A stretch of DNA of 64,000 bases, from positions 496,001 through 560,000 of the forward strand of contig JABVCE010000015.1 in the NCBI GenBank assembly GCA_014905635.1, given 5' to 3'. Of the stretch, positions 1-64,000 are shown in pieces. The position numbers and the translations under genes are program-made. Below the pieces are notes generated by a model, which was not told where the DNA came from, searched no databases, and saw only the letters and a list, made by a program, of their open reading frames with translations. The first letter of the stretch is position 1; each line of letters starts with the position of its first letter. The DNA is from Scenedesmus sp. PABB004. Its lineage: Eukaryota.

Positions 1-1841
1 CTTGACCCCTCTCTCTCCCCCAGGGCTCACCTCGGCCTCGGCCGCCTGCGTCGCAAACCACTCGTGCGGCGTGACGCTGTCAAGGAAGCCCTTGTACCTG
101 CGGGGCAGCCGGGCCGCCCCGCGGCTCGGCCGGGCCGCGAGGCCCCCGCGTGCGAGCCGCGTGCGCTGCGCCGCGCGGCTGACGCGGCCCGGTGGTTGCA
201 CGCGCGCGCACCGCCTGCACTCCTCCAGCGCCTCCTCCTGCTTGTTGAGCTCGCTGCGCAGCGCCGCGATGGCGGCGGTCAGGCGCTTGATCTCCAGCAC
301 CTGCGGTGTGTGCGTGTGTGTGCGTGTGTGTGTGTGGTGTGTGTGTGTGTGTGTGGGGGGGGGGGGGGCTGTGTGCAACGTCTCGCGACGCGGGCGCCGC
401 GCGCCCCGCCGGGCCCGGCGCCGCCGCGCCTTGTCCTGCTTGGCCTTGGCCTCCACGTCGGCGCGCCGGATGGCCTCCTGCACCTTCTCGTCATTCTCCT
501 TCAGAAAGGCGTCGAAGCGCAGCCCGTCCTCAGCCAGCATCGCCTGCGTGCGCGGCGGCGGCGGCGGCGGCCGCGCGTCGCGCTCGGCGGGCCGCAAGCC
601 GCGACAGGCCACGCCGCGGCTGCCCTCGCCGCCCCGCCCTGAGTCCCCGCCCCGCCCGACAGTCCCCCCCGGGGCGCGCCTCGCTCTTCTGCAGCGCCTC
701 CTCGCGCTGCCGCGCGCGCTCCTGCAGCTTGTGGATCTCGGCGCGCTGGGTGTCCAGCGACATCTGCGCGCGTGCGGCGGCGGCGGCGCGGCGTGTTGGG
801 CGCCGGTGCCGGCGCCAGCCGCGGCCGCCGGCGCCACCGCCCCGCCGGCGCCACCGCCCCGCCGCCGCCGCCGCAGCAGCCGCGGCCGCCACGCGCCTGC
901 ACCAGGAAGGCCTCCCGCTTCTTGGCCAGCAGGTCTGCCAGGTTCTCGCGCTCCGCGCGCCGCGGCACGCCCGCGCACACGGCGGCGGCGAGGCTCGCGT
1001 CGCCGTCGCCGGCGCCCTGCGCGGCGCGCGCGGCGCGCTTGCAGGACGCGCTTGCAGGACGCGCGCGCTCTTGCAGGACGCACGCGCTCTTGCAGGACGC
1101 GCGCTTGCAGGACGGGCGCGGCGCGCACCGTGGCGAGCGGGCGCATGGTCTCGCGGAAGCCGGCCTTGACCGCGTCGTCGATGTACAGCACCTGCTGCCT
1201 GCTGGCCGCGGTGGTCTTGTCGCGCACGCTCAGGCCCGCCGCCGCCGCCTTGGCGGACTGCCGCTCCGCGCGCTGCTCCTCCTGCCGGGCCGGGCGCGGG
1301 GCGGCGCGGCGCGGCGCGGGGCTCGGCCGCCGCGGGCGCGTGGCGTAATGCCGCCGCGGCTCGGGGCGCCGGCGCACCAGCAGCCTGAAGATGTCCTCGT
1401 TGGCTGGGATGGTGAAGGGGTTGCCGCCGCCGCTGCTGCTGCTGCCACCGCCGCCGCCGCCGCCGCCGCCCGACACGGAGGCATCGCGTTGCCTGCGCGC
1501 GCCGTGCCGCCGCTGAGCGGCCGGCGGCGCGCGGCGCGCACGCCCGGCGGCGCCCAGCGTGCGGGGCTCACGTGTTGGCCTGGCTGTCCCGCACGGTGCT
1601 GGGCTCGGGGAGGAGTCCGGCGGCGAGGCCCGTGCGGCTCTGCGTGCTCTGCCGCGCAGCAGCGGCGCCAGCAGCTCGGCGCGGGCCGCCGCAGCGACGC
1701 AGCTGCCCGGCCCTTTCGCCCCCTGCGGCCCCGCGCAGCCCTCCATCCGTCCCGCACCCGGGCGCCCAGCGTGGACATGCGCGTGGGCAACGCGTCGCCG
1801 GCCAGCCCGCCCGCCGCCGCGCTCGGCCGCCCCGGCCTCAT
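1..1841 (-). CDS. CFAP100: Cilia/flagella-associated coiled-coil protein, CFAP100 (CCDC37/38, DUF4200)-like; multi-exon, 3' end runs off the window, start uncertain
   Basis: Joined exons read NPFTIPANEDIFRL...ERENLADLLAKKREAFLVQ|MSLDTQRAEIHKLQERARQREEALQKSE|AMLAEDGLRFDAFLKENDEKVQEAIRRADVEAKAKQDK|VLEIKRLTAAIAALRSELNKQEEALEECRR|YKGFLDSVTP, which is the DUF4200 pattern. The ATG at 1841 is a guess; coding is clear only below about 1490. Confidence 0.8.
1039..1114. repeat. Intronic tandem array of TTGCAGGACG (5 copies)
   Basis: Copies start at 1039, 1052, 1071, 1090 and 1105. A related array of 4 copies lies at 6715-6790. Confidence 0.85.
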
Positions 1842-2204
1842 GCCGGACCGTGGCGCATGCCCGCCGGTCCGGAGACCGTGATACGCCTGCGCAGCGGCGC
1901 CTGGCGGGGCTGGGCGCGCCGGCGGCGCCTGCTGCGCACGGCACGGCCCGGTCTTGCTGCTGCTCGTCGTCGAGCGGCGCCCAGCAGACGCAGCCGGCAG
2001 GCGTGCACGGGAGCGTGTGGGGTGTGCCGGGGCGGTCGGGGCGAGACTGGCCGCCGACGCGCCCGGCCGCCTGCCCGCCGGGCTGCCGCCGCAAGCGCAA
2101 CAGTCGATCGCCCGCGGCGCGGTCAACGCGCACGACGCCCCCGCTCGCCCCGTGCGAGCCAGTTACTCCGCCCGCGCGCGCCGCGGACCGCCCTGGCCGC
2201 CGCC

Positions 2205-4221
2205 TCACCACCGCCGCGCCGCGTTCTGCTGCTGCGCCGGCGCGCGCATCGTGTGGGCCCCGCGCCCGCCCCCCGCGCGCAGCACCGAGGGCTTGGCCAC
2301 GATGTCGGCGCACCGAGGGATGTGCCGCTCAGCGACGAGCTCGGCAAAGCGCCGCCCGCAGTGCGGGCAGGGCACTCTGCCCGGGTGCAGCGCGGCGCGG
2401 CGGCAGCGCGGACGGCGGCGTCAGTCACGGCACGAGGGAGCCCAGGCGCGCCCCGCCGCGCGCGGTCGGGCCCCCGACGGGACAGACAGCGCACCGGGTG
2501 TCCTCGGGCTCTGGGCCGGCGTCGTAGCCGCCGCCGCCGCCGCCGTAGCCGCCGCCAGACACGGCGCCCGGCCGCGTCGACCGCATCGCGGCGCGCAGCG
2601 CCTCGCTCTGCTGCTGCCACTTGGAGCGCTTGGCGGCCGCGGCCGACACCGCGGGCCGCGCGTCCAGCGCGGCCGCCGCGCCGCCGCCGCTGCGGCCGCC
2701 GCCGCTGCGTCCGCCGCCGCCACCGCTACCGCCGCCGGCGGCGGAGCCGTCCGGCTGCCGCCGCGCCTGGGCGTCAAACGGCTTGCGCTTCTGGATAAAC
2801 ACCTTGACGCAGATGGCGGCGTGCCGCTGGAGCGCGGCCGGCGCAAAGGTCCGCCCGCAGGTCGAGCACCGCGCGCACGCGCCGCCGCCGCCATACTCGT
2901 CGGGCAGCGCGGCGGTCGCGGCCGCGCCAGACGCCCCACCGCCGCCGCCGGCGCCACCAAAGGCCTGCTGAACCGCCCCCAGCATCGCCGCACCCCAGCC
3001 GGCGCCGGCCGCGGCGCGCTGCGGCGGCGACGGCGGCGGCGACGGCGTCGCCGCCTGCTGCAGCTGCTGATGGATTGCTGCGACCGCCGCCTGCACCCTG
3101 CCGCTCGGTGCGCGCCCCGGCTGCAGCTGCGGCTGAGGCGGCGGCGGCGCGGCCGCGCGGCCGGCGGTCAGGCCGGCCGCGGGGCTGCCGGCCGGCGGCG
3201 AGCCCAGGCGGTTGGCGAGCCGCGCGCTGGAGAGCTGCTTGAGCTTGCTCAGGCCCTCGTTGCGCTGCTGGCTGGGCGGCCTCGGCTGCGCGTCCTGCTG
3301 GCTGCGCGGCCGGCTCGGCGGCGGGCTGCTCGGAACGTAGGCGTGCGGCGCCCGCTGCTGCTCCGCCTCCGCCTCGTGCGCCACCGCCGCGCGCCGGCCC
3401 GCCAGGGGCGCCGCCGCGCGCTGCGCCGCCGCGCGCCACTGCAGCGCGGCGGGGCCGCCGAGCGCGGCGTCGGCGTCGCCCTCGGCCGGGCCGCCGAGGG
3501 CGCACGCGGGCGCCCGGCCCAGCGTCGCGAGCGCAGCAGCCGCCGCGGCCGCCGCGGCCGACGGCGCCGGCGCGCCGCCGCCCCAGGCCTGGCCAGCTGC
3601 CGGCGGCTGCTGCCGCGGCTCCCGCGCGCGCCGCCCCGCCGCGGCCGGCGGCGCCGCGGGCGCGAGCGTGCCGGGCGGGGGCAGGCCCGCGCCCGGCGGG
3701 GCGGCCCCGCCCTGCCACGCCGCCGACGGTGCGGGCACGAGCGCGTAGCCGCTGGGGCTGACCGCGTTCTTGGTGAGCACGCTGCGGTAGCCGGCGATGT
3801 GCGGACCGTGCACCACGCCGCTGTGCCGCGGCGGGCGCTCGCCGGCGGCGGCGCCGAGGCCGGGGAAGCCAGCGACGCCGTCGGGGTCCCACGCCTGCTC
3901 AGCCTGCTGCTGCCCCTGCTGGGGAAGGGCTCGCAGCAGCTGCGTTGCCGGCGCGGGCGCGGCGCCGCGCGCCGCCTTGCCCGCTGCGCCGGCGGTGGAC
4001 CGCGACCAGTCGAGCGGGCGCGGGCCGGCGCGGCCGCCCGACGGGCTGGTCGGCTGCTCCTGGGCGGCTGGCTCCTCATTGGCCGCGGCCAGCCAGAGCG
4101 GATTGACGTCGCCGCCCGAGGCGAGCGCCGCACGGGCGGCGCCGCCGCCGCGCCCCGCACGGCCGCCGCCGAGGGCGCCGGCGGCCGGGCCGCGCACGCC
4201 CCAGGACAGCTCTGAACTCAT
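2205..4221 (-). CDS. C2HC zinc-finger protein (ZC2HC1-like), two exons
   Basis: CSTCGRTFAPAALQRHAAICVKVFIQKRKPFD and KRSKWQQQSEALRAAM, then after one intron VPCPHCGRRFAELVAERHIPRC. ATG at 4221, TGA at 2205-2207. Confidence 0.8.
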
Positions 4222-5255
4222 GATGGCGCGGTCAGCACCGCGCTGGTCTGGGCGGGCGCAGGGCCGCGAGCAGTACTCGCGCGGGAAGGCGCGGACCAGC
4301 CGGCCCGCCGAGCACAAGAGACGCCACGCGCACGTCGAAATCACGACCTGTGCAGGCAGGCGGACAGCCTGGCGAGCTCGCGGACGTGGCGTGGGAGGCC
4401 AGCGGGCCGCGCTGGAGAGCAGCTGGACCCTGGCTCGTTTGCCAGCTCGCTCGCGGGCCACGCCCACCACCACGCTAAATCGCGACCGAGGGCCGTCGGG
4501 AGCGCGCGGCGGGGCGAGGAAGGAAGCGATTGCAGCCGCTGCGCCGCGGCGCGCGCGCCAATCCGGCGCCAGCCGCGCCGCCGCCGCGTTTGCCGCCCCT
4601 GCACCGCCGCCGCCGCCGCACACGTCATGCTAGAAATACAATGCCGGTTGGCGCGCGCCCGCACGCCCGCCCCCCGCCTGCCCCGAGAGCCCCCCGCCCC
4701 AGCCGCGCGCGTGGCGCATGCATCGCTGCGTGCGCCGCCCCCGGCGCGGCCGCCCCGCGTTGCAGTGAACGCCCCGAAAAAGAAGCGACGCGCGCCCGCT
4801 CTGGCGCGCCGGAGCAGCCGCCGCCGCGCGCCAGGCGCGCGGCGCAGCCGCTCGCGCGCGCCCAGGCGGCCGCGGGCCCGGCTGCCGCCGCCGCCAGCGG
4901 CGCTGCCCCGCTGGCTGCTGCTGCGGCTGCTGTCGCAGCTGCACGCGACGCCCCAGCGCAGGGCTGGCACGGCCGCGGCAGCTGTGGCACCAGCGCCAGC
5001 CCGCGCCGCCGCCACCGCCGCGCCAGCCAGCTCCTGCACGCCGGCCGCCAGCGCTGCGACCGGCACCAGCCCGCGCCGCGCCGCATGCATGCGCCGGCCG
5101 ACCGCCAGCGGCGCCAGCCGCTGCTCATGCGCCGCTGTCCGCGCCCGCCCGCGGCGCAGCAGCGGCGCGCGACAGCAGCGGCGCCGCTGCCGCGCCGCGC
5201 GCGCCGCGCGCCGCGCCGCGCGGCGCGCTCCTCGGCGCGCGGCGCGCGCGTGCGC

Positions 5256-5867
5256 TCAGCAGCAGGAGCTCTTGGTGGTGGCGACGCTGCGGCCCTCGCC
5301 GGGGCGCACGGTCGCGCCGCCCGCGCGCGAGGCCATGGGCTGGCTGGCCATGCGGTTCTTGATTTCGGCCGCCATCGTCATGAACGCCTGCTCCACGTTG
5401 CTCGAGTTCTTGGCCGACGTCTCCAGGAAGGGGATGCCGATCTCGTCGGCGAAGGCCTTGGCCGTGGCGTAGTCGACGACGCGCTTGGAGGCCAGGTCGC
5501 TCTTGTTGCCCACCAGCAGCTTGTTGACGTTCTCGTTGGCGTAGCGGTCGATCTCGCTGAGCCACTGCTTCACGTTGTTGAAGCTCTCCTGGTCGGTGAC
5601 GTCGTAGACCACGATGATGCCGTGCGCGCCGCGGTAGTAGCTGGACGTGATGGTGCGGAAGCGCTCCTGGCCCGCGGTGTCCCAGATTTGGAGCTTGATC
5701 ACCTTGCCGTCGAGCTCCACGGTGCGTATCTTGAAGTCCACGCCGATGGTGGAGATGTAGCTCTCCGTGTACGTGTCGTCCGCGAAGCGCAGCAGCAGGC
5801 AGGACTTGCCGACGCCGCTGTCGCCGATCAGGAGCAGCTTGAACAGGTAATCATACTCCGGGTTCAT
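5256..5867 (-). CDS. RAB1: Rab1/Ypt1 (RabD) small GTPase, 203 aa, no intron in the CDS
   Basis: [46 protein letters not shown] and a C-terminal CC prenylation motif, all in one uninterrupted frame. Confidence 0.97.
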
Positions 5868-6469
5868 GGTGACGCCCCGGGGCGCCTCCACGCGGCCGGG
5901 CGGGGCGGGGCGGCGCGCGTGCGCGGCGGGAGGGCGGGCCGAAGGGATGCGAACGCGCGCGGGGCGCCGCTGGCGCGCGAGCGGGCGGCCGCGGGCGGGC
6001 GGCGGGCGTCGTGCGTGCGTACCGGGTGCGGGCGCGGACGTGTGGCGCGAGCGGGGGCGGGGGCGGCTCGCATGGGCGAGGGCGCGGAGGTCTTTGCCCG
6101 GAGGACCCGCGTGTGTGACAGGTGCTCTCGCCGCGAGCGCACGGAGGCCGCTGGCACCACTCTCTGCGCACACAAGTACGGCTCCCGCACGCGCGGTGGC
6201 GGCGGCGGCGCCGCGCGCGTCGCGCGTCGCGCAGCAGCGGCGGCGCGCGCGCCGCGGACCCGCCGGCGCCCGCTCGGTTGCCTGCCGCCTGCCCGCGCAC
6301 GCTGCGTCAAGCGCCAGCATCCAAGCATCCTGCAGTCACGCGCCCGGCGCCCCCGCTCGCTCGCAGCCGCTCGCGCCGCGCCGCGCCCGCGCCGCGCGTC
6401 CGCTCGCGCCCGCGCCGCCCCGTGCTCTCGCTCGCGCCCCGCCCCTGCCCCGCGCGCTCGCGCCGCCGC

Positions 6470-9400
6470 CTAGCCCGCCAGCTGGTTGACGTGCCCGATC
6501 GCGAGCGCGGTCGTGAGCAGGCCGAACACGAGGAAGGGCTGCGCGCTCGCCTGGTACTTGACGTCGTTGGCGATGGGGTCGGGGATGAGGTACTTGGCCT
6601 GGAAGAACATCTGCGCGTGTGTGTGTGTACAAGGCAGGCGGGGAGGCGGGCCCGGAAGGCAGGTTCAAACGCGCGCGTTCAAACGCCGCGCCGCGACAGC
6701 CGCGGGCGCGGCGCTTGCAGGACGCCGCTCGCAGGACGCGCGCACGCCGCTGGCTCGCAGGACGCGCGCGCGGCGCTGGCTTGCAGGACGCGCGCGCGGC
6801 GGCGCGCGCGGTCCGCGCGCCTGGGGCAAGATGAGGCCGAGGAGCACCGCGGCGTAGGTGGTCTGGTGGAGCCCCGCGTAGAGGTACGCGGCGACGCCGA
6901 GCTGCGTGACGTCGATGGTCGACACGCAGATCCACTTGGCCGTGTCGACCCCAAACGCGACCGGCAGCGACTGCGCGGGGCGCGCGGCGCGGCGCGGCGG
7001 GGGCTCGGCGCGCGCGCGCGGGGCCGGCGCCGCGCCGCTGCGCTCCGCCCCGCGGCGCGCTCCACGCGCCGGCCGCACGCCGCGCAGCGGCAGACGCGAT
7101 CCGCGCCCGCGCGGCAGCCCCGCCGCCCGCGCCCGCACACCACGCCCTTGGTGGCCAGGTGTTTTGTGCAGCTCGGCAGAGTTGTGCCCCGCCTGAGGCA
7201 CGACTACCTCGAGCTGCACAAACACCTGGCCACCAAGGCGTGCATGTGCCCCCCCCCCCACACACACACAAACACGCCGCCACCTCGCACACGCGCCGCC
7301 GCCGCCGCCACCACGCAGCCGCCTCGCACGCGCCGCGCAGCGACAACGCGCCGCCGCCACAAACTCGCGCGCGCCGCGCCGCCGCCGCCTCGCACGCGCC
7401 ACGCCGCGCCACGCCCAACCGCCTCGCACGCGCCGCGCAACAACACCGCCGCCGCACCTGCAGGCCCATCGCGCGGTCGCCCTCGATCGACTTGAAGTCG
7501 TTCACGATCGCGATGCCCAGCCCCGCGAGCGAGTAGAGCACGGTCAGCACCATCACGTCGGCCGACAGCGTCCCAAACAGCGCCTGGGACGGGCGGGGTT
7601 TTGGGCGGACGGGTTTTGCGGGGTTGTGGGCGGGCGGGCGGGCGGGTTTTGCAGGGGTTGAGGGTGCGGGCGGCGCGCAAGGCGGAGCGACCGCAAGGGA
7701 GGGGGAGGCGAGGGGAGGCGGAGGCGGGGCCACCAAACCAGCGCGCGCCGCCCCGCGCGCCCGCGCCGCGCCGCGCCGCGCCGCGCCGCGCACCTGGCCG
7801 GCCCACCAGGGCAGCGCGATGTAGCTGCTGCCGAGCGCGTAGTTCCCGATCCAGCCGCTCTGCTTGAGCTTCAGCGGCGGCGCGCTGTAGATGTAGCTGA
7901 TCTGTGAGGGGTGGGTGCGGGCGGGTGTGTATCGTGTGGGTGTGGGCGTGGGTGTGTGGGCGCGTGCGTACGGGCGCGTGGGGACGTGGGGGCGCCCGCC
8001 CGCCCGCCCGCGCGCGCGCCGCCGCGCCGCCGCGCCGCCGCCCGCCGCAAGGGCCCTGCGCTGCCCGCCGGCCCCGCGCTGCCCGCCGGCCCCGCGCCGC
8101 GCACACGCACGCACACACGCGCGCCCACACACACACACACACGCCCACACGCGCGCGCACCAGGGAGCCAAAGATCGTGAGGCCGAGCATGATCGGCGTG
8201 TCGTGCCCCGCCCACACGTCGAGCAGCGCGCTCGTGGCGATGCCGGCGCCGAGGAGGACGAGGAACTGCGTCACCACCTCGCCCTCGCTGATCTTGCCTG
8301 CGCGCGGCGGTTGTCGATTGGGGCGTGTTTGGCGGGGCGGGCGTGTGCCAGTGTAGCATGGGGCGTGGGGCGTGCGGCCGAGCGCCCGCGCGGCCCGTGT
8401 CTCTTCGCTGGCCCTCTGCCGCTGCGCCCGCGCTCAGGCCTGCGCGCGCTCCACCCCCGGGCCCGCCGCTGGGCCCGGCCAAAGCCCTGAGCCCCAGGCC
8501 ACCCCTAAACCCCGCGGCCACCCCTAAACCCCGCGCGCACCCGAGGGGATGGGGCGATACGGCTCGTTGATGGCGTCGATCTCGCGGTCATAGTAGTCGT
8601 TGATGGTCTGGCAGGGTTCAGGGGGGGCAGCGGGGTTCAGGGGTCGACGAGGGAGGCAGTGGGGGCAGCAGCGCGCGCGGCGGGGGCAGGGGGGGGAGTC
8701 GGGGCGAGGCGGGGGAGTCCGGCGCGCGCGCGGCCTGCCGCGCAGCCCGCCCGCCGCGCAGCCCACAAAGGTGCAACCCAATCAAACCTCTGTCCAAACC
8801 TCTGCTCAAGCCTCTGTTTAACAGAGGCAAGCCTCTGTTAAACCTCTGCTCAACCCTCCATGCCCGCACCTGCGTGTAGCCGGTGAGGAAGGGCCCCGAC
8901 ATCATGCAGCACGTCAGCAGCTGCGCGACGTCGGTCGGGTCGTTCCACACGTACTTGCCCGACGCCGCGGCGCCGCACACGACGCCTGGCCGCGCGCGGG
9001 GGCGCGGCGGGCTGAGTTCAGCGGCGGGCTGGGCGCGGGCGGCGGCGCGCCGTGCCGCGGGCGCCCCTGCCGCCGGCCGCCTGCTGCCGCGGCCGCCGGC
9101 GGCTCCCGGCGGCGGCGCCGCCCCGGGCGCGGCACCCCAGCAGCAGCGCCCCCCCCCCCCTCCCCCCCCCCCACACACACAGACACAGACGCAGGCCCGC
9201 CGGCGGCGGCGGCGGCGGCGGCGCGGCGGCCCCGCGGGCGCGCACCCCAGATGAGGGGCACCCAGGTGACGGGCTTGGTGAGCTGGACGCGGATCTTCCA
9301 GATGTCATCCTCGTCGCCCGCGCCCTTCATGCCCAGCATCTGCCGCACGCCGCTGTCCTTGGCCGCCTCGGCCTTGCTGTCGGGGCCCGCCTCCGCCTTG

Positions 9401-9844
9401 CTCTGGCTCGCCGCCGGGCGCAGCGCCGGCGCGCGGCCTGGGGCGGCGCGCGGCGCGCGGCGCGGCGGCGGCGCGGGCGGTTGGCGCGGGCGCGGGCGCG
9501 GCGGCGCGATCGGGCGGCGCCCAGGGGCGGCGCCCGGCGGGGGCGCGCCGGGGGCGGCGGCGCGGCGCGCCATGCGGCCGGCGGCGCGGGGGCGGCGCCG
9601 GCGCGGCGCGCGGCGGCGGCGCGCTGGTGCCGCCGGCGGCGCGCTGGTGCCGCCGGCGAGGCCAGGGCGCGGCGCATTCGCGGCTCCGCCGGGCCAGCCC
9701 GCCCCAGGGCCGCCCGCCGCACTCACTGGCGCCGCGGCCTGGCCGGCAGGGCCGGCTGAGGGGCGCGATGGCCATGGCGCTCGGGCAGCGCCGAGCGCCC
9801 GCCAGGCGGGCCCCGGCCGTCTGGCGCAGCATGGATTGCGCCAT
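6470..9844 (-). CDS. CHLG: Chlorophyll synthase, plastid-targeted, about 9 exons
   Basis: Exons: RVQLTKPVTWVPLIWG|VVCGAAASG...GPFLTGYTQ|TINDYYDREIDAINEPYRPIPSG|...|ISYIYSAPPLKLKQSGWIGNYALGSSYIALPWWAGQ|...IAIVNDFKSIEGDR|SLPVAFG...|...DPIANDVKYQASAQPFLVFG. The N-terminus resembles a transit peptide. Confidence 0.96.
7141..7242. repeat. About 100-bp near-perfect inverted repeat in a CHLG intron
   Basis: CACGCCCTTGGTGGCCAGGTGTTTTGTGCAGCTCG pairs with CGAGCTGCACAAACACCTGGCCACCAAGGCGTG (two single-base indels); an inner stem AGTTGTGCC/GGCACGACT follows. Confidence 0.85.
8784..8858. repeat. Intronic array of a ~12-bp AA(A/G)CCTCTG unit with one inverted copy
   Basis: About six direct units, with the central palindrome GCCTCTGTTTAACAGAGGC. 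Confidence 0.8.
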
Positions 9845-10130
9845 GGCGGTGCGCGGCGCGCGCTGGGAGGCCTGTAGCGTGCGGTCGGGCGGCGGGTGGC
9901 GAGGGAGGGCCGCGCGGCGCCGATCCGGCGGGGGTGTGGCGCGGTGGGCGTGGGGGAGCGGCGCGGCGCGAGTGGGGGCGCCGCGGCGGGGCGTGGGCGC
10001 TTAGCAGCAGGGCATTCGAGGAGGCAACAAAATGACAGCAGCAGCAGGGCGCGCTGCCTCCCCTGGCCGCCCCGCCCACCCCCGCGACGCACATTCACGC
10101 CGCCCAGCCCGCCCGTGACCGCCCCGCACC

Positions 10131-11275
10131 ATGCTGACCCGACAGCAGCTCGCCCGGGCGTGCCGGGGCGCGCCGACGGCGCCCCGCGCCCCGCCGCGGC
10201 CGTCCCGGCGCCGCGCCGTGGTGGTGGCGGCGGTGGAGCACGACCCGGAGGGCCTGTTCAAGGGCCTGGCGCCCAAGACGGGCATCATCGAGCGCCGCCT
10301 CATGATGAAGCAAATGGAGACGGCGGACAGCGAGTTCAAGAAGGTCCTCAACATGGCCGGCGACGAGGACCGCAAGGTCCAGCTCATGCGCCGGGAGAGC
10401 CGCAAGCCGCCGGAGGACCACCACGAGCTCATCGAGTACTTCCTGAACACCCAGGCCGACGACATGGAGGTGCGCCGCGCCCGGCGGGTGGCGGGCGAGG
10501 CGCCCCAGCTCCCCGCGGGCCGGCGCGGCCGCCGGCGGCGCGGCCGCGCCGCGGCGGCCCGCGGCGGCGGCGCAGCAGCGGCGCCGCGCCTGGCAGCGGC
10601 GCCGCGCGCCCGCCGGCGGCCCACCCTGGCCCCGCGCGCGCCCGGCAGCTCGCGGACCGGCGCACGCAGCCGTGCCAGCGGCCGCGGGAGCTGCGGGGGC
10701 GGCGGCGCGGGCGCGGCGGCCGCCGCTGGCAGCGGCAGCGGCAGCGGGGCCGGCGGCAGCGGTGCCGATCGCGCCGGCGCCTTCGGCAGGGCCGCCGCGC
10801 CACCGCGCCGCCGGGCAGCGGTGGCTCGGCCCCCGACGCCCGCCGCCCGCCGCCCGCCGCCCGACGCCCGCGCGCGCAGTTTGAGGTCGCGCGCTGCCGG
10901 CCGGCGCTGACGGCCGAGTTCTTCAAGACGCTCGACGCGCTGCTCGGCGCGGAGCGCTTTGCCGCCAAGCCCGACGAGGACCGGCTCGCGGAGCTCGACA
11001 CGCTGCGGCAGTACCTCGAGGAGGGCGCCGAGGCGGTGGACAAGGCCGTCGCGGCCAACGTGAGCGCGGTCGAGCGCATGAAGGCGCTGCTCTCGGCGGC
11101 GGACAAGAAGGCCAAGATCCGGGACATGGCCGCGGCGAACGAGATCGACGCGCCGCTGATGGACCTGCTGCAGCAAAACATCGACGCCGCGCGCGCCGCG
11201 GGGCAGGAGGCGCCCGCGGAGTTCATGGAGAAGGTCCGCGCCGCGGCGGCAAAGTTCATGGTCACCGGCGCGTGA
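10131..11275 (+). CDS. Conserved green-lineage helical protein, probably plastid-targeted, function unknown; two exons (intron about 10470-10879)
   Basis: R/A/P-rich transit-peptide-like start, then strongly codon-biased ...ELIEYFLNTQADDME|FEVARCRPALTAEFF...AEFMEKVRAAAAKF. The GT-AG intron joins the two frames. Confidence 0.75.
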
Positions 11276-12060
11276 GCGGGCTGCCCGCTCACGCGGCGCG
11301 GCGCGCGCTGGGCGGGGCCGCGGCCTCGGCGGCGGCGGCGGCGGCGGCGGCACTGAACTCTGTACCAACACACACACCATTTTGTTGACTCGGCGGTGGT
11401 GATGCGAGGCGGGCGGCGGCGGGGGCGCGCAGGATGGCGGGCGCCGGGCGTGCGTGGCGCGCGCGTGCCTGCGCGGACGCGCTCGCCGGCCACCGACCCG
11501 CGCAGGCGACGGGCCCTCTGCCCGGCCGCTGGCGGGGCGTGGTAACCAAGAGCAGGCGCGGAGCGGGTGCGCACGCACGGCCGGCCGCCGCCGGCCGCCG
11601 CCGCCGCCGCGCGCGTGCCTGCTGGCCGGCCGTGCTGCAGATCTGTGAGCTCAGTCCCAGCGTGAATTGAGGCGCGGACGGGCGCGCGGGTGGCGCGGGG
11701 GACGACCGCGGGACGCGTGCGCGCCCCCCGCGGCCCGAGCAGGCGCGCCCGCGGCCCGGTCGCGGGCGCTGAAGATCGTACACGTGCTCTCAGAGGCTCT
11801 CCGTCAGAGCACAAGGCCCGCAGCTGCCCCCAGCACGCGCTAGCGGAGCCAACGTGCGGCGCAACGCAGGCGCCCGCCCTCGCCCGCCCCTCGAGCGCCG
11901 CTCGCGGACGGCCCTCCCCCACAACGGGTGGGGATCTGGGAACACGCACGGCCTGCGGCGGTCGCCGGCGGCCGCGCGCTGCGGACGCCGCGCCGTGCCG
12001 TGCGCAGCAGCGCGCTGACCCGCGCCGCCGCGCGTCGCCCGGGCTCCAGGGGCGCCCGCC

Positions 12061-14822
<2,762 letters not shown>

Positions 14823-14971
14823 GGGGCGGGCGCGCGGCCGCCGCATCGCATTGCTCCTTCTTTCTTTCGCTGCTGTCCCGGCGCCGCGCGGCCGCGGCGC
14901 CTTCGTTGCTGGGGGCGGCCGCGCGCGGTGGAGCGGGCGGCTGCGCGTGAACAACGGCGCGCGTTGACTGG

Positions 14972-15009
14972 GGCGAGGTTGACTAGGCGAGGTTGACTAG
15001 GCGAGGTTG
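14972..15009. repeat. 14-bp tandem repeat GGCGAGGTTGACTA (about 3 copies)
   Basis: Read directly, downstream of the GH9 stop codon. Confidence 0.8.
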
Positions 15010-15331
15010 GACGATCAGGGCTTTACTCTCTCACGCGATCCGTGCGCGCGCCGCACAGCACGGCGTGCGCGCGGCCGGGCATGCGCCCGGCGGGCCTCCC
15101 TCGTCCCTGCACCAGCCATCTATACGCCGCCGCCGGCGCCGGCGGGTCCTGGAAACAAGCAGCAGCACAGAGCGCGAGACGCTGCATCACGCACACAGAC
15201 ACAGACAGACACTCTGCCGTTCGGCGACCACGCAAACACGATGACGTTCGGACGACACAGACACAAACACAGCACGGCCACCACAAAAACGCATGCGCCC
15301 TGCGCGTCGCCGCGACCGACCGATCACGCGC

Positions 15332-18300
15332 TCACGCCCTGCCGCCGCCCGCCCCCGCGCCGCGGCCGCCGCCGCCGGGGGCGCCGCCCTCGGCGCGGCA
15401 GGCGACGACCTTGCGCACCAGCCGCGCCAGCTGCGCGTCCAGCGCGCGCGACAGCACCACCGGCAGCGCCGCCCGGCCGCCCTCGGCACGGCCCGCCACG
15501 CCGTCGCCCTCGCCCTCGCCGTCGCCCTCGCCGGCACCGGCGCCGGCGCTGTCGCTGGCGCCGCCGCTGGGCCCGTCCGCCGCGAGCTGCGGCGGCGGTG
15601 CCTCGCCGCCGCGCTGCGCGGGCTCGCCGCCCCCGCCGGCCGCCGCCTTGAGCGCCCAGCGCAGGAGGCCGTCCAGTCGCATCTGCAGGCCCAGCGACGC
15701 CACCGCCTGCACGCTGGCCGCCCCGGGAGGCGGCGCATCAGCGGCCGGCGGCGGCGCGGGCGCGGGCGCGGGCGCGGGCGGCGCCGCGCCCGTGGCCGCC
15801 GCCAGCTGCGCCTGCACCGCCTGCTGCAGCTCCGCGCGCAGCAGCGCCGACAGCTGCCGCTGCTGGCCGCCCGGCGCGGCCGCCGGCGCCGGCGCGGGCG
15901 CCGCCGCCACGCCGGCCGCCCCGCTGCCGTCGCGCGCCAGGCCCAGCACGACCGCCATCGCCGCCAGCTGCTGCTTCTCCGCCGCCTCCTGCGCGGCCAC
16001 GGCGGGCGCCGGCGGCGCGCCGCCAGCGCTGCGCAGTGCGAGGAGCTGCTCCGCGCCAGCCGACAGCGCCGCCGCGACGGGCGACTCGGCGGCGCCCGTG
16101 GCGCCAGCCTCGCGCGCGCGCCGGCCGCCCTGCCGCTGCTGCTCCGCGCCCGCCTGCTTCGCCATCGCCGCCAGCACGCTCAGCCCCGCCGCGCCGAGCG
16201 CGCGCGAGACAAACGGCCCCAGGCCCGCCTGCGGCGGCGCCGCGCCGCCCTGCACGCCGTCGGCGGCCGCGCCGTCGGCCGCGCCGGCGCCGACGAGGCT
16301 GCTGCTGCCGCCGCCGCTCGCGGCGCCGCCAAACGCGAGGTGCCGCGCCGCCGCTAGGACCATGAGCTGCTGCCGCGGCTGCCCCGCCGCGTCGCCCGAG
16401 AGGGCCTTGGCTGCGAGCGCCCGCCACGCGCCCGCGAGCCAGGCGGGGCCCGGGCGCAGTGCCATGTCAGACAGCGCGCGCGCGAGCAGCAGCAGCTGCG
16501 CCGGCGGCACGTGCGGCAGCTGCGCGAGCGCCGCGCCGAGCAGCGCGGCGCGGTGCTGGGGGCTGAGGTGGAACACCGGCTGCAGCGGCACGCCCTCGGG
16601 CTCCGCGCCGCCGCCGCGCGCCGCCAGCGCCGGCGCCGCGCCGCCCGCACGCGCGCCCGCCGCCGCGAGGCCCGCCAGCGCCTGCACCAGCGCCTCGCCC
16701 TTCAGGCCGGGCAGCTGGTCCAGCAGGCGGTACGACAGTGCCGCCGTGAGCGAGCGCAGCGCGCGGCGCCGCACGAGCGCCGCACCGTCGGGCGCGTCCG
16801 CGCCGGCGGCGTCGGCGCCCGCGGCGTCGGCGGTTGCGCGCCGCGCCTCGCCGACCGCGCACAGCAGCCCCGATGCCGCGGCGGGGCCGAGGTGGCAGAT
16901 GCTGGGCCGGAAGACGGCCAGGCAGCTCGCGACCCAGGGCTCGTTCAAGGGCAGCACCCGGAAGCGCATCGCCGCCCACAGCAGCGCGCAGCGCTGCAGC
17001 TGCAGCTGCTGCAGCCGCAGCAGCCAGGGGTCGGGCGCGTACGCAAAGCCGGGGCCGCCGCCGGCGCCGGGCGCGCCGCGCCGCGCGCCGCCGCGGGCGC
17101 CGCTGCTGGCGGCGGCCGCCGGGCTGCCGCCGCGCTGCTGCTCGCGCTGCAGGCGCGCGAGCATGCGGGAGACGCTCTCGCCCGCCTCGTCCCTGGCCGC
17201 CTTGTTGGTCTGATAGCCCGCCTGCACCGCCGCCGCGAGCGGCAGCAGCCACTCGGGCGCGGCGGCGCCAGCGCTGCGCGGCGCGCCGGGCGCCGGCGCG
17301 GCGAGCGCGTCCTGCAGCTGGCGCTGCGCGCGCTGCAGCAGGTGGCTGCCCGGCGTGGTGTGGAGCGGCAGCAGTTCGAGCTCACACAGGAGCAGCTGCA
17401 GCTGCACCACCTGGCGGCGGCGGGCGCGTGCAGCGCGCGCGGCGCGCGCGGCGCGGGCGGTGAGTCGGCCGTCGTGCGGCGCGCGGCGCGCGGCGCGCGG
17501 CCTCGTGCACGCAGGCGGTCCGGCAGCGCGCGGGGGCCCGAGCGGTGGCGGCGGCGGCAGCGGCGCGCGCGCGCCCTCACCTGAGCGACGGTCATCTGCC
17601 GGCGGCCGCGCGCGTGGACCTCGCCCAGCCAGGCGCGCGCCCACGCGCCGGCGCCCTCCCACACCGCGCCGTCGTCCTCCCACACGCCCAGGCCGCCGGG
17701 CGGGCCGCCGAGGAGGCCGAGCCCGAGCACGGCCTGCGCGAGCGCCAGCAGCTGCGGGAGGCTGCACGCAGGCAGCGCGCGCAGCTGCGCGGCCAGCAGC
17801 GCGCGCGCGGCGGGCGGGTCGGGGCGCAGCCCGAGGTCCGCCAGGGCGCGGGTGAGCAGCAGGAGGCCCTTGGGCGACAGCGCCGGCGTGCCGCCCTCGG
17901 CGCCGCCCTCGGCCGCCGCCAGCAGCGGGCGCAGCACGAGCGCCGCGGCGCCGGGCGCGGGCTTGAACCCCAGCGCCACGAGCGGCACCAGGCAGGCCAC
18001 GGCCTCCTCCGCCGGCAGGCCCGCGACGCGGCCAACCCACACGCGCAGCAGCGCCATCTGCCACGCCGCGCTGAAGCGCGGCAGGCCGACCGCCGCGGCG
18101 CGGCCCAGCACGGCCGCGAGCTCGCGGCCGGGCAGGCGGCTCAGCTCCGCGACGCACGCCTGGCCCAGCGCCTGCATGTAGGGGCCGTCGCCCCGCGCGC
18201 CGAGGCCCTGCGCCGCGCGCAGCAGCAGCAGCAGCTGGTGGCCGTCGAGCGCGCCGCCGAGCAGCTCCGGCCACGCGCACGCCTCGAGCGCGCGCAGCAC

Positions 18301-21300
18301 GCCGCGCCGCGCGCCAGGGACCTTGGCCGCCGCGGCGCGGAAGCGCGCGACCGCCGCGAGCCGCGCCAGGCCCTCCGCCGCCGCCGTGAGCGCCGCGCCG
18401 GTGCAGCGCGGGCTCAGCAGCGCGCGCCGCGCCTTGGCGAGGTGTTGCAGCAGCTGCTGCGCGCTCGCCTCGCCCTGCGCCGCCGCGGCCTCGTCCGCCC
18501 ATTCGGCGGGCAGGCCGGCGCGCCGCCCGCCGCCGCCGCGCGCCGGCGCCGCCTTGGCGGGCGCGGCATCGAGCGGGAGCTCCGCCGGCGCGGCGTGCGC
18601 GAGCGACGTGCCGACCTGCTGCTGCAGCTGGTGCATGACCGCCAGCAGCGCCTGCTGCCGCAGGTGCGTGCGCTGCTGCGGCGACAGCGCCGCGCCGCCG
18701 CCGCCGCCGCCGCCCGCGCCGCCGCCGCCGGCGTCGCCGGCGCGGCTCGGCGGCGGGAGCAGCTGCTGCGAGTAGGGGTCTGACCTGGCCTGCTCGCCGC
18801 CCGGCGGGGCCGCGCCGCCGCCAGCCGCGGCGTCCGCCGCCGCGGCCGCAGCAGCCGCCTCGGCCGCCGCCTCCTCCTCGTGAAGCTCGTCCACGTCCAC
18901 CGCCGCGCCCACCGCGGCGGCGGCCGCGACCGCCGGCGCCCAGTGCCCCTGCAGCGCCCGCAGCGCCGCCCACACGCGCCACTGGTCGGCGGGCGTCAGC
19001 GCGCCGCGCGCGTGCAGCGCCGCCGCGCGCTCGAGCAGCGGCAGCGCCTGCTCGGGCGGCCAGAGCGGCGCGAGCGCGGGCAGCGCGCCCAGCATGTTGA
19101 CCACTTCGGCGGCCGAGAAGTCAACTGGCTCCACAGCCGCCGCGACCTCCACGCCGGGCTGCTGCTGCTGCTGCGGCTGCTGCTGCGGCTGCTGCTGCGG
19201 CTGCTGCTGCTGCGGCGGCGGCTGCTCCATGTGCAGCCCCGTGGCAGCCTCCAGCACCGGGTCTTCCTCAGCGGCGTCCGGCGCCGCCGCGGCCACGAGC
19301 GCCGCCGCCGGGAGCGGCACGCCGGCCACAGCCGCCGCCGGCGCGGCGTCGCCGCCGCCGCCGCCGCGCGGCTGCGCGCGCAGCCGCGCGCGCACCTCGC
19401 CCGCGAGCGCGAGCACGACGCGCTGCAGCGGCGGCAGCCGCGCCGCGGCCGCGACCGCCGCCGCAAGCTCGGCGTGGCTGAGGTCCACGAGCGCGCCGGG
19501 GCGGCCGAGACGGCGGTACCCGCGGCGCAGCCCGCCGCGCTGCCAGTGGGAGCTGAAGCCGAGGTGCGTCCACGCCGCCATCAGCTGCACGAGCCCCGGC
19601 AGGTGCGCGGCCGGCGCGACGGCGCCCGCGAGGCGCGCGAGCGCGCGCAGCAGCTCGCTGTCGCGCAGCGCGCCGCGCGGCAGGTGCGACGCGAGCTGCA
19701 GCAGCTGCAGCAGCGGGCGCAGCTCGGGCGCCGCCGCGTCGCCGCCGCCGCCGCCGCCGTCGACGCCGAGCGACATGCCCTCGGCGCCCAGGGCGTCGTC
19801 CAGGCTGCCGCCGTCGACACTGCCCACACCGGCGGCGGCAAAGGGCGCATAATCAAGCTCCAGCTGCTGCGCCGCAAAGCGCATCAGCGTCTCCACCGCC
19901 GCAGGCGCCGCGGCCGCGGCGGCGGGCGCCGCGGCGCCGCTGCCGTCCGGCGCCGCGTCGGCGTCGGCGCTGTCGCTGTCGCTGCCGCTGCTGCTGATCA
20001 GGCCCTCGCCCCCGCCGCTGATCAGGCCCTCGCCCCCGCCGCCCGGCGCGACGCCGACGGCGCCGGCGCTCCAGACGAGCGCGAGGCGCGGGCCCAGCGT
20101 GACCATCACCTGCAGCGTCCACGCCAGCGGCAAGCGCCGCCGCGCCGCGGCGAGGGCTACGAGCAGCTCACACGCGGCGGGCACCGGCAGCCGCACGCCC
20201 CACGCCGCGAGCCCGCACACGCACATCGCGACCGACAGCAGCTCAGCTGCCGCCGCGCGCTCCGGCGCCGGGCCGCCGGCCTGCTCCGCCGGCCCCGCCG
20301 CGAGCGCGCGCCACGCCTCGTGGATGTGGCGGCCGAGCTGGGCGGCCATGTACTTGACGGCCACGCCGCTGGGGCGCAGCCCGCACTGCTGGTGCGCCTG
20401 CACCGCCGCGAGCAGCTGCGCCGGCCGCCAGCCGAGCAGCTCCGCCTGCAGCGCGCCCTCGTGCGCCAGCCAGAAGTCGCGCGGTAGCTGCAGGCGCAGG
20501 AACGCGACCGCCGCGAGCAGCTGCTGCAGGAGCGGCAGGTACTCCGCGCCGCCGCCGCCGCCGCCGCCAAACGCGGGCCGCGCCGCGAGCGCCGCGAGCG
20601 CCGCCGCCTGCCAGGCCTGCAGCCACGGCTCCGGCGGCCGCACCCTGGCCGCCGACAGCGCGGAGAGCAGGCCGACCAGCTCGCCGTACGCGGCCGCCGC
20701 GGCCGCCCGTGCAGCCGCCGGCGCCTGGGGCTGCTGCTGCTGCTGCTGCTCCTGCTCCTGCTGCTCGCCGCGTGCGCGGCGGTGGCGCGCGGCGTGCGGC
20801 GCCTGGGGCTGCTGCGCCTGCTGCTGCTCCGGGTGGCCGGGCAGGGTGAGCGCCAGGTCGGCCATGCAGTGCCGCGCCGCCGCAAACCAGCGGCCCATCC
20901 ACGCGTCGTCCGGCGCGTCCGCGCCGAGCGTGCTCCACGCCAGCAGCAGGCCGCGCAGCTGCGCAGCGCTGCCGTGCGGCAGCGCGCGCCGCAGCAGCGG
21001 CGAGCGCAGCAGGCCCAGCAGGCGCGCGCGCGCGGCCTGCTGCTGCTCCAGCTGCGCCGCGTGCTGCTGCGTCGGGTCGAGCGCCGCCGCGCGCCAAGCC
21101 TGCCACTGCTGCTGCTGCCAGAGCGCGCGCGAGTGCGCCGCGAGCTGGCCGGACGCCCAGGCGAGCACGCCGAGCAGGTGCTGCAGCTCCTCTGCCGCCG
21201 CGGCGCCGCCGGGCCCGTCCGCGCCGGCCGCCGCCGGCGACGACGCGGCCACGTCCACGGCCGCCGCTGCGGCGGCGCAATAGTCCTGCAAGAACGCCAT

Positions 21301-21765
21301 GTCGCTGCAGTCGCCGCCGCCGCCGCCGCCGCGCGCCTGCGCCGCGTCGAGCAGCGTCGGCGGCGGCGCGCCCGCCGCCGCCTGCTCCTGCGCTGGCGGC
21401 GCCGCCTGGCAGCGGGCCAGGCACGCGGCGACGGCCGCCAGCTCGCGCAGCGAGAGCGTGCCCAGCAGCGGCGCGGCCGAGCGGCGCCACTGCTGGAGCT
21501 GCATGCCCGACGGCTGCGCGGCGCCGCACGCGCGCTGCAGCGCGTCCAGCAGCCGCCGCGCCTCGGACGCTGCCGCGCCCTCGCCCGCGGCGAGCGCCAG
21601 CGCGGCCGCGCCGCCGCCGTCCGCTGCTGCCGCCGCCGCGCCGACGCCGCGACGCTGGGCCCGCGGCCGCGCAGCGAGGCCGCATGGCCGGGCGCCGGTG
21701 CCGGGCCGCGCCCGGGGCCCCGCCAGGCCTCGGGCGCGCCCTGTGGGCGCGGCTGTCGACCTCAT
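15332..21765 (-). CDS. Very large Ala/Leu/Gln-rich helical-repeat protein, octotricopeptide-repeat (OPR)-like; one intron at about 17411-17580
   Basis: Two long ORFs joined at ...MTVAQ|VVQLQ. Recurrent degenerate motifs PDDAWMGRW, VRPPEPWLQAW, LRPDPPAARALL, LRPGPAWLAGAW resemble the OPR 'PPPEW' pattern. The start resembles a transit peptide. Confidence 0.6.
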
Positions 21766-22413
21766 GGTCTCGGCCTCGCGCCTCACCGCGATCTGGGGCC
21801 CCCCGCGGCCGTGCGGAGGGACGGCGGCGGCGGTGAGCGTCTCGGCGGCCTCAATGTGCCTGCCGTGGCGCAGGCAGCAGGCCAGGGCCCGCACCTCATC
21901 GTGTCGGTGGCGCTCGATCAGGCCTCCTGTGCTTCCGGGTGCGCTGGAGCGCTGGTGCGGAGGCCCGTGGGTCTGTGCGTGCGGCGCGGCGGCGCGAGCA
22001 GCGCACGGCGCAGGCGGCGGCACTGCGGCGCCGCTGCGCTGAAGCGCCCGCCGCCGCCGCCCGGGTCTCGCGCCCGCCGCGTCGCGCTCGACGTCTCCAG
22101 CTGCCGCCAGACCTCACACGCCGGTGCTGCGCCTGGGCCACCACAGGGCGCGCGGCAGCAGCGGCAGCAGCACCCGCTCTCGCTCGCCCTCGCGCGACAC
22201 ACAAAAAACCTCGGCCCGCTCCCATGGGCTAGAAGACGCTCAAACGAGTCAGCCAAAGCGCCCGAGCGCAGCAGGGGCGCGGCCGCGAGGGGCCGCGTTT
22301 CGACTCGTACCGCGCGGCCTGCGCGGCCCCGCAGGCCCTGCTGGGCGGGCGTGGCGGTCTGAACCTGCGCAGGACGCCGTTCCGAGCAGCGCCGCGGGCG
22401 GCGCGGGCGGCGT

Positions 22414-25400
22414 ATGAGCGCGGCGCCGCGCAGCGGCGGCGGCGCCGCGTCGCCGCCCGTCTCGGCGCGCCTGGCGGCGTACGTGGCGAATGAGGGCTAC
22501 TCCCCCACTGGGCGCGCCGCCGACGAGCGCGTGGCGGCGCGCCTCGCCGCGCGCACGGCCGGCGGCGGCAGCCCCGAGCCCGCCGGCGCCGGCACGGCTG
22601 CGCGCCCGCTGAGCGCGGCGGCTGCCGCGGCGGCGGTGCTGGGCCGCGCCGCCGGCGGCGCGCGCGGCAGGCCGGCAGACCCGGGCGCGGCGCGGCGCTC
22701 GTCCGGCGGCGGCGCGCGCCGCGGCTGGCGCGGCGCGGCGCCGGCGCCGGCGGCCGCGGCGCCGCCGCCGCCGCCCGCGCTGCGCAGCGCGCTCAAGGGC
22801 GGCCGCGCGAGCCGCTCGCCGTCGCCGCCGCCGCGCGGCGCGGCGGCGCGCGCCGCCGGCGGCCCCAGCCCGCGGCCGGCGAGCCCGCCGCCGGGCGGCG
22901 CCGCGGCCGGCGCCGCGTTTTTCCTCGCCGACGGCCTCGCGTTTTACGATGCCGACCGCCGGCTCTCCTCGGCCACGGCCTGCAGCGCCGCGAGCCTCGC
23001 ATCGGTGAGCCTCGACTCGTTCCTGCGCGCGGACGCGAGCCGCGGCCCGAGCGACGGCGGCCCGAGCCGGCGCGGCACCGCGGGCGGCGGGCGGCGCGGC
23101 GGGGTGGCCGAGGAGGAGGAGGAGGACGACGACGCGGCGGAGGAGCACGCGCGCCACGAGGCCGCGCAGCAGGCGGCGCTCGCGGCGTGGCGCGAGGCGG
23201 AGCAGGCGCGCCTCGCGCAGCGGCGCGAGGCCGAGGCGCGGCGCCAGGAGCTGCTCGCGGCGCTCAAGCGGCAGCAGCGCGAGCAGCTGCGCCGCGAGCA
23301 GGAGCGCCGCGAGCAGGAGCGCCGCGAGGCGGCGCAGCAGGAGCTGGCGCAGCGGGAGCTGGAGCACCAGCAGCAGCAGCAGGCGCTGGCCGAGCAGCAG
23401 GCGCTGGCCGAGCAGCTGGAGCTGGCGCGGGAGAAGCAGCAGCAGGCGGAGCTGGCGCGGCAGCAGGCAGAGCTGGCGCGGCAGGCGGAGCTGGCGCGGC
23501 AGCAGGCGGAGCTCGCGCAGCAGGCCGAGGCGGCGCGGCAGGCGGAGCTGCGCCGGCAGCGCGAGGCGGAGCTGCAGGCGCAGCACGCCGAGGCGCTGCA
23601 GGCGCAGCGCGAGGCGGCGCGGCGCGAGGCGGCGCGGCGGGAGGCGGAGCTGCAGGCGCAGCACGCGCAGGCGCTGCAGGCGCAGCGGGAGCAGCAGGAG
23701 CAGCTGCAGCGCCAGCAGCAGCAGCTGCTGCAGCGGCTCGAGCAGGAGCAGCAGCGAGCGTGCCGCGAGGAGCTCGCAGCCGCGACCGCGGCGGCCACCG
23801 CTGCCGCGGCCGCGGCCGAGGCGGCGGCGGCCGCGGCAGCGGCCACGGCCGCGGCCGCGCGGCAGGCCTCGCCGCGGCCGCCCGCTGCTGCGGCGCCCGC
23901 GGGGCTGCCGGTGGGCGAGGACAGCGGCGACGACGACCCCGGCGCGGCGGCGCACTGGATGAAGCACGAAGCGACCGGCAGCTGGCAGCGCATCGAGCTG
24001 CGCGCAGCGTCGCCGCAGGCGCAGCACGCCGCCGCGCGCAGCCCGCGCGGCGCGGCACTGCGGGGGCCCGGCCGCGACGCGCGGCTGAGCCTGCCGTGCG
24101 ACGAGCTGCTTGGGCACGCCCTGCCGGGCGGGCGCGCCAGCGCGGACGGCGGCGCGGCGACGCCGCGGACGCGGCAGTCGCTGCAGCAGCTGCAGCAGCT
24201 GCGCATGCAGCGCGTCGCGGCGCTGGCGTCACAGCGCCGGGTGGAGCAGCAGCTGCCGCTGGACGAGCAGCTGGATGAGCAGCCGTCGCTGCAGCCGCAG
24301 CAGCAGAACCCGCTGCACTGCGAGGCGGACGGCGCGGGCGGCGCGCTGCGCCTGGCCGACGCGCTCACCGGGGGCGGCGCCGCCGGCGCCAAGCGCCAGC
24401 ACAACCGCGCGCTCGCGGGCGGCAGCTGCAAGGCGGGGCGGGAGGACCAGCCCGCCAGCCCCGACAGCTGGCGCATCCCGTCGGCCGGCCTGGTGCTGCC
24501 GCGGCGCGGCACGGGCGCGAGCTGCCCCGGCGCCGCCCGCGTGCTGCACGTCGGCACGGGCGGGCACGGCGACGGCAAGAGCAACGGCGGCCTGGCGGCC
24601 ATCCTGGGCGGCCGGGGCAGCAGCCGGGGCGGCAAGGCGCCCGCCAGCGCCCACCCGCCGCCCGGCTCGGGCGACGGCGCGCCGCTGCTGCGCCGCGCCA
24701 GCATCGCGACCAGCGCCAGCGGCAGCAGCAGCGACGGCGGCCACCACCGCCACGCCGCCTCGTCGGCGCAGCTGCCGCACTGCGTGCGCGCCGGGCGCGC
24801 CGCCGGCGCCGCGCGGCGCAGCGGCTCGGCCGGGCGCGCCGCGCCGGGCGGGGCGCGCGAGGCGCTCAAGTCGGACGTGCGGGCGTTCTGGTCAAAGGCC
24901 CATAAGTGCAAGTGGGCGCTGTGCGTGGCGCTGCCGCTGCTGCTGGTCGTCGTGGTCGTCGGCGGCAGCCTCGGCGCGTGGGCGGGCGCGCGGGGCGGGC
25001 GCGGCGCGGCGCACGCGCCGGCGCCGACGCCGGTGGAGCAGCCGCTGGCCTTCCAGGCAGCCTTCTCGGTGCCCAGCCGCACCGGGCTTCAGGCCTGCTC
25101 GTCCTGGTTTGGAAGCCCCGAGGTGTGTGTCCCGCGCGGGCGCGGGCGCGCCCGGCGGAGGCCGCGCCTGCCGGGGCTGGCTGGCGTCCCGAGACCTCAC
25201 CGCCGCCGCGCCCGCCCGGCCGCCCGCCCCTCTCCGCCGCAGCGCGTGGACGCTTACAACAGGACCTTTTCAGGTTCCTATGCGGCCGCGCTGCACCTGC
25301 CGCCGGACGCGGTGCGTGTGAGCAGTGTCGCCTGCGGCGGCGCGGTGGTGGCCGGCGCTGGCGGCGGCGCCGGCGGCGGCGCCGGCGGCGGCGGCGGCGG

Positions 25401-27300
25401 CGGCGCGGGCGGCGGCGGCGGCGGCGGCGCGGGCGGCGGCGGCGAGGCGCGGCCCAGCCGGCACCTTCTGGCCGCCGGGCCGGCGCCGGGCGGCGGCGTG
25501 CTGCAGAGCATCCAGGCGGCCAGCGCCGCCGCGCTCGGCCCCGCGCCGCGCAGCGCGCCGCTGCAGGCGCCGCCCGTGCCGGCGGCGGTGGAGGTGGCCA
25601 CGCTGTTCACCCTCACGCCGGGCGGCGCCGCGGACGGCGCCGCGGACGGCGGCGGCAGCAGCGACGCCGGCGCGCTCACCGCGTCGGTCGAGGCCGACTC
25701 GGCCGCCATCCTGGGCGAGGCGATGCAGCGCTTCTTCGGCGCGCCGGTGGCGGGCGTGCGCGCGGCGGCGGCGCCGGCGGCGGGCGGGACGTGGGGCCCG
25801 ACGGGCCCCGCGCCGCCGGCGCCCGCGCCGCCGCCGTCGCCGGCGCCCAAGCCGCCGGCGCAGCCGGCGGCTGGCGGCGGCGGCGGCTGGGCGCCGGACA
25901 GCGGCGTCGAGTGGCCCGCCACGTGGCCGCCGGCCGCGCCGGCCAAGAAGCCGGCGCCGGCGCCGGCCAAGCCGGCGGCCAAGCCGGCGCCCGCCAAGGC
26001 CAAGCCGGCGGCGCCGGCCAAGCCCGCGGCGGCGCCGGTGCTGGTAGCGCCGGCGGGTGACGCGCAGCAGTTGACTAACATCTGGCTCAGCTGGCAGGCG
26101 CACACCAGCCAGGCGGCCGACCCGTACGGGCAGCCGCCGCCACTGCAGGAGCAGCAGGAGCAGGAGCAGCAGCAGCAGGAGCAGCAGGGGGAGTCGCTGG
26201 CGGGCGGCGGGCTGGAGGTGCCGGGCGCGGCGGACGCGCTCGCGGCGGCGGCGCAGCCGCACGCGGCGCAGCTGCGCGTCGCGGCGCCGGCGCCGGCGCC
26301 GGCGCCGGCAAAGCCCAAGGCGGCGGCACCGGCAAAGCCGGCCCAGCAGCAGGCCAAGCTGGTGGTGGCGCAGGCGCAGCCCATGCTCGCGGCACCGCAA
26401 GAGCAGGCCCAGCCGGCGCCGCAGCAGCAGCCGAAACCGGCGCAGCCAAAGCCGGCGCAGCCAGCGGCGGCGCTGGCCGCACCGGCGCCGCACCAGGCGC
26501 TGCACCAGCAGGCGGGCGCGGCGTACGTCCCGGCCGTGGCGGGGCAGCTGCTCGCGCCGCAGGCCGCGCTGCCGGACGCGGGCGGCGCCACGGGGCGCGA
26601 GTTTGTGTCAGACCTCGCCGCGGTCACGGCGGCGCCCCTCGCCAGCGACGCCGCCGGCGCCGGGGGCCCGCCCTCGGACGAGGAGCCGCTGCCGGCCGAG
26701 TTCCCGGCGCAGCTGCTCGACCCTGCGCTTTACGACAGCGCGCCGAGCTGCACCTACGCGCCCACGAGTGCCAACAGCCTCTCCGACTCGCAGGGCCGGC
26801 TGTGGGGGTGGATGCGCGGCACCAGCTGCCTCTTCCGCGCCGCGCCGGCGCCGCCGGGCGGCGCGGCGCCGCGCGGCGGCGTGTCGTGGGCGGCCGCGGC
26901 CGACTGCGCCGGCGCGCCCGACGGCGCGAGCGCGGTGCACGACGAGGACGGGCAGCTCTGGGGCTGGCAGCGCGGCACGAGCTGCGCGTTCCGCGGCGTC
27001 ACCCTCGACGAGCTGCGCGCGCGCGGCGGCGGCCTGCCGGTCGAGCGCATGCCGATGCTCTGGGAGGCTGCGCCGCGCTGCGCCGCGGCGCCGAGCATCG
27101 ACAACGCGCTGCCCGACACCTTTGGCCGATACTGGGGCGTGGAGGGCGCCGTGACGTGCGCGTTCAAGGTGCGCGGGGGGGCACGCCGAGGTGCACACAC
27201 GCGCGGCCGCGGCAGGCGCGGCGCGGCCGGCGGCGCGCAGCGCGCGCTGACGCGACGGCGCTCTGCCCCCGCCCCGGCGCCCCAGGGACTGGAGGCTTGA
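22414..27300 (+). CDS. Single-pass membrane protein: N-terminal E/Q/R coiled coil, TM helix, Pro/Ala-rich stalk, three C-terminal Cys/Trp repeats (CBM10/dockerin-like)
   Basis: 1628-aa ORF with two in-frame GT-AG introns (25123-25242, 27169-27285). TM segment WALCVALPLLLVVVVVGGSLGAW. Three repeats of C..AP......D..G..WG.....C.F[RK]. Confidence 0.7.
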   Translation: MSAAPRSGGGAASPPVSARLAAYVANEGYSPTGRAADERVAARLAARTAGGGSPEPAGAGTAARPLSAAAAAAAVLGRAAGGARGRPADPGAARRSSGGGARRGWRGAAPAPAAAAPPPPPALRSALKGGRASRSPSPPPRGAAARAAGGPSPRPASPPPGGAAAGAAFFLADGLAFYDADRRLSSATACSAASLASVSLDSFLRADASRGPSDGGPSRRGTAGGGRRGGVAEEEEEDDDAAEEHARHEAAQQAALAAWREAEQARLAQRREAEARRQELLAALKRQQREQLRREQERREQERREAAQQELAQRELEHQQQQQALAEQQALAEQLELAREKQQQAELARQQAELARQAELARQQAELAQQAEAARQAELRRQREAELQAQHAEALQAQREAARREAARREAELQAQHAQALQAQREQQEQLQRQQQQLLQRLEQEQQRACREELAAATAAATAAAAAAEAAAAAAAATAAAARQASPRPPAAAAPAGLPVGEDSGDDDPGAAAHWMKHEATGSWQRIELRAASPQAQHAAARSPRGAALRGPGRDARLSLPCDELLGHALPGGRASADGGAATPRTRQSLQQLQQLRMQRVAALASQRRVEQQLPLDEQLDEQPSLQPQQQNPLHCEADGAGGALRLADALTGGGAAGAKRQHNRALAGGSCKAGREDQPASPDSWRIPSAGLVLPRRGTGASCPGAARVLHVGTGGHGDGKSNGGLAAILGGRGSSRGGKAPASAHPPPGSGDGAPLLRRASIATSASGSSSDGGHHRHAASSAQLPHCVRAGRAAGAARRSGSAGRAAPGGAREALKSDVRAFWSKAHKCKWALCVALPLLLVVVVVGGSLGAWAGARGGRGAAHAPAPTPVEQPLAFQAAFSVPSRTGLQACSSWFGSPEVCVPRGRGRARRRPRLPGLAGVPRPHRRRARPAARPSPPQRVDAYNRTFSGSYAAALHLPPDAVRVSSVACGGAVVAGAGGGAGGGAGGGGGGGAGGGGGGGAGGGGEARPSRHLLAAGPAPGGGVLQSIQAASAAALGPAPRSAPLQAPPVPAAVEVATLFTLTPGGAADGAADGGGSSDAGALTASVEADSAAILGEAMQRFFGAPVAGVRAAAAPAAGGTWGPTGPAPPAPAPPPSPAPKPPAQPAAGGGGGWAPDSGVEWPATWPPAAPAKKPAPAPAKPAAKPAPAKAKPAAPAKPAAAPVLVAPAGDAQQLTNIWLSWQAHTSQAADPYGQPPPLQEQQEQEQQQQEQQGESLAGGGLEVPGAADALAAAAQPHAAQLRVAAPAPAPAPAKPKAAAPAKPAQQQAKLVVAQAQPMLAAPQEQAQPAPQQQPKPAQPKPAQPAAALAAPAPHQALHQQAGAAYVPAVAGQLLAPQAALPDAGGATGREFVSDLAAVTAAPLASDAAGAGGPPSDEEPLPAEFPAQLLDPALYDSAPSCTYAPTSANSLSDSQGRLWGWMRGTSCLFRAAPAPPGGAAPRGGVSWAAAADCAGAPDGASAVHDEDGQLWGWQRGTSCAFRGVTLDELRARGGGLPVERMPMLWEAAPRCAAAPSIDNALPDTFGRYWGVEGAVTCAFKVRGGARRGAHTRGRGRRGAAGGAQRALTRRRSAPAPAPQGLEA

Positions 27301-27658
27301 GCGCAGCGCCGCGACGACGCACCGTCTGAGTGAGCGGGGCAGTCAGGAGAATAGATCGCTCGCGACAGCCGCCGCCGGCTTGCCGCGCAGCAGAGCGCCC
27401 CGCGCCGGCCTGGCGAGCGCCCAGCACTGGCCCGCGGCCTCCCGCAGGCGCTGCATCTGTCCCCCCGGCCCCGCTGGCCGCCGCCGCCGCGGGCCTGCGT
27501 GCGTGCTCGGGGAGTTTGCACGGCACTTGAACTTGCTCTGGCGCGCCGCGTGGCCGCACGCGCCGAGGCAGCACAGCGCCGTGCTGCGCAGCAGGCTAGC
27601 CTGCCGCGACAGGCTCTGTTTCCTGCAGGCGGGCGCCCGGCGCCGCATGCGCACTATT

Positions 27659-27663
27659 TGTAA
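27659..27663 (+). promoter_or_regulatory. UGUAA polyadenylation signal
   Basis: TGTAA about 360 nt after the stop at 27300; this is the known chlorophyte poly(A) signal. Confidence 0.55.
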
Positions 27664-27822
27664 CGGCTGCCCCTGATCGGCAGGCAGGCTGGGTTGGAGA
27701 GCGAGCAAGACCCGGTCGCGGCGGCTCGGCGGCCGAGGCTTTGTTAACCCTGGCGGTGCTGACGCTTGCGGCGGGCCTGCCAACGAGCCTCCCGCCCTCC
27801 GCCGCCTGCGACGCAGCCGCGC

Positions 27823-30800
27823 TCAGTCGTCGTCCTCGTCGTCCAGCAGCAGCACCGGCCGCCGGCGCCGCGGCGCCGCGGCGGGCGCGCCGCCGGCCGG
27901 CGACGCGTCGCCGTCGTTGTCGTCCAGCTCGCTGGCGTCGCCGCCGCCCGGCGCCGCAGCGCCCGCCTGGCGCCGCGTGATCTCTGCCAGCGCGCTGCGC
28001 CGCGCGGCGGCTGCGCGGGCGGGGCAGGAGGCGGCGGCGCACGCGGTCAGCGAAAGGGGGCAGCCCAGCGCCCGGGACGGGGCGGCAGCTGAGCTGCCTC
28101 GCGCCGGCGCACGCGCCGGCCTCACCGTCGCCGCCAGACGAGCGCCGCTTCTTCTGCAGCCGCCGCCCCCCCAGCTGCTCCTGCTGCTGCACGTTCTCGC
28201 CATCGCTGCCCTCGCTGCCGTCGCTGCCCTCGGCGGGGCGACGCTTGCGGTCGGCCGCCGCGCGCCGCGCGCCAGCGCCCGGCTCGCCCTCGTCGTCCGC
28301 CTCGCTGCCGTCGCTGCCGTCGGCCGGCCGCGCCGCGCCGCCGCGCCGCCGCTGGCGGCGCGCGTCACCGGGCAGCGCCGCAGCGCCGTGGCGCCGCTTC
28401 TGGCCGGCGCCGCTGCCGGCCGCGGGCGCGCCGTGCTCCTCCGACTGGAAGCGCAGCGCTGCCGCCGCGCCAAACTCCTCGCTCGCCGGCAGGCCGCCGC
28501 GCGGCGCGCCGCCGTCTGTCGCAGCGTCGTCCGAGCCGAGCGAGCGACGACCCTCGCTCTCGCTCGCGCTGGCCGCGGCAGCGTCGCCGCCGCCGCTCGT
28601 CCAGCCGTCGTCGCTGCTCGCGGCGGCCGCGTCGGCCGCCCGGCCGCGGCGGCCGAGCCCGCGACGGGCGCCGCCGCCAAAGCCGTGCCCCCGCGCCGCG
28701 GCGCGCGCGGCGGCGGCCGCCTCCGCCTCGGCCCTGGCGGCCGTGGCCGCCTCGGCCGCCGCCGCCGCCGCCTCCTCCTCTATCACCACCTCGGCCGCCG
28801 CCGCCGCCGCGTCGCTGCCGAGCGCCGCGAGCGCGTCGGCGAGCGCGGCGCGCACGCGGCCGCGCCACGCGGGGGTGCTGTTCCCGGGGATCTGCGCGCG
28901 CGCAGCGGGGCGGGCCGGGCGCGCCCGCGCGCGTGGGCCCCGCGCCGCGCCCGCGCGCCGTGCCGCGTCCAAACTAACGACTCAACCAGCGCGCTGCAGC
29001 GCCCTTCAACGGCGGTGCGCCCCGCGCCTGGGCCACACATGCGCACCTTGAAAAAGTCGCCCGCGTCGTTGCGCACGCCCGCCGCAGTGAGCAGCTCGTT
29101 GCTCCAGTCGGTCGCAAAGAAACGCACGTCCTCGCCCTGCGCCCCGCGGCGGCGCGGCGGCGGCGGGGCCGGCTGGGTCAGCGGCACCCGGGTCGGCACG
29201 CGGAGCACGCGGCCGGCGGGGCCGGCGGCCGCCCTGCTGCGCACGGCGGGCGGGCGGCCGCCGCCGCGGCCCGCGCCGGACCTGCGGGACCAGGCTGTAG
29301 TCGGCGCCGCGCGCGGCGCCGCCGCCGCCGCCCGCGCCCGCCGCGGCCCACGCGCCCTCGGCCGCGTCGAGCTGGGCCAGCAGCCACGCGACCGCCTCGC
29401 GCGCGCTCATCCAGGCGCCGTCGGCGTCGTGCGCGCGCTGCAGCGCCTGCAGGTAGCCCATGAGCTGCATCGGCTGCGGCTCCGGCACGGCGCCGGCCCG
29501 CGGCGGCGGCGGCGGCGGCGCGCCGCCGCCGTCGTTCGCCAGCCAGGCGAGGCCCTCGCGCTCGATGCGCTCCGCCGCCGCGGAGGAGTCGCGCCGCCGG
29601 CGCGCGGCCGGGGCGCCGCCGCCGCCGGCGCGCGCACCGCTGCCGCCGCGCGGCGCGCGCTCGGCGCCGCCGCCGCCGTCGCCGCGCCGCGCGGCCTTGG
29701 CGAGCCTGGTCTCGCGCAGCCAGCGCAGCACCTGCTGCCGCGTCGCGGGCACGGGCAGCGCCTCGGCGATGTCGTCCAGCCAGCCCTGGCTGCCGTCGCC
29801 GCCCTCGCCCTCGCCCTCGCCCGGGCCGTGCGCGGCGTACAGCTGGCGCAGCCGCTCCGCGCTGACGGGGAGCCGCGCGGCGGCGCGCGCGCCGTGCTCG
29901 ACCGAGGCGGCGGCGCCGCTGCCGCTGCCGTCGTCGCCGCTGCCGTCGTCGTCGTCGTCGTCGCTGCCGCCGTCCGAGGAGGAGGACCCATCGCTGAGCC
30001 CGCTGATGCGGTGCTTGACAATCAGGCTCTGCACCTGCGGGGCCAAACGCAACGCGGGCGGAGCCGTCACGCCCAGCAGCGAAACGCGTGCCCAGGCGGC
30101 GCGCTGTGGCCGCGCGGCGGGCCAGCCGCCGGCGGGCGCCCGCCAATCCTCAGCCCGCACCTGCAGCACGTTGAGGCCGAGCCGCATCGCCACGAGGTTC
30201 AGCCCGTGCGCGTCGCTGCCGTGGGCGGCGAGCAGCGCCTGGAGCTGCGCCTTGCTCACGCGCCTGCGCAACAGGCGGGCGGCCCGCGGTCGGTCGGCGC
30301 GCCGGCCGCCGCGCGCGGCGCCCCGCTCGGGAAACCGGCGCCGCGGCGCCCGCCCCACCTGGCCGCGCCGTCGGCGTCCCCGCGGCGCCGGCGCGCGCTG
30401 CCGGCGGCGGGGCGCGTGAGGATGCCGTGGTGCCGCAGCGTCGCGAGCACGTCGGCCGGCGTCGCCGCCGCGCCAGGGCCCAGTGCCGCCGCGATCTGAC
30501 GGCGGCGGGCGGCCGCGGCGGCACGGGGGCGGGCGTGTCAAGCCCAGACAGAGCAAAAAGCAACGGCCAACAGTGGCGCTCAAACAAACAAGAAACAAAA
30601 GACACGGTGAACTTGAGTAAACGGGCGTTGACGGCCGCACCTGGTCCAGGTAGTCGTCCGCCGCGAGGTGCTGCTGGTACAGCGACTCCAGCTGCGCCCG
30701 GTCGACGCCCGGCAGCACGCGCCCGCCGCCGCCGTCGCTGTCCCAGCCGTCGTCGCTGGCCGCGCCTGCGGCGCGCGGGGCGCGGCGGCGCGTCGGCGGC

Positions 30801-33800
30801 GGCGCGCGGCGATGGCCGGCGCGCGCGGGCGCGGGTGCGGCGGGCGGCGGCGGCGCGCACCGTTGCGCGGCGCGCGGCGCCGGCCGGCAACCAGGCCCTC
30901 GTCTCGCAGCAGCTTGCGGACCTGCAAGGGGCGGGGCGGGGGGCGTCTGCCGCGGCGCGGGTCGCGGCTCCCGCAAGCAAATCGCGTCTAGTTGTGGCGC
31001 GCCCAGCTGCTTGCCGCCGCGCGCGCCTGCGTGTCGCTCCAGCCGCCGGGCAGCTCGGCCGCAATCGCCGCGGCGGCGGCGGCGGGGCCGCGGTGGCCGT
31101 GGACCTCCCAGAGCTCGCGCAGGCGCGGCGCGAGCCACGGCGGCAGCGCGCCAAACTTCAGGCCCAGGCACTTGAGCTCGCGCGTGATGTCGCGCGGCTT
31201 CAGCCTGGCGTGCGGCGCCGCGGATCGGCGGCCGGCGGCACGTCGGCGGCGAGTCGGCGGCGCACCAGGGGGCGCTGCCGGGGGTCGCTGCCAGGGGCGC
31301 TGCCGGCGCGCGCGCGCGCCGGGCGCTGCCGGCACGAGCGCCAGCGGCGCGCCCACCTCGTGCCCATCTGGCTGGTCAGCAGCTCCAGGTTGCTGCGGCT
31401 CGCGCAGAGCGCCTCGAAGAAGGTCTTCAGCTTCTCCACGCCCTGCGGCGCGAGCACCGACACCGGGCCGCGCGGCTGCTGCGCCCTGCGGGGCGCGGCG
31501 TGGCGTCCGCGCCGCGGCGGCGGCCGGCAGGCGGTGAGGCGCACGGCGCGGCGCGGGAGCGGGCGCGTGCGCGTGCGCGCGCGCCACGGCGGCCGCGCGG
31601 GGGCGGGTGCGCACCGGCCGGAGGCGGCGCCGCCAAAGCCGACGCGCCCGCGCCCGCCGGCGGCGCCCAGCGCGCCCGTGATGCTGTGGCGGCGGTGGCG
31701 GGGCGCGCGTGGTCGGCGCGCCGGCGCCACAGCGCCGCGGCGCGCGGCCCCCGCTGGCGCCCCGCTCGCTGGTGCGGCGCGGCCCCTGCTTGCTGGCGCT
31801 GGCGCCGCGCGCTAGCCGAGAGCGCTCACTCCTCGTCGAGCTTGTAGCCGTCTGTGATGGCGTCCGCCATGGTGGCGCTCTTCCAAAACATCAGCTGCAC
31901 GCACACCATGCCCGCCACGGCCGCGCGGCGCCGCGCCTCGCGCGCCGGGTCGGCGGCGGCGGCGCCGGCCGCAGGCGGCCGCGCACCGTCGGCCGCGCCG
32001 GCGCCCGCGGCGGGCGCGCCCTCCGCGGCGTCGGGCGGCGGGACGAGCTTGGCGAACAGCCCCCGCACGACGCGCGTGGCGAGCGTGAGCACGGGCACGT
32101 GCTCCGGCCGCCCCCGCAGCGACGCGTCAGAGAGCAGCGCGTGGAACTGGCGCAGGATGGAGAGCTGCGGCGCGCAGGCGCGGGGCCGGTGCGGGGCGGC
32201 GGGGTCGGCGGGGTCGAAGCAGCCGCGCCGGGGCCAAGCCTCCATAAAAGCGCCGCCCGCGCCGCGCCCGCAGCACACACAGCACGGCCCGCAGCGCCGC
32301 CCGCGCACCTGGTACAGCATCGGCTCGAGGCCGCAGTGCTCGGGCAGCGCGAGCCGCGCGAGCAGCGCCACGACCGCGCGGTTCAGCGCCGCGCTGTTCA
32401 CGCTCGCGTAGCCTGCGAGGAGCCATGCATAGAAGTGAAGCACCGCCGGCACCGCGAGCTCGCGCCGCACCTCGGCGCGCAGGTCGATCGGCCGCTCCAC
32501 GTGCCGCGCCTCGTCGCCCTGCGCGCGCGCGCGGCGGCGGGGCGCCGGCGGCGGCGCGTCGCGTCACGTCGCGAGCCGCGCAGCGCGACGCGCCCGCTGG
32601 GCGCAGCGGGCACGCCGCTACCCCCCCCCCCCCTCCCCAGCAGGGGCTTGCGTGCCGCGAGGCGCCTGCGACCTCCGCCCTCGGACACACAATCCCCGCA
32701 CCTCGCCGTCACTGCTGCCATAGTCGCTCCCGCTGCCCTCCTCCTCCTCCAGCGCTTCGAGCAGCGGCCGCCGCGCGGCCACGGCCGCTGCCGCGGCGCC
32801 GGGCGCCTCGCCGTCCGCCTCGGCGCTGCCGGCGCGCGGCGCTGAGCTGCCCTCCGCGTCGCTGTCGACCGCCGCCGCGGCCGCAGGCGCCTCGTGCTGC
32901 GGCTGCTCCGCCGCGCCGTGCGCCGGCGAGCCCGACTCGCCGTCAGCGCGGGCCGCCACCTCGCCGGCCTCGCCCGCCGAGGCCGAGGCAAAGCGGGCGG
33001 CCGCGGGCGAGCCGTCGAGCGCGGGCGTGCCCGGCGCGGCGGCGGCGGGCTCCGTTGCCCGAGGCTCGGCCGCCGGCGCCTCCTGCTCGGCGGCGCCCAG
33101 GGACTTGGCAGGCGACACTCCGGCCTCGCCCGTCGGGGACGCCGCAACCGCGCCGTCGGCCTGGCTGCCGCCCTGCGCGCCCGCGGCCCCGCCAGCCTCC
33201 CGCACCGCGCCGCTCGCCAGCTGCTCCGGCGGCTGCTGCGCGCCCTCTTCCTGCCCCGCCTCCTCGCCGGCCGCCGGCGGCTCCTCCAGCTGCTGCTGCT
33301 TGCGCCGCCTGCCGCCGCCGCGGCGCTTGCGCGCGCGCACATAGAATTTTCCGTCCTCGCGCGACACCAGCCTGCGAGCAGGGGCCGGCGTCCGTGCGCG
33401 CGTTGTGAGCGTGCAGCAGCAGCGCCCCGCCACCAGCGCGCGGTGGCAGGCACGGCCGGCGCGGCGGCGCTGCCCGTGCGCGGCTGGCGCAGCTCGCCTG
33501 TCGTACAGCCGCAGCACGACGTGCAGCGCCTCGGCGAGCACGGCCGCCGCGGCGCGGGGCTCGTGGCGCGCGCTGAAGGCCTTCACGCGCGCCGACAGGC
33601 CCGGCAGGAGCCCGCCCTCGTGCGCGTCGACGTTGTGCAGCAGGCTGCGGGCGCGCGCGCCGCGGGCAGCGGCGCCGCGTGGGCGCGGCGGCGCGCGGCG
33701 GCGGCGGCCGCGGCGACGCGAACGCGCGGCGGCGGCGGCGCGCACGCACTCGCGCGCCATGCGGTCCGCCGCGCGCCGGTCGGCGTCGCCGCCGACGCGG

Positions 33801-36800
33801 CCCGCGAGCTCCAGCACGCCGAGGCCCTCGCGCAGCAGGCGCGTGGACGCGTGCAGCAGCGCCCAGTCCTTCTCGCTCGAGCGCGCCGGGTAGTCAGACT
33901 GCGCGGCGCCGGGGGCGGGTCGGCCGCGGCGCGTCGGCCGCGCCGCCCGCGGCGCCGCGCTGCGGCCGCGCTGCGGCCGCCCCGCGGCGCGCGGCGGGGC
34001 CCTCTCGGCGCCCCGCCCCTGCGCGGCGGCGGGCGCGACGCACCTGCTCCCGGAAGATTGACCGGGCGAGCTTGAACATTTCGCTGCCCATCGTGGCGCT
34101 GATGCAGCCAAAGCGCGAGGCCTCCGCCGGCGCGCCGCCCTGGTCGGCCGCGGCGCCGCCGGGCTGCTGCTGCTGCTGCACCTCGCCGCCCTGCTCCGCC
34201 GCGCCCTGCTTCGCCCGGTCCTGGTCGCTCGGCTGCGCGGCCGCGTCGATGTCGGCCGCGCCGGGCGCGGCGCCGCCGCCGTCCTTGGCGCCCGCCGCCT
34301 GCTGCTTGGCCGCCTGCTTCGCGGCCTGCTTCGCCGCCTGCTTGCGCTCCTCGGCCGCGCGCTCCTGCCGCCCGGCCGGTCGGCGGCGGCGGCGGCGGCA
34401 GCGGTGGCGGCGGCGGCGGAGTGAGCTGCGGCGCGCGCCGTGGCAGCCCTGCGGGAGCCCCGAACGGGAGCCGCGTGAGTGAGCCCGCGCACCTCGCGGA
34501 GGCGAACGTAGGATGTGAACCAGGCGGCCAGGTCGAAGAACTTGGCTGTGTCGGCGCGCGTGGCGCCCATGTCCTGCCCGCGCGCCGCGCCCTGCCGCAG
34601 CTCGAACAGCAGCTGCGACATCAGCACGCCGTAGCCGCCTGGGCGGGGGGCAGCCGAGGGCAGCAGGCACGGGGCGGCGGGCGCGGCCGCGGTCGCGTGC
34701 TCTGCCGCGCGCACGGCGCGCGCGGGCGGCGCGCGCCGCGGGGCCCCGGGCGCGGCCGCACCCTGCAGCAGGCCCTCCGTGTAGCGCTTCAGTGCGAGCA
34801 GCAGCGCGGGGCTGGCGCCGCGCTTGGGCGGGGCGCGCACCTGCGCGCGGCGGCGGACGACGGCGGCGGTGGGCGGGCCGCCGCTCGGCGCGCGGCGCGC
34901 CGCAGCCGGGCGGGCCCGGGGGCGGCGCGCGTGCAGGGCGCACGCCACGCCGCGCTCGGGCGCACCCGCGTCTCCAGGTCCACCTCGGGCGGGACCAGGT
35001 TGTGCGGGCGGGACACGTCGTGGATGTAGGTGTTGGCCGCCGTGTCGGCGTGCGTCTGCACCAGCGTGCTGCGGAAGCGCCCGTGCCGCGTGAGCTGCTT
35101 GTTCTGCGGCGCGGCGCGGCGCATCAGGGTCAGGGCGGGGCGCGCATCAGGCGCGGGGGGCATGCCGGGCGTGGCGCGCCGCCGGCGCCGCGCGCGCGGG
35201 CCGCGCCGTGAAGCGCGCCGCGCACCTGCATCAGCTGCTGCGTGAGTGTCTTGCTGCCCGCCGCCGCGGCGCGGCGCGCCGCCGCGGCGTGCTGCCGCTG
35301 CGCCGCGCGCGCCGCCTCGCCGACCGCGGCCTCGCTCGCGTCCAGGACGTCGCCCGGCTCCACGCCCTGCGCCGCCGGCGTGCGGGGCGCGCGGGCTGCT
35401 CGGCGCGCCGCGCGCGTCGGCGGGCCCTCGCGGCGCTGGCTGGATGAATACCCCTCGGCCCCCCTGAGGGGCCTCCTCTCACCCCCTCCCCCCTGGCCGC
35501 CCCTCGCACCGCATAAACCTCGGCCAGCAGGTCCAGCAGCAGCAGCGCGTCGGCGCGGAACGCGCGCTCGTCCGCGTGCGCCGCCACGAGCGCCACAAGC
35601 TCCATCGCGCTCTCCGCGAAGAGGTGCTGCAGCAGCTCATCCTGCGCCGCGGCCGCGGCGGCGGCGGCGGCGGCTATGTCGGTGGGGGCCGCGCCCGCCG
35701 CGGCGCCGCGCTCTGGCGCGCGCGGCCGCGGCGCCGCGCCTGCATGGCCACGGCCGCGGCGCTGCCCGGCGGCGCCGGTGGGTCGGCGATCGAGACGAGG
35801 TTCCTGCGAGCAGCGGCGCGCGGCGGCGGCGGCGTCGGCAGCACGCGCTTGGGGTCGCCGCGCGCGCGCCGCCGCCGCGCGCGTCGCGGCCGTCGCGCCG
35901 GCCGCACCGGACAAAGGTGACCAGCAGCTGCAGCACCTGCCGGTCCTCCTCGCGCATGCGCGGGTGGCGCGAGAGCGGCCCCGCCGCGAGGCACATGACC
36001 GCGGCAAGCACGTCGCGCGAGAGGCAGCTGCGCTTGATCGACGCCAGCACGGTGCGCTGGCGGCGGCGGTCGCGGGGGCGCGCGCGCGCGTGGGCGGCGG
36101 CGGCGCCGCCGGCGGCCGCGCCTGCCGCCCCGCGCCGCGCACCTGCGTCGTGATGTGCGCGCTCAGCGGGCTGATCGGCATCGTCATAAACGTCAGCACC
36201 TTGACTGTTGACCGGCGGCGGCGGCGGCGGCGCGGCGCGCACGGGCAGCGTCGGCGCGCTGCGCGGCCAGCGCCGCGCGGCCAGCGTCGCGCGCCCGGGC
36301 CGCGCCGCGCGGGACGCCGCGCCGCGCCGCCGCCCCGGCCGCCCAGCCCCGCCTGGCCCTGCGCGCCGCCTGGCCGCGCGCCCGCGCGCACGTGCTTGGT
36401 AGACGAGCTCCGGCTCGCCCGGGTACGCGGCGACCAGCGGCGCGACATCGTGCTCCACGAGCCCCAGCTCGCCGAGCTTGAAAAACACCTCGCGCGCCTC
36501 CTCGTCGTCGCGGCGCAGGAAGCGCTGCAGGTCCTTGAGGCAGGCTGTGCCGGGCGGGAGGGGCGGAGCACGCGCGGGTGGGCGGCGCAGCGCGGCGCGC
36601 GCGGCGCGCGAGCAGCGGCACCGGCGCGCGCCGTCGCGCCGCGGCGCCGCCGCCGGTCGGCGCGCCGGGACGCGCCGCGTGGTGCGGTGTGACGCGATTG
36701 CCTCACCCAGGGCGTCGTCGTCCTTGACGTACACGCGGCGCAGGTCGTCCACGCGCTGCCATCGCCCCAGGCCGCCCGCCACCGACAGCAGCAGGTCCAG

Positions 36801-36812
36801 CTCGCCCTCCAT
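27823..36812 (-). CDS. TIMELESS: TIMELESS/Tof1 replication-fork protection protein, many exons
   Basis: MEGELDLLLSVAGGLG...YVKDDDAL|ACLKDLQRFLRRDDEEAREVFFKLGELGLVEHDVAPLV...|KVLTFMTMP, LLVTFV|RNLVSI, later VLHFYAWLL...LEPMLYQ|LSILRQFH, MVCVQLMFWKS, and an acidic C-terminus. Confidence 0.88.
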
Positions 36813-37137
36813 TGCTCGTCAGGGCCGATCACCGCGACACGACCGACCCTCCGCCGCGCATGCCGGGCCCGGGGGTCGCGCGGGCGGCCTGGCCGGGTCG
36901 CGTTCGGGCGCACGGCGGGCCCTCGCGGCGCGTGCGCGGGCGCGGGGGTGGCGCTGCGGCGCGCCTGTGCGGCCGGGACCGCTCGCGGGCGCGCAGCGGC
37001 GCGGGAATTCAAACTCTTCGCTCGCCAAAACCCCGCGCCGGGCCGGTGTGGCCGCCGACGCCGTTGGCCGGCGGCCGCTCACGAGCAGGTGCCCGCTGCT
37101 GCGGGCTTGACGGTGACACACGGCCCGGCCGCACAGC

Positions 37138-37138
<1 letters not shown>

Positions 37139-37169
<31 letters not shown>
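37139..37169. repeat. Poly-C homopolymer (about 31 nt)
   Basis: Read directly; the length may be unreliable in an assembly. Confidence 0.9.
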
Positions 37170-37170
<1 letters not shown>

Positions 37171-37304
37171 CTCCCCGAGCCCGCGTGCGCGCCGAGGGTG
37201 ACATTGCACAACGAAAAGGTCAGCAGGCAGCACCCTCACTGCAGTTGCCCGGCGGCCTCGACGGCCCTCGCCCCTTGCGGCGGCGGCCGTTGCCGCACAG
37301 CGGC

Positions 37305-37869
37305 AAGTTGCGCCAGCGTTGCTGGCGCAACTTCAGCATCGCCTTGTGCTGCGCCGCGTGCTCGAACCGCCTCGACCTGCTCTGCCGCCGGAGCTCCAGA
37401 GGCAGATCGAGGCAGGCCGCGAGCACGGGGGCGCGTGCCGGTCGCCGTTGGGCGAGGGGCCCCGCTGCACGCGGGCGCGTCCCGCGCCGGCGGCCCCCCG
37501 CGCCGGCGGCCCCCACGCGCGCCCCGGCGCCAACGACGCCGCCGTCGGCCTCGGCGCCGCGCCGCAGCGCCGACCGCGTCGTCGTGCGCGGCCCACAGGC
37601 GCCCACGGCGCTGGAGAGCGAGCACGACGACGCGGTCGGCGCTGCGGCACAGCGCTGCGCCGCCGCGCGGAGCGGGCCGGCGGCACGCGCGTCAGCAGCA
37701 CCGCAGGCGCGCCCCGGCGGCGAGAGCTCGCGCGCGCCCGCGGCACGGGATGTGAGACGCCGCCGCCGCCGCCCCCGCGATGGCGCCCACGGCCGCGCCC
37801 AGCACGTTGCGCCGCTGCGGCCGCGTCAGGGCGACGATGACGGCACAAGGCGGTCGCAGCGGCGCAACG
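37305..37869. repeat. Intergenic cluster of inverted repeats between TIMELESS and eIF4A
   Basis: Stems at 37305-37333 (13 bp perfect), about 37351-37435 (interrupted), 37561-37648 (27 bp perfect) and 37805-37869 (20 bp with one G-U). Confidence 0.8.
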
Positions 37870-38505
37870 GGCTGGCTGCGGCGCCGTCGCAGCTCCTCCG
37901 CGGTCCGAGCCGGGCAACCGGCAGGCGGCAGCGGCGGCGAGGCAGCGTGCAGGCGGCCCACGCGTGCGCGCCACGGCGGCGAGTCGAGTCAGTTTCGCGA
38001 AAGCTCAAGACGATCAAGCGCAACTCGAGCCGCCGCAGTCGCTTTTGACGATGCGGCGCACCTGCTGCCGCGCGCGCACGCGCGCGCGCGGTAGCAGCGG
38101 CGAGCGGCGGCGGCGACGCCCTGCGCGCGTGGGCGCGCCCCGGTGGCGCACGGCACCCCCGGCCTGCCGCCAGCGCGCCAGCGCGCCCCCAGCCCAGGCT
38201 GCGGCCGCGCGCTGCGGCCTCGGGCGCGCCCGCCACGCGCTGCCTGCCGGGCGCGGCGCAGCCGGCCGCACGCGCTCGCACGGAGCGCGTCGGCGGCGCG
38301 CGCGTCTCTGGGGAACGCCGGCGCGCGGCGTGGGCGCAGCGCGGCGAGTTTGGCTTAAACCCACGCGATGGCAGCGCCGCGCGCCCTTCGCGGCGGCGCG
38401 CGCCGCGCCCGGCCTCTTTCGCTGGTCTTGCACCAGTGAACGCCGCTCCCACCGCGCCCCTGCTCACCCCCTCGCGAGGCGGCCGCCTCTGAACAGCTCG
38501 CAAAC

Positions 38506-41500
38506 ATGACCACCGAGACCGCCTACGATGCCAAGGCCTACGATGACAAGATGAAGGAGTAGTGCGTGGCGCCGCGCGCCGCCCCCGGGGCGCCGGCGGC
38601 GCCGCGCGGCGCGTGGGCGGGCGCCGCTGATGGGCCGCCCCTCGCGCGCGCGCCGCCCCGCCCGCAGCATGGGCGCCGCCAAGGGCGAGGGCGGCGAGAC
38701 CTTCTTCACCGAGTGGGAGGAGACCTTCGAGTCGTTCGACCAGATGGGCCTGCACGAGAACCTGCTGCGCGGCATCTACGCCTACGGTGCGCCGCGCCCC
38801 CGCGCCGCGCCGCGCCCCCGCCACGCGCGCCGCGCAGCCGGGACGCGCCCGCCACCGGCGGCGGGGCGCTGGCGGCGGCGGGGCGCGACGGCGGCGGCCG
38901 CCGGCCGGCGGCGCGCGCGGAGCAGCGGCGGCCGCCGGCCGGCGGCGCGCGCGGAGCAGCGGCGGCGCCGGCGGCCGCCGGCGCGCGGCCGCCGCCGGGC
39001 GCCGTCTCGCCGGCGCCGCCGGCGCCGCCAGTTGGCGACTGCGCCGGAGCGCGCACATGCACGCATGCGCGCACGCACGCGAGCCGGCCGGCCGGCACGG
39101 CCCGGGCCGACCCGCGGCCGCCCTCGCCGCCCGACGCCCTCGCCGCCGCCGCCGCGGCGCCCCCCAGGTTTCGAGAAGCCCTCCGCGATCCAGCAGAAGG
39201 GCATCGTGCCCTTCACCAAGGGCCTCGACGTCATCCAGCAGGCGCAGTCGGGGACGGGCAAGACCGCGACGTTCTGCGCGGGCATCCTGAACAACCTCGA
39301 CTACAACCTGCTCGACTGCCAGGCGCTCGTGCTCGCGCCGACGCGCGAGCTCGCGCAGCAGATCGAGAAGGTCATGCGCGCGCTCGGCGACTACCTGCAG
39401 GTGCGGCGCGCGGCGCGGGGACGCGGCGGGGAGGCGGGGAGGCGGCGGCGCGGGCGCGGGCGCGGCGAGGCGGTGGCGGGTGCTGCAGGCAGCAGCGGGG
39501 AGGAGCGGGCAGGGAGTGGGCCGCGGCGGCGGCGGGCAGCGGCGAGGAGCGGTAGCGAGCAGGAGGAGGCAGCGCCGGCAGCGCGCGGCGGCGGCACCTG
39601 GTGTTTGGTCTGGTGCCATGCCATGACGTTGGTCTCGACCTGGCCCGCACCATCGGCATGGCACCAGACCAAACACCTGGGACCCACCTCGCCAGCGGCC
39701 AGCGGCAGCCGAGGGCGCGCAGCCGCTGGGCTGCGCAGCAGTCGCCGGGGCGCGCAGCAGCCGCCGGCGGCCCGCGCCGTCCTCGCGCGCCGCCTGGCCG
39801 CCCGCCCACGACACCCGCCCGGCCGCGCCGCGCCCGCGCGCAGGTCAAGTGCCACGCGTGCGTCGGCGGCACGAGCGTGCGCGAGGACGCGCGCATCCTC
39901 TCGTCCGGCGTGCACGTCGTCGTCGGCACGCCCGGCCGCGTGTTTGACATGCTCCGCCGCCGCTGCCTGCGCGCCGACTCGATCAAGATGTTCACGCTCG
40001 ACGAGGCCGACGAGATGCTCTCGCGCGGTGCGCGGCGCTGCGGCGCTGACGCGGCGGCGCGGGGGCGCGGCGTGCCGGGGGCGCGCGGGGTGCAGCCCGG
40101 CGTGCGGCGCGCGGCGCGCGGCGCGGCCTGGCCCGCTGCTGGCCCTCGAACCGCTGGCCCCTGACCCGCGGCGCCCCGGCCGCACCTCGCGCCCCAGGCT
40201 TCAAGGACCAGATCTACGACATCTTCCAGCTGCTGCCGCCCAAGCTCCAGGTGGGCGTGTTCTCCGCCACGCTGCCCCCGGAGGCGCTGGAGATCACGCG
40301 CAAGTTCATGAACAAGCCGGTGCGTTCAAAAACCGCGTGTTCGAACGGGCCGGGGGCGCCGGCCGGGTTTGAATGCGACCAGCGGCAGCGGGTCTGCGGC
40401 GGGAGCGGCGGCGGCAGCGGCGGCAGGCAGGCTCCCCCTCGCTCCCGCCCGCGCCGCCGCGCCGCGCCGCGCGGCGCCGCGCCCACGCCGCCCGCCGCGC
40501 CCGCGCCGCTCTCGCGCGCGCGCCCAGGTGCGCATTCTGGTGAAGCGCGACGAGCTCACGCTGGAGGGCATCAAGCAGTTCTACGTGAACGTCGAGAAGG
40601 AGGACTGGAAGCTCGACACGCTCTGCGACCTCTACGAGACGCTCGCGATTACGCAGTCGGTCATCTTTGCCAACACGCGCCGCAAGGTGCGCGCGCGGTG
40701 GCTTTGGGCGGTTTGATGAGTTTTGAATTTCGAACTCGATCGACAGACGGGGCGGGGCGGGCTGCGGGAGGGGCTCGCCGCGTGGCGGGGGGCGGCCGCG
40801 GCGGCTGCGGCGCACGCACGCGCCGCCCGCCCGTGTGCCCCGCGCACTCCGCCGACTACTCCGCCCCGCCGCGCCCGCCCCAGGTCGACTGGCTGACCGA
40901 CAAGATGCGCGAGCGCGACCACACCGTGTCGGCGACGCACGGCGACATGGACCAGAACACGCGCGACGTCATCATGCGCGAGTTCCGCTCCGGCTCCTCC
41001 CGCGTGCTCATCACGACCGACCTGCTCGCGCGCGGCATCGACGTGCAGCAGGCGCGCATGCGCATGCGCGCGCGCCTGGCCCACGCGCCGCCGCCGCGCG
41101 CCGCCGGCGCCGCGCGCGGGTGGTGTGAGGAGGGCGGCCCGCGGCGCGCGCGCGCGCCGCAGCTCGAATCCAAATTTCAAATTTCTGACGCCCCCGCCCC
41201 GCCGCCGCGCGCCGCACCACCCCCGCCGCGCGCACAGGTCTCCCTGGTCATTAACTACGACCTGCCCACGCAGCCCGAGAACTACCTGCACCGCATCGGC
41301 CGCTCCGGGCGCTTCGGGCGCAAGGGCGTGGCGATCAACTTTGTCACGCGCGACGACGAGCGCATGCTGCAGGACATCCAGCGCTTCTACAACACGGGTG
41401 CGTGCGCGGCCGCAGCGGCGTTGTTTTTTGTTGGTGCTTTCGTTCGTTGCTTTTGCCTTTGTTTTGTGTCGACGCGTCCCGTGCGACGCCGCCGCGCGGG

Positions 41501-41611
41501 CCCTGGCTCGGGCGCGCGCGCGCGCGCGCCCCTCACCCGCACCGCCGCCGCTGCCGCCGGCGCCGCGCAGTCATCGAGGAGCTGCCCTCCAACGTGGCGG
41601 ACCTCATCTAA
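38506..41611 (+). CDS. EIF4A: Translation initiation factor eIF4A (DEAD-box helicase), about 9 exons
   Basis: [89 protein letters not shown]. Confidence 0.97.
39602..39675. mobile_element. 74-bp element with perfect 21-bp terminal inverted repeats flanked by CCTGG direct repeats (MITE-like, or a hairpin RNA), in an eIF4A intron
   Basis: CCTGG[TGTTTGGTCTGGTGCCATGCC...GGCATGGCACCAGACCAAACA]CCTGG. Confidence 0.55.
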
Positions 41612-42997
41612 GCGCCGCCCACGGGCGCCGCGGCGCGCGCGGCGGCGGGAGCCGGCGCGCGCCCCGCGCGAGCGGGGCGGCGCGTGGCGACGGCAGCACG
41701 CGGCGCGGCGCGCGGGCGGGCGGGCGGGCGGGGCCCCGCGGCGGGGGCCCCGCCCCGAGCTTGGGGCCAGGATCAGGCGGAGCGCTTGGTTTGTGCCTTG
41801 CAGCGGCGGCGGCGCGGGAGCAGCAGCGATTTCAGCAGCGGCGGCGGCAGCCGGGCTTGCAGGAGCCAAAGGGCCGGGCAGGTGTAGTGTGTAGGCGCTA
41901 GACGCGGGCGCGGCCCGCCCGGGCGGGCGCCGCGCGGCGGCGGAGCGTGCTAGTGTGCGTGTGACGGCGCCGCCAGGGCCGGCGGCGGCGACGGCGGCGG
42001 CCGCGGTGTGTGCGAGCGGGAGGCGGCGGCGCGTGCGGGCGCGGCGGGCGGCCGCAGCGCTGCGTGCGCTGCGGCGCCCGCGCGCGCCCGGTGCCACGGG
42101 CCCGGCGGCGCCGCGCCCGCCCCCGCCAGAGCGGGGCGGCGCGGCCCGGGCGCCGTGATTGGCGGGCGCTGCGCGGCGCGCGTGCGCACGCGCGGCCGGG
42201 GCGGCGCGGCAGGGCCCGCGGCCGGGCGGCGGCGGCGCCGGGCGAGTGCATGCCGGCTGCGGGGGGGGCTGGGGCCCGCGGCCCCTGCGCCGCCGGTGGC
42301 AGCAGCGCCCGGCGGCCGCCGCGCGGCCGCGTGGCCGAGAGGGGGCCCGTCGCGGCGCCCGACTGGCCGCGCGGCGCGGCGGCGGCAGCAGAGACCACAG
42401 GCGCATGCGCGCGCGTTCCCGCGCGCGTTCCCGCGCGCGCTCAGCGGGCGGCGGCGGCGGCGCGCTGTGGCAACTCTTTTCTAAGCAGCCGGCGGCGGCG
42501 GCCGGTCAGCGAGCGATCGGACGCACAGTCGCAGACGGTTCCACGCTCACGCAGACTTGACACGCGGCTGCAGCAGCAACAGCCCGTTCCGCTCAGCTCA
42601 GCAGTTGCAGCGAGCGGGCCGCCCTTGCCCGCCGTCCCGTGAGTTCGCTTCCTAGCCAGCCTGGTGATTGTTGATGATCATCTGACACGACACGGCGCGG
42701 CGCCCGCGCCGCCCGTGGGGGGTGTGATGCAGCAACGCCCTACCCGCCGCCCTCTGCCGCGCTGGGGCCTGCGGCGAATGACGACGACAACACGCACCAA
42801 TCAACAAACGCACCGCCGACGCGGGGTGGTGTACAGTCAGCGGCGCCGCCATCACGCGCGGTGCTGTGGCGCGCATGGCCAACAGATGACAACAACAGCA
42901 ATGACGTCACAGCCAACAGCCGCCGCCTCGCTCTCGCCCGCGGCAGCACGGCAGCGCCACGATTCAAACAGAAAGCCCCCCCTCCCCCCGGCGCCGC

Positions 42998-44353
42998 TCA
43001 CGCCGCCTCACCGGCCGCGGGGGGCTCCGCCGCCGCCGCCGTGTCGGGCGCGGCGCCGCCGTCGCCGGCGCCGTCGCACAGCGGCGCCACGTCGGCGCCA
43101 GCGCTCACGCACGCGCCTGCCTTGGCGGCCGCCGCCGCGTCGCCCTGGGCCACTTCGTGGTGGTAGAGGCTGGTGCTGCTGCTGCCCATGCTCCCGGCGC
43201 CCTGGTCGGGCCCGGCGCCGCCGTGCGGCACGTCGCCGCCGCTGCTGCTCGTGCGCGACACGCGCGGCAGGCCGCCGAGCGGGCCGCCCGCGAGCGCGGC
43301 CGCGGCGGTCGCGGCGCCGCCGCCGATGCCCGGTGACATGCACTCCAGCGCCCCGCCCGCGCCGAGCGGCAGCCGCGCGGCGGTGATCGCCGCCACCGGC
43401 GACGCGCCCGCGCCGCCCGCGCCGCCGCCGGCGCCGGCGCCGCCCGCGCCGCCGCTGCTGCCGCCCGCCGGCAGCGCGGCAGCGAAGCTGCCAGAGCCGC
43501 CGGACGAGCCGAGCGAGCCCGCGCGCGCCACGCCGCCGTCGGCGCCCCCGCCTGCGCCCACGGGCGGCTGCGGCGCGGCCTGGCCGAGCGGCAGCAGGTG
43601 CCCCGCCGCCGGCGCGGGCAGGTGCGGGCTGGGCGTGCCCGGCGGCGCGCCGCCGCCGCCGCCGCCGCCGGCGTGCGCGTGGCCCAGCGCCGCCACATAG
43701 CCGCCGGGGCCAAACGCGCCGGCGGCGCCGTAGGGACCGTTGGGCGCCGACGGCGCGCGCGGGTGCGGCGGCATCGGCGGCGGCGCGCCGTAGCCGCCCG
43801 CGCCGCCGGGGCGCGGCGCGGCGTGCATCATCGCCGCCGCGGCGTAGTGCTGCTGCGCCGCGGCGGCGCCCATGGCCGCCACCACGGCCGCGGCGCCGGC
43901 GTACATGCCCGCGCCGGGCGGCGCAAAGCCGCCGGCGCCGGCGGCCGGGTCGCCGCCGCCCGGCACCGGCGGCGCGCCAAAGCCGGCGCCGCCGCGCGGC
44001 GGCGCAAAGCCGGCCGGCGCGCGGCCGTAGCCCCCGGGCGGGCCGCCGCCGTTGGCGCGGCCGCCGGGGAAGGCGCCCGCGGGCAGCGCGCCGGCACCGA
44101 GCGCCATCGGCGCGCCGCCGCCCGCAAAGCCCGCGCCGTCCGGGCCGCCGCCGGCGTGCGCGTAGCCGCCGGCGTAGGGAAACGCAGCAAAGCCCCCCTG
44201 CGGCCCCAGCGGCGGCGCGCCGCCGTCGGGCCGGCCGCCGTAGCCGCCGCGCGGCGCGGGGGGCCGCCGCCGGCGCCGCCGGCGCGCAGGCCCGTGGCGC
44301 CGGCAAAGCCCGCCTGCTGCTGCGGCGGCGGCGGCTGCGGCTGCTGCGCGCCC

Positions 44354-44410
<57 letters not shown>

Positions 44411-46188
44411 ATCGCGCCGGCAGCGGCGTATCCCGCGGCCGGGTGCGCCTGCGCCGGCGCAGCCGGCGCAGCCTGCTGCGCGGCCTGCTGCGCCGCCGCC
44501 TGCTGCGCCGGCGGCGGGCCGCTGCCCTGCGTGTGCAGCGCGCTGCTGCTCGAGCTGCTGCTGATGCTGCCGCCGCCGCCGCCGCCGGCGCTGCCGCCGC
44601 CGCGGCTGGCGCTGCCGCTCGCTGCACCGAGCGCCGGGGCGAGGTGCTTCGCGCCGCCGCCGGTGCGGCTGCCCTCGAGCGCGCGCTTGACCGTCAACAC
44701 CTTGCGCTCAAGGCACTGCGGCGTGGGCGGGCGCGCAGCGCGGCGGGGGCGCGCGGGCGGCGCATCGGCGCGCGGCGCCGGCGCCGCGCCGTCGCCGCGC
44801 CGCCCTCCGGCGCGCTGCGCCGCCCAGCGCCGCGCTGCTGCGCTGCGCGCGCCTGCATGTGCAGGCCGGCGATGACGGCAGGTATGACGCGGGGGTCACT
44901 GAACTCACAGAACGCATAGCCCTGCGGCACGCCCGGGGGGGCAGGGGCGGGCGTCGGGGCGCGCCTGAGGCACAGGCGCGGCGGCGAGCCTCGCGCACGC
45001 ACGCGCGCACGCACCTTGCTCTTGCCGGTGTTTTTGTCCATGACCAGGTTGAAGCTTCGCAGCGAGCCGTACGGCGCGAGCAGCTCCTTCACCTGCAACG
45101 CAGACGCGGACGCGGGCGCGGACGCGGCGGCGAGGTGCGAGGCACGACGTGCGGGGTGTGTGTGTGAGCGATGGCGTGGTCGCGCGAGGCGCGCGACGCT
45201 CGCGTGGGGGCGCTGGCGGCGAGCGCGCGGCGGCGGCAGAGCGGGACGGCGGGCGGCGGCGGGCGCGCCTGCTCGTCGGTGAACGCGCAGGGCAGCCCGC
45301 CCACGAAGATCTTGTTCCACGAGTCCTCCACGACCGTCTTGCACATCGGCAGGTGCACCGTGACGAGGCTCGGGTCGGGCGTGGCGGGGCCGAGCGCGAG
45401 CGCGTCAGCGGCGCAGTAGTTGCTCGGGCGCCGGATCTGCGCGGGCGGGGGCGGCGGCGGCTGGGCGCTCTGCGCGGCGGGGCGGGCGCGGCGCGGCGCG
45501 CGGCGCGTGCAGCGCGCGGCGCGTGCAGCGCGCGGGAGACGGTGCTGCGCCGCGCCGCGCCTTGAGGTTTGTGTCTCGGAAGACGATGCCGTCAAAGGCC
45601 ATCGCGTTGCTCGCCTCCTCAACGCTGCGCAGCTCGAGGAACGCGTAGCTGCGGTCGCTGCTCACCTTGGCCGCGAGCACCGCGCTGCCCGGCGCGGCGA
45701 CGCCGCCCGCGCTGCGCATCGCGGCGTCAAAGAAGGCGCGCAGCTCCTCCTGCGGCGGCGGCGGGGTGGGCGGCGGGGTGGGCGCGGCATGGCGGGCGCG
45801 GGGCGCTGCCGGCGCCAGCAGGCCCGCCGTGCGCCGCCGTGGGGCGCTGTGTGCCGCCGCGGGCCGTGCGCCGCGGGACCCCGCCGCGCACCTCCTTGGT
45901 GCCCTCGGGGATGCCGCCGACGTAGAGGCGGCGCGCGTTCTTGAGCAGCTGCGGGTCCTTGGCCTGCTGCTGCACCTGCAGGCCGCTCAGCCACGATCGA
46001 AAGTGCCCGAGCTTTGCCTGCAGCGCGGCGATCTGCTCGTCCTTCTGCCGCAGCAGCTCCGCCACGTCCTCCGGCTCGGGCGCGTGCGCCGCGTGCTGCT
46101 GCGACGGCGGAACGCCCTGGCCCACGTGCCCGCGCGGCGTGCGCGGCGCGTCGTGCTGCGCCGCGTCGGCGCCGCCGCGCGAGTTCAT
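42998..46188 (-). CDS. U2AF65-like RNA-binding protein (two RRMs) with a long Gly/Ala/Pro/Gln tail; apparent 1-nt frameshift at about 44260
   Basis: [95 protein letters not shown] match U2AF65 RRM1 and RRM2. Confidence 0.82.
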
Positions 46189-46908
46189 GGCCGGCGCTCG
46201 GCTGGGCGCTGCGTCTGCGGGGCGGGGCGGCGGGGCGGACGGGGTGGGCGCGGGGCGCCGGCCGGGCCGCGCGCAGGGCGCGCGGCGCTGCTGCCGCGGC
46301 GGCAGCGGGCGCCGCGCGGGCGCCGCCCGGCGCCCTGCCGCGCTGTGCGGCCTGCTGGCGTTTCGAAACGCGACACCAGCACGCCGACGCGGCGCAAGGA
46401 GGGCGGCTGCGGGCAGATCTTCGCTGCCCGAGCGCGCGAGCGCCCGCGCCGCGCCGATCCTGCCCGGCGCGCCCCGCGGCACCCGGAAGTCGACTGGCAC
46501 GCTTTCTGCAAGCCACCAGGAGCCAGCGCAGGCGGTCCTGCGCGCCCGGGCTGCCCGCCCGCTGCGCGCGCGCGTGAGCGCGCACCTGCTCGCCCCGTCC
46601 GCTGCGCCTTCTGCTGCGACGGCTCGCTCACGGGGCTGTGCGTGCGCTTGGTCAGGCCGCCTCGCGACACGGGCAGCTCGTGGGCGTGCGCGAGCATGTG
46701 CCCGGCGCCTGCATCGTCCGGCGGGACCGCCCGGCTGCTGGCGGTCGGCCCACACGGCGCTGGATCTGCCGCCGCGCTGCCGGGCTGCCGGGGCTGCCCC
46801 GCCGCCGCGGCAGCCGCGACGGCGCGCGCGGTTGGGCGACGCCAGGGCTTGGCCGGCGCCGGCCGCTTACCCCCTCCGACCACGCACAACGGCCCCCTCC
46901 CCCTGCAC

Positions 46909-47751
46909 TCACTTGGCGGGCGCCGCCGCCGCCGCGGCGCTCTGCCGGGCCTCGGCTGCCTGGCCCTCTGCGCGGGGCGGCGGCGGCGGCGGCGGCCGCG
47001 TGTGGGTGGGCTCAGGCCCGCGCTCTGCAAGCATGCAGCCTGCGCGCGACCCGGCCCGGCGGCAGCGCACGACCCACCTGGGCTGTTCTTCCAGCCGTAC
47101 CAGCGGCTGAGCTGATACAGCTGCACCGTCTCGTTGCTCGCGTGGCAGGCGAGCAGCAGGTAGTTGCGCGGCTGCACCATCCACGCGAACCGCATGAACA
47201 GGCAGCTGTACACGCACATCGCTGCGCAGCGGCGCGGCCGGCGCGGGCGCCATGTGAGCGAGGCGGCGAGCGGCGCCGCGCTGCGGCGGCGGCGGCGGCG
47301 GCGCGGCGGCGGCGGCGGCGGCGGCTGCGCGCGCCTGAGGTCATGTTGGGTGAGATGCAGTCGGGCGTCTTCTGCATGTCAGCGAGGCCCTGCGGGGCGC
47401 GCGGGGCGGCGCGCGGTCGGGTCGCGCGAGGCGCGCCGGGTTGGGCGCGCCGCGCCGTGCCGCGCCGCGCCGTGCCGCGCCGCCTCACCGCCAGCACAAA
47501 GCCTGCGGCGCGGCGGCGGCGGGCGCAGGGGTGGGCGGGCTTGGTCTTCGCCGGGGCGGCGGGCCGCCGCGCCGGCGCAGCGGCAGCGCTGCGCTGCGGC
47601 GCGTCCGCAGACCGCCGGCGGCCGCGCTGGCTCACTCACCCCAGTTGGCGACCGGGCCCCAGAAGTGCGTGGTCTTGGGCCCCGTGGGCGAGTTGACGAA
47701 CGCCGAGAAGCGCTGCGCCAGCGTGGCGCCGGCCTTGGCGGGCGCGGACAT
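46909..47751 (-). CDS. MPC1: Mitochondrial pyruvate carrier subunit, 5 exons including a 14-nt microexon
   Basis: [82 protein letters not shown]. Confidence 0.93.
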
Positions 47752-48198
47752 CGTGCTCGCTCGCTGCTCTGCGGTCGGGGCGCCGCCGCCCAGTCCCGGC
47801 CGCCTGCACGCTCGCGCCGCCTGGCAGATCTGGGAGGCCGGGTCTCAGCGCTGCCTGGCGCGGCCCGCGGGGCGGCGGCGGCGGCACAGGGGGTGCGCGG
47901 CGGGCGGCGGCGGGCTGTCGGCAGCGGACGCGCGCCGGGTGGGGGCGCTGCGAGAGGGCGTGGCGTGACCCGGCGTGCGGCGTGGTCTCGGATGGCGAGC
48001 GGGGTAAGGTCCGATCGGGCACCGGGGCACCGAGCGGGCGGGAGGGCTCAGCACAGCCCTCGGGGACGCCAGCCCTCTCGCACGGCGCGCCCATCACGCC
48101 CGCCAGCTCGCACGATCACACGCCAGCCTTTCGCTGCGACCGCCACGCACGCTGCCGAGCCGCCAGCCCCCCGGGCTGCACGGGGACACGTCGCAAGA

Positions 48199-49865
48199 AT
48201 GCGCGGCCTTCGCGTGGCGCCGCTGGCGCTGTTCGCGCTGCTGATCGCGGCCGGCTCCGCTCAGGCGGCCGCCAAGGAGAAGAAGAAGGCGGCGGTCACG
48301 CACAAGGCGCGCGTCCGCGGCAGCGGCGGGAGCAGCAGCAGATGCGCCCGCCCCCGCCGCGCCTCCGCGCGCCGCCCGGCGCCCCCGGCAGCGCCGCTCA
48401 CGCCGCGGTCGGCCCGCTTGCGCAGGTCTACTTTGACATCGAGATCGACGACAAGCCCGCGGGTGGGGCGCCGGCGCGGCCGCCAACCGCCGCAGCCGCA
48501 GCAGGAGCGGCCCCGCGCGCGCAGCGCCGCGCCGCGCCGCCGCCCACCGCGCGCCCGCCCGCTCCCGGGTGCCGCAGGGCGCATCGTGATGGGCCTGTTC
48601 GGCGACGTCGTGCCGAAGACGGTCGAGAACTTCCGCGCGCTCTGCACGGGCGAGAAGGGCATGGGCAAGAGCGGCAAGCCGCTGCACTACAAGGGCTCCA
48701 TCTTCCACCGCGTGATCCCCCAGTTCATGCTCCAGGGCGGCGACTTCACGCGGTGCGCCCGCGCGCGCCGCGCGCCGCGCCGCGCCCACCGCGCCCGGCG
48801 CCGCCCGCACCGCTCGGCCCGCGCCGCGCGCGCGCGGCTCCGCGCCGCCCCCGCCGCCGCCCGGCCGCCGCGGCCGCCGCCGCCTGCCGCGCCGCAGCGG
48901 CGACGGCACCGGCGGCGAGTCGATCTACGGCGAGAAGTTTGAGGACGAGAACTTCAAGCTGAAGCACAAGGGCCCCGGCTACCTCTCCATGGCCAACGCG
49001 GGTGCGCGCCATGCGTGGGGGGCGGTGATGGAGTGATGATGATGCACATGCAGCAGCGCGGCAGCCGCCGCGCGCGCTTTGGCCACACGCGGCGCGCTCC
49101 GGGCGGGGCGGCGTCCGCCGTCGGGACGCCCGGCGGGGCCTGACCTGTGCTCCCGGCCCGCCCGCCCGCGCCCGCGCAGGCCCCGGCACCAACGGGTCCC
49201 AGTTCTTCATTACCACCGTGAAGACCGCGTGGCTGGACGGCCGCCACGTCGTCTTCGGCAAGGGTGCGTGCGCGCAGCGCGCGGCGGGGCGCGGCGCGCG
49301 GCGCGGCGCGCGGCGCGCGGTGCGGCGCTGCGCGCGGGGCGCGGGCGGGCGGGCGGGCGGGGTCAGCGGGCAGCGCCAGCTGGCAGCAGGACGCTGGCGG
49401 CGCGCAGCACACGCCAGCGGGCAGCGCGCCGGCGCGCTGGCGCGTCCGTCGCGTCCCACCCGCGCGTGTCATCGCCGCCGCGCCATCGCGTCCACGCATC
49501 AACGCCACGCCCGGCGCGGCCCCGGCGGGCGCCCTCCCGCGCGCGCGCACCTGGCGCGCCTCTGCAGTGATCGAGGGAATGGACGTGGTGTACGCGGTGG
49601 AGGCGGTCGGCAGCGGCGGCGGCAAGACCAGCAAGAAGGTGTGTTTGCTTGTTTATTGTTTCGACCGTGTGCTGCTGCTCCTGCTGCTGCTGCTGCTGCT
49701 GCTTGGGGCCGAGCCCAGTTCTTTGCAGCATGGCTGCGGCGCGCGCGCGCGGGGCACGTCGGCCCGCGCTCGCGCGCTCGCTCACGCCGCGGCACCGCCG
49801 GCGCTGCCGCCGCTGCCCGCCAGGTGGTGATCGTCGACTCGGGCGAGCTCAAGGAGACGAACTGA
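48199..49865 (+). CDS. Secretory-pathway cyclophilin (peptidyl-prolyl isomerase, CypB-type), 7 exons
   Basis: Signal peptide; [95 protein letters not shown]...|VVIVDSGEL. Confidence 0.95.
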
Positions 49866-50039
49866 GCTGAGCGCGAGGCGCACGGACACAGCCGGAGCAC
49901 GGCGGCGGCGGCGGCGACGGGCAGCGGGCTGCGGGCGGGCGGCGGCGGGCGCGGCGCGCCGGCGGGCCAGCGGCCGGCCGGCGCGCGCCCCACGCCGCCG
50001 CCGCTGCCGTGTCGCGCCGCGCCTCGCCGCGCCGCACAG

Positions 50040-50224
50040 TGCTGCGGGGAATGGACGTGGTCGCGAGCGTGGAGCGGCTAGGGACCCAGGGGGGCAAGCC
50101 AACGGGGCGGGTGCGGATCGCCGACTCGGGCGAGCTTCCAATGCTGCGCCGCATGGCGGGCGGCGGCGGGCCGCTCGCGGCTGGTGCAGGCGCGGACGAC
50201 GCGGACGGCGAGCAGCTTGACTGA
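50040..50224 (+). CDS. Candidate alternative terminal exon of the cyclophilin
   Basis: CACAG|TG acceptor in the same phase as the exon at 49568. It encodes (V)LRGMDVVASVERLGTQGGKPTGRVRIADSGEL..., a second cyclophilin C-terminus. Confidence 0.7.
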
Positions 50225-51423
50225 GCGGCGGCGGGTGCTGAGAGCGTGACCAGTGAAACCACGCATCGAGCGTGGCAGGGCGCGGCAGCGGCTCACCGTC
50301 CCAGCAGCACACTGTCCCGGCACGCGCAGCGCCGCTGCCCGCGCGCCTGCAGCTACCGCAGAGAGCGCAGCGCCAGCCGAGGGACTGTTACCATGCGCAG
50401 CGGCGGCGGCGCCAGCCATTGGGCTGGTCTCCGGCGTGCCGTGCACAACCTGGCAGGCGGCGACAGCTGGTCAGATCCGTCGAGCAGTGTGGCTGCCGCT
50501 TTCATGAGATCATATGCACGCGAGCGGCGCGCCGTGGCCGCGTCGGGGGGAGAGGGGGAGGGCAAGTGCATTGGATGCGTGCCGCCGCGATCTGGCGCGG
50601 CGCCGCAAAATGCCCAGAGCTCAGCGGGCATGGGTGGGTCAGTGCTAGCACCGACCCAGCACAGGTATCAGCTCATGATCTCCACACGTGTGTGTGAGGT
50701 GGGTACGGTGTGCCGTGGTGCTGGGATGCAGATGATTAAGCCGACGACAGTGCTGCAAAGGAAGGCACTGCGACTACACACAAACAAGCACGTCGTGCCC
50801 GCGGGGCGGCGCCGGCCAGTCCTGGCCGAGCGACCGAGCATGCCGGCAAGCGAGACGCGCTCGCATGGGCTGAGGTGCACAGCGAGGCGATGCAGGGAGC
50901 AAGCGCAGCAGTGTGAAGGACAGGCCTCGTCCGCCGCCCAATCCAGTGAGTCAATGCAGCAGCCCCTAAATGGCGCGCGCGCACCTCCCTGCCGGTCACA
51001 AGGGCGCGTGCAGCCGCTGCCGCCACCTCGAATGGCGCGCTGGCGGCGCGCGCGCGGCGCGCCCCGGGGCGCGCAGCCCCTCGTCACGCCAGCGCGCGGC
51101 GACAGCCACCACCACACAACGCAGTGTTTGATTTTGTTGCGGACTCACACCCGGCCCAAAGGGGGCCGCGCTCTACCGGCAGTGCAGGGAAGTGCAGGCA
51201 AGTGCAGCGCTGCGCCCGCCCACGGGTTGTGCCCAGCCGGCCGCCCACGCGCCGCCGCGGCATGCGCGCAGCAGACCGACCGACCCACGCGCGCGAGCGC
51301 GCGCGCCAGCTCGGCGCGCGCGCGGCCGGGCCGCGCGCCGGCCGCGCCCAGCCCAGCTCAGCTTTTGCTCAGCTTGTGCTCAGCTCAGCTCAGCCTTGAG
51401 CTCAGCTCAGCCTTGAGCTCAGC

Positions 51424-54400
51424 TCAGGCGTACTTGAGGTATATGGTCTCGAAGAAAGGCGCGTCGGTGCGATAGAGCTGCAGCTGCACGCACTTGCCGG
51501 CGCCGGGCGACGCGCCGGTGTCAAACACGGCGCTGCTGACGCGCGTCTTTGCGTTGCAGCCGTCGCCGGGCGGGAGCTTGGTGGGCTTGAGCGCCGTGTA
51601 GTCGCCGGCCGGGCACGCCACGGGCACCGTGCCGACGATGATCTTGCTGAAGACCTTGGCCTTGCGCTTGGGGCACATGGCCTTGGCCGGGCCCGACCAG
51701 ACCTGGTACTCGAGCGCCACGCGGGCCTTGGCCGGCGCGGTCACGAGGCCCATCTTGAGTCGGTAGCTCTTGGACCACACGCAGAAGCTCTGGGTCCCGG
51801 CCATCGCGGTTGTGGCAGTGTACTCGACAAAGCCCTCGCTCGCCTTGCACGCGCACGACCCGCCCGCGCCGCACTTGCAGCCGGCCTTCTCCGTGCACAG
51901 CCCGTTGGCGGCGCAGCCCGTGCCGCACGCGTTGGAGGGCGGCGGGCTCGGGCCACCGCCGCCGGTCGTGCAGGTCGCGCTGCCGCCGGCGCAGGTGCCG
52001 CCGCTGCACGCGGTGCCGGCGGCGGCAAAGGCGTAGGCGCAGGTCTTGGTGCCGGCGGACTGGCAGAAGCTGGTGGCCGCGTCGCAGCTGGCAACGGGCG
52101 TGCCTGCGGGCCGGCGGGCGGCCGCGTGAGCTCGCGCGGGCACCAGCCAGCAGCCCCGCCGCGCTGCTCCGCTGGCGCCGCGGCGGGGCCGCCCCGCGCC
52201 CCACCCGAGGCGAGGTCCACGCAGGCCGGCACGGTCAGGTTCTGGCACGACGGGTCGGTGGGCGGCGCGTGGTCGCCGTTGCCGCCGCCGGCGTCGGGGT
52301 AAATCTTTTTCAGGCAGTCCCACGCCGCCTTGGCGTTGACCACGCCGCCGGCCACGGAGCTGCCGGGTTGGCTGTACTTGACCGTGCGGTCGGCGGTGGA
52401 CGTGAGGCAGGTCAGGACCTGCGCCGCGGTGGCGTCAGGGTACGCGTTGCGCAGCAGCAGCGCCGTGCCGGTGACGTGCGGCGTCGCCTGGCTCGTGCCT
52501 GCGCGGCGCGGCGCGGCGCGGCGCGGCGGCAGGGCGGGCGGCGCGGGTCGGCGGCGTGGCGCAGCGCGCCGGCGGGGCGGGCGCGGCAGGCGCGTGCGGG
52601 CCCCGCTCGCGCCTGGCGCCGCAGCGCGAGCGCGGCGCAGCACGCAGCGTGCGCTCACCGGTCATGAGCACGCCCGCCCAGTGGTCGCTGGTGGCGATGC
52701 CGTCCGACCCGATCCGGGTGCCCTGCACACGCGCGAGGGGCGGGAGCGGGCAGGCCGCGTGGTGAGCGCCAGCCCGCGCGGCGCCCGCCGCGCGGGCGGT
52801 CGCAGCGCGAGGGCGGTTGCAGCGCCGCGGCCGCGCCGCCGGCGGCGGCGCGGGCGCCTCACCGGCGCGACGATGCCGACGCTGGCGCCCCAGTTGCTCG
52901 CCGAGTTGAGCGTGTCCATGGGATCGGGCATGACGTTGCCCACCGCCAGCACGCACGGCAGGTCACCCGCGAGCGAGGCGGGGAACCAGGCCTGCGGGGG
53001 CGGTGCCGGCGCGGTGTAGGCGCACGCGGGGTGAGCGCGCGCGCAGCAAGGGCCGGCGCACGGCGCGCAGCGCGCGGGGGGCGCGGGGCGCGCTGCGCGG
53101 CGGCGCACGATGTTGGGCGTGACGGTCACGCCGTCGGGCTGCAGGCCCGAGTTGTGCACGTCCACGCCGACGTAGTCGCACGGGTCGACGTCGGCGCCGC
53201 CCGCGCCCGCGCCGCAGCCCGCGCCGACGGGCACGCCGTTGCCCGCGGCCACGACTGCCATGCCGCCCGCGGCGCAGAGCTTGTCGAGCATCGCGCGCTG
53301 GAAGTCGGCGTTGGAGTCGGCCGCGGGCGAGGGCGCGCCGAGACTGAGATTGATCACCCAGTGCGCGTTCCTGGCGATCGCGTGGTCGATGCACTTGGCA
53401 ATGTCGGACGGCCACGACGAGCCGGTGTCGCCGAACGAGTTGCAGCTGCGCGGCGCGGCGGCGGCGGCGGCGCGCGCGCATCAGGTCCGCCGGTGCTGGC
53501 AGCCGTCGGCGCCGGGCGGGCGGGGGCTGGGGCGGCGGACTGCGCGCGGCGCGGCGTGCTGACCTGATCATGGTGTTGTAGGTGGGCCCCATGATGCCGG
53601 CAATGCCGCGCGTGTCGGCCTGGCCCTTGTACGACCCCCACCCGCCGGCGATGGTGCCAAACACCTGCGCGCGCGCGCGCGCGCGCACGGGCGCCGCCGC
53701 GTGAGGCGCGCGAGGCAGCGAGCGCGCGCGCGCGCGAGCGCGCGGGCGCGCGGGGGCGGGACGTCGCGTGATGGCGCAGCGGCGCTCACGTGCGTGCCGT
53801 GGTTGCTCGTCGACGACACGCCGCCGGCGGGGAGGTTGTTGGAGTCGGCGGAGAAGGTGACTGAGTTGGCGGCGTCGATCTGGGGCGCGATGTCATAGTT
53901 GGTCGGGTCGACGCCGTCGTCGATGACCGTGCCGGGCTTAGTGATCGCCTTCAGCGGCATGTCCGAGCCCATCGCCGCCCACACCTCTGCGCGCCGGGCC
54001 GGGCCGGGGGAGGAGAGGGGGTGAGCCGCGCGGGCGCGCGCGCGCGCGGGCGGCGGCGCGCGAGCGCCGGCGGGCGCGGGCGCGCGGCGCGGCGTGCGCC
54101 CGCGCAGCAGCCGCGCACCTGGGACCTGGATCCGCTTGATCCCCCAGATGTTGTCGCTGCAGCCGCTCGGGCCGCCGTGGCACTCGTCGGGCATGCCGGC
54201 GGGCGCCATGAGCGGCGCCGGCGCCGCCGCCGCGCTGCCGGCGCCGCCGCGGCGCCGGTCGCCCAACGTGACCACGGGCGCCTCGGTGCTCTGCGGCTCG
54301 AGCGCCGCGGGCGCAGGGCCGCCGTGGCGCAGGGGCACCTCCTCGCCGATCGACGCAAACAGTGGCGCCGACGCGCCCCCCGCGGCCGCGGCCTCGGCGC

Positions 54401-55100
54401 CGCCGCCGGAACCGGCGGCGCTCCCGTCGCGCAGCGCGCGTATGGCCGCCGCGGTCGCGTCGCGCGTCGCCGCGGGCGCGAGCAGCACCCAGCAGTCCAC
54501 GGGCAGCTGCTCCTGGAAGCTCAGGCCCACCGCCGCCGCGGCGGCCGCGACGCGGCTCAGCGTCGCGACCGAGAGCGCGCCGGCGTCGCCGGTCGCCGCG
54601 GCGACCGCGCCGCCGCCCTGCTGCGCCGCGCAGGCCTCGGGGCTGAGCTTGGCGAGCACGCGGGGCGCGCGCTCAGCGGCGGCCGCGCCTGCGGGCGGTG
54701 GCGGTGGCGGGCGGCGGGGGCGGGCGGTGGCGGGCGGGCAATCAGCAGCAGCGGTGACCGCCCCGGTGAGGCGGCGCGGCGCGGTCCCGCCGCGCGGCCA
54801 ACGCCCTCAGGCGGCTCCGCTGCGTTCCCGAGTTCCGCGGGCGCGCGCCGGAGGCCCCCGGGGGCCTGGCTGGCGCCGCACAACATCTGTGCAACTTCAT
54901 GGTGCACCTCCCGCCGGACAAACGCCCCGCGAGCCCGCCCACGGTGGCGCTGAGCGGCCAGGACGCACGCCCACGCAGCCGGCGGGGCGCGCGCGGCCCC
55001 AGCGCGCGGCCCCGGGTCCCTTCCGGCCCTCACCGGCAGCAGCGACGGCGGCGGCCAGCGCCAGCGCCAGGGGCAGCAGCGCCCGGCTGCTTCGAGCCAT
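51424..55100 (-). CDS. Secreted subtilisin-like serine protease (S8) with Cys-rich C-terminal modules, multi-exon
   Basis: Signal peptide MARSSRALLPLALALAAAVAAA; IWGIKRI; catalytic motifs VIDDGVD, NHGTH|VFGTIAG, INLSLG, VVAAGNG, T|GTSQATPHVTG; EGF-like Cys pattern near the C-terminus. Confidence 0.88.
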
Positions 55101-55272
55101 GGCGAGCGTGGGGGAGCGGCTGGCGCGCTGGCGCCGCTGCCGATACACTCTTGGCAGCGCGAGCGCGGTGCTGTTGTGCCGCGCTGAGCCTGTTCCTGGA
55201 CGTCCACACACCGCAGCGCACACTGGACGGGGCGCCGGCCGGGCCGGGGGCGTGCTGTGTGAGCCTGGGACA

Positions 55273-55314
55273 GCCCAGCGCCGACTGCCCAGCGCCGACT
55301 GCCCAGCGCCGACT
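55273..55314. repeat. 14-bp tandem repeat GCCCAGCGCCGACT (3 copies) upstream of the subtilisin start
   Basis: Read directly. Confidence 0.8.
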
Positions 55315-55564
55315 CACGCCGCCGCGCCCGGACGCGCTGCGCCACACAGCGATACTCACGGACGCGGCGATCGCATGGTCGAACGCGGCGCGGGGCGCTG
55401 CGGCCGCGGACCTGCTGACCATTGCCCCGGGGTGACGAATTCCGTTTGAACGCGCCCAGCTCGCGTTGCGGCCCCGACTGCGCCTCGGTCACACTGCAGA
55501 GGCGCCGCGGCGGGCCGCGGCGGCCGCGGGCGGCGGCGCGCGCGCGAGCGCTCCAGGCGCCGCG

Positions 55565-55786
55565 CTGCTCAGCTTGCCTCGGCGGCCGCGGCGACAGCGG
55601 GCAGCACGCCCGCCTGCGCCAGCAGCTCCGCGGCTCGCCCGCTCGCCATGAGCGCCGCGGTGTCGTCGCCGCCGCCGACGAAGCGGCCGCCGATGAAGAC
55701 GCGCGGCACCGTGCGCGCGCCGGTGAGCGCGCCGAGCGCGTCCTGCAGCGCCGGCGCGCCGAGCGGCCCGCGCGCGTCGGCCGGCG
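55565..55786 (-). repeat. 222-bp direct duplicate of 58108-58329 (C-terminal half of the glutaredoxin domain, no active site)
   Basis: Aligned by eye with three substitutions; encodes ...LQDALGALTGARTVPRVFIGGRFVGGGDD...EAS*. Confidence 0.9.
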
Positions 55787-56416
55787 GCGGGGCAGGGCGG
55801 CGGCGGGGCGGGGCGGCCGCTGCGGCGGGGCGTCAGGCGGCGGGGCGGGTCCCGCGTCGCCGCGCCGCGCCGCGTCGCTGTTCCTGCTGCTGTCGCCGCC
55901 GCCCGCGTGCGTGCCAGCGCGCTCGCCTCGCGGCCGTTGGAGAGCTGGTCGACGCATGGCCGTCACGTGACCGTGCACGTCGACAAGCTGAGCAACGGCC
56001 GCAAGGCGAGCGCGCTGGGACCCCCGAGGCCCGGCACCACCTCGTGTCGGCCGGCCGGCGCGGGCGCGCTCGCCCCGCCGCCGCCGTCCCGCCGCTGCCG
56101 CCGCCACGCCCGCGCGCCTTGCCCGGCAGCGCCACGACGAGGGAGTGCTCATCGTAGTGCTGCTGGCCAAGGTGCGCGGGTCGGCCTCGCGGTCGGCGGC
56201 CGGGGGCCAAGAACGGGCCCGCCGTCGCGCCCTCCCGCACCATCGGCGCGTCCCGGGTGTGCCGGCACACCCGCAGGGCCTGATGGTGCAGTGGAGGGCG
56301 CGCACGCAACCCCAGCGTCACCCCAACACCCCCGGCCTCGCGCCGCCGCGCCGCCGCACGCATGCACATGCACATGCACATGGCCGGCCAGGTGTGTGCA
56401 CAGAGCCGTCACAGTT

Positions 56417-57616
56417 CGCCGGCGGGTCGCACGCGTGCTGAACGCTGCCCGCGCAGCCAAGCTTGCGCAGGAAGTGTTCAGCACGCGTGCTGCCCGCGGG
56501 CGTCCTTGCGCGGGGCGGTGCCGCGCGAGGCGCGGCGCAAGGCCCGGGTGCGGCCGGCCCCGCGCGGCGAGCCCAGGCCGGCGGCGGCTGCCCGCCCGAC
56601 CACCGACGACACACGCGCTCGGCCAGGCGGTCCAGGCTGCTGCACTTGAGCACACGTCGTCATACTCGTGTCCAAGCTTGGCCACTCGCATGTGGAGACG
56701 TGTGCTCCAGTGCAGCAGCCTGGACGCTGCCTTGGCCATGCAGTGCAGTGGTATCAAAAGCCGCCGAGAGGGCCAGGCCACCGCCTGCGCGTGCGTGTGC
56801 GTGTGCGCAGGAGCGGGCAGGAGGGGCAGGCGGGCGCCGCGCGCGCGTCGCGCCGCACGTGCACGTGCGCTGCACGCTCGCCTGCGCCGCGCGCTGCCGA
56901 GCGCAGCGCACCGCCTGGACCGCGCCGCGGCAGTCCCAGACTCGCCACAGGGCAGCCCGAGCTGCAGGCCGCCCGTCGCCCCGGCCGTCGGCGCCGCGCG
57001 GGATGGGCTGGTGCCCCTGGCTGAGGCGCCTGGGGCAACAGCCCATCGCGCGCGGCGCCGTCACCCAGCCATGGCGCGCAGACCTGCGGCTCTGCGTGCG
57101 CCGCGCGCGCGCGCACATGCCGCCGCCCGCCGGGCCGCCTGGTCGCTTGCAGCGACCTCCGCCCGCGCGCGCGCGCGAGCGCCGCCTGGCGTGGCGCGGC
57201 GCGCGCGCGCGCGAGCCCTCACCGCGCTGCCGAGGTCGGCGTGGATCGCGGGCCCATGGCTGGACTCCATGCAGACGGACACAAGACCCCAGCCGACCTC
57301 GGCAGCGCGGCGGATCATGCTGCGGGGCGCGCCGTCCAAGGTGTTGGCAGCGCTGAGCCCGGCGCTCTGCCCCGGCCGCCGGCGCCGCGCGCGATGGGCT
57401 GGTGCCCCAGGCCGCAGCCGAGGCAATCAGCCATCGCGCGCGGTGCCGTCGCCCCCCGGCCGAGGCTGCACACATTGGGCGGTTTGGGGCGAGCGAGCGG
57501 CCTGGGCCGTGCCCGGAGCAGCCGACGTGGCGTGGCGGCACTCGCACGCGTGGTGCAGCTGGCCCGTGGCAAAGCAATCGTATTTCAAACACGTGATTTG
57601 CCAACCACGGCCAGCT
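56417..57616. ncRNA. Cluster of about six long stem-loops (candidate miRNA precursors)
   Basis: Inverted repeats at 56417-56502, 56621-56737, 56989-57060, 57222-57310, 57380-57448 and 57557-57616. The hairpins are seen directly; RNA function is inferred. Confidence 0.5.
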
Positions 57617-58080
57617 CCTGCGCGGCGGCGGCAGCCGGCGGCGGCGCGCGCGCGTGCGCGGGCGTCAGCGCGCGAAGCAGCAGCAGCAGCAGCGCGCAGG
57701 CGGCGCGCCGCCCCGCCGCGCCGGCCCGCCCCGGGCGGCTGTGGCAGGCCGCCCGCCGGCGCCCAGGTGGTGCGCCCGGCCCCGGCCCGTGCCGCCGCGG
57801 CCTGCGCCGCCGCGGGGCCGCGCCGCGCCCGCGTGCGCGCGGCGCTGCTGCCCCGGCGCGGCGTGCTCGCCGATCGCCCGCATGCGCGCCCGCCGGGTCG
57901 CAGCGCACGTCCCTGGTCACGCCAACGCACCTTCGGCGCGCAGCGCAGGGCTGGGCGCGTCGCGGGATGGCGGGCGCGACGCGGGGCGGCAGCAACAGAC
58001 CCAGCAGCGGGCCGGGCCCACACCGCAGCAGCGAGGGGCGCAGCTGCTGGGCGCTCGGCCTGTTAGCGCAGCCCAGCCAG

Positions 58081-58085
58081 TTACA
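58081..58085 (-). promoter_or_regulatory. UGUAA polyadenylation signal
   Basis: TTACA on + (TGTAA on -), about 27 nt downstream of the stop at 58112. Confidence 0.55.
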
Positions 58086-58111
58086 CAGCGCATTGCTCGA
58101 GCGCTCCCTGC

Positions 58112-61100
58112 TCAGCTTGCCTCGGCGGCCGCGGCGACAGCGGGCAGCACGCCCGCCTGCGCCAGCAGCTCCGCGGCTCGCCCGCTCGCCACGAGCGCCG
58201 CGGTGTCGTCGCCGCCGCCGACGAAGCGGCCGCCGATGAAGACACGCGGCACCGTGCGCGCGCCGGTGAGCGCGCCGAGCGCGTCCTGCAGCGCCGGCGC
58301 GCCGAGCGGCCCGCGCGCGTCCGCCGGCGCGAGCGCGCCCGACGCGCCGCCGGGCTGGCCCAGCTGGTCCAGCTCGACGACCGACAGCGCGCCCAGACGG
58401 CCGGCCGGGCGCAGCACCGACGCGAGCGCGTCCTTGGCCTTGAGCGAATAAGGGCAGTAGGTCTTGCTGAACACCACCAGCGGCCGCGCCGCGACCAGGC
58501 CCGCCACCCAGCGCGCCGCGCGCTCAGCCTCCGACGCTTCGTCCTGCTCCTGCTCCTGCACCTGCTGCTGCTGCTCCTGCTGCTGCTGCTCCTGCTCCTG
58601 CTGCTCCTGATACTGCTGCTCCTGCTCCTGCTGCTCCTGATACTGCTGCTGCTCCTGCTGCTGCGCCTGCGCTGTGCCGGGCGGCAGGTCCACGTAGCTC
58701 ACATAGTCCCCCGCCAGGTTGCCTGCGCGCAGCGGCGGCGGCGGGCGGCGGGCGGTGGGCCCCGGCGCCGCGGGCGGTGGTGTGCCCCGCCGCGCGCGCC
58801 CGGCCCGCGCGGCCGCTGCGCGGCGCGGCGCGCACCGAGGAAGAGACGGCCGCCGTGCTCCAGCGCGGCGGACACGGTCGACACGTGCGTGCCGTCGGGG
58901 TCCATCAGCCAGTCGAGCACGCGGCCGCTGCCGCCGTCGACCTGCGCGGCGCGGCGCGGCGCGCTCGGACCGCGCGCGGCGCGCTCGGCGCGCGCCCGCC
59001 CGCCCGGCCGCCGCCGCGGGCGCGTCGCCGCGCGCTGCGCGTCGCCGCACCTTGGCGACCGCGCCCCACTTTTTGAGCGGCGGGCGCGCCCAGTCGGGCA
59101 GCCACGCGTACACCGCGCGCACGGCGGGGTCGCGCAGCAGGCGCGCGATCGGCGGCACGGGCGACACGAGCGCGACCCAGAACGCGCCGTCCGGCGCCGC
59201 GCTCACGCCGTCGGGCGGGCCCGGCAGGCGCTCGAGCAGCGGCTCGTGGGTCCCCGCCTGCGGTCAGCAGCGCGGTGCGGGCACGCTGAGCTCGGCGGCG
59301 CGCCGAGCCCGGCGCGCGCGCGGCGCGCAGCGCCGACGCGCGCCGCCACGGCCGCCGCTGCGGGCGCAGCCGCGGGCGCAGCCGCCGCTGCCGCGCCTTG
59401 GGCCCGGTGAGCCAGAATTTGAGCAGGCGGATGCGGTCCGTCTCCGCGAGCACCAGGTAGCTCTCGTCCGCCGCGAGCGCGACGCCGTTGGCGTAGTAAA
59501 ACCCCTGCGCGGCGGCCGCGGCGCGGTCCGGCGGGCGCCGCGCGTGCTTTCAGGGAGGGCCGCAGGAGGAGGCGTCCGGGCAGCAGGGTTGGCGGCGGCG
59601 CGGCGCAGGGGCGTGCGCGGCGGCGTGCGCGTTCTCAGGCCGGCCCGGCGGAGGCGGCGAGCGCAAGCGGGCGGGCGGGCGCACCTTGGCCAGCACCGCC
59701 GTCTCGCCCGTGGCGGGGTCGTACCGCAGCAGTCGGCCGCGCGGCAGGCCCTGCGCGCGGCAGGGGCGCGCCGACGGCGGCGGCGGCGTCAGGAGAGCGC
59801 TGCGGCGGCCGGTGCGCCCCCGCGCACGCCGCTGCACCCCGCGACCCCGCTCGCCGCGTGCCTGCGCGAGGCCGAGCATCCACGCGCGGAAGGTGTCTCG
59901 GTACCCGCCGGGCGCCAGGCTGGGCGCGATGTCGGTGCAGGCGGTGAAGTAGACGCGGCCGTCAGAGGCGACCGCGAGGTCGTTTGCATACACGATCGGC
60001 GTGCTGCGCAGCGGAGATGCGAGCGCGGGCGCAGGCGCGGACGTGTGGGCGGCGCGCGTGCGGGCAGAGGGGCCGCGCGGCGGCACGGCGGCGGCGGCGG
60101 CGGTCGCGGCGGCGGCGGGCGCAGCAGCGGCGGCCGCGGCGGCGGCGCGCACCCCGGGTCGATGGGCGACGAGGCGCTCACGCGGTCGGCGAGCACCGTG
60201 GTGGAGTTGTCGGCGTAGCTGTACTTCACGAGGCCCTGGCGCGCGGGCGCGGCGGAGCACGGGCGAGCGGGGCGGCAAGTTAGGCAGGAGGGCGGGAGGC
60301 GCGCTAAGCCCGCGCCCGCTGCTTGCTGCGCGCGCGGGCGCCGCCGCACCGCGTTGGAGTCGCAGACGAGCAGGTCGCCGGCGGCGTCAAAGTGATACCC
60401 GAGCGGGCGCCCGCCGCCGAGCGCCGCGCGCGGCCGCGGCGCGAGATCGTAGCCGCCGCCGCCCGGCGCGCGCGCCGCCTCCAGCAGGCGGCCGTAGCGG
60501 TCCAGCAGCGCGAGGCCGCCGCCCGGCGCGACGGCGACCGACTCTGCGCGGCGGCGGCGGTGCGGCGTGGGCGTGGGCGCGGCGGGGGCGGCTGGCTGTG
60601 CGGCCGCTGCGGGCGCCATTGCGAGCACCGCCGCCGGGGGTGCCCACGCACCAGCGCCGAGCACGCGGCCCTCAAACAGCCGCACGGCGTCTCGCAGCCG
60701 CGTGTTGGGCGCAAAGGGGCCCTGCAAGTGGGCCGGCGCGGCGGCGCGGGCGGCGTCAGCGGCCCGCGGCGGGCTGGCTGGAGGCGGCGGCGGCGTCGCC
60801 CGCCGCTGCGTCGGCCCCCCTCCAGGCCGCCCACCTCTAGCGGCGCCGGCCGCCACGGCAGCACGTCCTCGCTGACCACGTGGACGTAGTGGCCGTGCGC
60901 CGGCGCCGGCAGCGGCACGCGCAGCTGGCCTGCGCGGGCGCGGCGCGGCGAGCAGCGGCGGCAGCGCTCGGTCCCGCGCCGCCGCCCCGGCGCGCCCCAG
61001 GGCGCTCCGCTGCGCGGCGCGACCGGCTGGCAGGACGTTCCCGGAGCTGGGGGGCTGCTGAAATCGTGGTGCCCAGCCGCCAGGCCTCGGTTTGTTGGGC

Positions 61101-61304
61101 GCATCAACTCGCGCTGCTGCTGCCGCCGCGCCCCGCGGCCCTGCGGCCCCCGCGCGCCGCCCACGCACCGCCGCTGATGAGCGCAACCACCCCCGCCAGC
61201 GCCAGCGCCAAAACTGGTCCCAGGCCTTTGCTGCTGCCCGCCCCGCCAAAGCTGCTGCGCCGCCGCCGCAGCGCCGGCGCGCCCGGCTGCAAGGTCGACG
61301 GCAT
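58112..61304 (-). CDS. Strictosidine-synthase-like/APMAP beta-propeller fused to a C-terminal CPYS glutaredoxin, about 10 exons
   Basis: N-terminal signal anchor; GRPLGYHFD, YANDLAVASDGRVYFT, GRLLRYDPATGET, FYYANGVAL...LVLAET, LPGPPDGV. The last exon runs GNLAGDYVSYVDL, a Q/E linker, VVFSKTYCPYS...TVPRVFIGGRFVGGGDD with no stop. Confidence 0.88.
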
Positions 61305-61629
61305 ACAAATGAGCGACCACGACGCGCCGGCGGGCCGAAATGATCAAGCAGCGCGGCGCTGCCCGCGTTCAGTGCGCGCGCTGCCCGTCCCGGGGCGTCG
61401 CTGGGCGCGTTCGAGCGAGAGCTAGAGCCTCTCCTGTGCGCTGTCGCAGACCGCGGCGGAGCGGAGCGGCGGCGCGCGGCGGCGCAAGGCGACGACGCTG
61501 CGCCGCCGCCCGCGACGGCGCCGGCCGGCCGGCCAGCTCTCACGCCTCCCGCCTCACTGCACCACTCGGACCTCACAGCCGCGCGATCGCACGCCGCCCG
61601 CACGCGCCCCCGCGCCGCCGCGCGCCACG

Positions 61630-64000
61630 ATGCACCGCGTCGACGCGCTGCTCGACCACTCGCTCGGCGTGCTGCGCACGTTCGAGAGCTGCGTGCAGCC
61701 ACGCCCGTTCTTCAGGTCTACGCCGCCGCGGCCGCCGCCGGCCGCCGGCCGCGCGCCGCGCGCCGCGCCCCGCCGCGCGACCCGCGCCGCGCCGCGCTTC
61801 GACAGGTTTGCGCCGCCCAAGGTCGCCGACCTGCGCGGCAAGGTGGCCGTCGTCACGGGTGCGGCGCGCCGGGCGCTGCGCCGCGCCGCGCGGCCTCTCG
61901 CGGCCTCGCGGCCACACGCGCGACCGCCGCGCCGCGCCGCCGCCGCGCAGGCGGCAGCAGCGGCGTCGCCAAGGAGGTCGCGCGCGACCTCGCGGCGCGC
62001 GGCGCGACCGTGTACGCCGGCTGCAGGTCGGCGGCGCGCTGCGCGCCGCGCCGCGTGGGCCGGCGGCCGGACCGCGCTCTGCTCACCTGCGCGCGCCTGC
62101 CCCGTGCCGCGCGCAGGCGCACGCACCTCGTGCCGACCGGCACCTACGCGCTCGGCGCGCCCACGCCCGCCGCGGCGCTCGCGCTGGCGCCGGCGCTGGC
62201 CGCCGACGCGCGGCGCGACCTCGGCGCCGCGCAGGGCTCAGCCGCGGCGGCGGTGCTCGGCGGCGCGAGCCGCCTGAGCCCGGGCGGCGTCGTCGCGTCG
62301 GCGGGCGTCGCCGCGCCGGCGCCGGACGGCGCCGTCGGCGCCGTGCACGCGCTGCACCTCAACCTCGCTGACACCGCGTCGGTCGAGGCGTTCGCGGGTG
62401 GGTGCGCGGGAGGAGAAGGGGGAGGGCTGCGCTCACGGCGGCCGCACGCTCAGCGCGTGGCCGAAACTCACACCCGCGCCCGCGCCGCCCGCGCGCAGGC
62501 CGCGTGCTCGAGGCGGCGGGGCGCGTCGACATGCTCGTGCTGTGCGCCGCGATCGCAGGCAAGCCGTACAAGCTCTCGCCGCAGGGCTTCGAGCTGCACT
62601 GGGCGACCAACTTCCTGGTGCGCCACGGCGCCGGCGGGCCTCGCGCACGCTGCACCGCCACACGCTGTGACCGCCGCCGCCGCTGCCGCCGCGCCCGCAC
62701 CTGGCCCCCCCAGGGCCACTTTGCGCTCACGCAGCACCTGCTGCCGGCGCTGCTCGACGCGCGGGTGCGGCCGCGCGCGCCTCGGCCGCCCCGCGCACCA
62801 CGCGCGTGCAGCTGCGCGGCGCGCCCACGCACACGCCCTGCTCGCACAGCGCTCTCACGCCCGGGCGCGCCTGCGCCTGCACAGGCGCGCGTCGTGGTGG
62901 TGTCGTCCATCCTGCACACCTACGCCGAGGACGCGGGGCCCCACTTCACCTATCCGGCCTGGCCCGCCCTGCTTGGCGTAGCCGGGGGCTGGTGGGCTTA
63001 CTGCCGGTGCGGCTGCCCCGCGGCCGGGCGTGGGCCGGCGGGCAGGGCGGGCGGCCGCGCGCCCGCGCGTGCTGCGCGCCGAGCTGCCTGGCGCCCATGA
63101 GCCGCTCCGCGCCGCGCCGCGTCGCGTCGCGCAGGTCCAACCTCGCAAAGACCTGGTTTGGCTACGAGCTCCAGCGGCGCCGTGAGCGCGCGCGCGCCGC
63201 GCGTGCGGGGCCCCGCGCGCCAGCCGCCCGCCGCCCCGAGCCCGCCGCCCCGCGCCCGCGCCGCGCCCGCCCAGACCCCGAGCTGACCGTGCCGCTGTGC
63301 CACCCGGGCGTGATCGACTCGGGGCTGACCGTCGTGCCGACCGCGGCGCTGCAGCGCGTCAAGGCGGGGCTGCTCATCTCGCCCGTCGACGGTGCGCGCA
63401 CGCTCCCCTCTGCGCGCCCGCACGCCCCTGTGCGCCCGCGCGCCCGCGCCGCCGCGCCGCCGCGCCGCCGCGCTGGGCGACGCGCCCGCCAACGCGCGCG
63501 CACCCGCCGCCGCCGGCGGCCTGCTCCCGCTGCCCCGCCCCCGCCCGCGCGTCGAGCACCCGCCGCCGGCGGCCTGCCCCACTGCCCCCGACCCCGCAGG
63601 CGCGCGCACGCCGCTCTACTGCGCGCTCTCGCCCGACGCGGTCGGCGGTCAGTTCTATCACAACGTCCTCGGCATCATCCCCAGGTGCGAGCCCAGCCGC
63701 AAGCCCAGAGGGTGCTAGATCAGCCTCACAGTCGGCCGCCGCCGCAGCGACCGCGCTGCACGCTGGATACAACGGCCGGCCAGGCGCGCACCGCCAACCT
63801 GTCGCCGCGCGCCGCGCGCACACGCAGCTCGTCCATGAGCTACGACGTCGCGCGCAGCGGCCCGTCGTACGAGGCCGCGCTGAGCATGATGTGGGCGCAC
63901 AAGAACGGCGGCCCCCCGGGCGGCGCGCGGCGCAGCGAGCGCGCGGCGCCGGCCGCAGCGCCGCAGGCGGCGGCCGAGGCGGGCGCGGGCGGCGAGCGTG
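61630..64000 (+). CDS. Short-chain dehydrogenase/reductase (retinol dehydrogenase/WWOX-like), multi-exon, no stop before the window end
   Basis: DLRGKVAVVT|GGSSGVAKEVARDLAARGA, LNLADTASV..FA, GFELHWATNFL|GHFALTQHLLP, RVVVVSS, AYC|RSNLAK, CHPGVIDS, GARTPLYCA. Confidence 0.88.

Follow-up and report, generated by a model that had tools for sequence, protein, structure and literature searches.

Clustered short inverted repeats in an intergenic spacer of a GC-rich eukaryote as possible sources of hairpin small RNAs

Introduction

MITEs and foldback elements are short units made of two inverted arms, and some of them give miRNA genes. Young plant MIR genes and animal hpRNA loci are born from inverted duplications, and they are characterized by imprecise, siRNA-like processing and rapid turnover. 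An inverted-duplication origin of young MIR genes is mentioned in a study that also describes Chlamydomonas-type miRNAs as unconserved even within the Volvocales (PMC5511227). In Chlamydomonas, many miRNA and siRNA hairpins are reported from introns and UTRs, and DCL3 is reported to cleave mRNAs that carry hairpins in their 3′-UTRs (Valli et al., 2016, PMC4817775). In primates, more than 6,000 hairpins attributed to template switching have been described, and 18 miRNA genes are traced to them; according to the same report, such hairpins arise in one step and mostly remain non-functional raw material (Monttinen et al., 2023, PMC10710096). Among the titles and opening lines of abstracts that we searched, we found no algal multi-hairpin miRNA cluster.

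Here we describe a cluster of hairpins in a window of 64 kb, by which we mean the whole stretch of DNA that was analysed and to which all coordinates refer. Like the DCL3 precursors of Chlamydomonas reinhardtii (Valli et al., 2016, PMC4817775), these hairpins are apparently lineage-specific, near-perfect stem-loops in or near coding genes: one hairpin elsewhere in the window is intronic (in an eIF4A gene), and the cluster itself lies just downstream of a coding gene. Unlike those cases, they belong to a eukaryote with about 80% GC, and eight distinct hairpins stand side by side. With the template-switch hairpins (PMC10710096) they share the form of unique, near-perfect inverted repeats without clear target-site duplications, whereas they are lower in GC than the local DNA, unlike what a copy made in place would be. 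As in MITEs and foldback elements, the units are almost all arm, and one of them (H3/H5) is present in two copies; however, no clear target-site duplications or common termini were seen. Their long, almost perfect arms also recall young MIR and hpRNA loci, although here the arms showed no extended similarity to any gene in the window. Hairpin small-RNA precursors and palindromes made by template switching or inverted duplication are both already known, and the cluster would at best add a further example, from an unusual genome.

Results

Genomic Setting of the Cluster

The window is eukaryotic, with GT-AG introns, and its GC content is about 80% throughout (0.71–0.83 per 2 kb). This base composition is far from that of Chlamydomonas or Volvox, and the DNA is not obviously from either. 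The plus strand carries an eIF4A-type DEAD-box gene with GT-AG introns and Pfam DEAD and Helicase_C matches; other genes in the window encode a Rab1-type GTPase, a GH9 glycosyl hydrolase, a cyclophilin and a DUF4200 protein. In their sequences, eIF4A and Rab1 look like green-lineage proteins.

The hairpins occupy a non-coding spacer of about 3 kb whose flanking genes are both on the minus strand, the start of the second being a probable one. The upstream neighbour on that strand is a glutaredoxin-domain coding stretch at 58112–58520 (CPYS ... TVPRVFIGGRFVGGGDD; stop codon at 58112–58114), with a Pfam Glutaredoxin match of 2.5e-10, strong codon periodicity and, in translation, no internal stop in the glutaredoxin frame. 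On the other side, the next minus-strand gene has a probable start at 55100 (ATG at 55098–55100), where a GT donor comes after MARSSRALLPLALALAAAVAAAG, which resembles a signal peptide; farther down there is a weak subtilase match below the Pfam cut-off. The cluster lies 0.8–2.5 kb upstream of this probable start. The initial annotation saw no credible coding sequence in this region and we agree, given that codon periodicity is absent across 56300–57600 and that none of six long ORFs overlapping the cluster matches a Pfam family. A 779-codon plus-strand frame (55727–58066) was considered as a hidden protein gene and rejected: it reads as Arg/Ala-rich nonsense and has no Pfam match. A TGTAA stands 27 nt past the glutaredoxin stop; since this motif occurs just three times in the whole window, which is about the chance level, we draw no inference from it as a poly(A) signal for the glutaredoxin gene.

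The spacer carries several other irregularities. A copy of the 3′ end of the glutaredoxin gene, 222 nt long and on the minus strand, lies at 55565–55786 and is 99% identical to 58108–58329. It consists of the last ~73 codons and the stop, is closely preceded by an in-frame stop and does not include the part with the CPYS active site. The copy is direct, not inverted, relative to the gene, and the duplication is limited to the 222-nt piece, the sequences flanking both copies being unrelated; from its sequence it looks like a pseudo-exon or an ectopic duplicate. There is also an imperfect palindrome of about 325 nt at 55806–56130 (about 71% over about 346 aligned nt), the centre of which is the hairpin H0 described below, and a (CATGCA)n microsatellite of 3.7 copies at 56361–56382. 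A CG-dinucleotide-rich, low-complexity palindromic stretch at 57098–57216 was excluded from the hairpin set.

Structure of the Hairpins

Six fold-backs had initially been annotated in this region, and all six (H1–H6) are present at their given positions. That count is too low, as H0 and H0b also belong to the cluster, which thus comprises at least eight hairpins within 1.7 kb (55.9–57.6 kb). Each is a near-perfect palindrome of 60–127 nt with a sequence of its own, and the stems do contain A and T, as had been noted, with 4–14 A-U pairs per hairpin. H0 (55903–56029) has 52-nt arms that are 83% complementary around the apex GTCACGTGAC, and H0b (56109–56180) is 72 nt long with an MFE of −57.6. 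H1 (56417–56502) has the 15-bp perfect core ascribed to it, GCACGCGTGCTGAAC, and an apex that contains CCAAGCTTG. In H2 (56621–56737; GC 0.64; apex containing CCAAGCTTGG), the ungapped scan recovered the annotated 29-bp stem with one mismatch (28/29), its arms being 56630–56658 and 56697–56725 and its score 26. The H3 unit (56978–57066) contains a hairpin at 56989–57060 with 33-nt arms that are 91% complementary. H4 (57222–57310) has a perfect basal stem of 19 bp (57222–57240 paired with 57292–57310) as described; the inner stem also claimed for it is weak on the plus strand and better on the minus strand. The H5 unit (57369–57454) contains a gapped hairpin at 57380–57448, and H6 (57557–57616; GC 0.53) is weak.

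H1 to H6 were each folded against 300 dinucleotide shuffles, a type of control that the initial annotation had proposed. Their MFE z-scores were, in this order, −8.6, −10.2, −9.8, −6.4, −7.0 and −3.7, values that are inflated by selection because the coordinates of these six were chosen by eye; H0 has a z of −8.0 and H0b one of −7.9. The observed energy was reached by none of the 300 shuffles for any of H1–H5, which thus lie far beyond the shuffled background (z −6.4 to −10.2), whereas the energy of H6 (−24.2) was reached by at least one shuffle (shuffle minimum −24.8), in line with its earlier description as the weaker one. An unbiased search for ungapped hairpins over the entire window gave 18 with a score of at least 16, five of them in 55914–57310, compared to a mean of 0.58 and a maximum of 2 in 12 block-wise dinucleotide shuffles. 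When 55791–58085 was tiled with 49 windows of 90 nt, the median z was 0.05 and four tiles fell below −3; thus, the structure resides in separate hairpins rather than along the entire stretch.

Sequence Relationships and Composition

Among the 12 hairpins compared (the eight of the cluster and four from elsewhere in the window, see below), only one of 66 pairs is related, namely H3 and H5. What they share is the hairpin with about 10 nt to either side of it; farther out, their flanks show no alignment. H5 is a copy of the H3 unit at a distance of 391 nt, with a decayed inner 3′ arm. The 5′ arm of H5 is 97% complementary over 33 nt to the 3′ arm of H3 (57028–57060), this pair encloses H4, and the changes are carried by the outer two arms. 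In the alignment, read by eye, there are at least six changes, each of them to the detriment of pairing, including one that creates a G-U pair on the plus strand, and no compensatory changes were seen. This pattern looks like neutral decay.

H1 and H2 are both centred on CCAAGCTTG, which has three matches at these two sites and none elsewhere in the window (0.34 expected); similarly, two of the three AAGCTT sites in the window are at the apexes of H1 and H2. Apart from that motif, a shared origin of H0, H1 and H2 did not reach significance (H1–H2, p = 0.065; H0–H1, p = 0.155; 200 shuffles each). The apexes of all three are self-complementary, H0 being centred on GTCACGTGAC, and such centres point to inverted duplication at the DNA level. 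Palindromes with an ACGT core can be read in H0, H1, H2 and H6.

Inspection by eye of the flanks of 11 hairpins gave no clear target-site duplication, H5 being ambiguous: CCCCGGCCG stands on both of its sides in a GC-rich context and is a possible direct repeat. Shared termini were likewise not seen in the flanks read by eye. The hairpins have a mean GC of 0.72 vs. 0.81 in the spacers between them, and the introns of the eIF4A gene reach 0.86–0.92. No extended similarity was found between the hairpin arms and any gene in the window.

Similar Hairpins Elsewhere in the Window

Four similar hairpins lie outside the cluster, so that eight of the 12 complex hairpins compiled from the window fall within these 1.7 kb. 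The first, A7146 (7136–7248; z −12.0), is upstream of the Rab1 gene and has a GC of 0.63 vs. 0.91 and 0.81 in its flanks. Hairpins B (37544–37665; z −8.1) and C (37782–37885; z −4.6) are both upstream of the eIF4A gene, 0.6–0.95 kb from its start, and hairpin D (39590–39690; z −8.3) is in an intron of the same gene, with a GC of 0.64 vs. 0.86 in the flanks. This suggests that such hairpins are recurrent in the non-coding DNA of this genome and that the cluster is a local hotspot. Some low-GC islands in the non-coding DNA of the window do not form hairpins.

Scanning arm 21-mers against the window with up to three mismatches returned 49 word matches, which reduce to 16 distinct site pairs. Half of these (8/16) are H3 vs. 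H5, and the remainder are isolated sites with three mismatches. A7146 matches the neighbouring Rab1 coding sequence at 19 of 22 positions with no further extension. As targets of the hairpin arms within the window, these sites were judged to be at chance level, a judgement made with no shuffle control.

Strand Preference and miRNA-Like Features

G-U pairs in H1 and H5 had been taken as a sign that the cluster is transcribed from the plus strand. The argument holds for these two hairpins and breaks down for the set as a whole. The plus strand is favoured by 1.4–2.3 kcal/mol in H0b, H1, H3 and H5, and the minus strand by 1.5–9.7 kcal/mol in H0, H2, H4 and H6; in H4, where the difference lies in better minus-strand pairing of the inner part, the energies are −66.0 on the minus vs. 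−56.3 on the plus strand. Folding of the whole 1.2 kb gave −824.8 kcal/mol on the plus vs. −851.3 on the minus strand, which puts the minus strand ahead by 26.5, and all six hairpins H1–H6 persist in the global folds of both strands. With energies split 4:4, the whole stretch favouring minus, H6 failing the duplex criteria on the plus strand (see below) and the flanking genes on the minus strand, plus-strand transcription is unsupported.

Read-based criteria for miRNAs include a 20–24-nt miRNA/miRNA* pair with a 2-nt 3′ overhang, at least 10 exact reads and at least 75% precision (PMC12594335); a further criterion is that the genome encodes Dicer-like and Argonaute genes. To the predicted folds we applied the plant-type duplex criteria of miRScore from the same source, which allow up to five mismatched positions in 21-nt windows and no asymmetric bulge above 3 nt. 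Passing windows were found in seven of the eight cluster hairpins on the plus strand and in all eight on the minus strand; H6 has none on the plus strand and passes on the minus strand only. In shape, the predicted hairpins fit precursors of miRNAs or hairpin siRNAs.

Across the 64-kb window, no Rfam 15 model matched at its gathering score. H1 and H2 together gave nine sub-threshold matches to eight models, seven of them miRNA models, at 20–39 bits vs. thresholds of 42–168; the scatter over unrelated miRNA models indicates generic scoring of hairpins. A SECIS element was also considered, as the upstream gene encodes a thioredoxin-fold redox protein, and it was rejected because no SECIS covariance model matched in 55000–58600 (E ≤ 1) and no in-frame stop is present. 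Among the Pfam matches of the window, for which part of the ORFs were scanned, there were no DCL or AGO domains.

Discussion

We tentatively interpret the cluster (probability about 0.4) as young inverted duplications at the DNA level that, if transcribed, would be sources of Dicer-type hairpin small RNAs or sites of cleavage, with the strand left open. The hairpins would have arisen as local inverted duplications, and the H3 unit would later have been copied 391 nt away to give H5. Any transcript crossing the cluster, on either strand, could then form near-perfect stems of 19–45 bp, the type of substrate that Dicer-like enzymes act on. Minus-strand transcription seems at least as likely as plus-strand transcription, whether the RNA is a leader of the next gene, an extended 3′ end of the glutaredoxin gene or read-through from it. 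The likeliest mode of action would then be to supply young, lineage-specific hairpin small RNAs (hp-siRNAs or proto-miRNAs), to offer DCL cleavage sites downstream of a gene, or both.

A DNA-level origin is suggested by the strand-symmetric, unique arms, by the lack of clear target-site duplications, by the palindromic apexes and by the other scars of rearrangement in the spacer, among which we count the ectopic 222-nt gene-fragment copy, the outer palindrome of ~325 nt and the microsatellite. The absence of a consistent strand bias and the single related pair among 66 point the same way. The small-RNA part of this reading is favoured by hairpins that are real, discrete and far beyond chance, by predicted folds that mostly satisfy the duplex criteria, and by a location that fits the Chlamydomonas cases in introns and UTRs, including 3′-UTR hairpins (PMC4817775). 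In addition, the hairpins retain A/T although the genome drives its non-coding DNA towards 0.9 GC or so, and such low-GC islands amid introns of 0.86–0.92 GC suggest sequence that is young or under constraint, not long-standing neutral DNA; this argument has only moderate weight given that some low-GC non-coding islands are not hairpins. Several observations argue against a role as RNA. No compensatory changes were seen between H3 and H5, the self-complementary apexes mark DNA events and not selected RNA loops, and the excess of hairpins in the window (18 vs. 0.58 expected) indicates a general mutational process. Moreover, 18 miRNA genes from more than 6,000 primate template-switch hairpins imply a low base rate for a functional small-RNA gene (PMC10710096).

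If small RNAs are made, the spacer would hold a compact multi-hairpin small-RNA locus of a kind not known from such a lineage and base composition, and it would be a case for how A/U-containing stems persist at 80% GC. If they are not, the spacer is an example of dense short inverted duplications in one intergenic region, which are the raw material thought to yield new hairpin RNA genes. A more ambitious version would have eight Dicer-type hairpins cut from one transcript downstream of the glutaredoxin gene, as a true multi-hairpin cluster of a green-lineage alga with extreme GC content, with selection holding the A/U stems against the GC drive and cleavage tying the amount of small RNA made to how stable the host mRNA is; we consider this version improbable.

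The hairpins could also be neutral DNA palindromes with no role as RNA and only incidental folding potential, left behind when templates were switched in replication or breaks were repaired in a spacer prone to rearrangement. Many of the observations above agree with this explanation: folding is strand-symmetric, the apexes of H0, H1 and H2 are palindromic, no target-site duplications were clear by eye, the differences between H3 and H5 disrupt pairing, inverted repeats are in excess window-wide, and the spacer also holds the gene-fragment copy, the outer palindrome and the microsatellite. It agrees as well with the report that template switching makes whole hairpins in one step, most of which never become genes (PMC10710096). 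However, a copy made in place should share the local GC of ~0.85–0.9, whereas several hairpins have 0.53–0.74, and eight hairpins in 1.7 kb require a local cause. Furthermore, if the spacer is transcribed and a Dicer-like enzyme is present, stems of this length would be cut anyway. We regard purely neutral palindromes as somewhat less likely than the interpretation above, and as the main alternative to it. The initial proposal, a polycistronic locus whose single primary transcript, from the plus strand, would yield at least six precisely processed pre-miRNAs, would account for the hairpin sizes and the 148–347 nt centre-to-centre spacing, which resemble those of miRNA clusters, for duplexes that mostly pass the structural criteria, for the small energy advantage of H0b, H1, H3 and H5 on the plus strand, and for the H3/H5 paralogs, which resemble tandem MIR family members. 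Against it, H0, H2, H4 and H6 pair better on the minus strand, as does the whole stretch, H6 has no passing duplex on the plus strand, the genes to either side belong to the minus strand, and no Rfam model matched at its gathering score, the sub-threshold matches being to unrelated miRNA models. Thus, by their predicted shape the hairpins suggest miRNA-like precursors, but the miRNA polycistron is a candidate only, and a distinctly improbable one.

A nest of MITEs or foldback-type elements piled up in a gene-poor spacer would explain why each hairpin is discrete and lower in GC than its surroundings, why the H3 unit was copied with about 10 nt per side and without its wider flanks, and the possible direct repeat CCCCGGCCG around H5. 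Such elements would be expected to share termini and to leave target-site duplications; instead, no clear duplication was seen when the flanks of 11 hairpins were inspected by eye, no common termini were seen, and with one related pair in 66, eight different families would need to have nested here. Copies elsewhere were not recovered either. The 19-mer shared by H3 and H5 occurs at 33 loci in metagenome contigs, none of which has a hairpin (0/33) and all of which are chance matches (GC 0.47–0.75), and the H2 24-mer had no match in collections of genome contigs or of viral contigs, both of which apparently lack this organism. A nest of elements is therefore doubtful in our view. It is also conceivable that the DNA acts in cis without small RNAs, either as cruciform or palindromic protein-binding DNA in the promoter of the next gene or as RNA stems that assist in ending glutaredoxin transcription. 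The cluster does lie between same-strand genes and 0.8–2.5 kb upstream of the probable next start, four of its hairpins (H0, H1, H2 and H6) have ACGT-core palindromes, and hairpins B and C are close upstream of the eIF4A start. However, arms of 40 bp far exceed the length of a protein-binding site, CACGTG is expected by chance at this composition (about 16 per window by a rough estimate), and no mechanism based on such hairpin arrays is known to us from green-lineage algae, all of which makes a cis-acting structure very unlikely. The least credible explanation, to which we give almost no weight, is an artefact of assembly. The 99% identical 222-nt repeat 2.5 kb away could mark a mis-join, but assemblers do not yield fold-backs of 60–127 nt with unique arms, and a freshwater-metagenome contig of 238 nt, from a run possibly related to the source sample, is identical to 57387–57624, where it takes in the whole of H6, some of H5 and the DNA between them.

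A search of genome contigs with the Rab1 protein recovered no relative of this organism; it matched two archaeal GTPases and a plant-like contig of 393 bp, which has a lower GC and 96% identity at the protein level. Two freshwater-metagenome DNA runs share 0.07 and 0.06 of the sampled words with this DNA. At 80% likeness, the contigs from the freshwater runs are mostly short, partial matches from other organisms, and a few short ones are identical to the window, for example at 58102–58252 as well as at 57387–57624.

Hairpins outside the cluster

Hairpin D (39590-39690), a near-perfect fold-back within an intron of the plus-strand eIF4A-type gene (z -8.3), is the best single candidate for a small-RNA hairpin of intronic origin, given that the gene hosting it is likely to be strongly expressed. 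Its stem comprises 23 perfect base pairs, extendable to about 35 bp, and its GC content of 0.64 makes it a low-GC island in the surrounding intron sequence (0.86). Two further long hairpins, B (37544-37665, z -8.1) and C (37782-37885, z -4.6), are both located upstream of the eIF4A start codon, at distances of 0.6-0.95 kb.

The strongest hairpin in the window is A7146 (7136-7248, z -12.0, GC 0.63), which has a stem of about 45 bp and lies about 1.3 kb upstream of a Rab1-type gene. One of its arms is identical to the Rab1 coding sequence (5476-5497) at 19 of 22 positions, and the match does not extend beyond these 22 positions. This resemblance is probably due to chance.

The glutaredoxin gene and its partial copy

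The 3′-terminal part of the glutaredoxin coding sequence (58108-58329) recurs, in direct orientation and at 99% identity, as a 222-nt segment at 55565-55786, 2543 nt from the gene; the flanks of the two segments are unrelated. The copy could have arisen as filler during ectopic repair, by capture of a gene fragment, or through mis-assembly.

The glutaredoxin domain, which includes a CPYS site, ends a single minus-strand open frame (58112-59263) that also joins a putative strictosidine-synthase-like stretch, recognised by its motif, an intron-like Arg/Ala segment and a long Gln/Glu-rich linker. The strictosidine-synthase-like stretch has no Pfam match. This frame may represent a fused two-domain gene.

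Other features of the window

Two very long open frames with coding-like GC3, one of 1722 codons (16948-22113, minus strand) and one of 1645 codons (22363-27297, plus strand), had no Pfam matches. We also noted a low-GC island (8761-8870, GC 0.47) that contains a small palindrome, cctctgtttaacagagg, together with several copies of a unit resembling AACCTCTG.

A protein search with the Rab1 of the window recovered a plant-like Rab1 coding fragment on a 393-bp contig of a bacterial genome assembly. The fragment shares 96% protein identity with the window's Rab1 and has a much lower GC content; the contig is tiny and of low coverage, and probably represents contamination.
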